Assembly (NCBI GenBank): GCA_041675485.1
Contig: JBAYTT010000001.1
Location: forward strand, 8,666-72,665
Direction of reading: 5' to 3'
From: Pelobacteraceae bacterium
Lineage (GTDB): Bacteria > Desulfobacterota > Desulfuromonadia > Geobacterales > Pseudopelobacteraceae
DNA length: 64,000 bases
Both the position numbers and the translations under genes were made by a program. Of this stretch, positions 1 to 64,000 are shown piece by piece (the stretch's first letter is position 1; every line of letters begins with the position of its first letter). The notes below the pieces were generated by a model. That model ran no database searches, was not told the origin of the DNA, and worked only from the letters and a program-made list of their open reading frames with translations.

Positions 1-2219
1 ATCCCCAGATCAAAAGTGGCGGCAGCTTCGGCGGAAAGCTCCAAGAGGTAGTTAGGCGAATCAAGCTTTGTCACAAGAGAAAGGGTACTGCGGGAAGATC
101 CGCTCTCGGAGACGAGTAACTGGTCGGCATAGGGAATGCAGCGGAGCGCCTCACCCGGCGCAAGGCCGCCGCTCTTGTTCTGTGCGCTGTCGCTGATCCG
201 CACCCGAACCGGAGCGTCGCTTGTGATGACTGAGATGTGGGCCGGACGGAAGGAAACCTTTTCGGCAAAGCCGGCCTGGAACGTGAAAACGTCGCTCGCC
301 TGGACATCCGTGGCAAAGATGGCGGCCAGGGCGGTATTGAAATTTCGCCCCTGGGTGGAGCGACGACGCAGATCGTCAAATCCTCTATTGGCATTGTTGG
401 AACCGATGAAATCGAAAGCGAGATCCTCCACCGCTTTGAGCATGGTATCACCGATGAGAACCCGTAAACCCGCTTCGGAGAGGTCGTAGGCCCGATTGGT
501 TACGGTCTGCTTGGTTATGGGAAGCACGTCTGCGGGGAGAGCGCCTGCCGGCGCAGTGGCGACGCTCCAGGCCTGACCGAGAAGTCCGACTGCGGAGTTA
601 ACCAGATCGCTGGGAAAATCTCCGACATAGGGGAGAATCAGGCTGTCGGGTGAGAGTGGGATGCCGTTCTCGCCGACACCGGCGCGGAGAATGAAGCGCC
701 CTTTCATATCGGGGGATTCAAAAACGGTGGCGGTCACCTTGCCGGTCCGTTGGGAAACCAGGCGAAACTTCACCGTTGCGGCAGAACCGGGAAGGATCGT
801 CGCGATCTGCTTGTCCGGCAATTCACCAGACGCAAAGACGACACCGGACAGCGCCCGCTGGTCAAGATGAACAGAGATAAGGTTGGCAACGCTCTTGCCG
901 GTGTTGCTGACAGTGATGAACAGGTCATACGCCTCGCCGCTCCGCACCGTGGCAGGGTGTCCCATGGTGATGGCAAAATCGGGGTTTCGCACCAGCACCG
1001 CGCCGGTTGCCTTCCCTTTGAGGGTGACCGGCCCGATGGGGAGCCCTTCGAGGGTAGCGGTGATCTCGAAGTCGAGCTTGTGAGTCCCCTCCTTGAGTCC
1101 TTCAATGGTGAAGTCGGCCTGTCCCGATTCCGAAGGTTTGAGGCTGCTTATATCGTCCAACGTTCCAGACTTGCCATCGGGGCCGGGATTTAGCGCGGTC
1201 ATCTCGCGCGGGAAGAAGCCGTTTTCCCCCTTGGCCATCCGTAGCGGGTCGTCGTTGGGAGCGGCATCTGTGCCCGGTTCCAGATCCTCACCCAACGGCA
1301 GAATAATTTTAACTTTGACATCCTTGATGATCAGGTCGGATTGCTTCGGAGCGCCATTGGTGATAATCGCAAGCGCACTGAAATACTGGTGGAGGAAACC
1401 TATATTGCCGGGGATGACGATAACACCGGGAATAGACGGCAGGCCGCCACCTATCCCCGCCCCTTCAACATCTCCACCCATATCCATCATGAAGCCGGTA
1501 ATGACAAAGCCGTCCGGAAGGTCCGGTTGGGGAGGGGTATTGAAAAAACCTGGCGGAGCCAAGCCGCCCGCATCAGGTTGCGGGAAAGTTTCGGGATTAA
1601 TCGCGATATCATTTCTGGGAATGATCACCGGCAGAGTGAGCGGCACCAGGCCGCTGCTGGTGGCGATGCCGGCGGTGAACTCGTAGGCGGTGAAATTTGA
1701 GTTATCAAAGGTCACTCCCCGATCCTGCAACTCCTGCACGGTCAGCTGGCGGGTGGTTACGCTGGTAATCAACGGGTCGGGAATGGATTCGATGGCGACC
1801 ACCTGCGGAACGGCGCCGAAGAGGGTGGCACCATTGCCGTCCACAAGGCGAATATTGGAGAGAGTATAACGCCCGGTCAACGCCAGTGTCGGGAGATCAA
1901 AGCCAATTCCCGGCTTTGTCACCAAGGGGACAGGGGTCTGAAAGGCTGGCCCCGACAACTCCGCGCGCACGGTGTAATCCTCAGGAAGCTGGGCAATAAC
2001 ATCCGCAAGATTAAATCCTGCCGCCTCGAAGGATGCGTTTACCTTGCTGGCGATCCCCTTGGGAACGGCCTGATATTCAGGCGAAGCCTTCAACCCGACA
2101 CCGACGATGTTGAAGTCGAAACTGGTCAGGACCGTTTGCCCCGTACCATCTGCCATAGAAAAAACGGCTGTTGTCAGAAGGAATGCTGCCGCGATCACTG
2201 CTCGAATAATCGTTTTCAT
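1..2219 (-). CDS. large secreted protein, N-terminal part (C-terminus lies beyond the window edge)
   Basis: ATG at 2219 with AGGGA upstream. My translation is MKTIIRAVIAAAFLLTTAVFSMADG... (signal peptide), and the frame was open wherever I hand-translated it (roughly 1560-2219 and 3-59); the rest I only read through less carefully. It is absent from the ORF track, which fits no stop lying in the window. No catalytic motif recognised. Confidence 0.6.
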   Translation of the reverse strand, partial: MKTIIRAVIAAAFLLTTAVFSMADGTGQTVLTSFDFNIVGVGLKASPEYQAVPKGIASKVNASFEAAGFNLADVIAQLPEDYTVRAELSGPAFQTPVPLVTKPGIGFDLPTLALTGRYTLSNIRLVDGNGATLFGAVPQVVAIESIPDPLITSVTTRQLTVQELQDRGVTFDNSNFTAYEFTAGIATSSGLVPLTLPVIIPRNDIAINPETFPQPDAGGLAPPGFFNTPPQPDLPDGFVITGFMMDMGGDVEGAGIGGGLPSIPGVIVIPGNIGFLHQYFSALAIITNGAPKQSDLIIKDVKVKIILPLGEDLEPGTDAAPNDDPLRMAKGENGFFPREMTALNPGPDGKSGTLDDISSLKPSESGQADFTIEGLKEGTHKLDFEITATLEGLPIGPVTLKGKATGAVLVRNPDFAITMGHPATVRSGEAYDLFITVSNTGKSVANLISVHLDQRALSGVVFASGELPDKQIATILPGSAATVKFRLVSQRTGKVTATVFESPDMKGRFILRAGVGENGIPLSPDSLILPYVGDFPSDLVNSAVGLLGQAWSVATAPAGALPADVLPITKQTVTNRAYDLSEAGLRVLIGDTMLKAVEDLAFDFIGSNNANRGFDDLRRRSTQGRNFNTALAAIFATDVQASDVFTFQAGFAEKVSFRPAHISVITSDAPVRVRISDSAQNKSGGLAPGEALRCIPYADQLLVSESGSSRSTLSLVTKLDSPNYLLELSAEAAATFDLG

Positions 2220-2373
2220 GGTTATCCCTGCATGGTTAGGTAGTATAAAGGCATCATGATTGATGCCAACGAAAGAAACACCCTTACGAACATCCCGGGC
2301 GTTTTTTCTCGTTTTTTTCAGTTGATGATTGCATCAACGTAGCTCTGTTATTACACCAGGTTCGGGCTCCTTT

Positions 2374-2390
2374 ATCACGTACCGTGCCAA
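2374..2390 (-). promoter_or_regulatory. weak candidate sigma-54 promoter (TGGCACG-N4-GTGAT) upstream of the secreted-protein gene
   Basis: Perfect -24 element TGGCACG on the minus strand (2389..2383), but the -12 element is GTGAT rather than TTGCW. It lies about 155 nt upstream of the ATG at 2219. Confidence 0.25.
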
Positions 2391-2576
2391 GCCACATTAG
2401 CAGCACGCAACATATTGATTTGCATCGATAAGTTAAAATAAATTTTGCTTTGACACTCGTTGTGAAACTCAAAAAACCGCTCCAAGCGACATCGACCGAG
2501 GGTAAACCTAGTTGCAAATCGCTACGCTGACGCAACAATCACTCGCAACATGCTGTTTTATCTGGTAGTGTGGATT

Positions 2577-2661
2577 TGTTGCACTTTGAGACACTTTTTA
2601 CTGAAGCACGATAATATTTCGTTATATCCGGATGTTGCAGTGGTGTTGCATTTTGAGACAC
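2577..2661. promoter_or_regulatory. two direct copies of an 18-nt motif TGTTGCAYTTTGAGACAC (2577-2594 and 2644-2661); possible activator binding sites
   Basis: 17/18 identical copies 67 nt apart, in the divergent intergenic region between the secreted-protein gene and the sigma-54 activator gene. Each has the form TGT-N11-ACA. Confidence 0.35.
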
Positions 2662-2741
2662 TACCGCCGCTCGTCGGTTGTTCATCAAATTTCAGTTATT
2701 AAATCAGGATACATTCCGATGATAGTTCAGGGAGGTTTTCG

Positions 2742-4154
2742 ATGGGGATGGAGGGTAAGCAGACCGTTCTGGTGCTGGACGATGATCAAAGCTTTTTGGA
2801 CGGCATGCGCCGCCTGCTCACTTCAAATAACTACAAGGAAGTCGTAACACTTGATACGAGTAGCGAGCTTTTGGATATTTTGGATCAGCGGGAATTTGCG
2901 GTACTCCTGTTGGACTGGATCATGCCGGGTTTGGGAGGGGAAAAACTGTTGCCGGTTGTTATCGAGCGGTATCCCGATATGCCGGTGATCATTATGACCG
3001 GTATCGATGATGCCCAGCACATCGTAGACTGCATAAAACAGGGAGCTTTCGACTACCTGACAAAATCCATCGACACCACCCGGATCCTCTCCAGCATTGA
3101 CAAAGCCTGCCAATTTAACGAGATATCCCGCCAGAATCGTCAACTCAAAAGATACCTGCTGGGGGAGACACTGCTGACGCCGGAGATCTTCAATGGGATA
3201 GTTACCGTCAATCCTCGTATGCAGGCCATTTTCAAGATCATCGAGACCATGAGCATAAGCAGTAACCCTGTCATGATAACCGGCGAAACCGGGGTGGGGA
3301 AGGAACTGATCGCCCGCGCCATTCACCGGGCCAGCGGGGTGAACGGCGACTTTGTGGCGCTCAATGTGGCCGGACTGGACGACCAGATGTTCACGGATAC
3401 ACTGTTCGGCCACAGGAAGGGGGCCTTCACCGGCGCTCATGAGTCGCGGGAAGGGTTGATCGCGAAGGCCCAGGGAGGAACGCTGTTTCTGGACGAGATC
3501 GGCGATCTCGGGAGCGACTCGCAGGTCAAACTGCTCAGGCTCCTGCAGGAACGGGAATACTACCGGCTCGGCTCCGATGCCCTCATCAAGAGCGACGCCA
3601 GAATCATCACCGCCTCAAATGCCGATTTCAATGCGGTGGTCAGCCAGGGGTTGTTCCGCCGCGACTTGTATCATCGCCTGCGAAGCCATCATATCCATAT
3701 CCCGCCGCTACGGGAGCGGACGGACGACGTCCCGCTGCTTATCGATCATTACCTGCAAAATTCCGCGGTTTCCATGGGGCGTGCCATGCCCTCTCTCACC
3801 AGAGAAGCCCGCGATGCCCTGGTGGCATACCAGTATCCGGGCAACGTGCGGGAACTGATCAACCTCATGCACCATGCTGTTGCCTGCAACAGCCGCGACA
3901 CTCTCACTCTCAAGGATTTTCCGGAGCTCGGTTCCACGTCTCCTCTGAACCGGCAGGATTTCAGTGTCGTCAGGGATAAGCAGTTCCGCATACATGCTAC
4001 TTTTCCCCTGTTCCCCTCGCTAGAGTCGGTCGAGAAACTGCTCATCGGGGAAGCCATGCGGCTCAGCTCGGGAAACAAGTCCATCGCGGCCGATCTCCTC
4101 GGCGTCGCCAGATCCACCCTTCACAGGAAACTTGCCGATGTGGAAACAGAGTGA
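2742..4154 (+). CDS. sigma-54-dependent response regulator (receiver + AAA+ sigma-54 interaction domain + C-terminal HTH; NtrC family)
   Basis: Receiver LVLDDD...LLLDWIMPG; Walker A GETGVGKE; GAFTGA loop (RKGAFTGA); Walker B FLDEIG; C-terminal Fis-like HTH (AADLLGVARSTLHRKL). Confidence 0.95.
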   Translation: MGMEGKQTVLVLDDDQSFLDGMRRLLTSNNYKEVVTLDTSSELLDILDQREFAVLLLDWIMPGLGGEKLLPVVIERYPDMPVIIMTGIDDAQHIVDCIKQGAFDYLTKSIDTTRILSSIDKACQFNEISRQNRQLKRYLLGETLLTPEIFNGIVTVNPRMQAIFKIIETMSISSNPVMITGETGVGKELIARAIHRASGVNGDFVALNVAGLDDQMFTDTLFGHRKGAFTGAHESREGLIAKAQGGTLFLDEIGDLGSDSQVKLLRLLQEREYYRLGSDALIKSDARIITASNADFNAVVSQGLFRRDLYHRLRSHHIHIPPLRERTDDVPLLIDHYLQNSAVSMGRAMPSLTREARDALVAYQYPGNVRELINLMHHAVACNSRDTLTLKDFPELGSTSPLNRQDFSVVRDKQFRIHATFPLFPSLESVEKLLIGEAMRLSSGNKSIAADLLGVARSTLHRKLADVETE

Positions 4155-4188
4155 GGACATAAGTATCAGCCTATAAACGTTAGTTTAA

Positions 4189-4316
4189 CCGCAGAGGGCG
4201 CTGAGGTTCGCAGAGAAAACAATTGGTTATGGGAAAATCTCTATTCTCCAAAAAGGTGGCGGCCTTAAAGCTTAAACCCTTTGATTTTCCTCCGCGTTCC
4301 CCTGCGTCCTCTGCGG
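4189..4316. repeat. 128-bp intergenic element with 27-nt imperfect terminal inverted repeats
   Basis: 4189-4215 CCGCAGAGGGCGCTGAGGTTCGCAGAG matches the reverse complement of 4290-4316 at 21/27 positions. It lies between two convergent genes. Confidence 0.4.
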
Positions 4317-4339
4317 TAACTGCTTTTTTAAGGATCAGT

Positions 4340-5599
4340 CTATTTGTGGGGAGAGGAATCCGACCATGCCCGCAGGGTCCGGACCCGCTCGACTGCGGGG
4401 GGATGGGAATAGTAAAAGGCCGCATAAAGGGGGTGCGGGAAGAGGTTGGAGAGATTCTCGGCCGACATCTTGACCAGAGCCGAGGCCAGATCTTCCGGCC
4501 TTCCGGTAAGGTCCGAGGCATAGCGGTCTGCCTCCCGTTCATGGCAGCGCGAGCGCCAGACAGAAAACGGCCCGAGCGGGAAAAGAGCCAGCGAGGCGAC
4601 AAAGCCGAGTACCACCATTTTAGCCGGAAGAGAGATGTCGGCAGGCAACCCCAACAGCCCAGGCAAACCGGGCCAGGCCAACAGTTTGAAACCGAGCCAC
4701 GACCCCGCCAATGCCAGTACCTCGGCCCAGAGCAACCGTTTCCAGATATGCCCTTTTTTCCAATGCCCGATCTCATGGGCCAGGACGGCCACGATCTCTC
4801 CATGACTCATCTGCTTGATCAGGGTGTCATACAGCACGATGCGCTTGACCCTGCCGATACCGGTAAAGTAGGCGTTGGAGTGCCTGCTTCTCTTTGATGC
4901 ATCCATCTGCTGCACCTTGCCCACCTTCAGCCCCGCCTTTTCCATCATCACCCGAATGTCATCTTCAAGCCCTTCCTCGGTGACCGGCTCGTATTTGTTG
5001 AAGAGCGGTTCGATCACGTATGGGGAGATGAACATCATGAACAGGCTGAAAGCCGCCATGAAGCCCCACACCCAGAGCCACCACTGCTGGGGGCTCCAGT
5101 TGATCAGCCAGAAGACTACGGCTATCAGGAAGGAGAGCAGAACAGCGCCGATTCCCTGCGACTTGAGGAAATCCAGAATCCAGATGCGTGGTGTCGTGGT
5201 GTTGAAGCCGTAGCGGGCTTCGACACGAAAAGTTCCGTACAGGTCAAACGGGATGCCGAGCAGGGTCGAGACCCAGCTCAGCAGCAGGAAAAAAAGGATG
5301 GCCGATATGATCGGCGAGGCGGTTATCGAACTGACGAGGCCGTCGTAGGTTGCAATCAGGCCGCCAAACAGGAATATGATCAGCAGGGCATTATCGAAGA
5401 GTGAATCCCACAACCCGAGACGACTGGAATCAAAGGTATAGGCTGAGCTGCGGCGCAATTTCTCCTCGTCGATGGCGTCTTCAAAACCTTCCGGCACCTT
5501 TTCCCCATGCATTTTCAGGTACTGCAGATTAATGTGGCGCAGCCAGTACGTGAAAGCGGTGATGCCGGCAAATACGCAGAACAGCGAAAGTTTCATCAT
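4340..5599 (-). CDS. M48 family zinc metalloprotease (Ste24/HtpX-like), integral membrane
   Basis: HEIGHWKKGH zinc motif and multiple TM helices. Start moved to MMKLSLF (5599), which has an AGGA RBS; the ORF-track extension to 5698 overlaps the neighbouring gene. Confidence 0.9.
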   Translation of the reverse strand: MMKLSLFCVFAGITAFTYWLRHINLQYLKMHGEKVPEGFEDAIDEEKLRRSSAYTFDSSRLGLWDSLFDNALLIIFLFGGLIATYDGLVSSITASPIISAILFFLLLSWVSTLLGIPFDLYGTFRVEARYGFNTTTPRIWILDFLKSQGIGAVLLSFLIAVVFWLINWSPQQWWLWVWGFMAAFSLFMMFISPYVIEPLFNKYEPVTEEGLEDDIRVMMEKAGLKVGKVQQMDASKRSRHSNAYFTGIGRVKRIVLYDTLIKQMSHGEIVAVLAHEIGHWKKGHIWKRLLWAEVLALAGSWLGFKLLAWPGLPGLLGLPADISLPAKMVVLGFVASLALFPLGPFSVWRSRCHEREADRYASDLTGRPEDLASALVKMSAENLSNLFPHPLYAAFYYSHPPAVERVRTLRAWSDSSPHK

Positions 5600-5667
5600 C
5601 GGTACATCCTTGTAAAAAACAAGGGCGAAGCATCCCTCGCCCTGAAAATAAGTAGTGGCATGTCTCG

Positions 5668-6321
5668 TTACAGCAGCTTTACCACTTCCCTGACACACGT
5701 GTCGATCCCCTCGTGAACCTCGGAGATCCGGTTGGCCAGCATGTAGGCCGGAGAGGTAACCAGCTTGTTCTTCCGGTCAACCACAAATTCAGTCACCGGA
5801 CAGTCCTGATGCTTTGCTCCGGTTTTCTCAATCTCGGCGGCGGTATCGGCCTCGTTGCCGATCGTCACGGTCGGTGAATATTCCTTGCCCAGTACTGCCG
5901 CGATGAACGCGGGCGCAATACAGACCGCTCCGATCGGCTTTCCGGCAGCCGCCATCTCCTTCAGCAATCGGGCAACGTCGGGATTGACAGTGGCTGCGGC
6001 GCCCTTCTGGGCGAAATTGCACAGATTCTTTGCCGCGCCAAAACCGCCCGGAAACATTATAGCATCCAGCTCGGCGGCCGTGACCTCCCTGACGTCGCGA
6101 ATAGCGCCACGGGCGATACGTGCCGATTCCTCCAGCACATTACGTTTTTCACCGGTCTCCTGCGTGGTCAGATGATTTATCACGGAAAGATCCACATTAG
6201 GGGCCATGCAAACCGCTTCGCACCCCTGACGGTCAATCGCCAGCAAGGTTAAGACCGCTTCCTGAATTTCGCTACCGTCATATACGCCACACCCTGATAA
6301 CACTACACCGATCTTCTTCAT
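5668..6321 (-). CDS. elbB: ElbB-like DJ-1/PfpI (class I glutamine amidotransferase-like) protein
   Basis: MKKIGVVLSGCGVYDGSEIQEAVLTLLAIDRQG...PGGFGAAKNL...TSPAYM is collinear with E. coli ElbB. GGAGG RBS before the ATG at 6321. Confidence 0.85.
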   Translation of the reverse strand: MKKIGVVLSGCGVYDGSEIQEAVLTLLAIDRQGCEAVCMAPNVDLSVINHLTTQETGEKRNVLEESARIARGAIRDVREVTAAELDAIMFPGGFGAAKNLCNFAQKGAAATVNPDVARLLKEMAAAGKPIGAVCIAPAFIAAVLGKEYSPTVTIGNEADTAAEIEKTGAKHQDCPVTEFVVDRKNKLVTSPAYMLANRISEVHEGIDTCVREVVKLL

Positions 6322-6541
6322 TTCCGTTCCTCCCCATGGATTAGAATCAGACAACCCCTTACAAGTGTGCCACAACTTGAACAGAAGACAAACATGATTT
6401 CAGCTTTCAGATCATCAGGGTAGGGTAAGGGTCATTTCAAGGGATTTTGGAGCGAAACGGCAACCATGGCGGCCTTGCGGCGAAGGATCACAATATGAGA
6501 ATCAGGACGACGGCTGTTTTCAGCAGATCGACCATGGCAGG

Positions 6542-6928
6542 TCAGGTCGCTCCGGCTTTTCGGTTGAGAGAATTGAAAACCATGTCAAGAACACTCTTCT
6601 GGCGGGCTTCAAACTTGTTCAGCACGGCCAGGCATGTGCCCATCGGACAGATATCATGTAAAAAATCGGCATCCCGGCCCGAGAGTATGACAATCCGGTT
6701 CTTGTCCATCCCCGCGCTCACCGCAAATTTGAGGAGCTTGAGTCCATCCATCGCCGGCATCTCAAGATCGATCAGCATCAGATCATAGTTGCCTGTTTTA
6801 ATGGAGTGGAGCGCCGCCATCGGATTATTGCAGATATCTACCTGAAGCAGCGGAAAATTATCAGCAATGTACGCAGCCAGAAAGCGCGTAAAGGCCGGAT
6901 CGTCATCAATTAGCAGTATTCTTCCCAT
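6542..6928 (-). CDS. single-domain response regulator (CheY-like receiver)
   Basis: ILLIDDD...LMLIDLEMPAMDGLKLL receiver signature; 128 aa. Confidence 0.9.
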   Translation of the reverse strand: MGRILLIDDDPAFTRFLAAYIADNFPLLQVDICNNPMAALHSIKTGNYDLMLIDLEMPAMDGLKLLKFAVSAGMDKNRIVILSGRDADFLHDICPMGTCLAVLNKFEARQKSVLDMVFNSLNRKAGAT

Positions 6929-6986
6929 AGTTTTTTACTATAACGTATTCGGCGGGGAGGGGAAATAAAAATGATGTCAATGAGGA

Positions 6987-7925
6987 CTACTTTATGAGGC
7001 GGGTTGCGCTGCGCAGTACCGAAAACGGCACTTCAATGCCTATATCACGGGCCTGGCGCATATTGATAACCAAGTCGATCCGTTGGGGTTTTATCAAGGG
7101 GAGAAACTCTGTCTTTGCCCCCTCCAGTATCCGCACCGCCATTTCCGCTGCCAGATAGCCCTGCTCCTGAGGGCTGATTTCAAGCGACACGATGGCACCT
7201 TTTTGAGCGGCATCCGGCATGGTGGAAGCAATCGGAATTCTGACCGCTTTTGACCGGGCTATGATTCGCTCAAACTGCTGGCCTAAAAGCCCCCCTTCGG
7301 TAACAACCACGGCTTCACATTTTTCAAGCAACCTGTTCAGCTCGGAGTCCAGGGAAGCCATTGAGGAGACGCTCCCTTCCAGTACGGTGATCCCAAGCTT
7401 CGCGGCATTTTTTTTCACATCCTCCAGTTGCTGTTGCGAACCGAACTCGCGCGGCGCATAGAGCACGCCAAGGCGCTTGTAGGGACGAATTCCATGCAGC
7501 GTCTTGATCAAGGTCGCCATCGATACCCGCGAACTGACACCGCAGATCCCCTTGAGCGGTTGTTCTGAGGCAAATACATCGACGGAGACGACCGGTATTC
7601 CGGAGACCTCACGCACTGCGGTCAATGAGGCCGGAGCTCCGTAGGTGACGATCAGGTCGGGACGGGAGGCGTTTAACTTGCGAACTTCCGCACTCCAGGA
7701 AAGCGGGTCGGAATTGGGGGTACGAAGCAAGATCTCTGTGGAAGGGGACGTATATCCTTCAGCCGCAATCGATTTGACAAATGCACGATGCGCCTCACGG
7801 TAGCGGGGTTGGTCACTGCTCATGATGACGGCAATTGTGGTGACCGGCGAGCACACGGGAACCGCCACCGGCATGATGGTACATACAATCAAAATTATTG
7901 TGAGTATGCAGCGCTTCATGGCCAT
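6987..7925 (-). CDS. periplasmic ABC-transporter-type substrate-binding-like protein (ABC_sub_bind family)
   Basis: N-terminal signal/TM segment and a pattern typical of the family (IAVIMSSDQPRY...PDLIVTYGAPASL...IPVVSVDV). Confidence 0.7.
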   Translation of the reverse strand: MAMKRCILTIILIVCTIMPVAVPVCSPVTTIAVIMSSDQPRYREAHRAFVKSIAAEGYTSPSTEILLRTPNSDPLSWSAEVRKLNASRPDLIVTYGAPASLTAVREVSGIPVVSVDVFASEQPLKGICGVSSRVSMATLIKTLHGIRPYKRLGVLYAPREFGSQQQLEDVKKNAAKLGITVLEGSVSSMASLDSELNRLLEKCEAVVVTEGGLLGQQFERIIARSKAVRIPIASTMPDAAQKGAIVSLEISPQEQGYLAAEMAVRILEGAKTEFLPLIKPQRIDLVINMRQARDIGIEVPFSVLRSATRLIK

Positions 7926-8036
7926 CTCACCAACAAACCGGTAACACCGGTGCTCTCGCCGCTGAATGATCGAGAGGAATATCTATCGAACCCAAAATCC
8001 CGTACAGCAAAAAAATGCAGTATTCATGCCGTGAAA

Positions 8037-8489
8037 TTAAAAAAGGTATTTTGAACGATTGGTGAAGGAACTCCGCTGGTGGTAAATAAAGCCGGAAAGC
8101 AACAGGATCGCCACAATGACGCTTACATTACTGGCGAGCAGCCCCGCGGAATCAACCTTTTCGCCAACAATTTTCTCCAGTTCAGAGGTGGTAATGGCCA
8201 GCAGGTTTGTCAGTGTATTCACCACTTCGAAAGCGTTGTAACCGAGAAGCAAATACCACGTCATGGTCTGTTTCTTCATAACCCCCAGGAAGAGGTAAAG
8301 GCAGATCAGGCTGTCAATGAAAACCAGTACGCCAGCGGTGGTACCGTGATAGATGGTGCCGAAAAAGGGGAGCGGGTGTCCGTAGCTTGAGACAGTCACC
8401 AAAAGGAAGAACAGATACAGCCCGCCCAGCAGGGTCATCCCCAATGGCCTGCGCAGTTCCTGCTCGTTATGAATGTCGCTGTCTTCCAT
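8037..8489 (-). CDS. hypothetical integral membrane protein (about 4 TM)
   Basis: 150-aa ORF with four hydrophobic stretches, same strand as the upstream operon. Confidence 0.6.
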   Translation of the reverse strand: MEDSDIHNEQELRRPLGMTLLGGLYLFFLLVTVSSYGHPLPFFGTIYHGTTAGVLVFIDSLICLYLFLGVMKKQTMTWYLLLGYNAFEVVNTLTNLLAITTSELEKIVGEKVDSAGLLASNVSVIVAILLLSGFIYHQRSSFTNRSKYLF

Positions 8490-8509
8490 GCGCTATCCCC
8501 GCTGAAACA

Positions 8510-8614
8510 TCACGATTTTTTTGATTTGCGCATATCACTGATGGCAACACAGACAAATATAACCACCAGAATAAATCCGCAGAAAATCCAGTCCGCCATA
8601 CTGAAACCGAACAT
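8510..8614 (-). CDS. possible 34-aa membrane micro-protein
   Basis: AGGAG then 7 nt then ATG at 8614. Translation MFGFSMADWIFCGFILVVIFVCVAISDMRKSKKS (one TM helix plus a basic tail). Too short for the ORF track. Confidence 0.35.
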   Translation of the reverse strand: MFGFSMADWIFCGFILVVIFVCVAISDMRKSKKS

Positions 8615-8616
8615 GG

Positions 8617-9522
8617 TCAACTCCTCTTGAAAGCTTCTGCCGCTTCAGCCATCCTGCCACTCTCCTGATAGCAGGTTCCGAGCAGATAGTATACCTCATT
8701 CATGGGAAACTGTTCGGCAAAAATCGGGTCGGCCAGCACATCGTTTATGATCTCGGCAGCTTCGTCGCTGCTGCCACTGTGATGTCGCTCGACAGCGACC
8801 GAGAGTGCCGTGAGATAATCAAGTGGCGGCACCATGGGAATCCTGCCTGCCACTATCCCGGAGACACGTGCTTCGACCCGTGCCCGTTCACCCGGCTCCA
8901 GGAGAGTGATCAGGCTGTTCCATATTTCAGCTGCCTGTTCGTAGCGCCCCAACATGTAGAGGGCTTCACCATACTCGTATGAAGCATGCACATCACCGGA
9001 CTTAAGACTCAGCGCCCTCTTCAGCTGCTTTTCGGCAGCATACCAGCACGTCACGGCGAACTGCATACTGGACAAACGGGACCCCTTGTCAACATAGGCT
9101 CTGGCTATTTCCAGCGGAAGAGCGGCATTGTCAGGGTCGAGCAGTGCCATGATCTTGAGAAAATTGATCTTGCGATCAAGGTATGGAGCGTCAACTTCCT
9201 TTGCTTCGAGCATGATGATCTGTCCGCCAAGCTCTGAGACGATATGCGGGTATGCATCTTTCATCACGGCGGCGTACGCGGCTGCGCCGGCACAGTCGGG
9301 ATTGAGCCGCAGGGCCTGATACATGCCGCGCCCCACCATATCATAATCCGGGACTGCTCCCGCTTCCAAAGAGGCATAATCCTCTTCCAGCAACGGAATG
9401 GGGGGCCTGCCTTCCCATTGAACAGCCACCAGGCCGTCCCTGCCGCTCAACAGGTAGTCGTCCGGCGGGGTGAAATACATGATCCCGTCCAATGGCGTTG
9501 GTTGTATCTGCTTGTGACTCAT
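8617..9522 (-). CDS. TPR-repeat protein
   Basis: Repeated A/Y/L-rich 34-aa helical pairs (YEYGEALYMLGRYEQAAEIW, YYLLGTCYQESGRMAEAAEAF). Start set at MSHKQ (9522), which forms an ATGA overlap with the upstream stop. Confidence 0.75.
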   Translation of the reverse strand: MSHKQIQPTPLDGIMYFTPPDDYLLSGRDGLVAVQWEGRPPIPLLEEDYASLEAGAVPDYDMVGRGMYQALRLNPDCAGAAAYAAVMKDAYPHIVSELGGQIIMLEAKEVDAPYLDRKINFLKIMALLDPDNAALPLEIARAYVDKGSRLSSMQFAVTCWYAAEKQLKRALSLKSGDVHASYEYGEALYMLGRYEQAAEIWNSLITLLEPGERARVEARVSGIVAGRIPMVPPLDYLTALSVAVERHHSGSSDEAAEIINDVLADPIFAEQFPMNEVYYLLGTCYQESGRMAEAAEAFKRS

Positions 9523-10361
9523 CGTTTTTCTTCCTCTCTTCCCGGAAATGTGTTGATACCGGCATGCACACCGATCATGCGGTATATCTGCACTCCATCC
9601 CACGGCACATCCATGATGCCATCGTGAATCGCCCAGCTCCTCCCGCTTACCGTTCGCTCCATTCCGGGCATCCGAAAGGGGCTTGATCCGTCGAGCCGCA
9701 AAAAATATTTCCCGCCGGGCTGAAATTCCTTATCGATCTCCATCATAAGCCGTTTGCCCCGGAGATAGTCGAAACCGTATTTTTCATAGCGAATGGCATT
9801 GTCATACGAAAGCGGCTCCGCCACGATCATCTGCATCCCGAGCGCATCGGTGAAACGCTCCATCAGCGGAAAAAAGGTGACAAAGAGTTGCATTCCGTGA
9901 TGGGTCTGATTAGGGAACAACCCCGCCCGCATGGCTCGCAACTCCTCCGGGATATTGCGTCCCTGGGATGCAAACCAGTTATTTGCCCCGCTTTCATCGA
10001 CATCAACGGCATAGTGCGCGGAGTTTGGATCACGAATGATGCAGAAGCTGAGCTCCATTTGGTGATACTGGGTATCGGACAGCTCCAGAAAAAAAACCAC
10101 GATGCCATTTTCAGGTTTCGATCGGGCTTCGATCCGTACCAGGGGCAACCCTTTCGGAGCGATGATAGTTACCAATCGCTCTCCGGCTGAGTTGCAGAGT
10201 GAATTTTCCGCCAAACCCAAAACGTCGCGCAGACGTTGCGGCAAAAGGCGGGAATAGATCCGCTCCTTTTCTGGCTCGTCCAGCCGGTTAATAGCCCTGA
10301 GCGAAGTGAGCGGCCGACCGGCGGCATCCAGCAGCTGGCTGTTAGCGGGAAGTATTGCCAT
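9519..10361 (-). CDS. conserved hypothetical protein (280 aa)
   Basis: Long ORF tightly packed between the HDAC gene (20-nt overlap) and the TPR gene (ATGA overlap). No motif recognised. Confidence 0.65.
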   Translation of the reverse strand: MAILPANSQLLDAAGRPLTSLRAINRLDEPEKERIYSRLLPQRLRDVLGLAENSLCNSAGERLVTIIAPKGLPLVRIEARSKPENGIVVFFLELSDTQYHQMELSFCIIRDPNSAHYAVDVDESGANNWFASQGRNIPEELRAMRAGLFPNQTHHGMQLFVTFFPLMERFTDALGMQMIVAEPLSYDNAIRYEKYGFDYLRGKRLMMEIDKEFQPGGKYFLRLDGSSPFRMPGMERTVSGRSWAIHDGIMDVPWDGVQIYRMIGVHAGINTFPGREEEKR

Positions 10362-11502
10362 AGCTTCCGAGTATACCAGGAAAAATCGTATGTTTTATGA
10401 GGGCGATGCTCTTTTCAACCGCCACCAGAGCCAATGTTCGATCTGCCTCATCTGCCCAGTGCGGGGCATCAAGCAGGACCCGGTTCCGATACCCCAGGGG
10501 CTCTATCTTGTCAATAAAAGCGGGAGGGAGCCTCGGATTGAGTTCGACGTTGTTCATGATTGCCCAGGCCAATGTCCAGGCCCTGGCCGTGTTCATGAGG
10601 TCGTACCCCCCTCCACCCAGTGCCACCCAGGGGATCTTGAGTCGCTTTATTTTAGTCAGGATCTCGCAGTAGCCATGCGTCGTAATCTCCAGATTGGTGA
10701 GCGGGTCGGTGCGAAAGGTATCAGCGCCGATCTGGGCGACAATGATGTCGGGATTGAAGGCAACGATCAGGGGATAGGCAACCTCGTTAAAAGCCTTCAG
10801 ATATATCGCATCGTCCGTATGAGCCAGGAGCGGCACGTTAGCGGAATACCCCCTGCCCCGCCCAGTACCGATTTCATCCTCAAAGCCGGTGCCGGGATAG
10901 AAATAAATGCCGCTCTCGTGGAGGGATATTGTCAGCACCTGATCGGTGTCATAAAACGCTTCCTGGACACCATCACCATGATGGGCGTCAATGTCCAGAT
11001 ACAGCACCCGTCGTCCGCGGGAAACCAGCCAGTTTATGGCGGCTGCCGCATCATTCAGGTACGAAAAACCGGAGGCCTTGGCACGGTGGGCATGGTGCCA
11101 GCCGCCGTTCATATTGAAGGCGGCATCGATGCCCTCCTCTTCCACCAGCCGGACAGCCTCGAAAGTCGCCCCGGCACCCAATGCGGCATAGTCGTATAAG
11201 CCGCTGAAAACAGGACATTCAGCATCGCCCAGACCAAACCTGAAATCGGCCCGCGGTTCCTCGGAAACGCTGAACTCCTTGAGGCGGGCAATATAGGCAG
11301 GGTCATGGAACGACAGCAGAAGTTCATCAGAAGCCGGCAAACAGTCGCGGATCTGCATATTCGGAAGATAAAGCAGACCATAGGCGTCCATCAGGTCATA
11401 CGCCAGGCGATTGCGCTGCAGTTTGAACGGGTGATCATCACCATAATTGAATGTTCCGAAAAGCGGAGAATATATCAGGGCGGTGCGGTAGGGGTGCATC
11501 AA
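10342..11502 (-). CDS. histone deacetylase family enzyme (AcuC / acetylpolyamine amidohydrolase-like)
   Basis: HPFKLQR, GGWHHA and DIDAHHGDGVQEAFY motifs of class I/II zinc deacetylases. Confidence 0.93.
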   Translation of the reverse strand: MMHPYRTALIYSPLFGTFNYGDDHPFKLQRNRLAYDLMDAYGLLYLPNMQIRDCLPASDELLLSFHDPAYIARLKEFSVSEEPRADFRFGLGDAECPVFSGLYDYAALGAGATFEAVRLVEEEGIDAAFNMNGGWHHAHRAKASGFSYLNDAAAAINWLVSRGRRVLYLDIDAHHGDGVQEAFYDTDQVLTISLHESGIYFYPGTGFEDEIGTGRGRGYSANVPLLAHTDDAIYLKAFNEVAYPLIVAFNPDIIVAQIGADTFRTDPLTNLEITTHGYCEILTKIKRLKIPWVALGGGGYDLMNTARAWTLAWAIMNNVELNPRLPPAFIDKIEPLGYRNRVLLDAPHWADEADRTLALVAVEKSIALIKHTIFPGILGSYGNTSR

Positions 11503-11611
11503 CAGGCCTCACGGCGGAATGAACAGAATAAAGACCGGGCTGCCGTAATCGCAGGCAACCCGGTACTGTGGAACTATGTACGTTACGTGAATTTTCTGCG
11601 TTCAGAGTGCG

Positions 11612-13327
11612 TTACATCCTGAACTGCGCCACGATATGCTTGAGCTCTTCGGCCATGGACGCCAATTCATGAGCGGCTCCGGCGGTATCCTGGGAGCTTC
11701 TGGAGGCATCGCTGACAACCCCGGTGATCTGGTGCATGCTCTTGCTGATTTCATTTGTAGTAGCGGTCTGCTGTTCAGCAGCGGTAGCGATCTGGTTGAT
11801 CTGGCTGGTCAAATCGCCTACCTGCTTAATGATCTCCTCCAAAGCCTGACCGGAACGGGAGGCGTCCTTCGTACCGCGCTCAACTTCCTGAACGCCCTCT
11901 TCCATGGCGTCAACAGCAGATTGTGTTTCCTTCTGAATAGCCTTGATCATCTCGCCGATTTCCCGGGTTGCCTTGGTAGTGCGCTCGGCCAGAGCCCTCA
12001 CCTCATCGGCGACAACCGCAAAGCCGCGACCCTGTTCACCGGCACGGGCAGCCTCGATCGCAGCATTGAGGGCCAGCAGGTTGGTCTGATCGGCAATATC
12101 CTCAATGGTGCCGACAATATTTCCTATCTGCTCTGAACGGGTACCAAGCGATGCCACTGTCTTGGCACTCTGTTGCACTTTCACGGCAATGCGCTGGATA
12201 CTCTGAACCGCATGATCGACGACTTCCGAACCATCCAGCGCCGTCTGGGTCGCTCGATTCGAGATCTCAACGGTGCGTATGCAGTTGCTGGCGATCTCTG
12301 CCGACGTAGCAGCCATCTCTTCGCAGGCAATCGCCACAGAGGTTGACTGAGAGGCCGCCCTTTCCGTACCGCTCGCAATGATGGCCGAAGTCCTGTTAAG
12401 GTTATCCGCCGACCCGGCAACATCAACCGCGTTCTGGTTGATGCGAACGACAATCTCCTTCATGTTGTCAAGAAAATGATTGAATGAGTGTGCCAGCGAA
12501 CCTGTTTCATCCTCACGCTCTACGGTCAGGCGCTTCGTCAGATCGCCGCCGCCGCTGGACATCTCTTCCAGACTCGTATCGACATACCCGAGGGTTCTCG
12601 TGATGCCCTTACTGATGAAGTAGCAGAGCAACAGCATGAAAATGGCGAAGATGGTATTCATGCCGACCAGGATCCATTTGACTACGTCCACGTCCCTCTG
12701 GACGTCATCGATATAAATGCCGCTGCCAAGCACCCAGCCCCACGGCTCGTATTTCTGCACATAGGACAATTTGGTATATAACTCCGTCGTTGTGCCGCCG
12801 CCCGCCTTTGGCTTAGGCCATTCATAATTGACAAAACCATTGCCCGCCCGGTTTACGACTTCGTTGAACGTTACGAACAGATTTTTCATATCAACTTTCT
12901 GAACGTCGCCCTTCAGACCGTCACTCATGGTAGTGGCTTTATTGAATTTCGGATCATCAAGGACCTTGCCATCCAGAACCGGAAGGGTCGGATGCATGAT
13001 CATCTTCGGCACCGGCTTGCCCAGATCGTTGATCCAGACATACTCCTTCTTTTCATAACGGAGTTGCTTGATATGCTCCGCGGCTTCCTTCTGTGCCTGT
13101 TCAAGCGGCATTTTCCCCGCCTTGACTTCGGCATCATGCAGTTCCACGATCCCCATGGCCAACTCTACAATATGTCGAGTCGCATCCTTCTTTTCATTCA
13201 TTATGCGGGTTTCAATCAGCGGCAACAGGTAGGTAAACAGGCCGATCATCATGACCGCCACGCTGATTACGGAAATTGACATGATTTTGTACTGGATCCG
13301 CCAGTTTTTGAAACGCGAAATACTCAT
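11612..13327 (-). CDS. methyl-accepting chemotaxis protein with periplasmic single-Cache-type sensor, HAMP and signalling domain
   Basis: TM-sensor-TM, HAMP, and the highly conserved hairpin [42 protein letters not shown]. Confidence 0.95.
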
Positions 13328-13353
13328 TGTTTACCCCTTTATAAATTATTCCA

Positions 13354-13917
13354 CTATCCAAATAGATCTTTCAGTTTGTCAGCAATTCGTTCGGTCGGCA
13401 AGACAAAATCGACTCGGCCGGTTTCCGCGGCCGCCTTTGGCATACCGTAAATGACACTCGTTTTCTGATCCTGGGCGATGGTGATCCCACCAAGCTGTTT
13501 GATATGGGAAATTCCAGAAGCACCGTCCGATCCCATGCCGGTCAGAATGACACCTGCAATCCTGATCCCGACCGGAGCAACTACCGATTTCAAGGCGACA
13601 TCAACCGAGGGACGAACGGAATTGATTTTCTCTCCGTCGTGCAAGTGGACGAGGCTGTTTCGAACCAGCGTCAGATGCACCCCTCCCGGCGCCAGGTACA
13701 CCCGCCCCGATTGAATGTTCGTACCCTCCTGAGCAAGGAAGATCGGCATCTTCGAAACCCTGGCAAGCGAGGTAACAAAAGACTGGTCCACTACGGGTGT
13801 TATATGCTGGATGATGACAACTGCCGCTTTCAAGATCGGCAATCGCAGGAACAGCTCCTCGAGCACTTTGAGCCCTCCGGTGGATGATCCTATCAGCACA
13901 AGATTACAACCTGGCAT
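13354..13917 (-). CDS. cheB: CheB-type protein-glutamate methylesterase, catalytic domain only (no receiver)
   Basis: LIGSSTGG (Ser), VIIQHI (His) and GMGSDGA (Asp) motifs; 187 aa. In frame with the upstream receiver ORF across one TGA. Confidence 0.9.
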   Translation of the reverse strand: MPGCNLVLIGSSTGGLKVLEELFLRLPILKAAVVIIQHITPVVDQSFVTSLARVSKMPIFLAQEGTNIQSGRVYLAPGGVHLTLVRNSLVHLHDGEKINSVRPSVDVALKSVVAPVGIRIAGVILTGMGSDGASGISHIKQLGGITIAQDQKTSVIYGMPKAAAETGRVDFVLPTERIADKLKDLFG

Positions 13918-13920
13918 GGC

Positions 13921-14349
13921 TCAGTCAGCACCTTTCAACTGGTCTAGAAGAGCCAGATACTTCCTGACCGAAGTAACAAAACCGGGCGGATCAAACGGCT
14001 TGGTTATGTAGTCTATGACGACTTCCTGAAGTCCTTCCATCCGCTCGTCCGGAACATCCATGGCGGTCAGCATGGAGATGATATTTCCCTGAAGGAACCC
14101 GGCCTTTTCAATTTCCCGAATGACGGACCAACCGTCCATTCCGGGCATCATGACATCCATCAGGATAACCCCCCTGAAGCCGCCACGCAGAAAGCGCAGG
14201 CAGTCGTTTGCTCCAACAGCGGCAATGACATCGATTCCTTCTGAATCCAGCAGTTCACTGATGGTTTCACGGATGCACTCTTCATCGTCAACCAGCATGA
14301 TACAAGGCCTGACTGCTGCCTTTCCATGTTCTGATGCTGTGCCGCTCAT
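13921..14349 (-). CDS. response regulator receiver protein
   Basis: IMLVDDEE...VILMDVMMPGMDG...ITKP receiver signature; ATGA overlap with the upstream kinase gene. Confidence 0.9.
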   Translation of the reverse strand: MSGTASEHGKAAVRPCIMLVDDEECIRETISELLDSEGIDVIAAVGANDCLRFLRGGFRGVILMDVMMPGMDGWSVIREIEKAGFLQGNIISMLTAMDVPDERMEGLQEVVIDYITKPFDPPGFVTSVRKYLALLDQLKGAD

Positions 14350-15611
14350 ACGCTACCTCCTGCTTCCAGAGTAAAACTGATGGCAGTCCCGCCGTCTCTG
14401 CCAGGACTGCTGGCCGATATCCGTCCGCCGTGGTTTTCCACGATCCGGCGACAGATGGTCAGGCCAAGCCCGGAGGAGCCAAGCAGATGGCGGGAGTGGT
14501 CTGCTTTGTAAAAATCGTCAAATATGTGAGGCAACTCTTCGGGCAGAAGTCCAATACCGTCATCTCTTACGACAACCGCCACCACAGCGTTTTCACAGAC
14601 AGCTTCAACAGTTACCCGAGACCCTGGAGGAGAAAACTTCACTGCATTACTGAACAGCTGGGTAAACAACTCTTCCAGCTCCTCCCGGTTTCCCCGCACA
14701 GTCATATCGGACGGGATCGAATGCTCGATAGCAATACCATGATTCCTGAAGATCTCCGCCAACCTTGAAACGGATGAATCAACTGAAACGGAAAGCTGCA
14801 GGTCGAAACACCCGGAGGCGACATCATCCGATGACGTAAGCCGCGCCAATTGCAGGGTTTTTGCTACCAGATCTTTTATATGGTTCACGTTATTGATACA
14901 GAGATCAAGCAGTTCCTGCTGACGCGATTCTTCCGTGCGAGAGCGGATCAACGGCAAGAGTGCGACCAGTGGCGTCAAGGGCGTTTTCAGGTCATGGCCC
15001 AACCTGCTAATAAAAAGATCCTTCTGCTTAAGCAGTCCCTCGCGAAACTGATCACGACGATGTTTATGTGTGATGTCCTGGATGGTTCCAATCAGAGTTG
15101 CAGGCTCTCCGGAATCACTATGCCGCACCTTCCCGCGGCTGAGAAAAACACGATTGCCTGCGTCACCATCCATTCGATATTTTATTTCGTAACTGCCGTT
15201 CGTACGAATCGCCTCCATGACGGTTTCACGCGCCTGCTGGCGGTCTTCCTCGTGAATCATCATAAAGAACTCTTCCATATTTGGCGCTACGGTGCGCGGA
15301 GGAAGGTTAAAGAGCCGATAATGGTTATCGGACCAGTATCCCTTCCCGGTGGCAAGATCTCGCTCCCAGCTACCAAGACCGGCCAGTTGCTGCGCTTCAT
15401 CCAGATTCTGTTTTGCCCGGTTCAGCGCCTGCTGGTAGTGCAGCAGTTTCCCGGCGATGGCAATAAACATGAGGACAAAAATGAGGCCGATTACTTGCGG
15501 GAGGTGCCTGCCAGGCGTATGAAAAATCAATTGAACAAAAAATGAAACGCCAGAGCCTAGCAGAAAGGCTGAAATGAAAAAAAGAGCCACGATTCGTCTT
15601 GATACGTTCAT
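14346..15611 (-). CDS. membrane sensor histidine kinase with PAS domain
   Basis: Two N-terminal TM helices, a PAS-like region, H-box RLGHDLKTPLTPL, and an ATPase G-box GSSGLGLTICRRIV. Confidence 0.9.
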   Translation of the reverse strand: MNVSRRIVALFFISAFLLGSGVSFFVQLIFHTPGRHLPQVIGLIFVLMFIAIAGKLLHYQQALNRAKQNLDEAQQLAGLGSWERDLATGKGYWSDNHYRLFNLPPRTVAPNMEEFFMMIHEEDRQQARETVMEAIRTNGSYEIKYRMDGDAGNRVFLSRGKVRHSDSGEPATLIGTIQDITHKHRRDQFREGLLKQKDLFISRLGHDLKTPLTPLVALLPLIRSRTEESRQQELLDLCINNVNHIKDLVAKTLQLARLTSSDDVASGCFDLQLSVSVDSSVSRLAEIFRNHGIAIEHSIPSDMTVRGNREELEELFTQLFSNAVKFSPPGSRVTVEAVCENAVVAVVVRDDGIGLLPEELPHIFDDFYKADHSRHLLGSSGLGLTICRRIVENHGGRISASSPGRDGGTAISFTLEAGGSV

Positions 15612-15701
15612 CTAGCTCCTCAAGGCGACATAGTAACGCTGCAGGGAGAACTGCCTGTTGGCAGCACACAGGCGGGAACACATTTGCTGAAGGAATAAGT
15701 A

Positions 15702-15732
15702 TGGTGGAGCTGAACTGGCTCGAACCGCCGAG
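15702..15732 (-). repeat. degenerate copy of the 3' end (T-arm + acceptor + CCA) of tRNA-Ala; att-like scar
   Basis: TGGTGGAGCTGAACTGGCTCGAACCGCCGAG versus tRNA-Ala 17643-17673 TGGTGGAGCTGAACGGGATCGAACCGTCGAC (27/31 identical, first 14 perfect). The T-stem no longer pairs and there is no 5' half. Confidence 0.55.
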
Positions 15733-15987
15733 CCGGAAAAGCTCGCAACACTTTGATATTACTAATGCTCATAATATACTAGCTTTGCTCCAGTGTCGCA
15801 GAAAGTGTAGCTGCACTGTAACAATTTTAAAACAACAGTTCAATCTCTAAATCATTGAACAACATGTTAATCTAGCTGCGTTCCAGCGCCGCCATAGCAT
15901 GTAAATGGCTAATGGTTTTAAAACCTGCCTTGACATTTAAATAAGCTAAGGTACTTTAACTGATAATTTGAATAGACGGAGACTGTT

Positions 15988-16407
15988 ATGCCTTTTATTG
16001 AGTGGAATGAACAATTTGCGACCGGTATCCAGGAGTTTGATGATGATCATAAGCATCTAGTACGCTTACTCAACAAAGCCTATGATGACTTTCTCCTTGG
16101 TGCTCCAAATAATTGTGTACTCGACATTCTCAATGAATTAATTCTCTACGCCAGCCACCACTTTGCAGCTGAAGAAGAGTGGATGATTAAACATTCATAT
16201 CCCAAACTGCCTGAGCATAAAGAGGACCACGATAGCTTTACAAAAACTGTTCTGGAATTGCAGGTGGGCTTCCATCACGGGAGGGAGCACATATCTCTCG
16301 ATGTCCTGACATTTCTTAAAAGATGGGTCAAAAACCATATACTTGAGACCGATGCAGACTACGCCCGTTACAACAAATCCGTAGTATTGGTGAATGGCAC
16401 TCTCTGA
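15988..16407 (+). CDS. bacteriohemerythrin-like metal-binding protein
   Basis: MPFIEWNEQFATGIQEFDDDHKHLV...HFAAEE..., with the H/E/D iron ligand pattern typical of hemerythrin domains. Confidence 0.9.
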   Translation: MPFIEWNEQFATGIQEFDDDHKHLVRLLNKAYDDFLLGAPNNCVLDILNELILYASHHFAAEEEWMIKHSYPKLPEHKEDHDSFTKTVLELQVGFHHGREHISLDVLTFLKRWVKNHILETDADYARYNKSVVLVNGTL

Positions 16408-16482
16408 AGCTTCTACACTGAATTCAGCTTGAGTTGCGAACCCGTTTCACATCCCGCCAAGTGAAAATCAGCTCCTTAACGC

Positions 16483-16510
16483 GAAAGGCCATCCCAAGAG
16501 ATGGCCTTTC
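16483..16510. terminator. hairpin between convergent genes (GAAAGGCCAT-loop-ATGGCCTTTC)
   Basis: Perfect 10-bp stem seen in the sequence, but T-runs are weak. Confidence 0.45.
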
Positions 16511-16544
16511 ACATAACCCTGTTTTCCATGTATTCCCCCTTTTA

Positions 16545-16775
16545 TCAGTTCTTAGTTGATGCAGGTGCCAATTCTTCTTTCACTACAGAGACAACACCTT
16601 TTACCATACCTGTCATCATCAATACTGCCGGGATTACCTGCGCTACGACTATAAGGGCGCAAAATCCAAGAAACACCCAAACAAAGATTCCACTTGTATC
16701 TTCCCGTACTCCTGATGCCGCATATGCTGCCACTGGTGCCAATGTTCCAACGATGGTAGTGATAAGTGCTCTCAT
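16545..16775 (-). CDS. small membrane protein (76 aa, 2 TM)
   Basis: Strong RBS (AGGAGGATGTC-ATG) and two hydrophobic helices. Confidence 0.55.
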   Translation of the reverse strand: MRALITTIVGTLAPVAAYAASGVREDTSGIFVWVFLGFCALIVVAQVIPAVLMMTGMVKGVVSVVKEELAPASTKN

Positions 16776-17076
16776 GACATCCTCCTATTTTTTGAGTGTT
16801 GTTGAATTTAATTGCTCTTGATTTTGATGATGCATTGCTGGTGCCAAGTAGCATTATTTTCTGGTGCTTGCGCCTAACACACCATAAACACTGGCATTAT
16901 TACTAACAACAGTGTCTTCACCAATAATTACCAGAATTATTGAAAAGGGTGATGTATGAAAACATAATACTAATTATCTACCGCCTGAATACATAACATA
17001 CGTGATTACAGCGTGTTATGACCAAGTTTATAGATGTTACCGAGTGTATAAAACTCCTATACCCTGCCACGTTCAC

Positions 17077-17100
17077 AAAAAAAGGCTCCAGAACGGAGCC
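17077..17100 (-). terminator. intrinsic terminator of the 17129-17584 gene
   Basis: On the minus strand: GGCTCCGTTCTGGAGCC followed by TTTTTTT. Confidence 0.6.
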
Positions 17101-17128
17101 GTTTCAATCAAACCTATATGAATCAAAC

Positions 17129-17584
17129 TTATTTTCCTGAATCAAAAGCATCTCCAAAGTATTCATGCCCGCTGAGGACAATTTCGCTATCGTCGCAAAA
17201 ATATGGCGTCTCAAAAACAAACTCACTATTTTTCGTCTTTTCGTAGTTAACCATGCTGACAAATCTATTATGGAATGACTGAAATGCAACACACAAAGAT
17301 GTTTTACGCTTTTTACCCCTACCGACACCCGTGGATATTGGTACAACAACCACAGCACAAGGCGGTTTCTGGTCTTTCAGTTCTAAAACAAAGTTGGCAA
17401 TCGCTGCAGATTTGCTTTTTGCATCGGTGAATTGCAATTTGCATCCGGCATATTCACCGTCTGTAGTCTTTAACACAGCTGTTGCTGGTAGCGATCCATC
17501 AGTAACAAGCTGATGGATCGCAAAGTTCAGTGCATCTAAAAAGAATTTATTTGTTTCCTCTGCAGTCATGTTATTTCCCACCAT
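17129..17584 (-). CDS. hypothetical protein (AT-rich, next to tRNA-Ala)
   Basis: 151-aa ORF with its own terminator. An alternative start at M6 (17569) has the better SD. No motif recognised. Confidence 0.55.
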   Translation of the reverse strand: MVGNNMTAEETNKFFLDALNFAIHQLVTDGSLPATAVLKTTDGEYAGCKLQFTDAKSKSAAIANFVLELKDQKPPCAVVVVPISTGVGRGKKRKTSLCVAFQSFHNRFVSMVNYEKTKNSEFVFETPYFCDDSEIVLSGHEYFGDAFDSGK

Positions 17585-17642
17585 CCAGAATTCGCTCTTT
17601 GAGATCTTTACTATGCAGCAATGCGTAACACTCTGTTTTTAT

Positions 17643-17718
17643 TGGTGGAGCTGAACGGGATCGAACCGTCGACCTACGCGTTGCGAACGCGTCGCTCTCC
17701 CAGCTGAGCTACAGCCCC
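17643..17718 (-). tRNA. tRNA-Ala (anticodon CGC)
   Basis: GGGGCTGTAGCTCAGCTGGGAGAGCGACGCGTTCGCAACGCGTAGGTCGACGGTTCGATCCCGTTCAGCTCCACCA. It folds as a cloverleaf, has the G3:U70 identity pair, and encodes CCA. Confidence 0.95.
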
Positions 17719-17761
17719 ATAAAAATTGTACGGAAAAATGAATTCCAAGTTATCCTTTTTA

Positions 17762-19141
17762 TCAGGATTCGGCATATTCTGCCAGCGGCAATGTAATTGT
17801 AAAGGCAACGCCCTGGCCGGTATTGTGAACCTCTATTGATCCGAAGTGATTGAGGATGATGCGATTCACAATAGCGAGTCCAAGACCGGTACCGTGATGT
17901 TTGGTTGTGAAAAAGGGATTGAATATTTGCGGCAGCATGTCCTTCGGAATACCCCCACCAGTATCCTCAACAGTTGCAACAACTGATTCCTTACCCTGCG
18001 TTGTTTTTTTCAGGGTCAGGGTAAGTTGCCCCCCTTCCGACATTGCATCGCAAGAGTTTAGTATCAGGTTGAGAAAAACCTGTTTCAGCTGATGCGCGTC
18101 ACCTGAAACGATCAAGTGGGGAACCTCGCTGGTAAACGATACCTTTATATTATGGTCCTCAAAAGCGGTGCTGCAGCTTGCCAGGCAATCCTGAATAATT
18201 TCCTCCAGATTGCAGGCGCTGAAGCAGATGGTCGGCTTGCGTGAAAACGCCAGGATTTCCGCCAGCATTTTCTCAAGCCGGCTGACTTCAGAGACAATGG
18301 TATCTGCATACCGGCGCTCAGGAGTCTCGGCAGGAAGTGATTTGAGCAACCTCCCTGCAAAACCTCCAATGGTGATCAGCGGGTTTTTCAGCTCATGGGC
18401 CAGGTTTGCAGCCATTTCGCCTATAGCCGCCATACGCTCGCCATGCAGCAGGCGTTCCCTGGCATCTCGCAGGTTTGAATGCGCGTCTTCGATGCGATTA
18501 TACAACATCGAATTTTCAATCGCCATGCCTGCCTGATTGGCAAAGAGCTGAAGAAAGTGCAGATTTTCGCTTGAAATTTCACGGGCAGAATCAGGATTGT
18601 CCACCACAATCATACCGATGGCCGCTTCACGTGCGACAAGCGGCGCAGCCGCAAAAGGGCCGCCACATAACGGTCTGACAAAGTGACACGTCGGACATTT
18701 TCGGCAGAGGGAGTCATCGGAATGACAAAGGGTGCGTTCTGAAATAATGTGATGCATGAGTGGACAGTCGCGGTCAATTTCAATGCGCGTAAGACGAACC
18801 TGCAAGCAAAATGCATCGGAGCGCTGCCGGGAAATTATTTCATCGCTAATATCCCAGCGGCTTCCGAGGGCATCCTGGCCGCCGATAATCTGCAGCCCTT
18901 CAGAAAGCTGGCGAGTTACAGCAAGCATGCCTTGGAGGACATTGGATTTTTCGTTACGCACAAACAGAATGGCACGTTCGAAGAGGTTGGATGATGGCGC
19001 GGTAATAGCGGTAAGAATGAGGTGCATCAGCTTGTTGAGGCGGATTGTGGAAAGCATTGTATTACTGAACTGATACAGAAGCGTCAGCTCTGAGAGACGG
19101 TTATCGGTTTCAGGATTTTGTTGAGAATCATGAATGTTCAT
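17762..19141 (-). CDS. cytoplasmic GAF-domain sensor histidine kinase
   Basis: H-box ANLAHELKNPLITI and G-box HGTGLGLAIVNRI; the N-terminal region is GAF-like and carries a Cys cluster CRKCPTCH...C. Confidence 0.9.
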   Translation of the reverse strand: MNIHDSQQNPETDNRLSELTLLYQFSNTMLSTIRLNKLMHLILTAITAPSSNLFERAILFVRNEKSNVLQGMLAVTRQLSEGLQIIGGQDALGSRWDISDEIISRQRSDAFCLQVRLTRIEIDRDCPLMHHIISERTLCHSDDSLCRKCPTCHFVRPLCGGPFAAAPLVAREAAIGMIVVDNPDSAREISSENLHFLQLFANQAGMAIENSMLYNRIEDAHSNLRDARERLLHGERMAAIGEMAANLAHELKNPLITIGGFAGRLLKSLPAETPERRYADTIVSEVSRLEKMLAEILAFSRKPTICFSACNLEEIIQDCLASCSTAFEDHNIKVSFTSEVPHLIVSGDAHQLKQVFLNLILNSCDAMSEGGQLTLTLKKTTQGKESVVATVEDTGGGIPKDMLPQIFNPFFTTKHHGTGLGLAIVNRIILNHFGSIEVHNTGQGVAFTITLPLAEYAES

Positions 19142-19179
19142 GTCTTATCCTGTGTGCCGTCAAACGTGAATAGTGGGAT

Positions 19180-19542
19180 TCAAATCTTGAGTTCCTTTTC
19201 CTCAGCAGCCATCTTGCAGTCGATACACTGGGTTGTTACCGGTCTCGCCTTAAGGCGGGCTTCACCAATTTCCTCCCCGCAATCGTCACATATACCGAAC
19301 TCTTTAGATTCTATGCGCTCGAGAGCATCTTTAATTTTATTGATCAACTTGCGTTCCCGGTCCCTTATGCGCAGCTCAAAGTTGCGGTCAGACTCCTGTG
19401 TCGCACGATCGGTCGGATCGGGAAAGTTTGAAGCGTCCGAAGTCATCTCCGTTACCGTCTTGCCCGCTTCACCAAGCAACGATTTCATTTCTTCATTAAG
19501 TATGTTTTTAAAATAATCAAGTTTTTCCTGTTCCATGGCCAA
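19180..19542 (-). CDS. dksA: DksA/TraR family C4 zinc-finger RNA polymerase-binding factor
   Basis: Coiled-coil N-terminus and CDDCGEEI...CIDCK zinc finger; 120 aa. Confidence 0.9.
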   Translation of the reverse strand: MAMEQEKLDYFKNILNEEMKSLLGEAGKTVTEMTSDASNFPDPTDRATQESDRNFELRIRDRERKLINKIKDALERIESKEFGICDDCGEEIGEARLKARPVTTQCIDCKMAAEEKELKI

Positions 19543-19711
19543 CTCCCTATTTCAAATAAACTGCGAGATTTTAGTGAGAACGGGGCAACAAGTCCAGAAA
19601 AAAAACGGGGTGAAACTCTGAAGACGCTGCTTCCTTTTACAAAACTATTACATTCGCTACATCGAAAGCCTTGCTATGATGAGAATCTGGACATCACTAT
19701 CAGGGGGAATT

Positions 19712-20785
19712 ATGGCACAACCACTAAAAATTGGAAAGCATACGGTTCGCTACCCACTTATTCAGGGCGGCATGGGTGTGCGGATATCTGCTGGCCGATT
19801 GGCCGGTCATGTAGCGAAATGTGGTGGTGTCGGACTTGTCGCCGCGGCCGGAATAGCCCTCAATAGCGGCCTTTATGATGGAAAGAACTTTTTCCAGGCT
19901 GAAACAGAGGCTTTCAAAGCCGAGTTGCGGAAGGCATATGAAATTGCTCCTGACGGCATTATCGGCGTCAACGTGATGGTCGCTCTCTCCGATTTCGAAC
20001 CGCTTGTCAAGGCCGCAATTGAAGGGGGCGCCAAAGTGATCGTCTGCGGAGCCGGACTCCCGATGGGTCTGCCGGAACTGACAGCCGATCATCCCGATGT
20101 TGCACTGGTTCCAATCGTCTCTTCACTTCGCGCAGCCCAGCTGATTGTCCGCAAATGGCGAAAAGCCTACCACCGCCTCCCTGACGCGGTTGTGGTCGAA
20201 GACCCGGATACGGCTGGCGGACATCTGGGTGAAAAGATGGAAAACATCGGCACCGGCGAGTATGACCAATATGCAACGGTCCGCGAGATCAAGGCATTTT
20301 TTCGCGATGAGTGCGGTGTCGCTGTACCGGTGATTGCCGCCGGTGGCGTATGGGATCGCTCCGATCTGGAATATGCCCTCGCCCAGGGAGCGGACGGAGT
20401 CCAGATGGCCAGCCGTTTCGTCTGCACCGAAGAATGTGATGCCAGCGATGAGTTCAAACAACGCTACCTTGAATGCACTCAAGAGGACATCGGCCTGATT
20501 ATGAGCCCTGCCGGACTTCCGGGGCGGGCAATTTTGAGTAACAAGGACAAGATACGTCAGTACGATCTTGACCACCATACCCCCTGCCGGATGGGATGCC
20601 TTAAAAAGTGTTCCTACAAGGAATCGGGCGAACGCTTTTGTATCGTTACCGCTCTTGATCGCGCCCAACGAGGTGACGTCGAGACCGGCCTGGTTTTCTG
20701 CGGGACTAACGCATGGAAAGCCAACCGGATCACGACCGTACAGGCCATCTTTGATGAACTTTTTGGTGATGAACCGGATAAATAG
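19712..20785 (+). CDS. NAD(P)H-dependent flavin oxidoreductase (nitronate monooxygenase / FabK-like family)
   Basis: IQGGMGVRISAGRLAGHVAKCGGVG...AGGVWD TIM-barrel FMN signature. Start set at MAQPLK (19712), which has a GGGGGA RBS. Confidence 0.85.
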   Translation: MAQPLKIGKHTVRYPLIQGGMGVRISAGRLAGHVAKCGGVGLVAAAGIALNSGLYDGKNFFQAETEAFKAELRKAYEIAPDGIIGVNVMVALSDFEPLVKAAIEGGAKVIVCGAGLPMGLPELTADHPDVALVPIVSSLRAAQLIVRKWRKAYHRLPDAVVVEDPDTAGGHLGEKMENIGTGEYDQYATVREIKAFFRDECGVAVPVIAAGGVWDRSDLEYALAQGADGVQMASRFVCTEECDASDEFKQRYLECTQEDIGLIMSPAGLPGRAILSNKDKIRQYDLDHHTPCRMGCLKKCSYKESGERFCIVTALDRAQRGDVETGLVFCGTNAWKANRITTVQAIFDELFGDEPDK

Positions 20786-20921
20786 GACATCATGGCATGG
20801 CAACACGGCACCGCGAGCAGAGAGATTTCGATCTGGTCATGTCATTTTATGCTTGACTTGTTAAATCCATGTATCTATATTCCATAACTCTTTAAAAAAC
20901 AGAAGCGGATGGAGATGACAT

Positions 20922-21230
20922 ATGTACGCAGTAATCAAAACAGGCGGGAAGCAATACAAGGTAACCGAGGGCGAATTTCTCAAGGTTGAAAAACTTGAGG
21001 GCGAAATCGGCGACAGCATAGAATTCGCAGAGATTCTTATGGTGGGTGGAGAAAAAACGGTTGTGGGCGCACCGCTCGTTGCCGGAGCTTCTGTAACGGC
21101 AAAAATTGCTGTGCAGGGCAAAGGCAAAAAGGTCCTCGTGTTTAAATCCAAGCGCCGTAAAGATTCTCGCAAACTGCGCGGTCATCGTCAGCACCTGACA
21201 GTCCTTAAGATTGAAAAGATTACGGCTTAA
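20922..21230 (+). CDS. rplU: 50S ribosomal protein L21
   Basis: [17 protein letters not shown]... Confidence 0.97.
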
Positions 21231-21268
21231 TCAAAACCGCATAAATATTTTTCCCAGGAGATACGGAA

Positions 21269-21523
21269 ATGGCACATAAGAAAGCTGGTGGTAGTTCAAG
21301 AAACGGCAGGGATTCAGGCGGACAGCGTCTTGGCTGTAAGAAGTTCGGCGGCGAAAGCGTCAAGGCCGGCAACATCATTTATCGCCAGCGCGGCACCCAG
21401 ATCCACCCCGGCAACAACGTCGGCTGCGGCAAGGATTACACATTGTTTGCCCTGATCGAAGGCGTGGTTGCATTCGAGCGCTTGGGCAAGGATCGTAAAA
21501 AGGTTTCGGTATACCCGAACTAA
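21269..21523 (+). CDS. rpmA: 50S ribosomal protein L27
   Basis: [16 protein letters not shown]... Confidence 0.97.
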
Positions 21524-21547
21524 ACGTTGTCTTTTGTAATCTGATGC

Positions 21548-21582
21548 AAAGGCCCGGAAGATCTTCTTTCGGGCCTTTTTTA
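21548..21582 (+). terminator. intrinsic terminator after rpmA
   Basis: AAAGGCCCGGAAG-loop-CTTTCGGGCCTTTTTT. Confidence 0.7.
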
Positions 21583-21628
21583 TTTGGCGCGGTGCGCCAT
21601 CACATTGAAGAGTTCAACGTTCAGATTA

Positions 21629-22351
21629 TTACGGTTCCGATACTGGCGAGTTCAGTGATTCATAACAGCCGCTTTCTTCACTCGCCGTCGTACAGGGCAT
21701 GTCGCCGACAGGCGTAACTATCGACTCGGCAAAAACCGGCAACATTCCGTTCATCTGCGCATCCAGTATCTCAAAGTGCAAATGCGGCCCGGTACTATGA
21801 CCTGTAGTGCCCACCAGTCCAATTTTTCCTGCCTGCCCTACATACTGCCCAAGCGCAACAGTAATTTCGTCCAGATGAGCATAGCGGGTCTTGCTTCCGT
21901 CAACATGGCGAATCACAACACAATTGCCGAATCGAGCGAGCATATTTGCCAGCACAACCGTACCCCGGGCTGATGCCAAGACCGGCAAACGATAATCGTT
22001 ATACCCCGTAAGATTCCAGTCAATTGCATTTGAGAGTTTACCCATGTGCGAGGTGCTTCCATTGATTCCTTGAGAAACCCCGCGGTGCTTCCCCGCCTCG
22101 AAGGGGAGATAATACTTTACTGAGCCAAGAGGAATGGCTATTTCAGGAAAAGACATCTGCGCTTCGTTTAGTAATACCTGCTGGTTTACCGCCATTACTT
22201 CTTCATCGGCTCTACTGATCTCCCTGTTCTTACTATCTGACAGTGCAGCCCTCCGATCATCGCTGCCATCCATAGTGCCATCGCTTCCGCAACCAATTAA
22301 TGCCGCCAGCATAATGCATGCGACCGCCGAATATATGCATACTCTGATCAT
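21629..22351 (-). CDS. M23 family metallopeptidase lipoprotein (peptidoglycan endopeptidase-like)
   Basis: Lipobox LIGC; HxxxD-type region; GHSTGPHLHFEI. Confidence 0.88.
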   Translation of the reverse strand: MIRVCIYSAVACIMLAALIGCGSDGTMDGSDDRRAALSDSKNREISRADEEVMAVNQQVLLNEAQMSFPEIAIPLGSVKYYLPFEAGKHRGVSQGINGSTSHMGKLSNAIDWNLTGYNDYRLPVLASARGTVVLANMLARFGNCVVIRHVDGSKTRYAHLDEITVALGQYVGQAGKIGLVGTTGHSTGPHLHFEILDAQMNGMLPVFAESIVTPVGDMPCTTASEESGCYESLNSPVSEP

Positions 22352-22390
22352 ATTAGTCCTACCGGCAGTACTTCAACCGTTTTGAAGTCA

Positions 22391-24577
22391 TCATGATTGA
22401 TTCACATTAAGGCGATAGATCCTGATGTGCGGTGCCCGATCGATCACCAGCTTGAAATATGGTTCGAACCGCGCAGGTTCGGAAATAAGCATTTGCACCA
22501 TAAGAGAATGGTATGATGCTTCATCCATCGGGTAAAAACTCCCATCCATACTGTTAGCTACTCCGAAATAGTCCTGTTTTCTAGCGGGCCAGGCATTTTG
22601 CTGCCTCTCCAACGTACCGTTTTGTTGTCCAACCATGTCCATAGCGGCCAACTCATACTGCCTGCCTCCATGAGATATGACCCCGTTTCGTATATCAACC
22701 CTCAAGTTCCCGCCAGCCGCGAAGGTCCCTTTTAACGATTCTCCCGTGACAACATTCCAGGAACCAAAGCTCCTTATCACCGGAACATAATTCAGGTTTC
22801 CCCACGTTACCACAAGGTACTGCTCGGGCACATCCCTGCTTGAAAACTGGAGTTTGCTATGAAACCCGTCCATAACATTCTGTACCTGCTTCGGATCTTG
22901 CTTGGTGAATAGCGCATTAAAAGGGTTTGCATACAGCGGGACAGTAACGTTCGACTTTACTTCATTACCGGTTTTTTTTTGCTGCTCAGCGGTAAAGAGC
23001 ATACACTGGTAGGCATAGAGCGGTGATGAGGTGTAATGGATCCGTGCAAGCGGCAATACGTATGACGCGGAATTTCTGCCACCGTCAGCGAATGTCCTCC
23101 GTTCGCTGAAGTACTGCGCGGCATACCCCCAATCCCACCATGTCCAGATCTGGGCATCTGCTGCGGAAATTTTTTTCAACTCTTTGAAAGAGTCGGCATA
23201 TTCCCTGGTAATGTGCCAATCCGTCAAATCGGTTGTACGCACCAGATCTCTTGTCGTCCAGAAGACGACAGCAGCCACAACTGCCTGAAAAATCCAGCGT
23301 ACATACATTTTTGTTCCTGAAGACCTCAGGATCAAGCCCAAGCCGAAACCCAGTCCGATTCCCATGGCAGCACCGCCGTACATGCCAAATCGAGCACCTA
23401 ACGTGCCGCACGACAGTCCAAGGACAAGAAGTGGTAAGAATACGAGTGCCGCAGGACGCTTCAACGTACAATAAATAAAGCCGATCATGCCGGCTGAAAG
23501 AAGCAGCCAACTGCCTGCGACTGACCGTATTACCGTTTCAATACCTGTTGTTTGGGCCTCTTCGACTGTTTTTATTACTGATGGCAGATTGAGTGGGCCT
23601 GATCCGGGAGCAAGTTTCCCGTAGTTCATTATTTTCATCCAGTTGTTCGAAAAACTGGCGAATGAATAACAGGAAAGGAAGAGTGCGATCGCGAGGAAAA
23701 CGCCTGCAAGCCGAACGTTCTTACTGGCGAGAAAGTCTGGCTTAATGAGTATTAGTACGGCTGCACATGCAGCAGACCAGAACCCTGCCGATGAACCGTT
23801 TCCCATAAGGAGAATAATAACCATGCATATAGAAAGATCACATCTGAGATCTTTTCGGGACTTGGCAATCCCGGCGAGCAGAGCGACGCCGATGATACTG
23901 AGCCCGATTATTTCGCCATTGGGATAAAACAACAGATATGATCTGAACAGCACCCCGACGGCAAAGGCCCCGACAAAAATTTGTCTTCTGACAGGGGTCC
24001 CACCCGTATCGGATGAATAAAAAAAGTACTCAAGCCAGACGAGCAAAGCCACGGCAATACTTACCGGGAAAAACAGGGTGAGCACGTCCGTATCCAGCCA
24101 GCCGGAAAGGGTGCGGGAGAGAAATCCGAAGGAAGCGCCTGTCATGAGAGCGGCTGGCAGTGCCGCTTCAGGCATGCGCCACCATGCTGCAAGAAGGAAA
24201 ACCGGAACTATGACAAGAGGAGCCAGGACAAGTGGTAAATAAAATCCAACCACGCCGATATCAATGCCGGTGAGTACATTTCCGATACGAAGAATTTCAG
24301 GAAGTAATTTGCCGCTGAATTGGTTGATTTTCTTAGCCGCTGCAAGCCATGCATAACTATCAGAGTTCTGCATCAGGGGCACGCCGTTGAATTCATATCC
24401 AGCCAAACGGCTTGGCCCATCCATAAGCCGGAGCAGGTCACAGAGGAAATAAACCAGGAAAAAAAGCAACAGCCACTGCCAAGGTTTTACTGCTCTACCA
24501 GTTGAATGTTCAGGGTGATCGGAAATTGACGGCGAGCCGGCAGCCGGCTCCGCTTTGCACTGCTTTTTTTTCGCCAT
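22391..24577 (-). CDS. STT3/PglB-like oligosaccharyltransferase (13-TM-type N-domain + periplasmic domain)
   Basis: WWDWGY at 23123-23140 (the family motif is WWDYG), an N-terminal loop NSDSYAW resembling the PglB acidic loop, KTVEEA resembling the TIxE motif, and 728 aa with many TM helices. Confidence 0.8.
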   Translation of the reverse strand: MAKKKQCKAEPAAGSPSISDHPEHSTGRAVKPWQWLLLFFLVYFLCDLLRLMDGPSRLAGYEFNGVPLMQNSDSYAWLAAAKKINQFSGKLLPEILRIGNVLTGIDIGVVGFYLPLVLAPLVIVPVFLLAAWWRMPEAALPAALMTGASFGFLSRTLSGWLDTDVLTLFFPVSIAVALLVWLEYFFYSSDTGGTPVRRQIFVGAFAVGVLFRSYLLFYPNGEIIGLSIIGVALLAGIAKSRKDLRCDLSICMVIILLMGNGSSAGFWSAACAAVLILIKPDFLASKNVRLAGVFLAIALFLSCYSFASFSNNWMKIMNYGKLAPGSGPLNLPSVIKTVEEAQTTGIETVIRSVAGSWLLLSAGMIGFIYCTLKRPAALVFLPLLVLGLSCGTLGARFGMYGGAAMGIGLGFGLGLILRSSGTKMYVRWIFQAVVAAVVFWTTRDLVRTTDLTDWHITREYADSFKELKKISAADAQIWTWWDWGYAAQYFSERRTFADGGRNSASYVLPLARIHYTSSPLYAYQCMLFTAEQQKKTGNEVKSNVTVPLYANPFNALFTKQDPKQVQNVMDGFHSKLQFSSRDVPEQYLVVTWGNLNYVPVIRSFGSWNVVTGESLKGTFAAGGNLRVDIRNGVISHGGRQYELAAMDMVGQQNGTLERQQNAWPARKQDYFGVANSMDGSFYPMDEASYHSLMVQMLISEPARFEPYFKLVIDRAPHIRIYRLNVNQS

Positions 24578-24671
24578 GGTTGCCCCAAAGAGTTATTCCG
24601 CAATTTGTTTCATATACATGTGCATCTTTATTGACTTTTGCGCTACTGCCGTCAAGGGCTAACCACTTATT

Positions 24672-24700
24672 AAAAAAGGTCTCGATTGATTCGAGACCTT
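24672..24700 (-). terminator. intrinsic terminator downstream of 24725-25102
   Basis: On the minus strand: AAGGTCTCGAATCAATCGAGACCTT followed by TTTTT. Confidence 0.6.
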
Positions 24701-24724
24701 TCGTTTTGATTTATGAATTGAATC

Positions 24725-25102
24725 CTAGCTTACTAAGGCACCAAGCGAAGGGAACGGAAGACCTAGGTTGCCTGACCCGCCTGACCAGACCGGCTCGCAA
24801 AAGCATAAAATATCATAAACCTCATATCCCTGATAGCACGAACTATTTCCAGTAGTCATCCCATAGGAATTTATGGTTAAGATCAAATGGGATTGCCCAT
24901 TACATTGTTGCGAACATCGATCTTTCCATGCCGCGCGTTCAATCCCCCGCGTTACCTCAGGACTATTCGGATATTTAGGGGAACAACGTTGGACCGCCAC
25001 CGAGGACGATGTACTAAACACAAGATCTGCAGCTGATGCACTCGACATGGAAATAATGCCTAAAGCAATAAAAACACAAGAAATCAATGATACTTTTTTC
25101 AT
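24725..25102 (-). CDS. small secreted Cys-rich protein (hypothetical)
   Basis: Signal peptide MKKVSLISCVFIALGIISMSSASA and 7 Cys in the mature part; AT-rich locus with its own terminator. Confidence 0.55.
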   Translation of the reverse strand: MKKVSLISCVFIALGIISMSSASAADLVFSTSSSVAVQRCSPKYPNSPEVTRGIERAAWKDRCSQQCNGQSHLILTINSYGMTTGNSSCYQGYEVYDILCFCEPVWSGGSGNLGLPFPSLGALVS

Positions 25103-25309
25103 AACGCCTCCAAAGGTAGAATATTTTAATTGGAGCTACAATACAAAAATATATTAATTCTGTCAACACTATTTCGGGGTATTTATAAGCGGTAAACGGG
25201 AAAAGTACGTTCTGTCTTTTATACAAAAATAACGCAGAAAATAACTTCTAACATAATTAAGAAGGGGCGGCTCATTGGCCACCCCTTCTTTTACTGCACT
25301 ACCTGACTT

Positions 25310-26902
25310 CTATTTGCGCGGCAGATTTGAGAAGAGCAAATAATCCTCGAATCCGGAGCCCGCTGGCTTTGGAAGAGTGCCCGTTGAAATCATGGATATG
25401 GTGTTCACCGGGGTGATGGTTTGACCGCTTGCTGTCACGTCCATGGTAAAGACGGACCAAACAGCGCCGTCTCCCAAGGCGCTGGCTGGCGGGTTAAAGG
25501 CTGCCAACTGGGCATTTCCCTTGTAGACCACAACCTGTGCACCGGATGCGGAAATTGTTGAAGTGCCGTAAAAATGATGCACATAGAACCGGTACGTACC
25601 GGTTTTTGGCACAACGATTGTAGTAGTCTCCGGCCCGTTATCGGAACCGTGAATAGTGTTGTCAACATCCAGAACGGCCTCTGTTAAAGCACCTGCGGTG
25701 TAGTAACTGAAGCTGTTATTCCCGATAGTAATAGTTGAAGAGGTCGCAGATCCACTTGGGTAATCATGCTCATAATAGGCGGTATGGAAGCGGGTGCCCG
25801 TGGTGGCGTTTGCGCCAGTTGCGGTCGCGGGCCCGGTCAGATGGCTATCCAGATCGCTCGGATTATCGCCCCAACTCAATACGATTCTGTACTGGCCCGG
25901 ACCGGCACTGGAGAGAGGAACCGTTACGGAGAAATCCTGGTTAGTATTGAGTGTGGTGCCGGGGAAGCTGACCAGTGTAAAATAAGACGTAATGATCGGA
26001 GTCGTACCGATATTGCCCGTTACTTCGGCAGTGTACGTGCCTGCCGCAAGAGCGGCAAAGGAGTATGCACCGGTTGAATCAGTTGTTGCGGTGGCCAGCA
26101 CCGGGCCGGTCTGGTCGGTCTGGCTGCCAACTCCCGAGCGGATTTTTACCGTCATATTCGGAAGGCCAACGTTCGTGGAGGCATTTTTGACCTTGCCGCT
26201 CGCCGTTGTAGTCTGGCCGGCCATGGTTGACGGGATTACCCTGGCTGTCGCCAGCGTAAGGTTATTGGTTGCGTCAGGGTTGATGTTGTAGTAGGTGAAC
26301 GTCGCGAACCCGGTTGCAGTTATTTCAAAATAATACGTCACTCCAGCCGTCAGGCCTGTAACGGTGTACGTGCCATCGGCATTGGTAATAACTGTCACAA
26401 CAGGAGCCGCAACGGTTTTAGCAACAAGGCTGCTCAGCTGAACAAAGGCTGAAACCGTAGCGCCACCGAGCGGGGCTCCGCTCACCGGGTTTGTCACCAC
26501 CCCGTTTACCTGCCGTGCGGGAACCCCGGTAAGCGTCACTGCTGCGGACCTGCTTAATGAAACGTTACCGGCGGCGTCCTTGACCCAGGCGTAGGCTATC
26601 TGAGGACCTTCTGCCGTAAAGGTGAAGCTGGTCGGCGCGGTTGTTGTCCAGCCGGCGGAGGCAGCCGGTGCAGTAGAACTTGATGTAATCAAGTACCCGG
26701 TGACTCCGGTATTATCGGTTGCAGTGAACGCTGTGACCTGCACTGTCAGTCCCGTTGCCGGGGCCGTCACGCTAAAAGCGGTTACGGATGGCGCAGATGT
26801 GTCACTACTTCCGGAACTGCTGTCGCTGCTACCCCCTCCACCGCAGGCAAAGAGAATTGACATGATCGACAAGATGGCCAAGAAAGATAAATAGCGTTTC
26901 AT
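25310..26902 (-). CDS. secreted lipoprotein with Ig-like and carboxypeptidase-regulatory-like repeats
   Basis: Lipobox LFACGG; repeats such as TNADGTYTVTGLTAGVTYYFEITATGF and TDSTGAYSFAALAAGTYTAEVTG; a C-terminal beta-rich domain (YRIVLSWGDNPSDLDSHL). Confidence 0.75.
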   Translation of the reverse strand: MKRYLSFLAILSIMSILFACGGGGSSDSSSGSSDTSAPSVTAFSVTAPATGLTVQVTAFTATDNTGVTGYLITSSSTAPAASAGWTTTAPTSFTFTAEGPQIAYAWVKDAAGNVSLSRSAAVTLTGVPARQVNGVVTNPVSGAPLGGATVSAFVQLSSLVAKTVAAPVVTVITNADGTYTVTGLTAGVTYYFEITATGFATFTYYNINPDATNNLTLATARVIPSTMAGQTTTASGKVKNASTNVGLPNMTVKIRSGVGSQTDQTGPVLATATTDSTGAYSFAALAAGTYTAEVTGNIGTTPIITSYFTLVSFPGTTLNTNQDFSVTVPLSSAGPGQYRIVLSWGDNPSDLDSHLTGPATATGANATTGTRFHTAYYEHDYPSGSATSSTITIGNNSFSYYTAGALTEAVLDVDNTIHGSDNGPETTTIVVPKTGTYRFYVHHFYGTSTISASGAQVVVYKGNAQLAAFNPPASALGDGAVWSVFTMDVTASGQTITPVNTISMISTGTLPKPAGSGFEDYLLFSNLPRK

Positions 26903-26981
26903 ACACATACCTCCCCTTTAGTTTTTTGCGCAGTGCGCAAATGTGCAGGTCACAGGACGACGGGATGCCATCCTGTGTCAA

Positions 26982-28145
26982 TCAAAAGCTCAATGAGCAG
27001 ACATTCGCATAGGAAGTGATGGTTTGCGGCACCCCGTTAATGGAGGCCGTCACGGAACCGTCAGCATTGAAGACCATCACGACACCATTCACCGTCATCT
27101 GCCCGGTCGTGACGCCGTTACTGGTCGTCACCAGTGGTGATTGAGTTGAAATGGCAAATGTCCCGTCCATGCAGGCAGGAATTGTTCGTATGGCATATGT
27201 GCCGTCAATGGTAAGTGAATTCGTCATCGTGGCTGAATTAACGGTGTCAACAAGCTTAAGATTCTGGAAAGTCATTCCTGATGCGGTATCAATTGTAGAG
27301 AAGGTTGTATCCCTGTACGTGTCCATGGTGACCGAGCCTCCCATGGTCATATCAACTGTTGTGATTGATCCGGACGCACTCTCGGACATACTGAGCGAGA
27401 AATTGCCGAATGCCTGCTTTTCACTCGTTCCTGAGTTATAGTTGATGTTTTTTTCCGTACCATTCATTGAAAAGCTCGACGTGCTGGAGTTGGCACTGTT
27501 GGATAATGAATTGATCGTCATCGTCAGATTCATCACTGATTCGTGTTCTTTGGTCACATATCCGCCATAGGCATAATTGATGGTGCTCATATTAACAGCT
27601 ATGCTGCCACCTGAACTGGCTCCCTGGCTGATTCCGGTCAAGGACATCGTCCCGTTCGTAAGCTCGTAATCTTCTTTGCAGCTAGTTGCAGTGATGGACA
27701 TGTTGCCGGACACATCATCGTACACTATTGTTCGTGATCCGCTCACGGCGCATGGGTAAGTATCGGTTGTAGAAGCCGCTACATATTTTCCCACTTTCTT
27801 TGGTATTTCCTGCAGAGCCAATGCCCTCTTTTGAACATCACGAATCGTATCCAGGATCCTGTGCCCGTTGGCAGTCTGATCCGCGGCAGGTTTACTTACC
27901 AAAGAGTTGAGTGAAGGAAATGCCGATCCTGAAGCAAAGGAAGATGCCAACGCCCTTGAGGAGTTGACCGTTCTGGCCGCTTCAGTCGAATTGGAAATAG
28001 TCGTCGCAGATGCAATCGGCGGTGCAGTGACAGTTGTTACTGAGCTGCTACCGCTGTCTGAAGAACTCTTTGAACCCGATCCTCCGCAGGCATAAAGAAT
28101 CCCCGTTACAGCAACCATTCCGATAACCACCGGTAACTTTTTCAT
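26982..28145 (-). CDS. Ser/Thr/Asn-rich lipoprotein (hypothetical)
   Basis: Lipobox LYACGG followed by a low-complexity S/T-rich sequence; 387 aa. Confidence 0.75.
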   Translation of the reverse strand: MKKLPVVIGMVAVTGILYACGGSGSKSSSDSGSSSVTTVTAPPIASATTISNSTEAARTVNSSRALASSFASGSAFPSLNSLVSKPAADQTANGHRILDTIRDVQKRALALQEIPKKVGKYVAASTTDTYPCAVSGSRTIVYDDVSGNMSITATSCKEDYELTNGTMSLTGISQGASSGGSIAVNMSTINYAYGGYVTKEHESVMNLTMTINSLSNSANSSTSSFSMNGTEKNINYNSGTSEKQAFGNFSLSMSESASGSITTVDMTMGGSVTMDTYRDTTFSTIDTASGMTFQNLKLVDTVNSATMTNSLTIDGTYAIRTIPACMDGTFAISTQSPLVTTSNGVTTGQMTVNGVVMVFNADGSVTASINGVPQTITSYANVCSLSF

Positions 28146-28497
28146 AATGATCTCCTCTCGTACTTTTATTTACTGCCGCTGTTTTTTAATGTTCGGCATT
28201 AATTTCTGAATTTCGCACTCGTTTATCTGTTCGCTTATACCGTGTTATTGTCGCTTGTCAAATACAATTTTACATTGCTTGGACCGCGTAACAATAATTC
28301 CTGATGAGCACCCTGCTTTTCCCGTAAACCACTTTAAAACCTCCGTTTTAATGAAAACAATTATCCTTTTCATAGCAGCCAGTTAGCAAAAAACAAGGTT
28401 TTATTATTCAACAAACAGTTTGTATAATACCCTTACCTGGTGTAGAATTTCACCGCGCAGAAAATTTTGTATACATTTTTTTCAAAAGGTGACCTCC

Positions 28498-30582
28498 ATG
28501 TTCCAGTCAAGCCTGAATCGCAAGATCGTCCTTATCATTGCAGCCACCCTCTTCATTGGCTTTGCCGGTCTTGGAATTCTGTCCATCTACCTAGAATATA
28601 CCGCCACTATTGATCTTCAGAGAAAAAATGCCCGTCAACTGGCATCAACGGTTACCCACGACATCCTTAACCAGATGATCAAGGGCGATATGAAGGATTT
28701 TGGAAGCTACGTTTCCGAAATCAAGGCAAAGGGCGGCGTCGCCGGAATTCGGCTTTTTAATGCCGATGGAAAGGAATGGGGAAGCGGAACGGTAAGCGAG
28801 GAGATGCGCACAGCCATTGCTTCCGGTTCACCCAGAGAGCTGGCAGCCAGCAAGGAAGGGAAGAAGCTTCTTGATCTGGCAGTCCCCCTTGCGAATGAAG
28901 AGCGCTGCCGAGGTTGCCACAAGAGTGAGGCGAAGTATCTGGGCGGTGTCATTCTTACGACTTCCCTTGAAGACGGATTTACCTCGGCTCTTCGTCTGAC
29001 ACTGGTCATGTCGGCGGTAGGGGCTTTTTTCTTTTTTGCCATGCTGGGAACATTGTACGTTTTCTTCAACCGCGCAATAGTCCAGCAGATCAAGGAGCTC
29101 TACAAGCAGCTGGGTGACCTGGCCGGGAGCGAAGGGGATCTGACCAAGGTTCTTGAGGTTCGTACGTCCTGTGAAATTGGCCGACTGGGAGAGGAAGTCA
29201 ACAACCTGACCGAGAAGATACGCAGCACCTTTTCCGAGCTGTATTCTCAAACCTGCCTGATCGGAACAAAAGTCTGCGAGCTGGCCACCGGCACGGAGCG
29301 GACACTGAAGATGACCCAGGAACAAAAGGATCAGGCATTTACTGTTGCAGCTTCATCAGAGGAGATGGCCCAGACTATTCATGAAGTTACCGAGAATACC
29401 CACCGGGCGGCCTCGCTTTCCAGTGCGGTTGACACAGCCGCTAACAGCGGGATGGCCGTTGTGGAAGAAACCTGGAACTGCATGCAGCAGATCAGCAGCA
29501 GTGTTAATAACACCCTGGTGATCATTCGTGAACTGGAGGCAGCCTCCACACATATCGGCGAAATGGTTGTTCTGATCGAAGACATCGCCGATCAGACCAA
29601 TTTGCTGGCCCTGAATGCTTCTATTGAGGCGGCCAGGGCCGGAGATGCCGGCAAAGGGTTTGCAGTTGTTGCCAGCGAGGTCAAGGGACTGGCCGAAAAG
29701 ACAACCGCTTCTACGCGTGAGATCAAGCGGGTTGTGGCAAATATCCAGAAAACCAGCCGTAGCGCGGCAGATATGATCGGCAACGAGAGTGTCCTCGTCC
29801 AGACCGGCCTTGCCAAAGCCGAGGAAGCACGAAACAGCCTTGAGAACATCAAAAATCATGCTAACGAGTCGCGGCTCATGATTGAACAGATTGCTACCGC
29901 TTCTGAAGAGCAGAATGCCACAACAAATCATATTTCCGAGATGATTCATCTTGTTTCCCGCAGTGCAGGAGAGACAAACACAATGATGCAAAAGACCAGC
30001 GACGCTTTTGCTACATTCTCTGACGTTGTTGAACAGATTTACGGGTCGGTTGGAAAATTCTCGGTCGGAAATTATCACGATACCGTGAAGGGCTACATTC
30101 GCGAAATGGAGGTCCAGGTCCTCGCCGCCATCGAACAGGCGCTCAAGGATCGAACGATAACCCTTGAGAGTCTCTTCGACAGAAATTATGTACCGATCCC
30201 TAATACAACTCCTCAAAAATATACGACCAAATTTGACTCGTTCTTTGACAAGGTGATCTCGCCGATTCAGGAATCGATTGTCAATCGTGACAGCAAGGTA
30301 CTGTTTGCCATCTGCGTTGATAACAACGGCTATCTCCCCTGTCATAATCTTCGTTTCACCAAACCATTAACGGGTGATCCTGAAATCGACAAGAACAACA
30401 ATCGCACCAAACGAATGTTCAATGATCGGACCGGTATCCGATGCGCACGCAATACGGAAGGGTTCCTGCTGCAAACCTACAGTCGTGACACCGGTGAAAT
30501 ATTAAATGACATGTCAAAACCTCTCGTTATCAGCAACAGGCATTGGGGTGGAATCCGCATTGGTTATCTGGCACCGAAATAG
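28498..30582 (+). CDS. methyl-accepting chemotaxis protein with periplasmic CXXCH (c-type haem) sensor and an extra C-terminal cytoplasmic domain
   Basis: TM1, an approximately 130-aa periplasmic region containing CRGCH (28906-28920), TM2, HAMP, and the MCP hairpin [22 protein letters not shown], followed by about 175 aa ending HWGGIRIGY. Start set at MFQSS (28498). Confidence 0.9.
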
Positions 30583-30689
30583 CTGCTATCTCTCATTTAT
30601 GACGACAGCCTCTTGAATATGTTATATACACTGTTGTGTGTTACAAGCGGGCTCAGATTTATCGATTGGAATATTGAGGGTGGGTTTGT

Positions 30690-31511
30690 ATGAAGCATTT
30701 GGGCGATTTACTGGTTGAAGCTGAAATTATCAGCAACAAAACGCTTGAGCGGGCACTGGAACGCCAGAAATCTGAAAAAAAGCGCCTGGGAGTTGTGCTT
30801 GAAGAAATGGGAGTCATTACCGAGGAAGAACTGGTAGATGCTCTGTCCAAACAGTTTAATTTCAAGACCATCAAAAATTTTGTCGGTCACGCCTACCCTC
30901 AAGAACTGCTCGACATGCTGCCGTCCGATTTTGCAATGAAGAAGCTTGTTTTTCCCCTTAAGCAAAAAGAAGCCATGCTGGCGGTCGCAATCACTGACCC
31001 CTTTGATCTGGAAACAATGGAGATGTTGAGCCGCATTACCGGAATGCAGGTTGTTCCCGTGCTTGCCACCCGCAAAGAGATTTTGGATGCGATTTCAGTG
31101 CATTATCTGAAAAGTAGCGCGGATAGCGGCGAAGCGATACTGGTAGTAGAAGACTCAATGCCGATTTTAACAATTATACAGGCGGCACTTGTAAAAGAGG
31201 GCTATAAGGTTCTATTGGCAAGCGATGGACTGGAAGCTCTGAAAATCGCCTTGTCGGAGCGACCGAAGCTTATAATAACCGATTCCGTGATGCCGCGCAT
31301 GGACGGTTACGGACTGTTGAGGGCCATCAAAGCCAATCCGATGACCTCAGAAATCCCCGTCATCATGTTAACCTCCAAGGCATCAACCGAAGACGAACAG
31401 AAAGCGCTTGAGTTCGGATTCAGCGACTTTATTCCCAAGCCGGTCCAGCCATTGCGGGTTGTTTCCCGCGTCAAGCACATCCTCGATATGACCAGGAAAT
31501 ACCGCCGTTAA
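30690..31511 (+). CDS. T2SSE_N/MshEN-like domain fused to a response-regulator receiver
   Basis: N-terminus HLGDLLVEAEIISNKTLERALERQ-KSEKK-RLGVVLEEMGVITEEELVDALSKQ (tandem 24-aa motifs); C-terminus ILVVEDS...IITDSVMPRMDG...KP receiver. Confidence 0.85.
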   Translation: MKHLGDLLVEAEIISNKTLERALERQKSEKKRLGVVLEEMGVITEEELVDALSKQFNFKTIKNFVGHAYPQELLDMLPSDFAMKKLVFPLKQKEAMLAVAITDPFDLETMEMLSRITGMQVVPVLATRKEILDAISVHYLKSSADSGEAILVVEDSMPILTIIQAALVKEGYKVLLASDGLEALKIALSERPKLIITDSVMPRMDGYGLLRAIKANPMTSEIPVIMLTSKASTEDEQKALEFGFSDFIPKPVQPLRVVSRVKHILDMTRKYRR

Positions 31512-31537
31512 TACGGCAAAATCCTGCGCCCTGCTGA

Positions 31538-32065
31538 TCACCAACGATTCAAATGCTTTCCTTTCCCTTTATTCCCGTTTCTGAATTCCCAGGGGGGTTG
31601 CGGATTCGAGTCTCTCCAAAGCCCGACTCGCCGTGAACGGGCCATACTTTCCGCTCCCATGTATTCAGATTCATATGCCCCTTGAAGATACTGGCGATAC
31701 GCCCACGCCATCCCATCCGCAACCATTTCGCGATTTATATCCCGGCCGGCATACCGAATTACCGCCACAGCCCGCTTGTACTGATCGATGTCCATAATTT
31801 CGGCGGTTACCCGACGCCCCATGATCTTGAACATCAGCGTTCGCCTGGATACATCGCCATACGGTTGTCCCACCTTGTCCGGCTTTCTTGTCTCAGGCGC
31901 ATCGATACCGTACAGCCTCACCTTGAGCCGACTCTCCTCTCGCGTCGCCAACAATACGGTGTCGCCATCGTAAACCGCTTTAACCATGCCTTCAATGGTT
32001 CGTCCGGCATAGGCGCTGCCCGCCAGGAGAAGTATCTGCAGAACGGCAATAAGAAAGGTTTTCAT
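31538..32065 (-). CDS. secreted thermonuclease (staphylococcal nuclease homologue)
   Basis: Signal peptide; VYDGDTV...VRLYGIDAPE...QPYG...A SNase motifs. Confidence 0.88.
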   Translation of the reverse strand: MKTFLIAVLQILLLAGSAYAGRTIEGMVKAVYDGDTVLLATREESRLKVRLYGIDAPETRKPDKVGQPYGDVSRRTLMFKIMGRRVTAEIMDIDQYKRAVAVIRYAGRDINREMVADGMAWAYRQYLQGAYESEYMGAESMARSRRVGLWRDSNPQPPWEFRNGNKGKGKHLNRW

Positions 32066-34438
32066 TTACATCAGCTCCGCCGCATAATTGAATTCGGTAG
32101 TCCCGGCAAGCTCACGTCCCGATTTGAAAGCTGCGATGATGTCGCCCCACCTTTCACGCGGTTCCTCACTCAAATCAATTACAAAAGAGTTGCACCCTTT
32201 CTGCGATAATTCACCATGCCGGGCCGTCAGCGAAAATTGAAGCGAAGAACTGATCGTCTGCAGGCCGTCTTGACTGGCAACACGATAGGTTTCACCCCGA
32301 TCCGAACGGAGAGGAGTATTGGCATGCACGTCTTTGATGCGGATCTTGGTTGTCATCACCGGTAACGGCGAATAGACCAGCACCCGTTGCTCAATATCAA
32401 CTCCCGCTGCAAGCACCCCGGCAAGATTAACGCTGTCGTCTTCCATGTAAAGCGTAACCGCTTCGGCACCAAGTTCCTTCCAGGCAGCCAGCGCCTGGCT
32501 GTTTAGCGTAAAACAACGGTGCCAGGTCGAGACATGCAGGCCTTCAAGCGTACGTAACAATTCAAAATGTGACAGGTTGGCCGCCTCAAAACGCCGGAAA
32601 CCGGAGCGGTAAAGAGTTTGGATCGTGTCGCGATAGAGAGGCACATCACGATCAAACAGTATGAATGGAAGCTGCCAGATGATACGCTCTTCCGAACCTC
32701 GCATACGCGGGACTGCCGAGGATATCTGGTGTATGGCCGCCTTTGTAAGCGGCAACAGAGTAGCGTCAGCACCGTTTTGAAGTGGGAAACGCCACTCTTT
32801 CGGTTCAGCCATGACAACTGTCAGCACCTCGCGGGAGGTCTGCCGATGCCTGGTGCCCTGCACGATCTCCAGCTCTTTCAGGGCTCCCTTGCGAGCTGAA
32901 GCAAGCTGTTCGCGAAAAACAGCCGTGGACGCTTCTCGCAGCTGCTGGTAAAAGCGGCGCCGTAGATCTTTGAACAGGGCGGAAGGAATCAGCACTGCCG
33001 GAAAGTCAGGTGCCACCAGCGAATCGAGCCTGAACGGCGTATCGCCGCATTTTGAAAATTGTCCAAACAGAACCGCCTGCATGTCACCACTACGGGCACT
33101 CTCCAGCTGACCAAGGAAAAAGCTGAACTCATGCTTGTTTCCCGCAACGGCAGCCGAGATATGAAGCTGCTCGTCCTTCAGCGAGACGAACAGCGCACAG
33201 GAGAGCTTGTCACCCTGCCCCCCCTCAAGTCTGCGCAGGCACGCACTGTCACTTAGGGTATATGCCTCTCGGGAAGAAACCTTGTAGATGGAATCGCCGA
33301 CTGAAAAGCTGAACGGTGTCTCAACCTCCACCAGGCTCCCTGCCGGGGCCTCCATGATTTTCTTTCGATTGAGAACCATCTCGCGTACGGTCCACGCTTG
33401 GCCAGCCATGTCGCTCTTGGGTTGAGCCCTCAGACGATCCCCGACGTACAGCGCATCTCTGGTTTCAAAGATCAGGCTCTTTCCTTTAGTGTTCTTGATC
33501 TGACCGATAAAACGCCCGGTGCCTCCTTTCTGCCAGGGGTTCGCAATATCATCCGGCTGCTGTGATGCCAGAAAGCCCTTGGTCGGAGTACGGCCAAAAG
33601 AATATTTCAGTATTCCCTTGGCAGCTGACAGTGCCTCTTTATGAGCTTTTTCCGGAGCATCGAGTACGGTACGGTATGCCTCAACAACCGATGCGACGTA
33701 TTCGGCTGATTTCATCCGACCTTCGATTTTGAGCGACTTGACCCCGGCTTTGATCAGATCCGGCAGCAGGTCGATGGCAGAAAGGTCACTGGTTGAAAAG
33801 TAGTGTCCCTCCTTGCCGCGATGGTTATAAAGCCGGCGGCACGGCTGGGCACACCTGCCACGGTTGCCGCTGTGACCGCCCAATAATGACGAGAAAAAAC
33901 ATTGCCCGGAGATGGAAAAGCAGAGTGCGCCATGGACGAAACACTCAATCTCGACCGGTGTGGACGCAACGATGGCTGCAATTTCATCAATCGCCAGTTC
34001 ACGCGCCAGCACAGCCCGCTGGAAACCGAGTTCCTGCAGCATCTTGACACCCGGGGTATTATGAATAGTCATCTGGGTTGAAGCATGCAACGGGATGGAA
34101 GGAAAATGATTTCGAATCAGTCGTGCTACCGCCAAGTCCTGCAAAATAACACCATCCACCCGCATCGCTGCCAAGGCGGCAAGGGTATCCACCAGCTGCG
34201 GGAGTTCCTTTTCCTTCACCAGGGTATTGAGGGTGATGTATATTCGCCTGTTTTGACCATGAGCATAGGCCATCATCCGCTCCATCTGAGCCAGAGTGAA
34301 GTTCTTTGCCCTGGCACGGGCCGAGAATTCCTGCAGTCCTGCATAAACTGCATCGGCTCCTTTCTCAATTGCGGCGAAGAAGGATTCCAGCGAACCGGCT
34401 GGAGCGAGAAGTTCAGGTTTAGCGTCTGTTATGTTCAT
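32066..34438 (-). CDS. peptidase U32 family protein (long form)
   Basis: PELLAPAGSLESFFAAIEKGADAVYAGL...E..GVDG and a Cys-rich region CAQPCRR. Start set at MNITD (34438), which has a GAGGAA RBS. Confidence 0.88.
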   Translation of the reverse strand: MNITDAKPELLAPAGSLESFFAAIEKGADAVYAGLQEFSARARAKNFTLAQMERMMAYAHGQNRRIYITLNTLVKEKELPQLVDTLAALAAMRVDGVILQDLAVARLIRNHFPSIPLHASTQMTIHNTPGVKMLQELGFQRAVLARELAIDEIAAIVASTPVEIECFVHGALCFSISGQCFFSSLLGGHSGNRGRCAQPCRRLYNHRGKEGHYFSTSDLSAIDLLPDLIKAGVKSLKIEGRMKSAEYVASVVEAYRTVLDAPEKAHKEALSAAKGILKYSFGRTPTKGFLASQQPDDIANPWQKGGTGRFIGQIKNTKGKSLIFETRDALYVGDRLRAQPKSDMAGQAWTVREMVLNRKKIMEAPAGSLVEVETPFSFSVGDSIYKVSSREAYTLSDSACLRRLEGGQGDKLSCALFVSLKDEQLHISAAVAGNKHEFSFFLGQLESARSGDMQAVLFGQFSKCGDTPFRLDSLVAPDFPAVLIPSALFKDLRRRFYQQLREASTAVFREQLASARKGALKELEIVQGTRHRQTSREVLTVVMAEPKEWRFPLQNGADATLLPLTKAAIHQISSAVPRMRGSEERIIWQLPFILFDRDVPLYRDTIQTLYRSGFRRFEAANLSHFELLRTLEGLHVSTWHRCFTLNSQALAAWKELGAEAVTLYMEDDSVNLAGVLAAGVDIEQRVLVYSPLPVMTTKIRIKDVHANTPLRSDRGETYRVASQDGLQTISSSLQFSLTARHGELSQKGCNSFVIDLSEEPRERWGDIIAAFKSGRELAGTTEFNYAAELM

Positions 34439-34508
34439 AGGTTCCTCAAACAGAAAGCGCCCCAAACGGGGCGCTAACTCCATACCAACTAAATTAAGAG
34501 CCGGACGA

Positions 34509-35609
34509 TTACTTCTCCAGCAGAATGCGCAACATTCTTCTCAGCGGTTCCGCCGCCCCCCACAGAAGCTGATCGCCGCAGGTAAAGGCAGACAGGTACT
34601 GCGGTCCCATCTTCATCTTTCTGACGCGGCCGATCGGAACCGTCAGAGTTCCCGAAACCGCCGCAGGGGTGAGTCCTGCCAAAGAATCAGCCTTGGTATT
34701 CGGGATCAGCTTGACCCACTGATTATCGTTCTTGATCAGATTTTCTATCTCGGCAACCGGGAGATCCTTGTTCAGCTTGATCGTCAGAGCCTGGCTGTGG
34801 CAGCGCATGGCACCAACCCGGACACAAAGGCCATCGACCGGGATTGGAGTTGAAGTGCCGAGGATTTTGTTTGTTTCGGCAAACCCTTTCCATTCTTCAC
34901 GGCTCTGACCATCCTCAACCTCCCGGTCAATCCAGGGAAGCACGCTTCCGGCAAGCGGAAAGCCGAATTCTTTCGTCGGCAGAGTGCCATCGCGCAATGC
35001 GGCGGTTACCTTCTTGTCAATTTCCAGAATGGCCGACCCAGGATTTTTCAACTCTTCAGCAACAACACTGTTCAAAACACCCATTTGTGAGAGAAGTTCA
35101 CGCATATTAGGAGCGCCGGCGCCGCTTGCCGCCTGATAGGTCATGGAACTGATCCATTCCACCACTCCGGCACGGAACAATCCTCCCAAAGCCATCAGCA
35201 TCAGGCTGACGGTGCAGTTGCCACCGATGAAATCCTTTTCTCCCTTGGCCAGCGCAGCATCAATCACACCCCGGTTAACCGGATCGAGGATAATGACCGC
35301 GTTAGACTCCATCCGAAGAGTGCTGGCAGCATCGATCCAATAACCATTCCAACCCTGCTTGCGCAGTTCCGGATGAACCGCCTTGGTGTAATCGCCCCCC
35401 TGGCAGGTGATAATTACATCCAGCTTCTTAAGCTCGGCAATATCAGAAGCATCCTTAAGGGTGCCCGCATTGAGCGGCGCCGGCTGTCCTGCCTGAGAAG
35501 TAGTAAAAAATACCGGTTCAAAGCCCAGAGCAAAGTCATTCTCTTCCTGCATCCTCTGCATAAGAACCGAACCAACCATACCGCGCCATCCGACGATTCC
35601 AACTTTCAT
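34509..35609 (-). CDS. asd: aspartate-semialdehyde dehydrogenase
   Basis: [20 protein letters not shown]...GGNCTVS... Confidence 0.95.
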
Positions 35610-35631
35610 AGTCTCATGTTCCTTTTCCGTG

Positions 35632-35928
35632 TTATTGATTACGCTTCAAAATCTTCTGAGCAGCCTGATGTCCGTTTTCGGCAGCTTTTTTTATCCATTT
35701 CATTCCGGCATCATGGTTTTTCTTTACGCCTATACCGTCGAAATACATGACACCAAGTGAATACTGAGCACGTGCGTCACCTTTTTCAGCAGCTTTCTGG
35801 AATTCCGCAATCGCCACCTTGTAAAGCCCCTTGCTGGCAGCCTCATACCCTTCTTCGTATCCCGCATGCAAAACCTGCGGCGCCAAACAGCACAATGAAA
35901 TCAATACGGTAATTACAAGTCGGTACAT
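35632..35928 (-). CDS. Sel1-repeat (TPR-like) secreted protein
   Basis: [38 protein letters not shown] Sel1 repeat. Start set at MYRLVI (signal peptide). Confidence 0.75.
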
Positions 35929-35964
35929 ACCCAAATATCCTTTTACAAAATCAGTAAAATCCAC

Positions 35965-37053
35965 TCACAGTGCCGCAATAATAGCCGCACCCATTTGCTT
36001 TGTATCAACCAGTTTCTCGCCATCCTTCTTCTGGTAAATGTCGGCAGTACGGAAACCCTGTTCAAGCACCTTTGACACTGCGTTGTCGATGGCATCAGCT
36101 GCATCCAGCATACCGAAGGAGAACTTGAGCATCATTGCAGCAGAGAGAATCTGGGCGATCGGATTGGCAATGCCCTGTCCGGCGATGTCCGGAGCCGAGC
36201 CGCCGGAAGGCTCGTACATGCCAAATGTCCCCTCAGCCAGCGAAGCAGAAGGGAGCATGCCGAGCGAACCGGTGAGCATGGCAGCCTCATCGGAAAGAAT
36301 ATCGCCAAACATGTTCTCTGCCAGAATTACGTCAAACTGTTTCGGCCATTTCACCAGCTGCATGGCAGCGTTGTCAACATACATATGAGTCAGCTCTACA
36401 TCAGGATATTCTTTGGCGATGCCGATTACAATTTCTCGCCAGAGCACGGAAGAGGAGAGCACATTGGCTTTGTCGATGGAGCAGACTTTTTTGCCGCGCT
36501 TGCGGGCAGCCTGAAAAGCGACGTGCGTGATGCGTTCAATCTCCGGTACTGAGTACCGCAGGGTGTCGATGCCGACCCGATCTCTTCCGATCCCTTCAAT
36601 CCCTTTCGGCTGTGAAAAATAGATGCCGCCGGTCAGTTCACGGATAACAAGGATATTGAAACCACCACCGATCACCTCTTCCTTGAGCGATGATGCCCCG
36701 GTCAGCGAAGGAAAAATGATAGCGGGACGCAGGTTTGCATACAAACCGAATATTTTGCGAAGCGGCAGCAGAGCTCCGCGTTCCGGTTGTTCATCAGGAG
36801 GAAGCGTTTCCCATTTCGGGCCGCCGACCGAACCGAACAGGATAGCGTCAGAGGCTTTGCAGATATCAATCGTGCTCTGAGGAAGCGCCTTGCCTTCGTT
36901 GTCGATACCGGCTCCCCCGACATTGGCAGCGGTGCGCGTAAAGGTGACTCCACATTTTTTCTCAACTGCATCAAGAACATTAAGCGCTTCGGCCATAACC
37001 TCAGGTCCGATGCCATCACCTGCCAGAACAGCAATTTTATACGTTTTACCCAT
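35965..37053 (-). CDS. leuB: 3-isopropylmalate dehydrogenase
   Basis: [15 protein letters not shown]...NLRPA...[11 protein letters not shown]. Start set at MGKTYK (37053). Confidence 0.95.
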
Positions 37054-37263
37054 AACCCCCCCGAAAGTTCTCATCAGAATCCCAACCCTATGATAATAAT
37101 TTTCACGGCACTGTTTTGTCAAACTAAAAGCACATATAACCAGTTCTTTTTCCGCATATTTATGCTTTATACTGCGCCCGTCTTCTCACAAAAGTCCGTA
37201 CCCGGCCAATCAATCATACCTGTTGATTAACACAGCTCCATCCCGTACAATGTCGCAATTTCG

Positions 37264-38706
37264 GTGGAAGGGGTTCTTGTGAGCAATCTGTTATTAATCA
37301 CTGATGTGGCACGCCTTCGTAAGATTTTCGGCCGCCTGACCGAAGACAAAAACATCCGTCTTCGTGTCGTCAACAACCTTGAAAAAGGTGGCGAAGAGAT
37401 CGCTATCGAAAAGCCGGATGTTGTGTTTGTTCAGACCCACCTGTCCGGACTGTCAGCCGAGATTTTGCTCATGCACCTGAAAAAGCAGTTGGGACGCAAG
37501 CGCTCGCGCTTTGTACTGCTGGCTTCTCCCGGCCAGACGAACGACACGATACTGAAACAATACCAGGGATGGCTCGACACCTCCGCAGAAGACAGTACGC
37601 TGCTCTCCGACCTGCAACAACTAATCGTCACTCTTCTGAGCAAACCGAAGAAGGGCGAGGAACCAACTGCAACGGAACAGGTTTCAGCATCCGATACCAA
37701 ATCGCAACCGGTAAGCAACCCCGAATCTTCTGCTCTCCTCGATCATCCTGCGGCATCGGAGGAACCCTCACAGCAGCACGTCACGACAGAACTGCAGTTT
37801 CCCGTTTCCGCCTTACCGGCTACCGAACCCTCGTTGGAAGAGCAGGGAATCACCTACGCTCCGCGGCAGCGCCTAAAAGTATATTCCGAATTCAACAGCT
37901 CCTTTGACAGCGCTGTCAGCAGCACACCCGAACCAGAAACGCTCGAGCAGGCGACCCCGGTCGAGGCCCATGACTGGAATGCCGAGAACATCGACACCAT
38001 TGAAACAAAGCCGGCCCGATCGAAACGAGGCTCCTTTCTGCTCTGGTTGGCACCGGTTATCGTCGCGGTAGTTGTCATTACGTACTTTCAGCAGCGAAGA
38101 GCAACTCCCAAGGCGGAACAGGCTTCAGTCAAGGCGTCACCAACCGCCGTGGCAAAACCTGCTGCTCCGGTATCACCTCCAAACGCTTCCGTACCAGTAC
38201 CGGCCAAAGCTCCCACCGTGGCACCTCCCGCAACTCCGGCAACCGCAGCCCCCCAGGATCAGGACCGGATGAGCGACAAAGCCGTGCTGAATGCCATTGC
38301 CGAGAACCGCGGGCCGAAGAGTCCAGCCCCTGCAGCATCTTCGGGGACGCGACCGACCAGCCTGCCTGATTTTATCCCCCGCTACGGCTTTGACAAACAA
38401 TTCGGCACTGCCAATCCGGGATGGGAACGCTACAAGGGACAGGTAACTGAATTTAAAGTACTGCGCGAAGGCCAGGCCATCAAGGCCATTCAGGTAATTG
38501 ATCGGGGCGGGAATGGTGTACCGGAATCATTCATGAAAGGTGTACTGCGACAGGTTACGAAAAAACCGTCCCTTGGCATCGACTCTTCCGAGAAAAAAGA
38601 GGGGTACGAGATTCAACGCGGTCGTATTTCGGATAATATCAAGGTAGTGTATTACCGTGACGAGAATGGCGGAAAGTTGCGGGCTTTTGTACTGACGTGG
38701 CAATAA
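37264..38706 (+). CDS. hypothetical membrane protein with N-terminal receiver-like (pseudo-receiver) fold and a Pro/Ala-rich linker
   Basis: GTG start. LLLITDV...DVVFVQTHLSG has a receiver-like layout but Gln-Thr-His at the phospho-acceptor position. One TM helix (FLLWLAPVIVAVVVITYF), then a PA-rich stretch and a C-terminal globular domain. Confidence 0.65.
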   Translation: MEGVLVSNLLLITDVARLRKIFGRLTEDKNIRLRVVNNLEKGGEEIAIEKPDVVFVQTHLSGLSAEILLMHLKKQLGRKRSRFVLLASPGQTNDTILKQYQGWLDTSAEDSTLLSDLQQLIVTLLSKPKKGEEPTATEQVSASDTKSQPVSNPESSALLDHPAASEEPSQQHVTTELQFPVSALPATEPSLEEQGITYAPRQRLKVYSEFNSSFDSAVSSTPEPETLEQATPVEAHDWNAENIDTIETKPARSKRGSFLLWLAPVIVAVVVITYFQQRRATPKAEQASVKASPTAVAKPAAPVSPPNASVPVPAKAPTVAPPATPATAAPQDQDRMSDKAVLNAIAENRGPKSPAPAASSGTRPTSLPDFIPRYGFDKQFGTANPGWERYKGQVTEFKVLREGQAIKAIQVIDRGGNGVPESFMKGVLRQVTKKPSLGIDSSEKKEGYEIQRGRISDNIKVVYYRDENGGKLRAFVLTWQ

Positions 38707-38767
38707 ATTCCGAGCACATGATAGCGAGCTGCATTTATATGATATTTATTGCCATATCCGGATCCAT

Positions 38768-38810
38768 AAAAAAAAGGGTTCCCGGCAGTTGCTGGAAACC
38801 CTTGATTTTT
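38768..38810. terminator. bidirectional hairpin terminator (serves 37264-38706 and tRNA-Leu)
   Basis: A8-GGGTTCCC...GGAAACCC-TTGATTTTTT, with T-runs on both strands. Confidence 0.55.
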
Positions 38811-38897
38811 TGGTGCCCGGGACTAGACTCGAACTAGCACACCCTTGCGAGCACAAGAACCTGAATCTTGCGTGTCTACCAATTTCACCACCCGGGC
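38811..38897 (-). tRNA. tRNA-Leu (anticodon CAG)
   Basis: GCCCGGGTGGTGAAATTGGTAGACACGCAAGATTCAGGTTCTTGTGCTCGCAAGGGTGTGCTAGTTCGAGTCTAGTCCCGGGCACCA; long variable arm and encoded CCA. Confidence 0.95.
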
Positions 38898-39046
38898 GAG
38901 TGAATTGATTTCATACCATCTCCATTTTTATATTGCAAGCACAAAAAAACATACTCAGCCAAAAACGCCCTAAATACTTGACAATTAGGCATATGAAGTG
39001 ATATCAGAAGTGTTCACATTTTCAGATATCTTTCGGAGGAAACATC

Positions 39047-39460
39047 ATGGAACGTACATTCGCAATCATCAAGCCGGATGCAGTCGAGCGTAAACTGGCT
39101 GGCCAAATCCTGGCACGAATCGAAGAAAAAGGATTCAACATTGTCGGTATGAAAAAGATCCAGCTGACAAAAAAACAGGCTGAAGGTTTCTACTATGTGC
39201 ACAGTGCGCGCCCCTTCTTCAACGACCTCTGCGCATTCATGTCCCGCAGTCCGGTGATCGTGCTCTGTCTTGAAAAAGAAAACGCCATCGCTGACTGGCG
39301 TACCCTGATGGGCGCTACAAACCCTGCCAACGCTGAGCCTGGCACCATCCGCAAGGATTTTGCCGTCAATATCGAGGAAAACTCCTCGCACGGTTCCGAC
39401 GCACCTGAAACCGCCGCTTTTGAAATTCCGTATTTCTTCAGCGCTCTTGAACTGGTATAA
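39047..39460 (+). CDS. ndk: nucleoside diphosphate kinase
   Basis: [13 protein letters not shown]...NSSHGSD. Confidence 0.97.
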
Positions 39461-39483
39461 TCGGCTTCCGTATCTGACTGGAC

Positions 39484-39516
39484 AAAAAAAGGCTCCGCAA
39501 CTGCGGAGCCTTTTTT
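39484..39516. terminator. bidirectional intrinsic terminator between ndk and cobA-hemD
   Basis: AAAAAAA-GGCTCCGCAACTGCGGAGCC-TTTTTT. Confidence 0.8.
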
Positions 39517-39540
39517 ACATCCATAAAATGATAAAGAACG

Positions 39541-41058
39541 TTATTTAAAGTGAGCCTCCAGCGCCTCTGTCAGAGAATCAAGGGTGGAAGACGCTGGTTC
39601 AATATCAACTCTCAACCCCAGGTCACGACAGCTTTTTGAGGTAATCGAACCGATTGACGCAACGGCAACCCCTTTAAGCATGTCCAGCATCAACTCTTCA
39701 CCCAGCATGGCAGCCAAATTTTGCACTGTAGACGACGAAGTGAAGGTAATACAGTCAACCGAGCGTTTTTCAAGAGCAAAGAGCGTCTCGGGGGGAAGCC
39801 GTTCCGGAAAGATGTTCCGATAAGCCACCGGACTGTCCACATGCGCACCCATCCGCTTCAGCTCGCGCGGTATAACGTCACGTGTCTTTTCGGCGCGAGG
39901 GAAAAGAACCCGACTGCCCTGCATATCCAGACGGGAGAATTCGTCAACAATGCCTTCGGCCTTATAGTCGGTTGGCACCAGGTCCGGCTTTATACCAAAC
40001 GCGCGTATCTCGTCGGCGGTCTTCGGGCCGACAACACAAATTTTGCACCCCCCCAAGGCTCTCGCATCGAGTCCCAGCGTATACAGCCGCTGAAAAAAGT
40101 ACCGGACCGCATTTGCCGATGTCAGGACTAGCCAGTCATAACCCGGCAATTCCCGAATAGCCAGGTCGACCAACTGCCAGCTCTCCGGTTCCACGAGGCG
40201 GATAGTAGGACATTCCAGTACCGTTGCCCCCCGTGCGGTCAGCTTGGCGGAAAACTCGCCGGCCTGTTCGGCGGCACGAGTGACGATGATTTTCTTTCCG
40301 CAGAGCGTACGCGTATCAAACCATTGCAGTTTTTCCCGCAGAGCCACTACTTCACCAACAATCGTAACCGCGGGCGGCTTGAAGTCGCATTCTTCCGCCC
40401 GGTCGGCAATATCAGCCAATGTCCCGACCAGTACCTGCTGGCACGGGGTGGTGGCCCAGCGTACTAATGCCACCGGAGTCGCAGCTGACCTGCCATGCTC
40501 AATCATGCGCTGCATATTGCGCCGCAAGGTGGTGATTCCCATATAAAACACCACCGTACCGCCCCCTAATGAAAGACGGTCCCAGTCGATGTTCGACTCA
40601 TGCTTGTCTTTCCCTTCCTGGCCGGTAACAAACGCCACCGAAGCGGTGATATCCCTATGGGTAAGCGGGATGCCGGAGTATGCTGAGGCTCCGACAGCGG
40701 CGGTCACTCCGGGTACAACCTCAAAAGGAATGCCGGCGTCACGCAGTGCCTCGCACTCTTCCCCGCCACGGCCGAATACAAAGGGATCGCCCCCCTTCAG
40801 GCGCACAACGATCTTTCCTGCCGCAGCTTTTGCGACCAAGAGGGTGTTTATCTCGTCCTGTCCCTGATTGTGCCGTCCACCGATTTTACCCGCATAAATG
40901 CGCTCTGCGGTTTCGGGAGCGTGACACAGCAACTGCTCATTCGCCAGATAGTCATAGACCACCACATCGGCTTTATTCAAACATTCCACACCGCGCAGAG
41001 TAATCAACGATGGGTCTCCGGGACCGGCACCCACCAGATATACTGTTCCGCTACTCAC
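39541..41058 (-). CDS. cobA-hemD: bifunctional uroporphyrinogen-III C-methyltransferase / uroporphyrinogen-III synthase
   Basis: VYLVGAGPGDPSLITLRG...GGDPFVFGRGGEE (SUMT) followed by a HemD-like C-terminal half. Start set at the in-frame GTG at 41058 (8-nt overlap with hemC) instead of the 551-aa ORF-track start. Confidence 0.88.
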   Translation of the reverse strand: MSSGTVYLVGAGPGDPSLITLRGVECLNKADVVVYDYLANEQLLCHAPETAERIYAGKIGGRHNQGQDEINTLLVAKAAAGKIVVRLKGGDPFVFGRGGEECEALRDAGIPFEVVPGVTAAVGASAYSGIPLTHRDITASVAFVTGQEGKDKHESNIDWDRLSLGGGTVVFYMGITTLRRNMQRMIEHGRSAATPVALVRWATTPCQQVLVGTLADIADRAEECDFKPPAVTIVGEVVALREKLQWFDTRTLCGKKIIVTRAAEQAGEFSAKLTARGATVLECPTIRLVEPESWQLVDLAIRELPGYDWLVLTSANAVRYFFQRLYTLGLDARALGGCKICVVGPKTADEIRAFGIKPDLVPTDYKAEGIVDEFSRLDMQGSRVLFPRAEKTRDVIPRELKRMGAHVDSPVAYRNIFPERLPPETLFALEKRSVDCITFTSSSTVQNLAAMLGEELMLDMLKGVAVASIGSITSKSCRDLGLRVDIEPASSTLDSLTEALEAHFK

Positions 41059-41989
41059 CGATCGACCTCTGGTATACTTCTTCCAGAATTGCCTTGCCCC
41101 CTTCCGCCAGCAACTGATCCGCAAGGCGGATGCCCAATTGTTCACAATCAGCAACCGGACCGCTGAGTTCGCCGCGCACGGAACGTTGTCCATCAACGGC
41201 AGCTATAAAACCGACCAGCCGCAGCGTGCCGTTGCTGACTGTTCCATGTGCCGCTATCGGCACCTGGCAGCCCCCCTCGCAGCGCTTGAGAAGGGCACGT
41301 TCAGCGCGAACCGCGTAACTGGTTTCCGCATGGTTAAAAAATGCAATCGTTTCGGTTATGACCGGATCAGCCAGGCGGCATTCAATCCCCAAAGCACCCT
41401 GGCCGATGGCCGGAATGGAGAGGTCGGTATCCAGGTATTCTCCAACACTGTCGGTAAATCCAAGACGTTTTAGACCGGCGGCAGCCAGTATGACGGCATC
41501 CAGATTGTCTTCGGTAAGTTTTCTGATGCGGGTTTCAACGTTGCCACGAATGATGCACATCTGCAGATCGGGGCGCACTTTCAGGAGCTGGGCCTGACGG
41601 CGGAGGGCACTGGTGCCGATGCGGGCTCCCTGCGGCAGATCGGCAAACTTCAGATTACGGGAGATCACGGCATCACGCGGGTCTTCCCGTTCGGTAATGC
41701 AGTGCAGCCCCAACCCTTCCGGGAAGTCGGTCGGTACGTCCTTCATGCTGTGGACGGCGATATCTATTTCTCCCCGGAGCATGGCTTCTTCGATCTCCTT
41801 GACAAACAACCCTTTGCCGCCTACCTGCGCCAGAGGCACATCAAGAATCTTGTCGCCGATCGTCTTGATCTTGGTCAAAGTGACTTCCATGCCCGGATAA
41901 CGTTTCTCAAGTTCTGACTTGACCCAGTTGGCCTGCCAGAGAGCCAGTTGACTGGCACGGGTTCCGATACGTAATGTTTTGGGGGTCAT
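41051..41989 (-). CDS. hemC: hydroxymethylbilane synthase (porphobilinogen deaminase)
   Basis: LRIGTRASQLALWQA...RGNVETR... Confidence 0.95.
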   Translation of the reverse strand: MTPKTLRIGTRASQLALWQANWVKSELEKRYPGMEVTLTKIKTIGDKILDVPLAQVGGKGLFVKEIEEAMLRGEIDIAVHSMKDVPTDFPEGLGLHCITEREDPRDAVISRNLKFADLPQGARIGTSALRRQAQLLKVRPDLQMCIIRGNVETRIRKLTEDNLDAVILAAAGLKRLGFTDSVGEYLDTDLSIPAIGQGALGIECRLADPVITETIAFFNHAETSYAVRAERALLKRCEGGCQVPIAAHGTVSNGTLRLVGFIAAVDGQRSVRGELSGPVADCEQLGIRLADQLLAEGGKAILEEVYQRSIGE

Positions 41990-42018
41990 AATGTCTCCGT
42001 GTATGAAATGTATTGATT

Positions 42019-42711
42019 CTAAAGTATAACCGGTACTCGTTCTGTAAGCCTGATTTCGTCCGAGGTTACCAAAGCCCGGTAGGCCAGTGCTTCTACACCA
42101 TTATCCACTGCCAGCCGCAGGAGGCGCCCATATTCCGGATCAATCAAATCTGCCGGTGAGACCGAGTTGCCATCGCCTCGCTGGACGGTGAAAAAAATCA
42201 CACCGCGATCGCCTTCACGTACCACCCGCATCAGTTCCTGCAAATGCTTCTGACCGCGAGTTGTCACGGCATCCGGGAACAGCGCCCGTCCATTCTCGAC
42301 TAACGTAACATTTTTGACTTCAACAAAACAGCGCCCGGTTGTACCTTCCAGCAGCAAATCAATGCGACTGTGTTCACCGTAGGGCACTTCGGGACGGATG
42401 GATGCATATCCTTGCAACTCCGTCACCGTACCATTCTCGATTGCCTCACGCGTCAAATGATTAGGCAATCCGGTGTTGATGCCTGCCCAGAAACCGTCCG
42501 CCTCGACCAGTTCCCAGCCGAGAGGATATTTTCGCTTCAGGTTGGAACTGCGCGAAAGAAATACGCGGCTACCGGGAGCAGCACATCCCTTCATGCTTCC
42601 CGAGTTCGGACAGTGGACCGTAACGACACTACCATCTTCCAGCACCACATCTGCCAGGAAACGCTTATATCGCTTGACCAGCGTACCGGCAACCAGCGGA
42701 GGCAGACGCAC
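42019..42711 (-). CDS. sfsA: sugar fermentation stimulation protein homologue
   Basis: GTLVKRYKRFLADV...HCPNSGSM... Confidence 0.9.
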   Translation of the reverse strand: MRLPPLVAGTLVKRYKRFLADVVLEDGSVVTVHCPNSGSMKGCAAPGSRVFLSRSSNLKRKYPLGWELVEADGFWAGINTGLPNHLTREAIENGTVTELQGYASIRPEVPYGEHSRIDLLLEGTTGRCFVEVKNVTLVENGRALFPDAVTTRGQKHLQELMRVVREGDRGVIFFTVQRGDGNSVSPADLIDPEYGRLLRLAVDNGVEALAYRALVTSDEIRLTERVPVIL

Positions 42712-44012
42712 TACTCTTCCAACTCCAACTCTTCATCATCACGCTGCAGCGCTTCAAGCCCAAACAGCTGGCGCAAGGCGTCGATATACAGATCAACCCT
42801 TCCCCCCTGACCGGACTGCTTGAGGGCAGACGTGGGAGCGTGGAGGAGCTTGTTCATCATCGCAAGCGTAAGAGCTTCCATCCGCTTCTCGGCATCAGGC
42901 GGCAATTCCTTCCAGCCGGCTATGGTCTTGTCCAGCTCTGCCCGACGGATTTCATCAAAGTGGTTACGCAAAGCAACAATGGTCGGAGTCACTTCCAGCG
43001 TCGAAAGCCATTTGTGAAACTGGCCGATTTCCTGCTCAATGATCTCCTCGGCTTTTTCAGCCTCCAAACTGCGCTGGGCAAGATTGGCCTGAACTATTTC
43101 CTGCAGATGATCGACGGTAAAGAGGTAGGCATTTTCGACATCGTCAACCTTGGGGTCGATATCGCGCGGCACGGCGATATCAATGAAAAAAATCGGTTTG
43201 AACCGGCGCCGTTTGATGACCTCTACGGCATCCTTCGGCCCGATGATGCAGTGCGGGGCTCCGGTGGATGACAATACGATATCGGCGCGATGGAGATGTT
43301 CAAGGAACGACTCGAAAGGAACAGCCTCTCCGCCAAACTCTTCCGCCAGACGTTCTGCCCGCTCGAAGGTACGGTTGGTTACCATAACCCCCTTCGCGCC
43401 GCTGTTCAGAAAGTGCTTGGCAGCCAGTTCGCACATTTCACCAGCGCCGATCAGCATAACCGTCTTATCGGAAAGGTCCCCAAGAATTTTTTTGGCCAGT
43501 TCCACGGCGGCAAACGCGACGGATACGGCGGAAGAAGCTATTTTTGTTTCGGTTCGCACCCGTTTGGCAACCGAAAACGCCTTGTGTAGAAAACGGTTGA
43601 GAATAATTCCCGAAGATTTGAATTCAGCGGCATAGCCGTAGGAGGTTTTGATCTGTCCCAGAATCTGAGGCTCGCCCACAACCATCGAATCAAGACTGGA
43701 AGCAACCCGGAATACATGACGGATAGCAGACTCGGCATGATAGCTATAGAGGTGAGGTTCGATCGCTTCAAATTGCAAGTGATGATATTCAGCCATAAAC
43801 CGCTTTATACGGGCTATGCCGCCGGCAATATCACGGGTTGTGGCATAAATTTCAACCCGATTGCAGGTAGAGACAATTACCCCCTCGATAATGCCCTCTA
43901 GCTTGAGCAATTCGCCCAAAGGTTTTTCGATTTGGTTGGGAGAAAAAGCCACTTTTTCACGAATCTCAACTGTAGCAGTTTTGTGAGAGAGGCCAACAAC
44001 GATGATATTCAT
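42711..44012 (-). CDS. hemA: glutamyl-tRNA reductase
   Basis: [23 protein letters not shown]...STCNRVEIY... Confidence 0.95.
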
Positions 44013-44058
44013 GATTGAGAACAGTCCAAGGATGATTTGTAAATTACTGGAAGCGGGG

Positions 44059-44859
44059 CTACCAGACGATACTGTGTTTCATGGCAAAAAAAGTGAACAA
44101 TACGACGATGAAGCCGAGTATTGAAAGAATGGCGGCCCGCTTTCCGCGCCAGCCGATGGTAAGTCGCCCATGCAGAAGCGCCGCATAGATAAGCCAGATG
44201 ACCAGCGACCAGGTCTGCTTGGGGTCCCATATCCAGTAGCTCCCCATAGCCTTTTCTGACCAGATGGAGCCGGATATGATCGCAACGGTCAATAACGGGA
44301 AACCGACTGTCAGGCAGCGATAACTGATCTCGTCCATTGTCTCAAGTGAAGGTAGTCTTTGGAACAGTGCACCAAGATGCTTCTTTTTGAGAAAATAACG
44401 CTGAATAAGATACACGACTGCAACTCCCGCCGCGATGGTGAAACAGGCATAACTGCCGAAAGCCAGTAGCGCGTGAAACCAGAACCAGTTACTCTGCAGA
44501 ACAGGCGAAAGCTGGCGGACCTCCGCATGTAACGAACTGGATGCAAGCAGCAACATTAAAGCGACGGGAATAATAAAAGAACCGAGCGTCGTCACTTTGT
44601 ATCTACGTTCAAAGAAAATAAAGGCGCCCACTATGGCGAGACTAAAAAATGACAACGATTCCTGCATGTTGGTGAGCGGAAGATATCTCATCTTGCTGGC
44701 CAGATGGATTGTTGAAAGCAGATGTGCAGTGAATCCGGCAACCAGTATGCGACCGGCCCAGCGTGTCAGCAATGGAGATGTACGCACCAGACAGGCAAGA
44801 TAAGCAGCGGTTGCACCACCGTATAACGCCACGGTCAGAAAGAAAAACAGATGTGTCAT
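44059..44859 (-). CDS. cytochrome c assembly (CcsA/HemX-type) membrane protein
   Basis: 8-TM pattern, a W-rich segment ([20 protein letters not shown]), and a position upstream of hemA. Confidence 0.8.
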
Positions 44860-45479
44860 GGCAATGATTCCTTGCGGTCAGTGTGCTCTGCAAGCAGTTT
44901 CGTGGCAAGCGAGCGTAAAACCTGACTATTGTAAGTGCTTGAACTCCCGTTCGTCAACAGCTTTTCTCGTTCTACAGCCAGCTGGTCAAGGATGGTTCCG
45001 TATTCTGTGCCGATAATACCGGCAATGCGATCCCTTACATCAGCGGCAAACGTCGGACAACGGCCACCGGTTGAAACCGCAATTTCAAGAGCGCCGCGGT
45101 GAAGAATTGCCGGAAAGGTACAGTCCCCCAGCCCAGGATTGTCGGCAACGGCAACAAGAATCCGCCGGGCACGCGCATCAGCGCACACTTGTTCGTTCAC
45201 AAGAATGTTGTCGGTGGCGGCAATCACCAGATGCGCATTGCTCAAATCAGATTCAACATAATTTCCAAGTTTTATCTCGAAGTCATTCGATTTTTTAAGA
45301 ATCGAAATTTCGGTACAAATAGCTAACGCCACCACCCTGACTAACGCGCCTGCTGCCAGCAGGGTACGGAGCTTCCGCAAGGCAACAGTGCCACCGCCGA
45401 CGATAACAGCATGCTTGCCCTCCATCCGTATGTTAAGTGCCAGCGTGGTCATGACCCGTTCTCCGTGAACCGGCATCAT
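44856..45479 (-). CDS. precorrin-2 dehydrogenase / sirohydrochlorin ferrochelatase-like (CysG N-domain, SirC/Met8 type)
   Basis: Rossmann motif [22 protein letters not shown]; ATGA overlap with the downstream gene. Start set at the ATG-ATG after GAGGAG. Confidence 0.8.
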
Positions 45480-45596
45480 ACTCTCCTCTTGCTTCCTTTT
45501 CAACGATATGCATCAACCGAGTTTGCTCTTGATTTTTTCAGTGTCTGGTATATCATCCTGAGAAAGCAACCATGCACTCAAAGGAGAACTAAACAG

Positions 45597-45926
45597 ATGG
45601 CCAGTGAAAATGTCCTCGCATTTACCGATGCAAATTTTGACCGAGAGGTGTTGCAGTCCGACATCCCGGTTCTCGTTGATTTTTGGGCAACATGGTGCGC
45701 CCCCTGCAAAGCAATTGCACCTCTAATTGAAACCATTGCAGATGAATATGCCGGTAAAGTGAAAATCGGCAAAGTCAACGTCGATGAGAACCAGGCGACC
45801 CCGGGCAAATATGGAGTTCGGGGTATCCCTACCATAATTTTATTCAAGAACGGTGCAGTACTCGATCAAGTTGTCGGAGCTGTTCCGAAATCTCAGCTTG
45901 ATGCGTTGATTGCCAAAGCGCTTTAA
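45597..45926 (+). CDS. trxA: thioredoxin
   Basis: [14 protein letters not shown]; AAGGAG RBS. The ORF-track N-terminal extension is rejected. Confidence 0.95.
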
Positions 45927-45932
45927 GGGCAA

Positions 45933-46451
45933 ATGAGCTTCGTATCACCTCTTATCAGAGTACTGCTGGTCACCATAGCCGCATCATTCCTGGCCGCGCC
46001 CGGTCCGTCTGATGCGGCTCCTCGACCGGGACAGCCGGTTCCGAACTTCAAAGTTATTTCCACCACAGGTCAAACCATCTCCATGGGAAACTATCATGGA
46101 CATGTACTTATTCTTGATTTTTTTGCCACCTGGTGCCAGCCATGCCGCCAATCGATACCTCATTTGGTTGAGTTGAACCGCAAATATGGCAAACAGGGTC
46201 TCCAGATACTCGGACTGAGTGTAGACGAGGATGGCGAGCGGGTGGTCAAAACCTTTACCGAGGAGTTCCGGGTAAATTATCCACTTGCATTGGCAGGAGA
46301 TGCGACCACGGTTGATTTTGGCATCAGGTCGGTGCCAATCATGTATCTGGTCGATAAAAAAGGAACAATTGTAGATGTATATCGTGGTTATTCCGGTGAA
46401 ATGATCCGCTCGCTGGAACAGTCAATCAAGCGTCTACTGGCGGAGAAGTAA
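45933..46451 (+). CDS. periplasmic thiol:disulfide oxidoreductase (TlpA/ResA-like redoxin)
   Basis: Signal peptide; FFATWCQPC active site. Confidence 0.85.
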   Translation: MSFVSPLIRVLLVTIAASFLAAPGPSDAAPRPGQPVPNFKVISTTGQTISMGNYHGHVLILDFFATWCQPCRQSIPHLVELNRKYGKQGLQILGLSVDEDGERVVKTFTEEFRVNYPLALAGDATTVDFGIRSVPIMYLVDKKGTIVDVYRGYSGEMIRSLEQSIKRLLAEK

Positions 46452-47193
46452 ATTCCTCGGGATACACTACCTGGATCAGACATAAACCGCAGGCCGGAGC
46501 TGTACTGCCGGCCTCTTTTCTATCCCCGCTTTCCAGTAGTCTGTCTATATCTGATGGTGTAAAGCGCCCCTTTCCTACGTCAACAAGTGTACCGACCATC
46601 ACACGCACCATGTTTTTCAGGAATCCTCCCCCAGTAACATCAATGGAAATGCGAACACCCATTCGAGTTATCTTGACAGAGTCTATCCGCCTGACAGTAG
46701 TCTTTGCGACACAATTTGAGGCACGAAACGCAGCAAAATCGTGGATTCCTATAAAACGGCGAGCGGCCTCTTCCATTACGGCAATATCAAGCGGCTCCCG
46801 AACCTGCCAACTGTATAACCGGTCGAGTGGTGAACGAACTGCGGAATTGATAATGGTATACCGATACTGCTTGGCATATGCCATGGTAATCGGCTTGAAA
46901 TCTTCTGCCACAAAGCGGGCATCCTGGATAGCAACATCGGCAGGAAGAAAACGGTTCGCTCCTTCCACAAAAGCTCTCAACGGCAGATTTCGGCTTGTCG
47001 TAAATGAGGCAGCCATGGCAAGGGCATGCACACCTGCGTCGGTTCTGCCAGAAGAACGTACCTGGACGCGCTCCTTAAGCAATTGCTCAAGTGCTTCCTC
47101 AACAACCTGCTGTACCGCCAAGCCGTTTGGCTGCACCTGCCAACCTGAATAGTTCGTGCCATCGTAAGATATTGTCACCAATACGGTTGGCAC
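46426..47193 (-). CDS. truA: tRNA pseudouridine(38-40) synthase
   Basis: ISYDGTNYSGWQVQPN...SGRTDAGVHA. Confidence 0.93.
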   Translation of the reverse strand: MPTVLVTISYDGTNYSGWQVQPNGLAVQQVVEEALEQLLKERVQVRSSGRTDAGVHALAMAASFTTSRNLPLRAFVEGANRFLPADVAIQDARFVAEDFKPITMAYAKQYRYTIINSAVRSPLDRLYSWQVREPLDIAVMEEAARRFIGIHDFAAFRASNCVAKTTVRRIDSVKITRMGVRISIDVTGGGFLKNMVRVMVGTLVDVGKGRFTPSDIDRLLESGDRKEAGSTAPACGLCLIQVVYPEEFTSPPVDA

Positions 47194-47194
47194 G

Positions 47195-48085
47195 CTAGCG
47201 CTCGGACTGTTCTGAAGCTTGAGCGATCAATCCATCCAGTTCATCAGCTCCCAGAGTGTATGTTTTACGGCAGAATTCGCAGGTTACTTCAGCACCGCTA
47301 TCCTTCGTCCTCATATCCCGCAATTCCTCACTCCCAAGAGTAAGCAGAGCCCGCTCTACCTTTTCCTGCCCGCAACCGCATCGAAAAAAAATATCATGGG
47401 ATTCAAGAACGGTATAGGGAATATCGCCAAATAGCTCACGAATGACCCCTTCCGCCCCTCCATCTTCAAGCATCCTGGACAAAGCAGGCAATCCTGCAAT
47501 CCGCGCCATTATTTTTTCAATCTCACCTTCATCTGCCTTCGGCAATGCCTGGATCAGAAAACCTCCGCAGATTACAACGTGTCCATCATCAGCAAGAGTT
47601 GCCCCCAGTCCGACCGCAGATGGGGTCTGCTCGGAATCGGTCAAATAATAGGCCAGATCTTCGCCTACCTCACTGCTGACCAATTGAACAACGCCTGGAT
47701 ACGGTCGCCCGCCAGCGCCGAGATCCTTGGAAACGGTCAGGAAGCCTGCCCTGCCGATCAAACCCGCCACATTCCATTTTCCATTAACCGGCTCAATAGT
47801 GGCGGAAGGATTGCCAACACAACCACGAACCGCTCCGTCACTGTCCGCTTCGATAATCATCTTGTGAAGCGGGCCATTTCCCTCAAATTTGAGCGCAGTC
47901 CTCTGGCCATCCTTGAGCAGGGCGCCCATCAGCGCTCCGCCCGCCAGCCCACGGGAAAGCGCGATGCTTGCAGGCGCCGAGGTCTGTTGAAGTGCACAGA
48001 CTTCTCGTGCAAGAACACTTGCGTTACACACAAGCACCCTGATGCCTCCTGACAGGCATAGTGCCCTAACTATCTGATCAGCCAT
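47195..48085 (-). CDS. hslO: redox-regulated chaperone Hsp33
   Basis: C-terminal zinc centre CGCGQEKV...CEFCRKTY. Confidence 0.93.
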   Translation of the reverse strand: MADQIVRALCLSGGIRVLVCNASVLAREVCALQQTSAPASIALSRGLAGGALMGALLKDGQRTALKFEGNGPLHKMIIEADSDGAVRGCVGNPSATIEPVNGKWNVAGLIGRAGFLTVSKDLGAGGRPYPGVVQLVSSEVGEDLAYYLTDSEQTPSAVGLGATLADDGHVVICGGFLIQALPKADEGEIEKIMARIAGLPALSRMLEDGGAEGVIRELFGDIPYTVLESHDIFFRCGCGQEKVERALLTLGSEELRDMRTKDSGAEVTCEFCRKTYTLGADELDGLIAQASEQSER

Positions 48086-48221
48086 TTTTGTGACCTCTTT
48101 TATGTTCGTTGGATGTATTAATTACGTGGTGTAGCCCGAATACAATTGGAAAATGCACCTATTCTGGCCATACGTTACGACTGCCAATACCGTAACAGCA
48201 CTATACTACTGCATCACGCAC

Positions 48222-48254
48222 AAAAAAAGCCGCATCTTTCGATGCGGCTTTTTT
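48222..48254 (-). terminator. intrinsic terminator of the Lys/Ala-rich protein gene
   Basis: AGCCGCATCGAAAGATGCGGCT followed by TTTTTTT on the minus strand. Confidence 0.75.
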
Positions 48255-48274
48255 CAGCGTTCGCTAAAAGCGAA

Positions 48275-48538
48275 TTACTTTGCTTTAGGAGCTTCTGCAG
48301 GTGCAGCAGGAGCAGCTGCCTCTTCTTTTTTCTTGTCTGCTTTTTTAGCTTTCTTTGCTTTCTTTGCTTTCTTAGCAGGCTTAGCAGGCTTAGCGTCTTT
48401 CTTTGCATCAGCAGCAGGAGCAGCAACGTCAGCACCAGCAGCAGGAGCAGCAGGCTTTGCAGCATCAGCAGCGAAAACAACAGCAGAGAAAGAAACAGCT
48501 ACGAGGGCGGCTACGATTGTGGACAGAACTTTTTTCAT
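48275..48538 (-). CDS. small secreted Lys/Ala/Pro-rich low-complexity protein
   Basis: GGAGG RBS; MKKVLSTIVAALVAVSFSAVVFA signal peptide, then AAKPAAPAAG...KPAKPAKKAKKAKKAKKADKKKEE.... Confidence 0.6.
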   Translation of the reverse strand: MKKVLSTIVAALVAVSFSAVVFAADAAKPAAPAAGADVAAPAADAKKDAKPAKPAKKAKKAKKAKKADKKKEEAAAPAAPAEAPKAK

Positions 48539-48576
48539 TTGTACTACCTCCAAAGGGAATGTGTTTGATTAAACTT

Positions 48577-48592
48577 TGCAGGTGCCGTGCCA
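48577..48592 (-). promoter_or_regulatory. sigma-54 (-24/-12) promoter TGGCACGGCACCTGCA
   Basis: Matches TGGCACG-N4-TTGCW, with GG and GC at the canonical 12-nt spacing. It lies 39 nt upstream of the ATG at 48538. Confidence 0.6.
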
Positions 48593-48737
48593 GAAAAAGT
48601 GTTTATCACAACTATCAGTTATTTATACAAATTATGTAAATATGTCCCTTATTTATCCCGTCATGACTACCTCATACACAACATACGTTACCTTATATGC
48701 GGTATATTTTTGAAAGAGAGTACTTGGCCGACAGGTT

Positions 48738-49751
48738 TCAAAATTGACTATAATAGGTACGATACCAGTCAACAAATCGAGCAATTCCATCTTCGATGCT
48801 CGTGTTTGGGCTGAATCCTACCGCATCCGCCAAATCAGCTACATCGGCATACGTTACGAGCACTTCTCCCGGCTGTATCGGGAGAAGATTTTTTTCAGCT
48901 TTTTTTCCAAGGCACGCTTCCATAATCTCAATAAAACGGCCAAGCTCAACCGGTTGGTGGTTGCCGATATTATAAATTCGATATGGCGCGGAACTCGTAC
49001 CCGGATCAGGCATTTCAGCGTTCCAGGAAGGATCTGGACTCGGGATATGTTCCATCACCCGAACGACTCCCTCGATAATGTCATCAATGTAGGTGAAGTC
49101 TCGCTGCATCCGGCCATGGTTGAATACATCGATAGGTCGTCCTTCCAGAATCGCTTTGGTAAAGGAAAAATAGGCCATGTCGGGACGTCCCCACGGGCCG
49201 TAGGCCGTAAAAAATCTCAAGCCGGTAACTGGAAGGGCAAACAGGTGCGAATAGGTATGCGCCATCAGTTCATTGGACTTTTTGGTGGCGGCATAGAGAG
49301 AAACCGGATGATCAACGGGATGATGCTCTGAAAACGGCACCGTGGTATTGGCACCATACACTGAACTTGACGAAGCATAGACAAGATGCTTGACGTTCGT
49401 CTGTCGGCACCCCTCCAGAATATTCAGGAAACCGCAAATATTGCTGTCGATATAAGCGTGCGGGTTCTGGAGCGAATAGCGGACTCCTGCCTGAGCGGCA
49501 AGATTAATAACATAGTCGAACTGTCCGTCCTGAAACAGGCTTTCTACGCATGATCGATCCTCCAACGCACCACGAACAAAAGTAAACCCTTCCAAACCTT
49601 CCAGAATAGCGAGGCGATCCTCTTTAAGGGAAACCTCGTAATAGTCATTCAGGTTGTCGAATCCGGTAACCTGGTGCCCATTCAGCAACAAACGCTGCAC
49701 AAGGTGAAAACCGATAAATCCGGCAGCGCCGGTAACAAGGATCCTGCTCAT
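48738..49751 (-). CDS. NAD-dependent nucleotide-sugar epimerase (UDP-glucuronate 4-epimerase-like)
   Basis: [22 protein letters not shown] and YAATK motifs of extended SDR epimerases. Confidence 0.92.
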
Positions 49752-49811
49752 GCCGCTTTCCTTTCCAGGCTACGGGACAGAATAAAATGCATAACGAACG
49801 TATTCCGCTTT

Positions 49812-49900
49812 CTCCAACGGGAGATCGCCGTAATCATCGGATTACTTCGAGCGAAGAGGCAATATAATCCAAGAATTATCAAATCTCCAGATTATATTCC
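49812..49900 (+). pseudogene. decayed fragment of an XRE-type HTH gene, paralogous to 54457-54918
   Basis: 25-nt perfect match (49860-49884 = 54658-54682) within a longer imperfect match. It translates as LQREIAVIIG...QYNPRIIKSPDYIPF versus LQREVAEIIG...QYNPRIIKFLGYIPF, with an internal deletion and no start codon. Confidence 0.45.
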
Positions 49901-50067
49901 ATTTTCCGAACGGTGCGCTCAAGTCGTTGAAGACGTTCCGGAAAGGATGCGACCACCATCAGAAAGGTTATTAACTCAGAAATAGTAAAGACGGCCATGT
50001 GGCCGTCTTTACATTCAATTTAAGTATTACAGGAAACTATTGGCTTTAACGCTCTGGTAAAACCGGA

Positions 50068-50553
50068 CTATGGCTTGGGGTGTTGGACCGGCGGGCTGGC
50101 ATTGGTGCCAAGGCGAGCCTTGCGGTTCTCCTGGATCCTTTTCTGCTTGTTGGCCTTAATTTCCTTACTAACCAGATTATGCTTCTCAATCTGCTCCGGA
50201 GTCATAACGGCCTGCATTTTGGCAATCGTTTCCGTGCGTAACACTTCGACTTTTGCCTGGATCTGTTTTGGACTGAGATTATCGTCTTTCCTGATCTCCA
50301 GCAACTGGGCGTATTCGTCTTTAAGCATCGGCCTGATCTGCTTCTGCTGCTCGGCAGTCAGCTTCAAACCCTTGGACAGACGCTTCAACTGCACCTCCGG
50401 TGCCGGCAACATTTTTTCACTCGCGCTCCTCTTCTTTACCTGTTGCGCTACGGTCTTCTCTTTGACTGCCTGCACGTCTGTCTCGGCCATGGCTACGGAA
50501 ACGATACTCCATGTCACGACTGCTACCAAAAGCACTGCCAGTTTCTTTTTCAT
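50068..50553 (-). CDS. periplasmic Spy/CpxP-family (LTXXQ motif) protein
   Basis: Signal peptide MKKKLAVLLVAVVTWSIVSVAMA, LTAEQQ and MTPEQ motifs; GGGAGG RBS before the ATG at 50553. Confidence 0.7.
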   Translation of the reverse strand: MKKKLAVLLVAVVTWSIVSVAMAETDVQAVKEKTVAQQVKKRSASEKMLPAPEVQLKRLSKGLKLTAEQQKQIRPMLKDEYAQLLEIRKDDNLSPKQIQAKVEVLRTETIAKMQAVMTPEQIEKHNLVSKEIKANKQKRIQENRKARLGTNASPPVQHPKP

Positions 50554-50889
50554 ACACACCTCCCTTTTTATGATAACCAGCTGATTCTGCACACCGCATC
50601 GGCACTACTCTCATAATTAGTTATAGTTTTTACTCTTTCTTTGAGCCGTGCGCAACGCAACAATGATTCTTCTTTCAGTACGGCATTCGCTGAGTACCGT
50701 TTAGTGATAAATTATTACTCCCTTTTTGAATTTTACAAGCCCCGTCAAAAAAACGCCGATAATTTATCAGATTGTGAAAATAATTCCTGATCGGCCTAGC
50801 CAAGGCGCCCGGTATAAATCATAAAACGAACCACCGTCTTTTGAAGGCAACCACCCCGGAATCTCACCGAGCAGCGTATTATTGAACGT

Positions 50890-51390
50890 TTATCCCTTTT
50901 CCAGCAGTCCATAGCCGAAAACCTTGTACTTCTCCAGCTTCTGTTTGGCTTTTTCAGAAGCTTTAAGCGTTCCGGAATTTATCCGCCTCAGAGCATCTTC
51001 AGTGATCGAAAGGAACTTCACGTAATCATCCTGATTAAAAGCTTTTTTTGCTTCGCTTATATACACCCTGACTGTTTTGAAGTGATAGTTTTTATGGGGT
51101 ATCGCAAGCCGGGGCTGGAGCTTCAGCTGTTCTTTTACCTGCTCCACAGGTTGTGGCGCCGGTATGGGTAGGGTGGGGGAAGAAAGCGGATTGGAATTAT
51201 CCATCCGGGATGCGGGGTTGTATATGGTGGAAGCCGGATTTTTGATGTCTGTTGCCGGGTTATAGATCTTGTTAGCAGGGTTGTCAATCTTGTCGGCCGG
51301 GTTATCAATCGTATAAATTGCCGACAGTGCTGATGTATATAAACCTAGCAGTATTGCCGCAATTCCGGTTAACGATCTTATCAGAGTCAT
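50890..51390 (-). CDS. secreted protein with six tandem heptad I-x-N-P-A-x-x repeats
   Basis: GGAGGGGG RBS; MTLIRSLTGIAAILLGLYTSALSA signal peptide; IDNPADK IDNPANK IYNPATD IKNPAST IYNPASR MDNSNPL. Confidence 0.6.
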   Translation of the reverse strand: MTLIRSLTGIAAILLGLYTSALSAIYTIDNPADKIDNPANKIYNPATDIKNPASTIYNPASRMDNSNPLSSPTLPIPAPQPVEQVKEQLKLQPRLAIPHKNYHFKTVRVYISEAKKAFNQDDYVKFLSITEDALRRINSGTLKASEKAKQKLEKYKVFGYGLLEKG

Positions 51391-51424
51391 TCCCCCTCCG
51401 ATCACACTTCAAAATTTTAGTGCG

Positions 51425-52048
51425 TTAGCCGCATACTTTGTCCGGCAGCGCATCGATCAATTCAACCAGACTGGTAACAGAAATGTCGGCCAACTCCGGC
51501 CAACGGAACGCGCTACTGTTGTCCACATGAATGGTCGCAGTGCCGGCGGCGCGTCCCACCTGCAGGTCAAACAGGTAGTCCCCCACCATCACCGTTTCAT
51601 CGGGATTACTTCCCCAGCCGGTGAGGAGCTTCTCGATCCCCTCGGGATGCGGCTTGGGAGCAGCGTCTCCTCGTCCGAGGACGTCTTCGGAGGTGAAATA
51701 GCCCTTAAGACCTATCTGGCCAAGGGTATGGAGAGCAATTTCCCGCGTATTGCGGGTAAGAATTCCGACGCGGGCGCCGCGCCGGAACAACTGATCGAGC
51801 AGCCTCTCTGCTCCGGGAGCTGCAGCTGTCCTGCCAGCCAGTTCATACTCGATCTCGATCAACCGCGCGTGCCGCGCCTCGGATTCAAAGAACGGCAGGG
51901 AAGCAATGAACTGTAGAATATCGGTATCAGCCTCAGCCATCCCGAGCGCACTCCGGATAGCGGGAAAATTATGAACCGGAATGGTCAAGGTTCCGTCCAG
52001 GTCAAAAATCCAGCAACGACGGGCGAGGATGTGTTGATGAGTAGTCAT
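51425..52048 (-). CDS. HAD-superfamily hydrolase (phosphoglycolate phosphatase-like)
   Basis: FDLDGTLT motif I, ILTRN motif II, VGDYLFDLQ motif IV. The 349-aa ORF-track version is an upstream extension. Confidence 0.85.
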   Translation of the reverse strand: MTTHQHILARRCWIFDLDGTLTIPVHNFPAIRSALGMAEADTDILQFIASLPFFESEARHARLIEIEYELAGRTAAAPGAERLLDQLFRRGARVGILTRNTREIALHTLGQIGLKGYFTSEDVLGRGDAAPKPHPEGIEKLLTGWGSNPDETVMVGDYLFDLQVGRAAGTATIHVDNSSAFRWPELADISVTSLVELIDALPDKVCG

Positions 52049-52202
52049 GTCTGAAGAATACCTTTTTTCAGCCATTACGGCAACGTCCGACTCTACTGCG
52101 TCAGGGGAAATTTGTTTCGCTTCAATAGTGGCGGGAATTAATATAGAATCGGCAGCGGCAAGCGGAAGGTGAACTGTTTTTGGAAAAAGGAACTTGGAAA
52201 AC

Positions 52203-52538
52203 ATGGCATTACCTGAAACAGAACTGCAGCGGGTTGACACACTGCTGGGAAACCTTTGTGAGCAACGGAACATTCCGGACCAGGTCAAGTTGCAACTTGA
52301 CATCAAGGGCAACAGAGTCGTCCTGACCGAGTCCCGCCCGCTCTTCATAGATCCCGGCATCTGGAATGAAATCAAAATCGCCCAGTTTGAATACAGCCCT
52401 GAATCACTAAACTGGACATTGTACTGGTATGACAGAAAGAACAGGCGCCAGCCGTATCCCACCGGGAGAAACAAGGATACGCTTGAGAAATTGGTACGCG
52501 AAGTTGATTCGGACCCGACAGGAATATTTTGGGAATGA
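52203..52538 (+). CDS. DUF3024-like hypothetical protein
   Basis: WNEIKIAQFEY...WTLYWYDRKNRRQPY...DSDPTGIFW resembles that family as I recall it. Confidence 0.55.
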   Translation: MALPETELQRVDTLLGNLCEQRNIPDQVKLQLDIKGNRVVLTESRPLFIDPGIWNEIKIAQFEYSPESLNWTLYWYDRKNRRQPYPTGRNKDTLEKLVREVDSDPTGIFWE

Positions 52539-52583
52539 GGGGAACGTAATAACTATAATAGAACTTTCGTAATAAATTTTTCG

Positions 52584-53888
52584 TTATTTGAGCAGATCCT
52601 TTACCTTCTCCACCATCTCTTCCTGGGTCAACAACTCCAGCACTTTCTGCCCCAAACCGGCTCCATTTCTACGATAGATATCGAAACGGGGAACCCTGCC
52701 GCCGCCGTCATCAGCGGCAACAAGTCGTGCAGCAACTATCCCGACATCGGCCAATTGCGGCTGGGTACAGGAGTTGGGGCATCCGCACAGGGCCAAAGTC
52801 AGTTCGCTCGCACGGTTCCCGGCAGCCGCCAGAATATCCGCGGCAACATCACGGGTTGCGGCCAATCCCATCCGGCACTCATGATTGCCGGGGCAGACCC
52901 GCACGGTGACACAGGACTCCTCGGAGGCAGAGAAGCCGGCCTGCTCCCAAAGCTTCTCAGCAGCCTCCGGGTGATGCACTCCCTCTGCCAGCAGAAAAGC
53001 AATGTCCTGGTTGGTGGTCACCATCAGGACGTTGTCAGCGCAGGCATCGGCAAAATCCGCAAGACGATGCAGCTGGTTCGAGGCAAGATTGCCGGCAAAG
53101 AGCGGCACTTCGAGGCGCTGGCGTCCGCCAGGATGCGGCACCAGATGCGATGAAAGGCCGGAATATGGAGGAAGTTCTTCGCTGAAACCCGCTTCGGCCT
53201 TGATCAGCCGGACAAGTTCCTCCTGACCGAACTCTTGTGCCAGAAACTTGAGGCGCTTGGGGGGCGGAGCATGAGTAGCATAAACCGCCAGCACCGCTTC
53301 AATGATCGGAATAAGCCGTTCTTCCGCAACCGACTCGGCCAGCAGAAAACCGGGGCGCGGCTCACGCCCAAGCCCCCCGGCGATCCAGACGTCAAACCAG
53401 GCACGCCCATCCTCAACCTTCGCCAGCACCAGTCCGGCATCCTGAATCAGATGCCGTCCGCCAGATACGTCAGCCTCGATACCAATTTTGAATTTCTTCG
53501 GCAGCCGTTCAAAGCGCGGATTGCCGGTAAAGTGACAATGGAGACGCATTGCCACCGTTTCCAGCAGTGGAAAACCTTGCGCACGCTGGCTGCCGCAGGT
53601 AACACCGCGTACCGCTCCCCCGCAGGCCCCCCGCGAAGTCAAGCCGACCTGCGCCAGTTCCCGCTTGACCTCTTGAAGTACCTCTTCTGCAAGCCAGTGA
53701 ATCTCAATGCTGCCGCGGGAGGTCAGGTGAAGCGTTCCCCTGCCGAAGCGCTCGGCGACAGCAGCAACCGTACGAGCCTGTTGGGCGGATATCACTCCAG
53801 CTGCAAGCTTGACCCGTTGCATGAAAAAACCGCTCTGACGTTGCTGATAAATGCCGTCAAGGCGGTATTCCGATCCGGTTTGACTCAT
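52584..53888 (-). CDS. nitrite/sulfite reductase-family ferredoxin-like hemoprotein
   Basis: Two NIR_SIR-like halves; Cys cluster CPGNHEC...CGCPNSC typical of the sirohaem-[4Fe-4S] site. Confidence 0.78.
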   Translation of the reverse strand: MSQTGSEYRLDGIYQQRQSGFFMQRVKLAAGVISAQQARTVAAVAERFGRGTLHLTSRGSIEIHWLAEEVLQEVKRELAQVGLTSRGACGGAVRGVTCGSQRAQGFPLLETVAMRLHCHFTGNPRFERLPKKFKIGIEADVSGGRHLIQDAGLVLAKVEDGRAWFDVWIAGGLGREPRPGFLLAESVAEERLIPIIEAVLAVYATHAPPPKRLKFLAQEFGQEELVRLIKAEAGFSEELPPYSGLSSHLVPHPGGRQRLEVPLFAGNLASNQLHRLADFADACADNVLMVTTNQDIAFLLAEGVHHPEAAEKLWEQAGFSASEESCVTVRVCPGNHECRMGLAATRDVAADILAAAGNRASELTLALCGCPNSCTQPQLADVGIVAARLVAADDGGGRVPRFDIYRRNGAGLGQKVLELLTQEEMVEKVKDLLK

Positions 53889-53944
53889 TTCATGTTCCTT
53901 TGTAGTGCAAAGATTGAAGGGTGAGACAACTCATGGTTTTGTCT

Positions 53945-54433
53945 TCACCCTTGAGGTTTCCTGTCCAGGCTGCGATACTGAATCGCCTCGGCAATATGCT
54001 GCTCGTGAATTGTCTCGCTCCCGTCAAGATCGGCAATAGTGCGGGCTACCTTGAGAATGCGGGTATACGTGCGTGCCGAGAAACCAAGGCGATCGGTAAC
54101 CAGTTCCAGCATCCGGTTACCGCTTGCATCCAGCTCGCAATGCTTTTTGATGAAGCGTGGTGTCATCTGGGCATTGCAATGGATTTTAGTACCTTTATAC
54201 CGCTCCAGCTGAAGTTCCCGCGAACCTTCGACCCGACGGGCAATTGCTGCAGAGCTTTCTGCCTCGCCCCTATCGGCAAGATCGCGATATTTGACCGCCG
54301 GCACTTCGATGTGGATATCGATCCGGTCCAGCAATGGGCCGGAGATGCGGGACCGGTAACGGTGGATGGCAACGGGGGTACAGGTGCAGGGGTGGGTCGG
54401 GTCGGCCAGGTAGCCGCAGGGGCAGGGGTGTGT
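53945..54433 (-). pseudogene. comM: 3' fragment (C-terminal ~165 aa) of comM/yifB Mg-chelatase-like ATPase, truncated by insertion
   Basis: HPCPCGY...YRSRISGPLLDRIDIHIEVP...ILKVARTIADLDGSE...AEAIQYRSLDR is collinear with the C-terminus of YifB/ComM. The Lon-like and AAA+ N-terminal ~330 aa are absent upstream. Confidence 0.8.
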
Positions 54434-54456
54434 TAACCTTTCTCTACTATACTCAC

Positions 54457-54918
54457 TTGAAACGGCACTCGTTCTCAATTCAAATTCCCCTCGAAAAACA
54501 GCAGCTTCCCGGTTATCCCGAATTCCCCATCACAGTCGGTGAACACATCCGCAAGAAACGAATGGATCTTGGACTCCTCCAGAGAGAAGTCGCGGAGATC
54601 ATCGGCGTCACCGAATCCTCAGTCTGGAACTGGGAACATGGCACCGAACCAGAACTGCAATATAATCCAAGAATTATCAAATTTCTAGGTTATATTCCGT
54701 TCGACTGCCCGGATGGCACAGTGGGGCGGCTTGCATGGTATAAGAGAGCAATGGGAATGAACTATGATCTTCTTGGAGAGGCTATGGACCGTGATCCCGA
54801 ACAACTGTCAGATTGGTTGAGTGGCAGGCATAAACCGTTCAGGAAGAATCGGGAGAAGATCGAACTGTTCCTCGGAAGCCAAAAAATTATCTGCCAACCA
54901 GAGATTTCAACAGCCTGA
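54457..54918 (+). CDS. XRE-family helix-turn-helix regulator (two HTH-like halves)
   Basis: VGEHIRKKRMDLGLLQREVAEIIGVTESSVWNWEHG. The start is uncertain: the TTG at 54457 is the first plausible start upstream of helix 1, and the first ATG (54563) would delete helix 1. Confidence 0.55.
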   Translation: MKRHSFSIQIPLEKQQLPGYPEFPITVGEHIRKKRMDLGLLQREVAEIIGVTESSVWNWEHGTEPELQYNPRIIKFLGYIPFDCPDGTVGRLAWYKRAMGMNYDLLGEAMDRDPEQLSDWLSGRHKPFRKNREKIELFLGSQKIICQPEISTA

Positions 54919-54920
54919 TA

Positions 54921-55371
54921 GTGCAGTTTATAAACATTCTGAAACTTCATATACACAAATGGATTGACACGCCCATACCGGTACGACTGGTTAGCAAGTG
55001 GCGGACGGAGACATTGTTTCAGGCGGTTGAAGATTGCTTGCGTCGAGCTTGCTGTAATGAGGTTCTTTATTGTGGCACTAATCCCGAAAACATTGCCATA
55101 TTCACTGACGCGTCGCTATTCAGCCCATTGCGGAAGGAATATCTGCTCGCTGTCTGTGATAGCCTGGCGGCAGAAGCTGATACGAGATTTTTTAACTTGT
55201 GGCCGGTTGTCAGGAGATTATGTGGAGGGAGGCAGCATTGCCACACTATCCACTTACCTGATAATACCACAACACATAGCGTCGAGTCCGATGCCCAACC
55301 ATTTCCGAGATCTGCAGCAGGTAACGCAGGATCTCGTTTCGGCTGCTGATATCCCTTTTGAGGGTCATTGA
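54921..55371 (+). CDS. hypothetical protein, possibly frameshifted (ORFs 54921-55349 and 54964-55371 overlap)
   Basis: The 5' part looks coding in one frame and the 3' part in the next. The switch is plausible at the T6 run 55188-55193. Confidence 0.3.
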
Positions 55372-55529
55372 ATGCCCGACGGACTTGACCTCCTCGGCAT
55401 CTTTGCAGGGGTTAACGACCACCTTTTTAAAGTATTCTCCGATTTTGCGCTAATCTATGCTAAAGTCGCAAAAAGCTTATCTGATAAAATATAGGAACAC
55501 TATACTCTGCTTTTACTTTGGAGCCTGTC

Positions 55530-56513
55530 ATGGCTAGCGCTGAGCAACTAAAAGCCCTGCTAAAATCACATATCGATGGTGACGATGCCCATTTTTATGC
55601 AGTTGCAATGCAGGTTGCAGCCCATGAAGCTAAACTAGGGCATGCAAAAATAGCGCTTGAATTGCGTTCCCTCATTGACGAGGCTAAAACCCCAAAACAC
55701 CTTGTGAAGGACGGGAGGAAGGCCGTTCCAATAGCTCAGCCACGAGGGGAGCTCTCTTCGCTCTTATCAGTGTCATACCCCAAACTTCGGCTTTCAGACA
55801 TGATTCTGGATGATGGGGTCCAGGAACGACTCGTTAGGATCATTAAGGAACATCGGCAGATAGCTAAAATCCGGTCCTATGGGCTGGCTCCTCGAAAAAA
55901 ACTGCTTCTTGTTGGTCCTCCTGGTACAGGGAAAACGATGTCTGCGGCAGTCCTCGCCGGTGAATTGGGTCTTCCTCTCTTTGTTGTTCGCCTTGACAGC
56001 TTGATAACCAAATTCATGGGAGAAACAGCGGCCAAGTTACGGCTCATTTTTGACGCGATTAGTCAGTCAAGAGGAGTCTACCTGTTTGATGAATTCGATT
56101 CCATTGGATCGCAGAGAGGGCTGAGTAACGATGTCGGTGAAATCCGGCGAGTGCTGAACAGTTTTCTACAGCTGATCGAACAGGACGATTCAGATAGCCT
56201 ACTGCTGGCTGCAACCAATCACCCAGAAATTCTCGACTACGCTCTCTTTCGAAGATTTGATGATGTGGTCGAATATGGTTTGCCGGAACAGGAACAACTT
56301 GTCAAAGCTCTTCAGGCTAAGCTCGCTGTGTTTCAAAAATCAAAAATCGACTGGAATAAGCTTGCAGACTCAGCAGCTGGTCTCAGTTATGCCGATATTA
56401 CGAGGGCGTGTGAAGAAGCGATCAAGGAAGCTATTATTCATGACCGTCAAAAGGTAGTCACTGACGACATCTTAAAAAATCTATCCGAACGAAAAGCGAT
56501 TCGATCCAAATAA
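55530..56513 (+). CDS. AAA+ ATPase (classic-clade single AAA module), IetA-like
   Basis: Walker A LLLVGPPGTGKT, Walker B VYLFDEFDSIG, and a second region of homology ATNHPEILDYALFRRFD. Start set at the ATG at 55530. Confidence 0.9.
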   Translation: MASAEQLKALLKSHIDGDDAHFYAVAMQVAAHEAKLGHAKIALELRSLIDEAKTPKHLVKDGRKAVPIAQPRGELSSLLSVSYPKLRLSDMILDDGVQERLVRIIKEHRQIAKIRSYGLAPRKKLLLVGPPGTGKTMSAAVLAGELGLPLFVVRLDSLITKFMGETAAKLRLIFDAISQSRGVYLFDEFDSIGSQRGLSNDVGEIRRVLNSFLQLIEQDDSDSLLLAATNHPEILDYALFRRFDDVVEYGLPEQEQLVKALQAKLAVFQKSKIDWNKLADSAAGLSYADITRACEEAIKEAIIHDRQKVVTDDILKNLSERKAIRSK

Positions 56514-56535
56514 TCCTATAGGTTTATCAATATAC

Positions 56536-58998
56536 ATGCCAGATCTGACTCCCTCCAAATTACCTCATCTGATTATTACCGGTACTGCCAGTACCGAAGT
56601 ATATTCGCCAATTCTCAAGCAAGGGCCCAAACACGTTCATCCTGTGCGCAATAGACAGCAACACGGCAGAGACCTCCTGACCAAACTGGAGCGGATCAGG
56701 GAAGAAGCCGTAGTGATAGGACGTGAACAAACCGCATTTGGCATCGACACTGGGAATGGTATCTACTTGCAGTTCGAGAGTGATCCAGAGTTCGAACTCA
56801 AGCTGGAAAGCCTGGAAAATGTTAAAGCTGGGATCGAGCTTGTTGCCGTAAAAAGTGACGACCACCGAATGGTCGCAACATGCTTTGTACCGGAAGGAGG
56901 GTTAGAGCATTTTTTCAAGTCATTCAATGATTATTTGGAAAAAGATACCAAAAAAGGGAAGCCTGTCCATCAGCCATTAGTGGATAGCATTAGTGACATA
57001 AAGCGAGCTGTTATCGATGCCCTCTGGACCGATGATATATGCCTTTTCCCTAGTGACGATGAGGTGATCTGGTGGGAAGTATGGCTCAGAGTAGGAAATG
57101 ATCGTGATGCCTTCGCGGACTTTTTCAAAAGTCATGCTCAAAACCTGGGTCTTGAGGTCGGAAGAGAAATTATTTTCCCAGAGAGGACAGTAGTTGCAGC
57201 TAAAGGAACTAAGTCGCAAATCGCACGTTCGATAACTCTACTGAACTGCATCGCTGAATTACGGAGAGCCAAAGATACTGCTGATTTTTTTTCGGCTATG
57301 GTGGCCGTGGAGCAAGTCGAGTGGATCAATAGTGCGTTGGGATTAATCACCCCCCCGGTTGATGATTCTCCAGCCGTTTGCTTACTGGACACTGGGATTA
57401 ATAACAGTCATCCACTGCTGGCAGTTGGCTTGAATGAAAAGGACATGGATGCGTATAATCCCACTTGGGGCATATCAGACCACAAAGGTCACGGTACTGA
57501 AATGGCAGGACTTGCTCTCTATGGGGATCTTACCGATATGCTTGCTACTACTGACCCCATTACCTTGTCTCATCGACTCGAATCGGTAAAAATTATCCCG
57601 CCTTATGGACAGAATCACCCTGATCTATACGGTGCCATTACAGAAGAGGCTGTCGCCCGTGCTGAACTGTTCGCACCCGACCGGCGTCGAGTAATTAATC
57701 TTGCAATATCGACGGATGACAAGGATCAGGGAAAGCCTTCCTCTTGGTCTGCAGCAATTGACAAACTCTCCTCAGGCTATGAGGATGACGAACGGCGTCT
57801 GGTTGTAATTGCCGCAGGTAATACCGCCTTGGATAGTCGCCATTTGTATCCTGACAGCAACTTGACGGATTATGTTCAAGACCCCGGTCAGTCTTGGAAT
57901 GCTCTTACCGTCGGAGCATATACTGAAAAAGTCTTGCTTGATGAGGCTGAATACCCTGGATGGAAGGTCATAGCTGCCCTTGGTGATCTTAGCCCGTGTA
58001 GCTGCACATCCATGATTTGGGAATCCGGATGGCCGACGAAGCCAGATCTGGTTATGGAAGGCGGGAATATGGCTATCGACCCTGGTTCAGGGCTTGCAGA
58101 CCATATTGACAGCTTAGCACTCTTGACAACGAACCGCGATTTCACTACGAAACCTCTCGTGACAACTGGAGATACCAGTGCGGCTACGGCCCTGGTCAGT
58201 AGAATGGCTGCAATTATTCAGGCTCACTACCCAGAACTTTGGCCGGAAACGTTACGGGCCTTGTTAGTGCACAGCGCCGACTGGACTCAGGCAATGCTCG
58301 ATCGATTCCACGATGGGAAGCGCATCGGTATTCGCAATCTGCTTAAATGCTTCGGTTATGGTGTGCCAAACATGGATAAGGCTATATGGAGCGCCCAGAA
58401 CTCTTTAAACTTAATTGTTCAGGATTCCTTGCAGCCATATGAGAAACAAAAGAGTGACTTCAAAACCAAGGATATGCACATTCACTCAATTCCTTGGCCC
58501 GTTGAGGTGCTACAGTCACTTGGCGACATCCACGTTGAAATGCGCGTCACCCTGTCATATTTTATTGAGCCCAATCCAGCACGTCGTGGGTGGACAAGGA
58601 GATACCGCTATGCATCACATGGCCTTCGATTTGACGTCAAGACTCCCGAAGAAACTTTGATGCAGTTCCGTCAGCGGATTAACCGTGCTGCTCATGACGA
58701 GGAGATGGGCGTAAAGTCAAAGAGTGACGTAAAAAGATGGGTGGTTGGACCTGACTTGAGAGGTCTGGGGTCTATTCACTCTGATCGTTGGCAGGGAAGT
58801 GCTGCTGAGCTTGCAACTCGTGGTTACATAGCAGTATATCCTGTTATTGGCTGGTGGCGGGAACGTCATTGTCTTGGTCGCTGGGATAAGTTGGCCCGGT
58901 ATGCACTTGTTGTCTCCATATCATCACCCGAAGAAAAAGTAGATTTGTACACTCCTGTTGTTAATATTGTATCCACTTCGATTGAAATAACCGTGTGA
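56536..58998 (+). CDS. cytoplasmic S8 (subtilisin-family) serine peptidase with large uncharacterised N- and C-terminal regions, IetS-like
   Basis: Catalytic Asp in VCLLDTGIN, His in HKGHGTEMAG, oxyanion Asn in IAAGN, Ser in TTGDTSAATA. No signal peptide. It starts 23 nt after the ATPase gene. Confidence 0.9.
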   Translation: MPDLTPSKLPHLIITGTASTEVYSPILKQGPKHVHPVRNRQQHGRDLLTKLERIREEAVVIGREQTAFGIDTGNGIYLQFESDPEFELKLESLENVKAGIELVAVKSDDHRMVATCFVPEGGLEHFFKSFNDYLEKDTKKGKPVHQPLVDSISDIKRAVIDALWTDDICLFPSDDEVIWWEVWLRVGNDRDAFADFFKSHAQNLGLEVGREIIFPERTVVAAKGTKSQIARSITLLNCIAELRRAKDTADFFSAMVAVEQVEWINSALGLITPPVDDSPAVCLLDTGINNSHPLLAVGLNEKDMDAYNPTWGISDHKGHGTEMAGLALYGDLTDMLATTDPITLSHRLESVKIIPPYGQNHPDLYGAITEEAVARAELFAPDRRRVINLAISTDDKDQGKPSSWSAAIDKLSSGYEDDERRLVVIAAGNTALDSRHLYPDSNLTDYVQDPGQSWNALTVGAYTEKVLLDEAEYPGWKVIAALGDLSPCSCTSMIWESGWPTKPDLVMEGGNMAIDPGSGLADHIDSLALLTTNRDFTTKPLVTTGDTSAATALVSRMAAIIQAHYPELWPETLRALLVHSADWTQAMLDRFHDGKRIGIRNLLKCFGYGVPNMDKAIWSAQNSLNLIVQDSLQPYEKQKSDFKTKDMHIHSIPWPVEVLQSLGDIHVEMRVTLSYFIEPNPARRGWTRRYRYASHGLRFDVKTPEETLMQFRQRINRAAHDEEMGVKSKSDVKRWVVGPDLRGLGSIHSDRWQGSAAELATRGYIAVYPVIGWWRERHCLGRWDKLARYALVVSISSPEEKVDLYTPVVNIVSTSIEITV

Positions 58999-59241
58999 TC
59001 AGCTCCCAAGTAAGGATGAAGTACCCCACCGGTTTGGAGCTTCAAGGGGGGACGGGACAACCCGACTATTTTTGACGGTTTATTCTTTGTTTGTGCAAAA
59101 TCTCATAAATGCAATCAACTCCTACTAAATTGCTCAATCTCTCCTTCTAAAAGTTCCTATCTGAATATTTTGTTTATTACACATCTCCCTTAATCAAACT
59201 CACACCTTCCCCCCTACAAGATTATCAGTCAGGAGGAACGA

Positions 59242-59748
59242 ATGTGTCGATTACCAGGCATCTGCCTGCTCATGATCAGTCTTGTCTGCATGCCGATCCA
59301 GGCCCATGCTTTCTGCTTCGAGGAGGCCGGGAGTCAATACGGCATATCGCCACAACTGCTTTGGAGTATTGCCAAGACGGAGAGCAACTTCAACCCCCGT
59401 GCGATCAATCGGAACAGTAACGGAACCTACGATTACGGTCTGATGCAGATCAATTCAAGTTGGGCCAAGAGACTTGGCAAAACATGGAATGAACTGGGAG
59501 AGCCATGCACGAATGTAAAGGTGGGAGCCTGGGTGCTGGCCCAATGTATTCAGGACTATGGCTACACCTGGCGAGCTGTCGGTTGTTACAACTCGCGTAC
59601 TCCGTCGAAAGGTGACCGTTATGCCGGTAAGGTATATCGAGTCCTTGCGGAGCACGCCAGGCCTCAGGCAATGACGATCGTTGCCTCCAACAGCACGCCA
59701 CGGTCCGTTTCGCCGTGGGATGTGGTGTTCATCGATGCTCTCCGCTGA
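59242..59748 (+). CDS. lytic transglycosylase (SLT domain), conjugation-associated
   Basis: Signal peptide; [18 protein letters not shown]...[10 protein letters not shown]. Confidence 0.88.
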
Positions 59749-60445
59749 TCTCTTCGAAAAATACCGGTTACCGGAAGACGAGGTTGTCGATGCCGTTGAA
59801 TGTGCTGTGGCCAAGACCCTGACCAAAGCTTTTCAGAAACGTGTTGAGGTTCGGGCGGAGGATGGGCTGGAAATCATCGCCTATCCCGCACTGGGGTACC
59901 CGGTAGCTATCCCGCTTCAGAGCATCACCAGGAAACTGCGCCGGCATATCATCCACAATGTCGAGGCCGAACTGCAAAAACGACAGATCATGATGGAGTC
60001 AAACGTATTGAAGGGACTGCAGGGAAGAGTCTTCTCCGGAGTTGTTGGCAGAATCGGTGCGACCGGGACGCTGCATGTGACACTGGAAATAGAAGATGCT
60101 CTCAAGTCGCTGATCCTCTATGGAGAGTGCCCGACACGCAACCAGCCTCGCCATGAGCGCTCCTGCTACCGCATAGGCGAACAGCGGCGCTTCCTGGTCA
60201 CGAGTGTGCGTCCAGTAGTAGTGGGCGGAGATGTTGCGAAGGTTCGCCTTGTCCTCAACCGGGCATCACGGACCTTTCCGGCGGTGCTCTTCAGGGAACT
60301 GACCGGCATTACGGAAATCGAATGCCAGCGGCGTGTTGCCGGCGGATTCAGCGAAGTGGTCACTCCGGTGCGGATTCCCAAATCATCAATCAACACAGTG
60401 GGAAAGGAATTACGTGAGCATATTCAAGTCATCATCACCCCATAG
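59735..60445 (+). CDS. NusA-like protein (N-terminal domain + S1-like + partial KH-like), truncated paralogue
   Basis: Collinear by eye with E. coli NusA residues ~1-270: [45 protein letters not shown]..., [23 protein letters not shown].... Confidence 0.55.
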
Positions 60446-61793
60446 CAACATCAACCCGAAATTCATGACTTCCATCGGCACCGGTGTCCAGATGGAAAGG
60501 CCGACCCGGATGGGTCCGATTTCAATCCCGGATCAATACCGGAAACGGCACATGTTCGTTTTCGGCACCACCGGGGTCGGTAAGACCCGTCTTTGCGAGA
60601 ACCTTATTGAGCAGGACATCCTCAAGGGCAACAGCGTCGTCTACTTTGACCCAAAGGGTGACCAGCAGATTTTTACCAAGATTTTCGAGGTCGCCCGCAA
60701 AGCCAAGCGGCTCAAGGATCTGATGCTCGTGACGCCGATTTTCCCGGAATACTCGGCTGTCATCGATCCCATGGCCTATTACTTCATGCCGGACGAACTG
60801 GTCGGCCATATCGTCTCCGGCATACAGGGAGGACGTGAGCCGTTCTACCGCAACATTGCTAAGGAGATTACCACCGCCATCATCACGGCAAACATCATCA
60901 TCGCCAACTGGGAGGAGCGTCTGCCCTCACAGAACATGGACGCCATCAGGCAGAGCATCCGCCGCTCGTCGCTGAGCAGCACCATGGCGCTCCTGCAAGA
61001 GATCAAAACCCGTGAGGCGCTGCTGACAGCCGGCATGATTCAGGACATTCTCGAATCACCGCAGGAGTATTACTCGAAGGTTTCTTCAACATTACGCACC
61101 TGCCTGATGGAACTTTCCTCCGGCAACATCGGCAAGATAATCGGTCAGGCTGACAGCAACCGCTTCATCAGCCGACTTGAGAAAGGGAAAGGGGTCATCA
61201 TGGTCGTTCACACCGGCACCATGATAACCAGGGAGGCTGCCGCTACACTCGGCAAGGTTCTCCTGTCGATGATCCAGTCCTTCATCGGCAGGGTCTATCT
61301 TTCAGACAAGCAGAAAGTATCACCGCCGTTGTCCATCTACATCGACGAAGCCCAGAGCATTTTCTACCAGGGGGTGGAGGATCTCTTCGCCAAAGCCGGG
61401 TCGGCAGACGTGATGGTTCATGCTTTCGCCCAATCAGTAAACCAGATTTATGCCGCCATTGGTGAGGAATATGGCAAGTCGATCCTCGACAATACCAATA
61501 CCAAGATCTTTATGCGCTGCTCGGATGCCGAAACATCGGAGTATGTCGTACGCCATTTTGGTGTTCGCAACGTGCTGACCGGCATTTTCGGGTCTAATCA
61601 GGTCACAACCCGTGAAGTGGAACAGGATATTTTGAAGGTACAGGACGTTCTTGGGCTGCAGCCTCGGGAATTTTACATGTTGACCTATTCCGGAAGGTAC
61701 AAGGGTGTGACTCACGATGCCAGGGACCCGCAACTGCAGATCGTCTTTCCGCCGGCACCATCATCCATAACTGCATACAGGGACGGTGCATGA
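60414..61793 (+). CDS. type IV coupling protein-like ATPase (TraD/VirD4 family NTPase domain) without N-terminal TM helices
   Basis: Walker A FVFGTTGVGKTR and Walker B LSIYIDEAQS. GTG start at 60414 with an AAGGA RBS (alternative ATG at 60465). Confidence 0.7.
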   Translation: MSIFKSSSPHSNINPKFMTSIGTGVQMERPTRMGPISIPDQYRKRHMFVFGTTGVGKTRLCENLIEQDILKGNSVVYFDPKGDQQIFTKIFEVARKAKRLKDLMLVTPIFPEYSAVIDPMAYYFMPDELVGHIVSGIQGGREPFYRNIAKEITTAIITANIIIANWEERLPSQNMDAIRQSIRRSSLSSTMALLQEIKTREALLTAGMIQDILESPQEYYSKVSSTLRTCLMELSSGNIGKIIGQADSNRFISRLEKGKGVIMVVHTGTMITREAAATLGKVLLSMIQSFIGRVYLSDKQKVSPPLSIYIDEAQSIFYQGVEDLFAKAGSADVMVHAFAQSVNQIYAAIGEEYGKSILDNTNTKIFMRCSDAETSEYVVRHFGVRNVLTGIFGSNQVTTREVEQDILKVQDVLGLQPREFYMLTYSGRYKGVTHDARDPQLQIVFPPAPSSITAYRDGA

Positions 61794-63259
61794 TCACCAT
61801 AATCCTCTATTGTTGCGGTGCTCTCGGCATCCTGATGGTTGCCTACAACCTGTGGCGCATCCTGGCCAAACAGCCGGCGAATGCAGCACAGGAGCCGTGG
61901 GCGCCTCTGGAACTGTCAGAACTGGAACCGGATGACGACTTCCCTCGCACAAACCTTTCCATAGTCGCACCGTTATGGAAAGGACATGTCGTCCAGTTTA
62001 TCGATCTGTCCAGGCTTTGGCGGGAACCCCCACCAAAGGAGGAAGAAGAAGCGGCGGTTCCCCGTCCGACGTTCCGACATCAGGAGATTGAAGAGTTTTA
62101 CTTCGACATTGTGGAAAGGGAACCACTGATCAAAGGTAACCGTAAGACCGTCATCATCTATCTGCTCAAGATCCTCGATGTTGATGGGACATGCCCGTCG
62201 GTAGTCGGCATCAAGAAATACTCGGGAGTCGGCAAGCAGGTATCCGATCCGGATTCGGCATACGGAACTGCTGCTCTTGCGCAATTGGCTACTGTGCCCT
62301 TGTACCGGCACTCCCTGGGGGTGGCTCGCAAATTCATCGAGAAGAATACCGAAAGGATCATGCTGCCCACGATTCTTATTGTATCTCTGGCGCACGACAT
62401 CGGAAAGATCCCCTCATACCACAGCCAGTATTATTCGACAGCAGACCATCCGCAGATAGCGCTCATCATCCTTGCGAGTATCCCGGAGTATGTCGCGCTT
62501 CCTAACAGGGATGATCTCGACAGCATCATCCGCAATCATCACCAGATGACACCGAACAACCCTCTCACCGCATGTCTGAAGAAGTGTGATCAGGAGGCAC
62601 GTAATGATGAGATGGGGGCATTCCTTGGCCAGATGGCGCAGATGAAGAGTCCCACAGTGAGCGAACCGCCGGCATTCATTGCCCTGCCGCAACCTGAAAC
62701 GGCAAGCACCGCCGAAAGAGCTTCCCAGGAATGGGATCACCCCCTTGGTTCCCCGGAATCTGGCAAATTCACACCCAAGAAGATCAAACTTCCTGGCTGG
62801 TTCGACGCTGATATGATCCTTGAAGCTATCCGCGGATTGATCAACCAGGTGGAGAAAACGTCGGCAGGGGTCAAATGGCAGGCCATATCACTTCCAAATG
62901 GCTTGGTCTACCTGAAGCCTGATGCGCTCTGGGAGATTATCCATCAGGTGAGTGCCGGCGATCCGATGGTCCTGGTTGCTGACGCTGATGAAGAAACCAA
63001 ACGGAATATTCTCTATACCGTTGTCTGGGAGCTGAGCGCTGTCAGAGATGCCATCGCCACCGAGTTGATGACCAATGCGTACTACACGACGAGAGCGTCA
63101 ATCGTGTCGAGCAACGACAAGGCATTCTACAAGCTCATGATCCCGTTCCGGGTAGATGCTTTCGGCGTGCTTACCTCAGACCTGGAAAGCACCAAGCCTC
63201 CGGTCCTGAAAAAAATCGTCAAGGATATCAGGCCCAAACAGGCGGAGGAGAGCGAATGA
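61790..63259 (+). CDS. membrane-anchored HD-domain protein (possible MOBH-type relaxase-like)
   Basis: N-terminal TM helix IILYCCGALGILMVAYNLW; HD motif HSLGVA...VSLAHDIGK...ADH. ATGA overlaps with both neighbours. Confidence 0.7.
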   Translation: MITIILYCCGALGILMVAYNLWRILAKQPANAAQEPWAPLELSELEPDDDFPRTNLSIVAPLWKGHVVQFIDLSRLWREPPPKEEEEAAVPRPTFRHQEIEEFYFDIVEREPLIKGNRKTVIIYLLKILDVDGTCPSVVGIKKYSGVGKQVSDPDSAYGTAALAQLATVPLYRHSLGVARKFIEKNTERIMLPTILIVSLAHDIGKIPSYHSQYYSTADHPQIALIILASIPEYVALPNRDDLDSIIRNHHQMTPNNPLTACLKKCDQEARNDEMGAFLGQMAQMKSPTVSEPPAFIALPQPETASTAERASQEWDHPLGSPESGKFTPKKIKLPGWFDADMILEAIRGLINQVEKTSAGVKWQAISLPNGLVYLKPDALWEIIHQVSAGDPMVLVADADEETKRNILYTVVWELSAVRDAIATELMTNAYYTTRASIVSSNDKAFYKLMIPFRVDAFGVLTSDLESTKPPVLKKIVKDIRPKQAEESE

Positions 63260-64000
63260 GGAGACTGATCCTTGCAGGGATTCTGCAATTGACTGTGTCC
63301 ACGGCCTCTGCCGGATACTACACCAATTCGTCAACCGGTTGGTGGTGGTACCAGAAAGAGCCGGAGAAACAGGCCGAGAAGCCGGCAAAAAAGAAAAAAC
63401 CGAGCAAGCCCGTTCCGTCCCTCAAGGACTACACCTATGAGCAAATCTGGGATATGCATCCGGACCAGTTCCAGGAGTTTGCCGAAGTATTGAAAAAGAA
63501 GGCTGTCCAGAAGCCGAGCGAAGAAAACGTGAAGGAGTACTTCGAGGTACAGGAAATCGCCCGTAAGAAGGCGCTTGCTTTTTCCAACGTGGCTCAGTTT
63601 GTCTGGCAGAAGTACCCGGAACTGACCACCAAGAAGGACTACCCGATCACGACTCCCGGCAACCTGGCCCGGATCTCCCAGATCAATGAGGAGCGGCAGC
63701 GCATCCTGCGGGACAACCGGGATGACTTTGCCCTGATTTATTTCCAGAGACCTGACTGCAGCTACTGCGATGAGCAATCCCGCATCCTTGACTGGTTCAC
63801 CAACGAGACCGGCTGGACCGTGAAGAAGGTCAACATCAGTGAGAACCCGGGACTCGCCGCCAAATTCAGCGTGGAGATCACGCCGACCCTGATCCTGATC
63901 CAGAAAGGGAACCAGGATTATCTACCGGTCTCGGCAGGCGTCATTTCCGCCGACGAGATCGAAGACAAGGCATACCGGGCCGTGCGCCTCCTCAAGGGTG
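63256..64000 (+). CDS. traF: TraF-like conjugative pilus assembly protein (thioredoxin fold), partial at the window end
   Basis: My translation: MRRLILAGILQLTVSTASAGYYTNSSTGWWWYQKEPE...FALIYFQRPDCSYCDEQ...ITPTLILI. Open to position 64000. Confidence 0.75.
   Translation, partial: MRRLILAGILQLTVSTASAGYYTNSSTGWWWYQKEPEKQAEKPAKKKKPSKPVPSLKDYTYEQIWDMHPDQFQEFAEVLKKKAVQKPSEENVKEYFEVQEIARKKALAFSNVAQFVWQKYPELTTKKDYPITTPGNLARISQINEERQRILRDNRDDFALIYFQRPDCSYCDEQSRILDWFTNETGWTVKKVNISENPGLAAKFSVEITPTLILIQKGNQDYLPVSAGVISADEIEDKAYRAVRLLKG

Follow-up and report, generated by a model that had tools for sequence, protein, structure and literature searches.

Does an ATPase-protease gene pair carried at the border of a conjugative element defend the cell, or does it mainly protect the element? 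The question is raised by two adjacent genes in the window analysed here, a stretch of 64,000 nucleotides from a Pelobacteraceae (Geobacterales) genome, and the placement of the pair among its relatives bears on which of the two roles is to be predicted. The reading that we prefer, with a probability of roughly three in four, is that positions from about 55450 to 59000 hold a pTiC58-type IetAS cassette, self-contained and horizontally mobile, which a conjugative element inserted in the yifB/comM gene carries as cargo and which serves in maintenance and/or defence, most likely as an addiction module and/or through abortive infection.

An IetAS gene pair of the pTiC58 type

The two genes are:

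55530-56513, + strand: ietA, ATG start, 327 aa, classical-clade AAA+ ATPase, presumed antitoxin
56536-58998, + strand: ietS, 820-aa cytoplasmic S8 subtilase, presumed toxin/effector

Both genes are intact and co-directional, as stated in the initial annotation, and are separated by 22 nt instead of the 23 nt given there. An in-frame TTG at 55518 is a possible alternative ietA start; the gene calls on identical contigs correspond to the 327-aa form. The first product had been recognized as an AAA+ module from the motifs GPPGTGKT (at residue 129) and LFDEFD (at 185), and this holds (Pfam AAA, 8e-28). It contains Walker A K135, Walker B D187/E188, sensor-1 N230, the Arg fingers R241/R242 and a K-F-M-G pore loop (161-164), and the Walker A and B, sensor-1, Arg-finger and F/Y-M/L-G pore-loop positions are invariant in 75-77 of 77 paired homologues. 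The nearest solved structures are the D2 domains of p97/Cdc48 (unfoldase rings). Judged by these motifs, IetA retains all the hallmarks of an active unfoldase. In the second product the S8 catalytic set is complete, with D285 in LLDTG, H319 in HGTEMAG and S548 in GDTSAAT as first described, while the oxyanion Asn is N429 (AAGN, 426-429) and not N428; all four residues are invariant in 59 homologues. The earlier statement that the protease has no signal peptide was confirmed, as IetS contains no signal-peptide-like or transmembrane-like segment (the Kyte-Doolittle 19-residue score peaks at 1.12, and at 0.82 within the first 40 residues).

Sequence profiles make it close to certain that the pair is a member of the IetAS family; the initial annotation had taken it for an IetAS-type or related system. 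In the PADLOC profile check proposed there, both proteins matched strongly and nearly full-length, IetA at 4.4e-78 (profile positions 3-323 of 374) and IetS at 2.6e-43 (IetS residues 94-813, profile positions 76-780 of 795). The IetA/IetS pair of the Agrobacterium fabrum C58 plasmid pTiC58, represented by sequences 100% identical to NC_003065.3, has the same gene order and closely similar lengths (327/820 aa here, 328/836 aa in pTiC58). The two pairs align collinearly from end to end, the flanking N-terminal region and C-terminal domain of IetS included, with an identity of 56% over 328 aa for IetA and of 43% over residues 1-808 for IetS. Both are carried by a conjugative element, here integrated in a Geobacterales bacterium and there a plasmid, and the genes are 22 nt apart here versus 3 nt in pTiC58. 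The copy belongs to the pTiC58-type, plasmid-stability clade. The NCBIfam model IteA_antiphage, on the other hand, gives 215.5 bits against an equivalog cut-off of 510, and IteS_antiphage gives 68.2 bits against a cut-off of 900, with only residues 226-634 aligned. Since both scores are far below the cut-offs, the copy is not an equivalog of the homologue that NCBI names anti-phage. The locus would already be flagged by standard annotation (PADLOC or DefenseFinder), and what is added here is therefore a host lineage and a carrier type, not a new system. The copy is a genuine but ordinary IetAS member, and nothing here is specific to this window.

Limits of the cassette and its position in the conjugative element

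The features that precede the pair, from the element border onwards, are:

54423-54433, no strand: left end of the element and junction with the truncated yifB/comM, CAGGGGTGTGT, placed where YifB homology stops and by comparison with contig L002
54457-54918, + strand: XRE-family HTH gene (Pfam HTH_3, 7e-8), context only; start uncertain, GTG 54430 or TTG 54457
54921-55371, + strand: two overlapping ORFs (142 and 135 aa), context only; the "broken ORF" of the initial annotation, with no detectable family
55450-55529, + strand: upstream control region that moves with the cassette, conserved among relatives at 74-82% protein identity
55458-55465, + strand: conserved TGCTAAAG within the region upstream of ietA
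55482-55490, + strand: extended -10-like TGATAAAAT, candidate promoter element
55520-55523, + strand: ribosome-binding site GGAG ahead of the ietA ATG

The yifB/comM gene is interrupted at 54433, where the ORF at 53945-54478 (minus strand) has homology to no more than the final third of YifB/ComM (profile positions 345-499 of 499), and the independent contig L002 agrees with the window from 54423 onwards, its DNA left of that position being unrelated. The cassette sits 1 kb inside this left end and is followed downstream of ietS by transfer genes, namely those for an SLT transglycosylase and a T4SS coupling protein, and then TraF and TraH on identical contigs. The pair had been placed just inside the element boundary, ahead of the transfer genes and in a lower-GC stretch, all of which is borne out, the last to a modest degree: the GC content of the cassette is 47.5% versus 54.2% in the transfer genes and 51.6% (sd 2.5%) in the host, and ~7% of equal-size host windows have a GC content as low.

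Comparison with relatives at 74-82% protein identity, the more distal flanks of which are unrelated, gives precise limits of the mobile cassette. In this alignment conservation extends from ~75 nt before the ietA ATG to the ietS stop codon, and thus includes a short region upstream of ietA, while the relatives themselves adjoin prophage genes, a type I R-M operon with a recombinase, or chromosomal genes. By this comparison only about 55450-59000 constitutes the mobile unit. We infer the promoter upstream of ietA from sequence elements within the conserved region; a consensus promoter scan picked another site (55238-55265), and the promoter/terminator scan gave nothing reliable above shuffled expectation. 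A hairpin 3' of ietS is not more stable than shuffled controls (z = 0.8), and neither a tRNA, an Rfam family nor a meaningful repeat was found at or near the cassette or the element border. The only known sources of the cassette DNA are metagenomic contigs and a Pelobacteraceae MAG, and positions 54300-59200 gave no megablast match in complete E. coli genomes or plasmids.

As the XRE gene and the ORF at 54921-55371 are co-directional with the pair and neighbour it inside the element border, all of them might constitute one four-gene system, a point on which the initial annotation had not decided, and the C-terminus of the XRE protein does weakly match the PADLOC candidate family PDC-M64B (2.6e-5). 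The ORFs at 54921-55371, however, have no match in Pfam, NCBIfam, PADLOC or PHROGs, and in 80 distant IetAS loci neither neighbour has a homologue less than 10 kb from the pair. In addition, the HTH half of the XRE gene has been replaced in two near-identical copies of the element (L001 and L004), one of which (L004, otherwise about 99.98% identical) has also lost 166 nt (54911-55076) from the ORF region, and in both IetA and IetS are identical to those in the window. Together with the onset of conservation among close relatives at only about 55450, this makes a four-gene system exceedingly improbable; the 80 distant loci and the L001 and L004 disruptions rule out both neighbours as system members.

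Domain organization of IetS

The protease may be divided as follows:

56536-57366, + strand: N-terminal region, residues 1-277, family-specific (Pfam PF27160, Y4kK_N)
57367-58362, + strand: S8 protease core, residues 278-609 (Pfam Peptidase_S8, 7e-62)
58363-58995, + strand: C-terminal domain, residues 610-820, jelly-roll-type β-sandwich with many invariant polar residues

The 277 N-terminal and 211 C-terminal residues outside the Peptidase_S8 domain are regions in which nothing had been recognized earlier. A family name can now be attached to the former and a jelly-roll-like fold to the latter, and neither shows a functional homologue: residues 1-175, 169-280 and 604-820 have no match in a local Pfam copy at E ≤ 10, and PDB sequence-profile searches with the N-terminal and C-terminal sub-alignments gave nothing significant. 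The Y4kK_N assignment comes from the precomputed Pfam listing for the IetS protein. In 2135 representative proteins this type of region invariably stands at the N-terminus, and an exhaustive representative search with it returned only proteins of IetS length and shorter, probably fragmentary entries, a result that is not decisive. In the AlphaFold model the region ends, just before the core, in a β-α-β-β-α-β unit (residues ~178-244), with pLDDT values of 50-65 for residues 1-170 and 70-88 for residues 175-280. The C-terminal domain, also conserved in pTiC58 IetS, has a pLDDT of 75-93 in the full model and, modelled alone, gives weak Foldseek matches to single-jelly-roll capsid proteins (E 1.5e-3, TM 0.3-0.4). 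In the domain map suggested for the pTiC58-clade protease, the S8 core is thus preceded by a family-specific N-terminal region and a pro-domain-like unit and followed by a jelly-roll-like C-terminal domain. That the flanks act as sensors, as the initial annotation supposed, is speculation.

Foldseek likewise places IetS among the subtilases, with matches at 1e-11 to 3e-19. For the whole IetS model, pro-form subtilases that carry accessory β-domains (Tk-SP 3afg, PCSK9, Kex2, EpiP) rank highest among the structural matches, at 3e-19 versus about 1e-11 for bare subtilisins. In topology, the modelled β-α-β-β-α-β unit preceding the core is reminiscent of a pro-domain, and the β-sandwich that follows the core of a P/jelly-roll domain. 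A relaxed Pfam scan gave no sequence support for an Inhibitor_I9 propeptide in IetS, however, and an hhalign comparison of the N-terminal profile with seven I9 propeptides gave a probability of 0.2%, and therefore a similar topology, not a pro-domain, is claimed. Unlike the pro-form subtilases, IetS is cytoplasmic and has an extra N-terminal region of ~170 residues. One may still envisage, though the idea is doubtful, that pTiC58-type IetS is a cytoplasmic zymogen in which the covalently retained pro-domain-like unit and the jelly-roll keep the core latent, the IetA ring controls the release or re-capture of the inhibitory unit, and the first ~170 residues dock IetA or a trigger. If so, the pair would be an ATP-gated protease switch and not a simple binding-type toxin-antitoxin system.

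How IetA may restrain IetS

IetAS was reportedly presented as an anti-phage system by Gao et al. in 2020, and the initial annotation, which relied on that account, added that no mechanism was known. That account is incomplete, since toxin-antitoxin roles of the pTiC58, SGI1 and Mycoplasma pairs and abortive infection in B. cereus have been published; full-text literature searches found no mechanistic IetAS paper. According to the accounts given in PMC5006074 and PMC13069673, the first IetAS to be described was that of pTiC58, a stability/incompatibility pair made up of a protease toxin and an ATPase antitoxin (Yamamoto et al. 2009, J Bacteriol 191:4656). SgiA/SgiT (S026/S025) of Salmonella Genomic Island 1 are described as an AAA+ antitoxin and an S8 protease toxin that promote the maintenance of a chromosomally integrated, mobilisable island (PMC5006074). 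By analogy, they would be the best functional counterpart of a copy on an integrated conjugative element, although SGI1, unlike the element here, is not self-transmissible. In the Mycoplasma pair deletion of the antitoxin alone is lethal (PMC8562856). Defence by IetAS needs protease activity, and attempts to construct ietA mutants failed (PMC13069673). The system of B. cereus m1293 causes abortive infection when triggered by a phage protein (bioRxiv 10.1101/2022.08.27.505566).

By analogy with these experiments on relatives, IetS would be a cytoplasmic subtilisin-like protease that is toxic if unrestrained and neutralized by IetA, in a pair that stabilizes its carrier replicon and, in other clades, aborts infection when triggered by a phage protein. 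IetA would be an active AAA+ enzyme of the unfoldase type, a hexamer whose aromatic pore loop is conserved, and, as its conserved motifs suggest, may spend ATP to keep IetS from acting or to confine it, either by remodelling the protease or by gating access to it. The restraint may fail on a signal from an invader or, if IetA decays faster than IetS, on loss of the element, and the freed IetS would then cleave host or invader proteins so that growth stops. We regard this mechanism, in which IetA restrains a toxic IetS and release stops growth, as somewhat better than an even bet. The same conserved pore loop, which in a classical-clade AAA+ protein engages substrates as in the unfoldase partners of compartmental proteases, would also suit a two-component ATP-dependent protease in which IetA would unfold proteins and pass them on to IetS, for housekeeping proteolysis or, as the genes immediately precede the transfer genes, for processing of the transfer apparatus. 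Such a function is very improbable, given that SLT, coupling-protein and HD genes lie near the pair in 0 of 80 distant loci, that the closest relatives occupy unrelated contexts, that the patchy, mobile-element-tied spread of the family across many phyla is not housekeeping-like, and that toxicity is seen in relatives when the ATPase is missing (PMC5006074, PMC8562856). The unfoldase hallmarks and the domain map suggest concrete mutants.

Maintenance, defence and the context of relatives

Pairing and genomic context, which the initial annotation proposed to survey, were examined in relatives. An ietA gene lies directly upstream of ietS in all 77 reference-genome relatives with room upstream (gaps of 6-129 nt). 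IetAS relatives occur on 495 plasmids, 342 of which are conjugative, and in the phage protein families phrog_3757 and phrog_3964 (PHROG). A plain listing of 141 flanking genes includes R-M methylases, ResIII, UvrD/GajB-like, AAA_15/21, DarT/DarG-like, AriA-like and PD-Lambda-3 genes.

Because the copy is of the pTiC58-type clade and misses the anti-phage cut-offs, maintenance has no weaker a basis than phage defence. On the element, the pair would most likely serve first of all in maintenance (addiction); defence against phages or competing plasmids would be compatible with this as a second role. It might even be argued that the pair is purely an addiction module of the conjugative element, acting by post-segregational killing and contributing nothing against phages or foreign plasmids. 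Indeed, its closest characterized relative is the pTiC58 pair, the SGI1 homologue maintains an island, the cassette itself lies on a conjugative element like most plasmid-borne relatives, and the anti-phage equivalog cut-offs are missed. However, relatives at 44-74% identity are often found in chromosomal defence islands, among restriction-modification, Gabija-like, DarTG and PARIS-like as well as PD-Lambda-3 genes, and not near replication or transfer genes, and other IetAS clades protect against phages (PMC13069673; bioRxiv 10.1101/2022.08.27.505566). Addiction and defence are also not mutually exclusive. An exclusive addiction role is rather unlikely, and a cassette with maintenance and/or defence functions remains our preferred reading.

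The anti-phage IetAS systems (Gao et al. 2020; B. cereus m1293) share with the window pair the two-gene architecture and the PADLOC family names, require the active site of the protease and show an abortive-infection phenotype. They belong to another clade, and the IteS_antiphage model leaves both the first ~225 residues and the C-terminal domain of IetS uncovered. The three-gene ietHAS variant, which has an SNF2 helicase (PMC13069673), has the IetA and IetS components in common with the window pair. No ietHAS-type helicase gene adjoins the pair in the window, the neighbours being the XRE gene, the family-less ORF and the SLT transglycosylase gene. Some distant relatives lie between ResIII/methylase and UvrD genes.

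Cassette genes and family membership

The cassette comprises two adjacent genes, encoding an AAA+ ATPase (IetA) and an S8 subtilase (IetS):

55530-56513, + strand: ietA, 327 aa, ATG start
56536-58998, + strand: ietS, 820 aa

The initial annotation had described two co-directional ORFs, both of which are real, and had placed them 23 nt apart; the gap measures 22 nt. An alternative ietA start (TTG, 55518) would add four residues, and the ATG is the start used by the gene calls on identical contigs. In Pfam, the AAA domain covers residues 129-253 of the 331-aa form of IetA, and Peptidase_S8 residues 278-609 of IetS (7e-62). The motifs read earlier lie where they had been placed, GPPGTGKT (129) and LFDEFD (185) in IetA and D285, H319 and S548 in IetS, except that the oxyanion Asn is N429 and not N428. 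Signal-peptide-like or membrane-like segments are absent from both proteins; for IetS, the lack of a signal peptide had been stated earlier.

An IetAS-type or related system had been proposed with DefenseFinder or PADLOC as a suggested check, and both PADLOC profiles match strongly (IetA 4.4e-78; IetS 2.6e-43, with residues 94-813 aligning to positions 76-780 of the 795-position profile). PHROGs also holds full-length families for both proteins. A tblastn search against plasmids returned 495 records with IetS relatives, with coverage of at least 80% in 380 and conjugative plasmids numbering 342. Many of the positive plasmids belong to Agrobacterium or Rhizobium, and the Agrobacterium comparator pair is 100% identical to NC_003065.3, that is, the Ti plasmid pTiC58 itself, which carries the founding IetA and IetS. 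Identity between the pTiC58 and window pairs is 56% for IetA and 43% for IetS (residues 1-808), and the two are collinear throughout. The PADLOC matches and this collinear identity mark the window pair, judged by sequence, as a clear member of the IetAS family and of the pTiC58 clade. The cut-offs of the NCBIfam antiphage equivalogs were not reached by IetA (IteA, 215 bits versus 510) or by IetS (IteS, 68 bits versus 900, residues 226-634 alone aligning), and by these scores the homologue named anti-phage by the NCBI models is not matched at equivalog level. Standard defence annotation would already call this locus; the modest additions made here are the exact cassette limits, the assignment to the clade of the plasmid-stability founders, the exclusion of neighbouring genes, and a domain map with conserved unfoldase features that points to testable mutants.

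Klebsiella plasmids account for 213 of the 495 plasmids with an IetS relative. On the one Klebsiella IncF conjugative plasmid examined, IetAS is surrounded by transposase genes, umuDC and a toxin-antitoxin stability module of the RelE/ParE type.

Position at the element border

The left border of the element is marked by an interrupted host gene:

53945-54433, - strand, within ORF 53945-54478: truncated yifB/comM, C-terminal ~155 codons left, stopping exactly at the element junction

The ORF aligns to the last third of YifB/ComM alone (profile positions 345-499 of 499), and homology stops at ~54433. From 54423 to 64000 the window is matched at 99.98% identity by L002, an independent contig of metagenomic origin, which carries, left of the position matching 54423 (L002 1-2028), unrelated DNA encoding a MacB-like ABC permease and ATPase, with no yifB. 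Because YifB homology stops there and L002 diverges leftwards, 54423-54433 (CAGGGGTGTGT) is a true end of a mobile element. Downstream of ietAS follow genes for an SLT transglycosylase, a T4SS coupling protein and an HD-domain protein and then, on identical contigs, TraF and TraH. The yifB cut, the divergence of L002 and these transfer genes support the earlier view that a conjugative element carries the cassette as cargo, directly inside its border. The L002 junction can be explained in two ways: the element has inserted at a second site, or its ends are joined in a circular form. In the latter case the MacB-like transporter would be cargo at its far end. The 11-nt CAGGGGTGTGT is yifB coding sequence that is also common to the L002 junction, and may constitute an attachment core.

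The lower GC content noted for this stretch was confirmed, the cassette having 47.5% compared to 54.2% in the transfer genes and 51.6 ± 2.5% in host DNA; the dip is real but modest, since ~7% of host windows of cassette size are as low. Among the transfer genes, a 254-aa ORF (59681-60445, + strand) lacks a detectable family and a 489-aa protein (61790-63259, + strand) has a weak HD-domain match.

Limits of the mobile unit

Comparative analyses were performed on 80 reference-genome loci from many phyla (IetS identity 44-63%); genome hits numbered 583 in all. At each of the 77 loci with room, ietS is immediately preceded by a co-directional IetA homologue (gaps 6-129 nt), and no homologue of the SLT, coupling protein or HD protein genes, of the upstream XRE gene or of the following ORFs was found within 10 kb at any of the 80:

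54921-55371, + strand: two overlapping ORFs, 142 and 135 aa, without a family match

In L001 and L004, two contigs with near-identical copies of the element, unrelated AT-rich DNA left of 54689 takes the place of the HTH-encoding half of the XRE gene, and L004 additionally lacks 54911-55076 (a 166-nt deletion); neither contig shows a change in IetA or IetS. Close relatives with 74-82% protein identity were aligned to the window from three unrelated contexts: adjoining prophage-like genes in Oryzomonas japonica; directly 3' of a type I R-M operon, followed by ParB/RepB genes and a serine recombinase; and preceded by an SbcC-like gene within ordinary chromosomal sequence. Conservation extends from ~75 nt before the ietA start to the ietS stop codon, with the upstream pattern TGCTAA.G … TGATA[A/T]A[A/C]T … GGAGCC … ATG, and as it begins and ends there the mobile unit is placed at ~55450-59000. 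A reading of the XRE gene, the 54921-55371 ORF and ietAS as one four-gene system is contradicted by these comparative data: the XRE gene and the supposed broken ORF lie outside the conserved span, have no homologue within 10 kb at the 80 loci and are disrupted in near-identical copies of the element (the XRE gene in L001 and L004, the ORF in L004), and were excluded as cassette parts.

Within the unit, 55458-55490 (TGCTAA.G, ~17 nt, TGATA[A/T]A[A/C]T) accompanies the cassette in the 74-82% relatives and looks like an extended -10 promoter with a possible operator. The interval of about 1 kb that separates the cassette from the element end (54430-55371) varies in copies ~99.9% identical elsewhere (L001 7400-8190; L004 2916-3160). 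The 54921-55371 ORFs match nothing in Pfam, NCBIfam, PADLOC or PHROGs and may be a decaying gene, and the XRE protein (54334-54918) has, in its C-terminal portion (residues 144-189 of a 194-aa reading), a weak PADLOC match to PDC-M64B/C, a candidate defence family (2.6e-5).

Domain architecture

IetA is a classical-clade AAA+ ATPase, whose nearest solved relatives are the D2 domains of p97/Cdc48. The Walker A Lys, Walker B Asp-Glu, sensor-1 Asn and both arginine fingers are invariant in 75-77 paired homologues, as is the pore loop (K/R)-(F/Y)-(M/L)-G. From its sequence, this residue set is the signature of a polypeptide-threading enzyme, and IetA appears not to be a degenerate binding partner.

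The AlphaFold model of IetS (mean pLDDT 77.8) is confident for the core and C-terminal region and poor for residues 1-170. Public database annotation assigns the N-terminus to Pfam PF27160 (Y4kK_N), which was not detected in the Pfam scan run here. A β-α-β-β-α-β unit (residues 178-244) immediately precedes the catalytic domain, and the segment AELRxAK(E/D)TADFF at residues 240-253 is conserved. In whole-model Foldseek searches pro-form or multi-domain subtilases (ProN-Tk-SP, PCSK9, EpiP, Kex2 and pro-subtilisin E) outrank bare subtilisins. A profile comparison with hand-entered I9 propeptide sequences was negative. Folded alone, the C-terminal domain has weak jelly-roll matches, and sequence relatives are absent from PDB and Pfam. 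The flanks are therefore described by fold type only, and the "sensor or substrate-recognition" label given to them earlier is a guess. It is rather improbable that IetS and IetA form an ATP-gated zymogen switch. The C-terminal β-sandwich (58363-58995, residues 610-820) contains an unusually large number of invariant polar residues (E678, N680, S694, H695, R698, H748, D750, R762 and R788), more than a passive stabilising domain would require.

Proposed function

In pTiC58 and in Salmonella Genomic Island 1 (SGI1), the pair stabilises its replicon, with the protease acting as toxin and the ATPase as antitoxin (PMC5006074). A Mycoplasma with a minimised genome does not survive deletion of just the ATPase gene (PMC8562856). 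In a three-gene variant from E. coli, phage defence requires the protease active site and ietA mutants could not be constructed (PMC13069673), and expression of a phage protein triggers abortive infection through a B. cereus IetAS (bioRxiv 10.1101/2022.08.27.505566). The conserved unfoldase features suggest that IetA would spend ATP to hold IetS inactive; this restraint may be lifted when an invader signal arrives or the element is lost, and proteolysis by IetS would then stop growth. Given the conjugative-element carrier and the pTiC58 clade, element maintenance is ranked first by our analysis, with defence as a compatible second role. A module serving maintenance only, which is compatible with this main reading, is plausible at a lower probability. 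That the pair is an ATP-dependent protease for housekeeping or transfer is unlikely, as at none of the 80 loci is it linked to the transfer genes seen here and its relatives are toxic without the ATPase.

Genomic context of relatives

The survey took in the two closest ORFs on either side of the pair at 38 loci (141 proteins; Pfam and PADLOC). The most frequent families are N6_N4/type III methylases (six) and UvrD/GajB-like helicases (four), followed by ResIII, AAA_15/AAA_21, Eco57I and AriA-like proteins (three each); DarT with an ADP-ribosylglycohydrolase and PD-Lambda-3 occur once. The relatives show a strong tendency towards defence islands and mobile elements, which is a tendency and not a measured enrichment against background. 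In at least six loci from distant phyla (L041, L078, L061, L050, L081 and L077; ~6000-14600 in each) the gene for a DNA methylase of 890-970 aa lies immediately upstream of ietA. In L041 the methylase is preceded by a ResIII gene of ~1020 aa and ietS is followed by a UvrD helicase gene of 690 aa, and L078 repeats these gene sizes and their order. This recurrent layout is suggestive of a larger composite system or of a preferred slot in defence islands.
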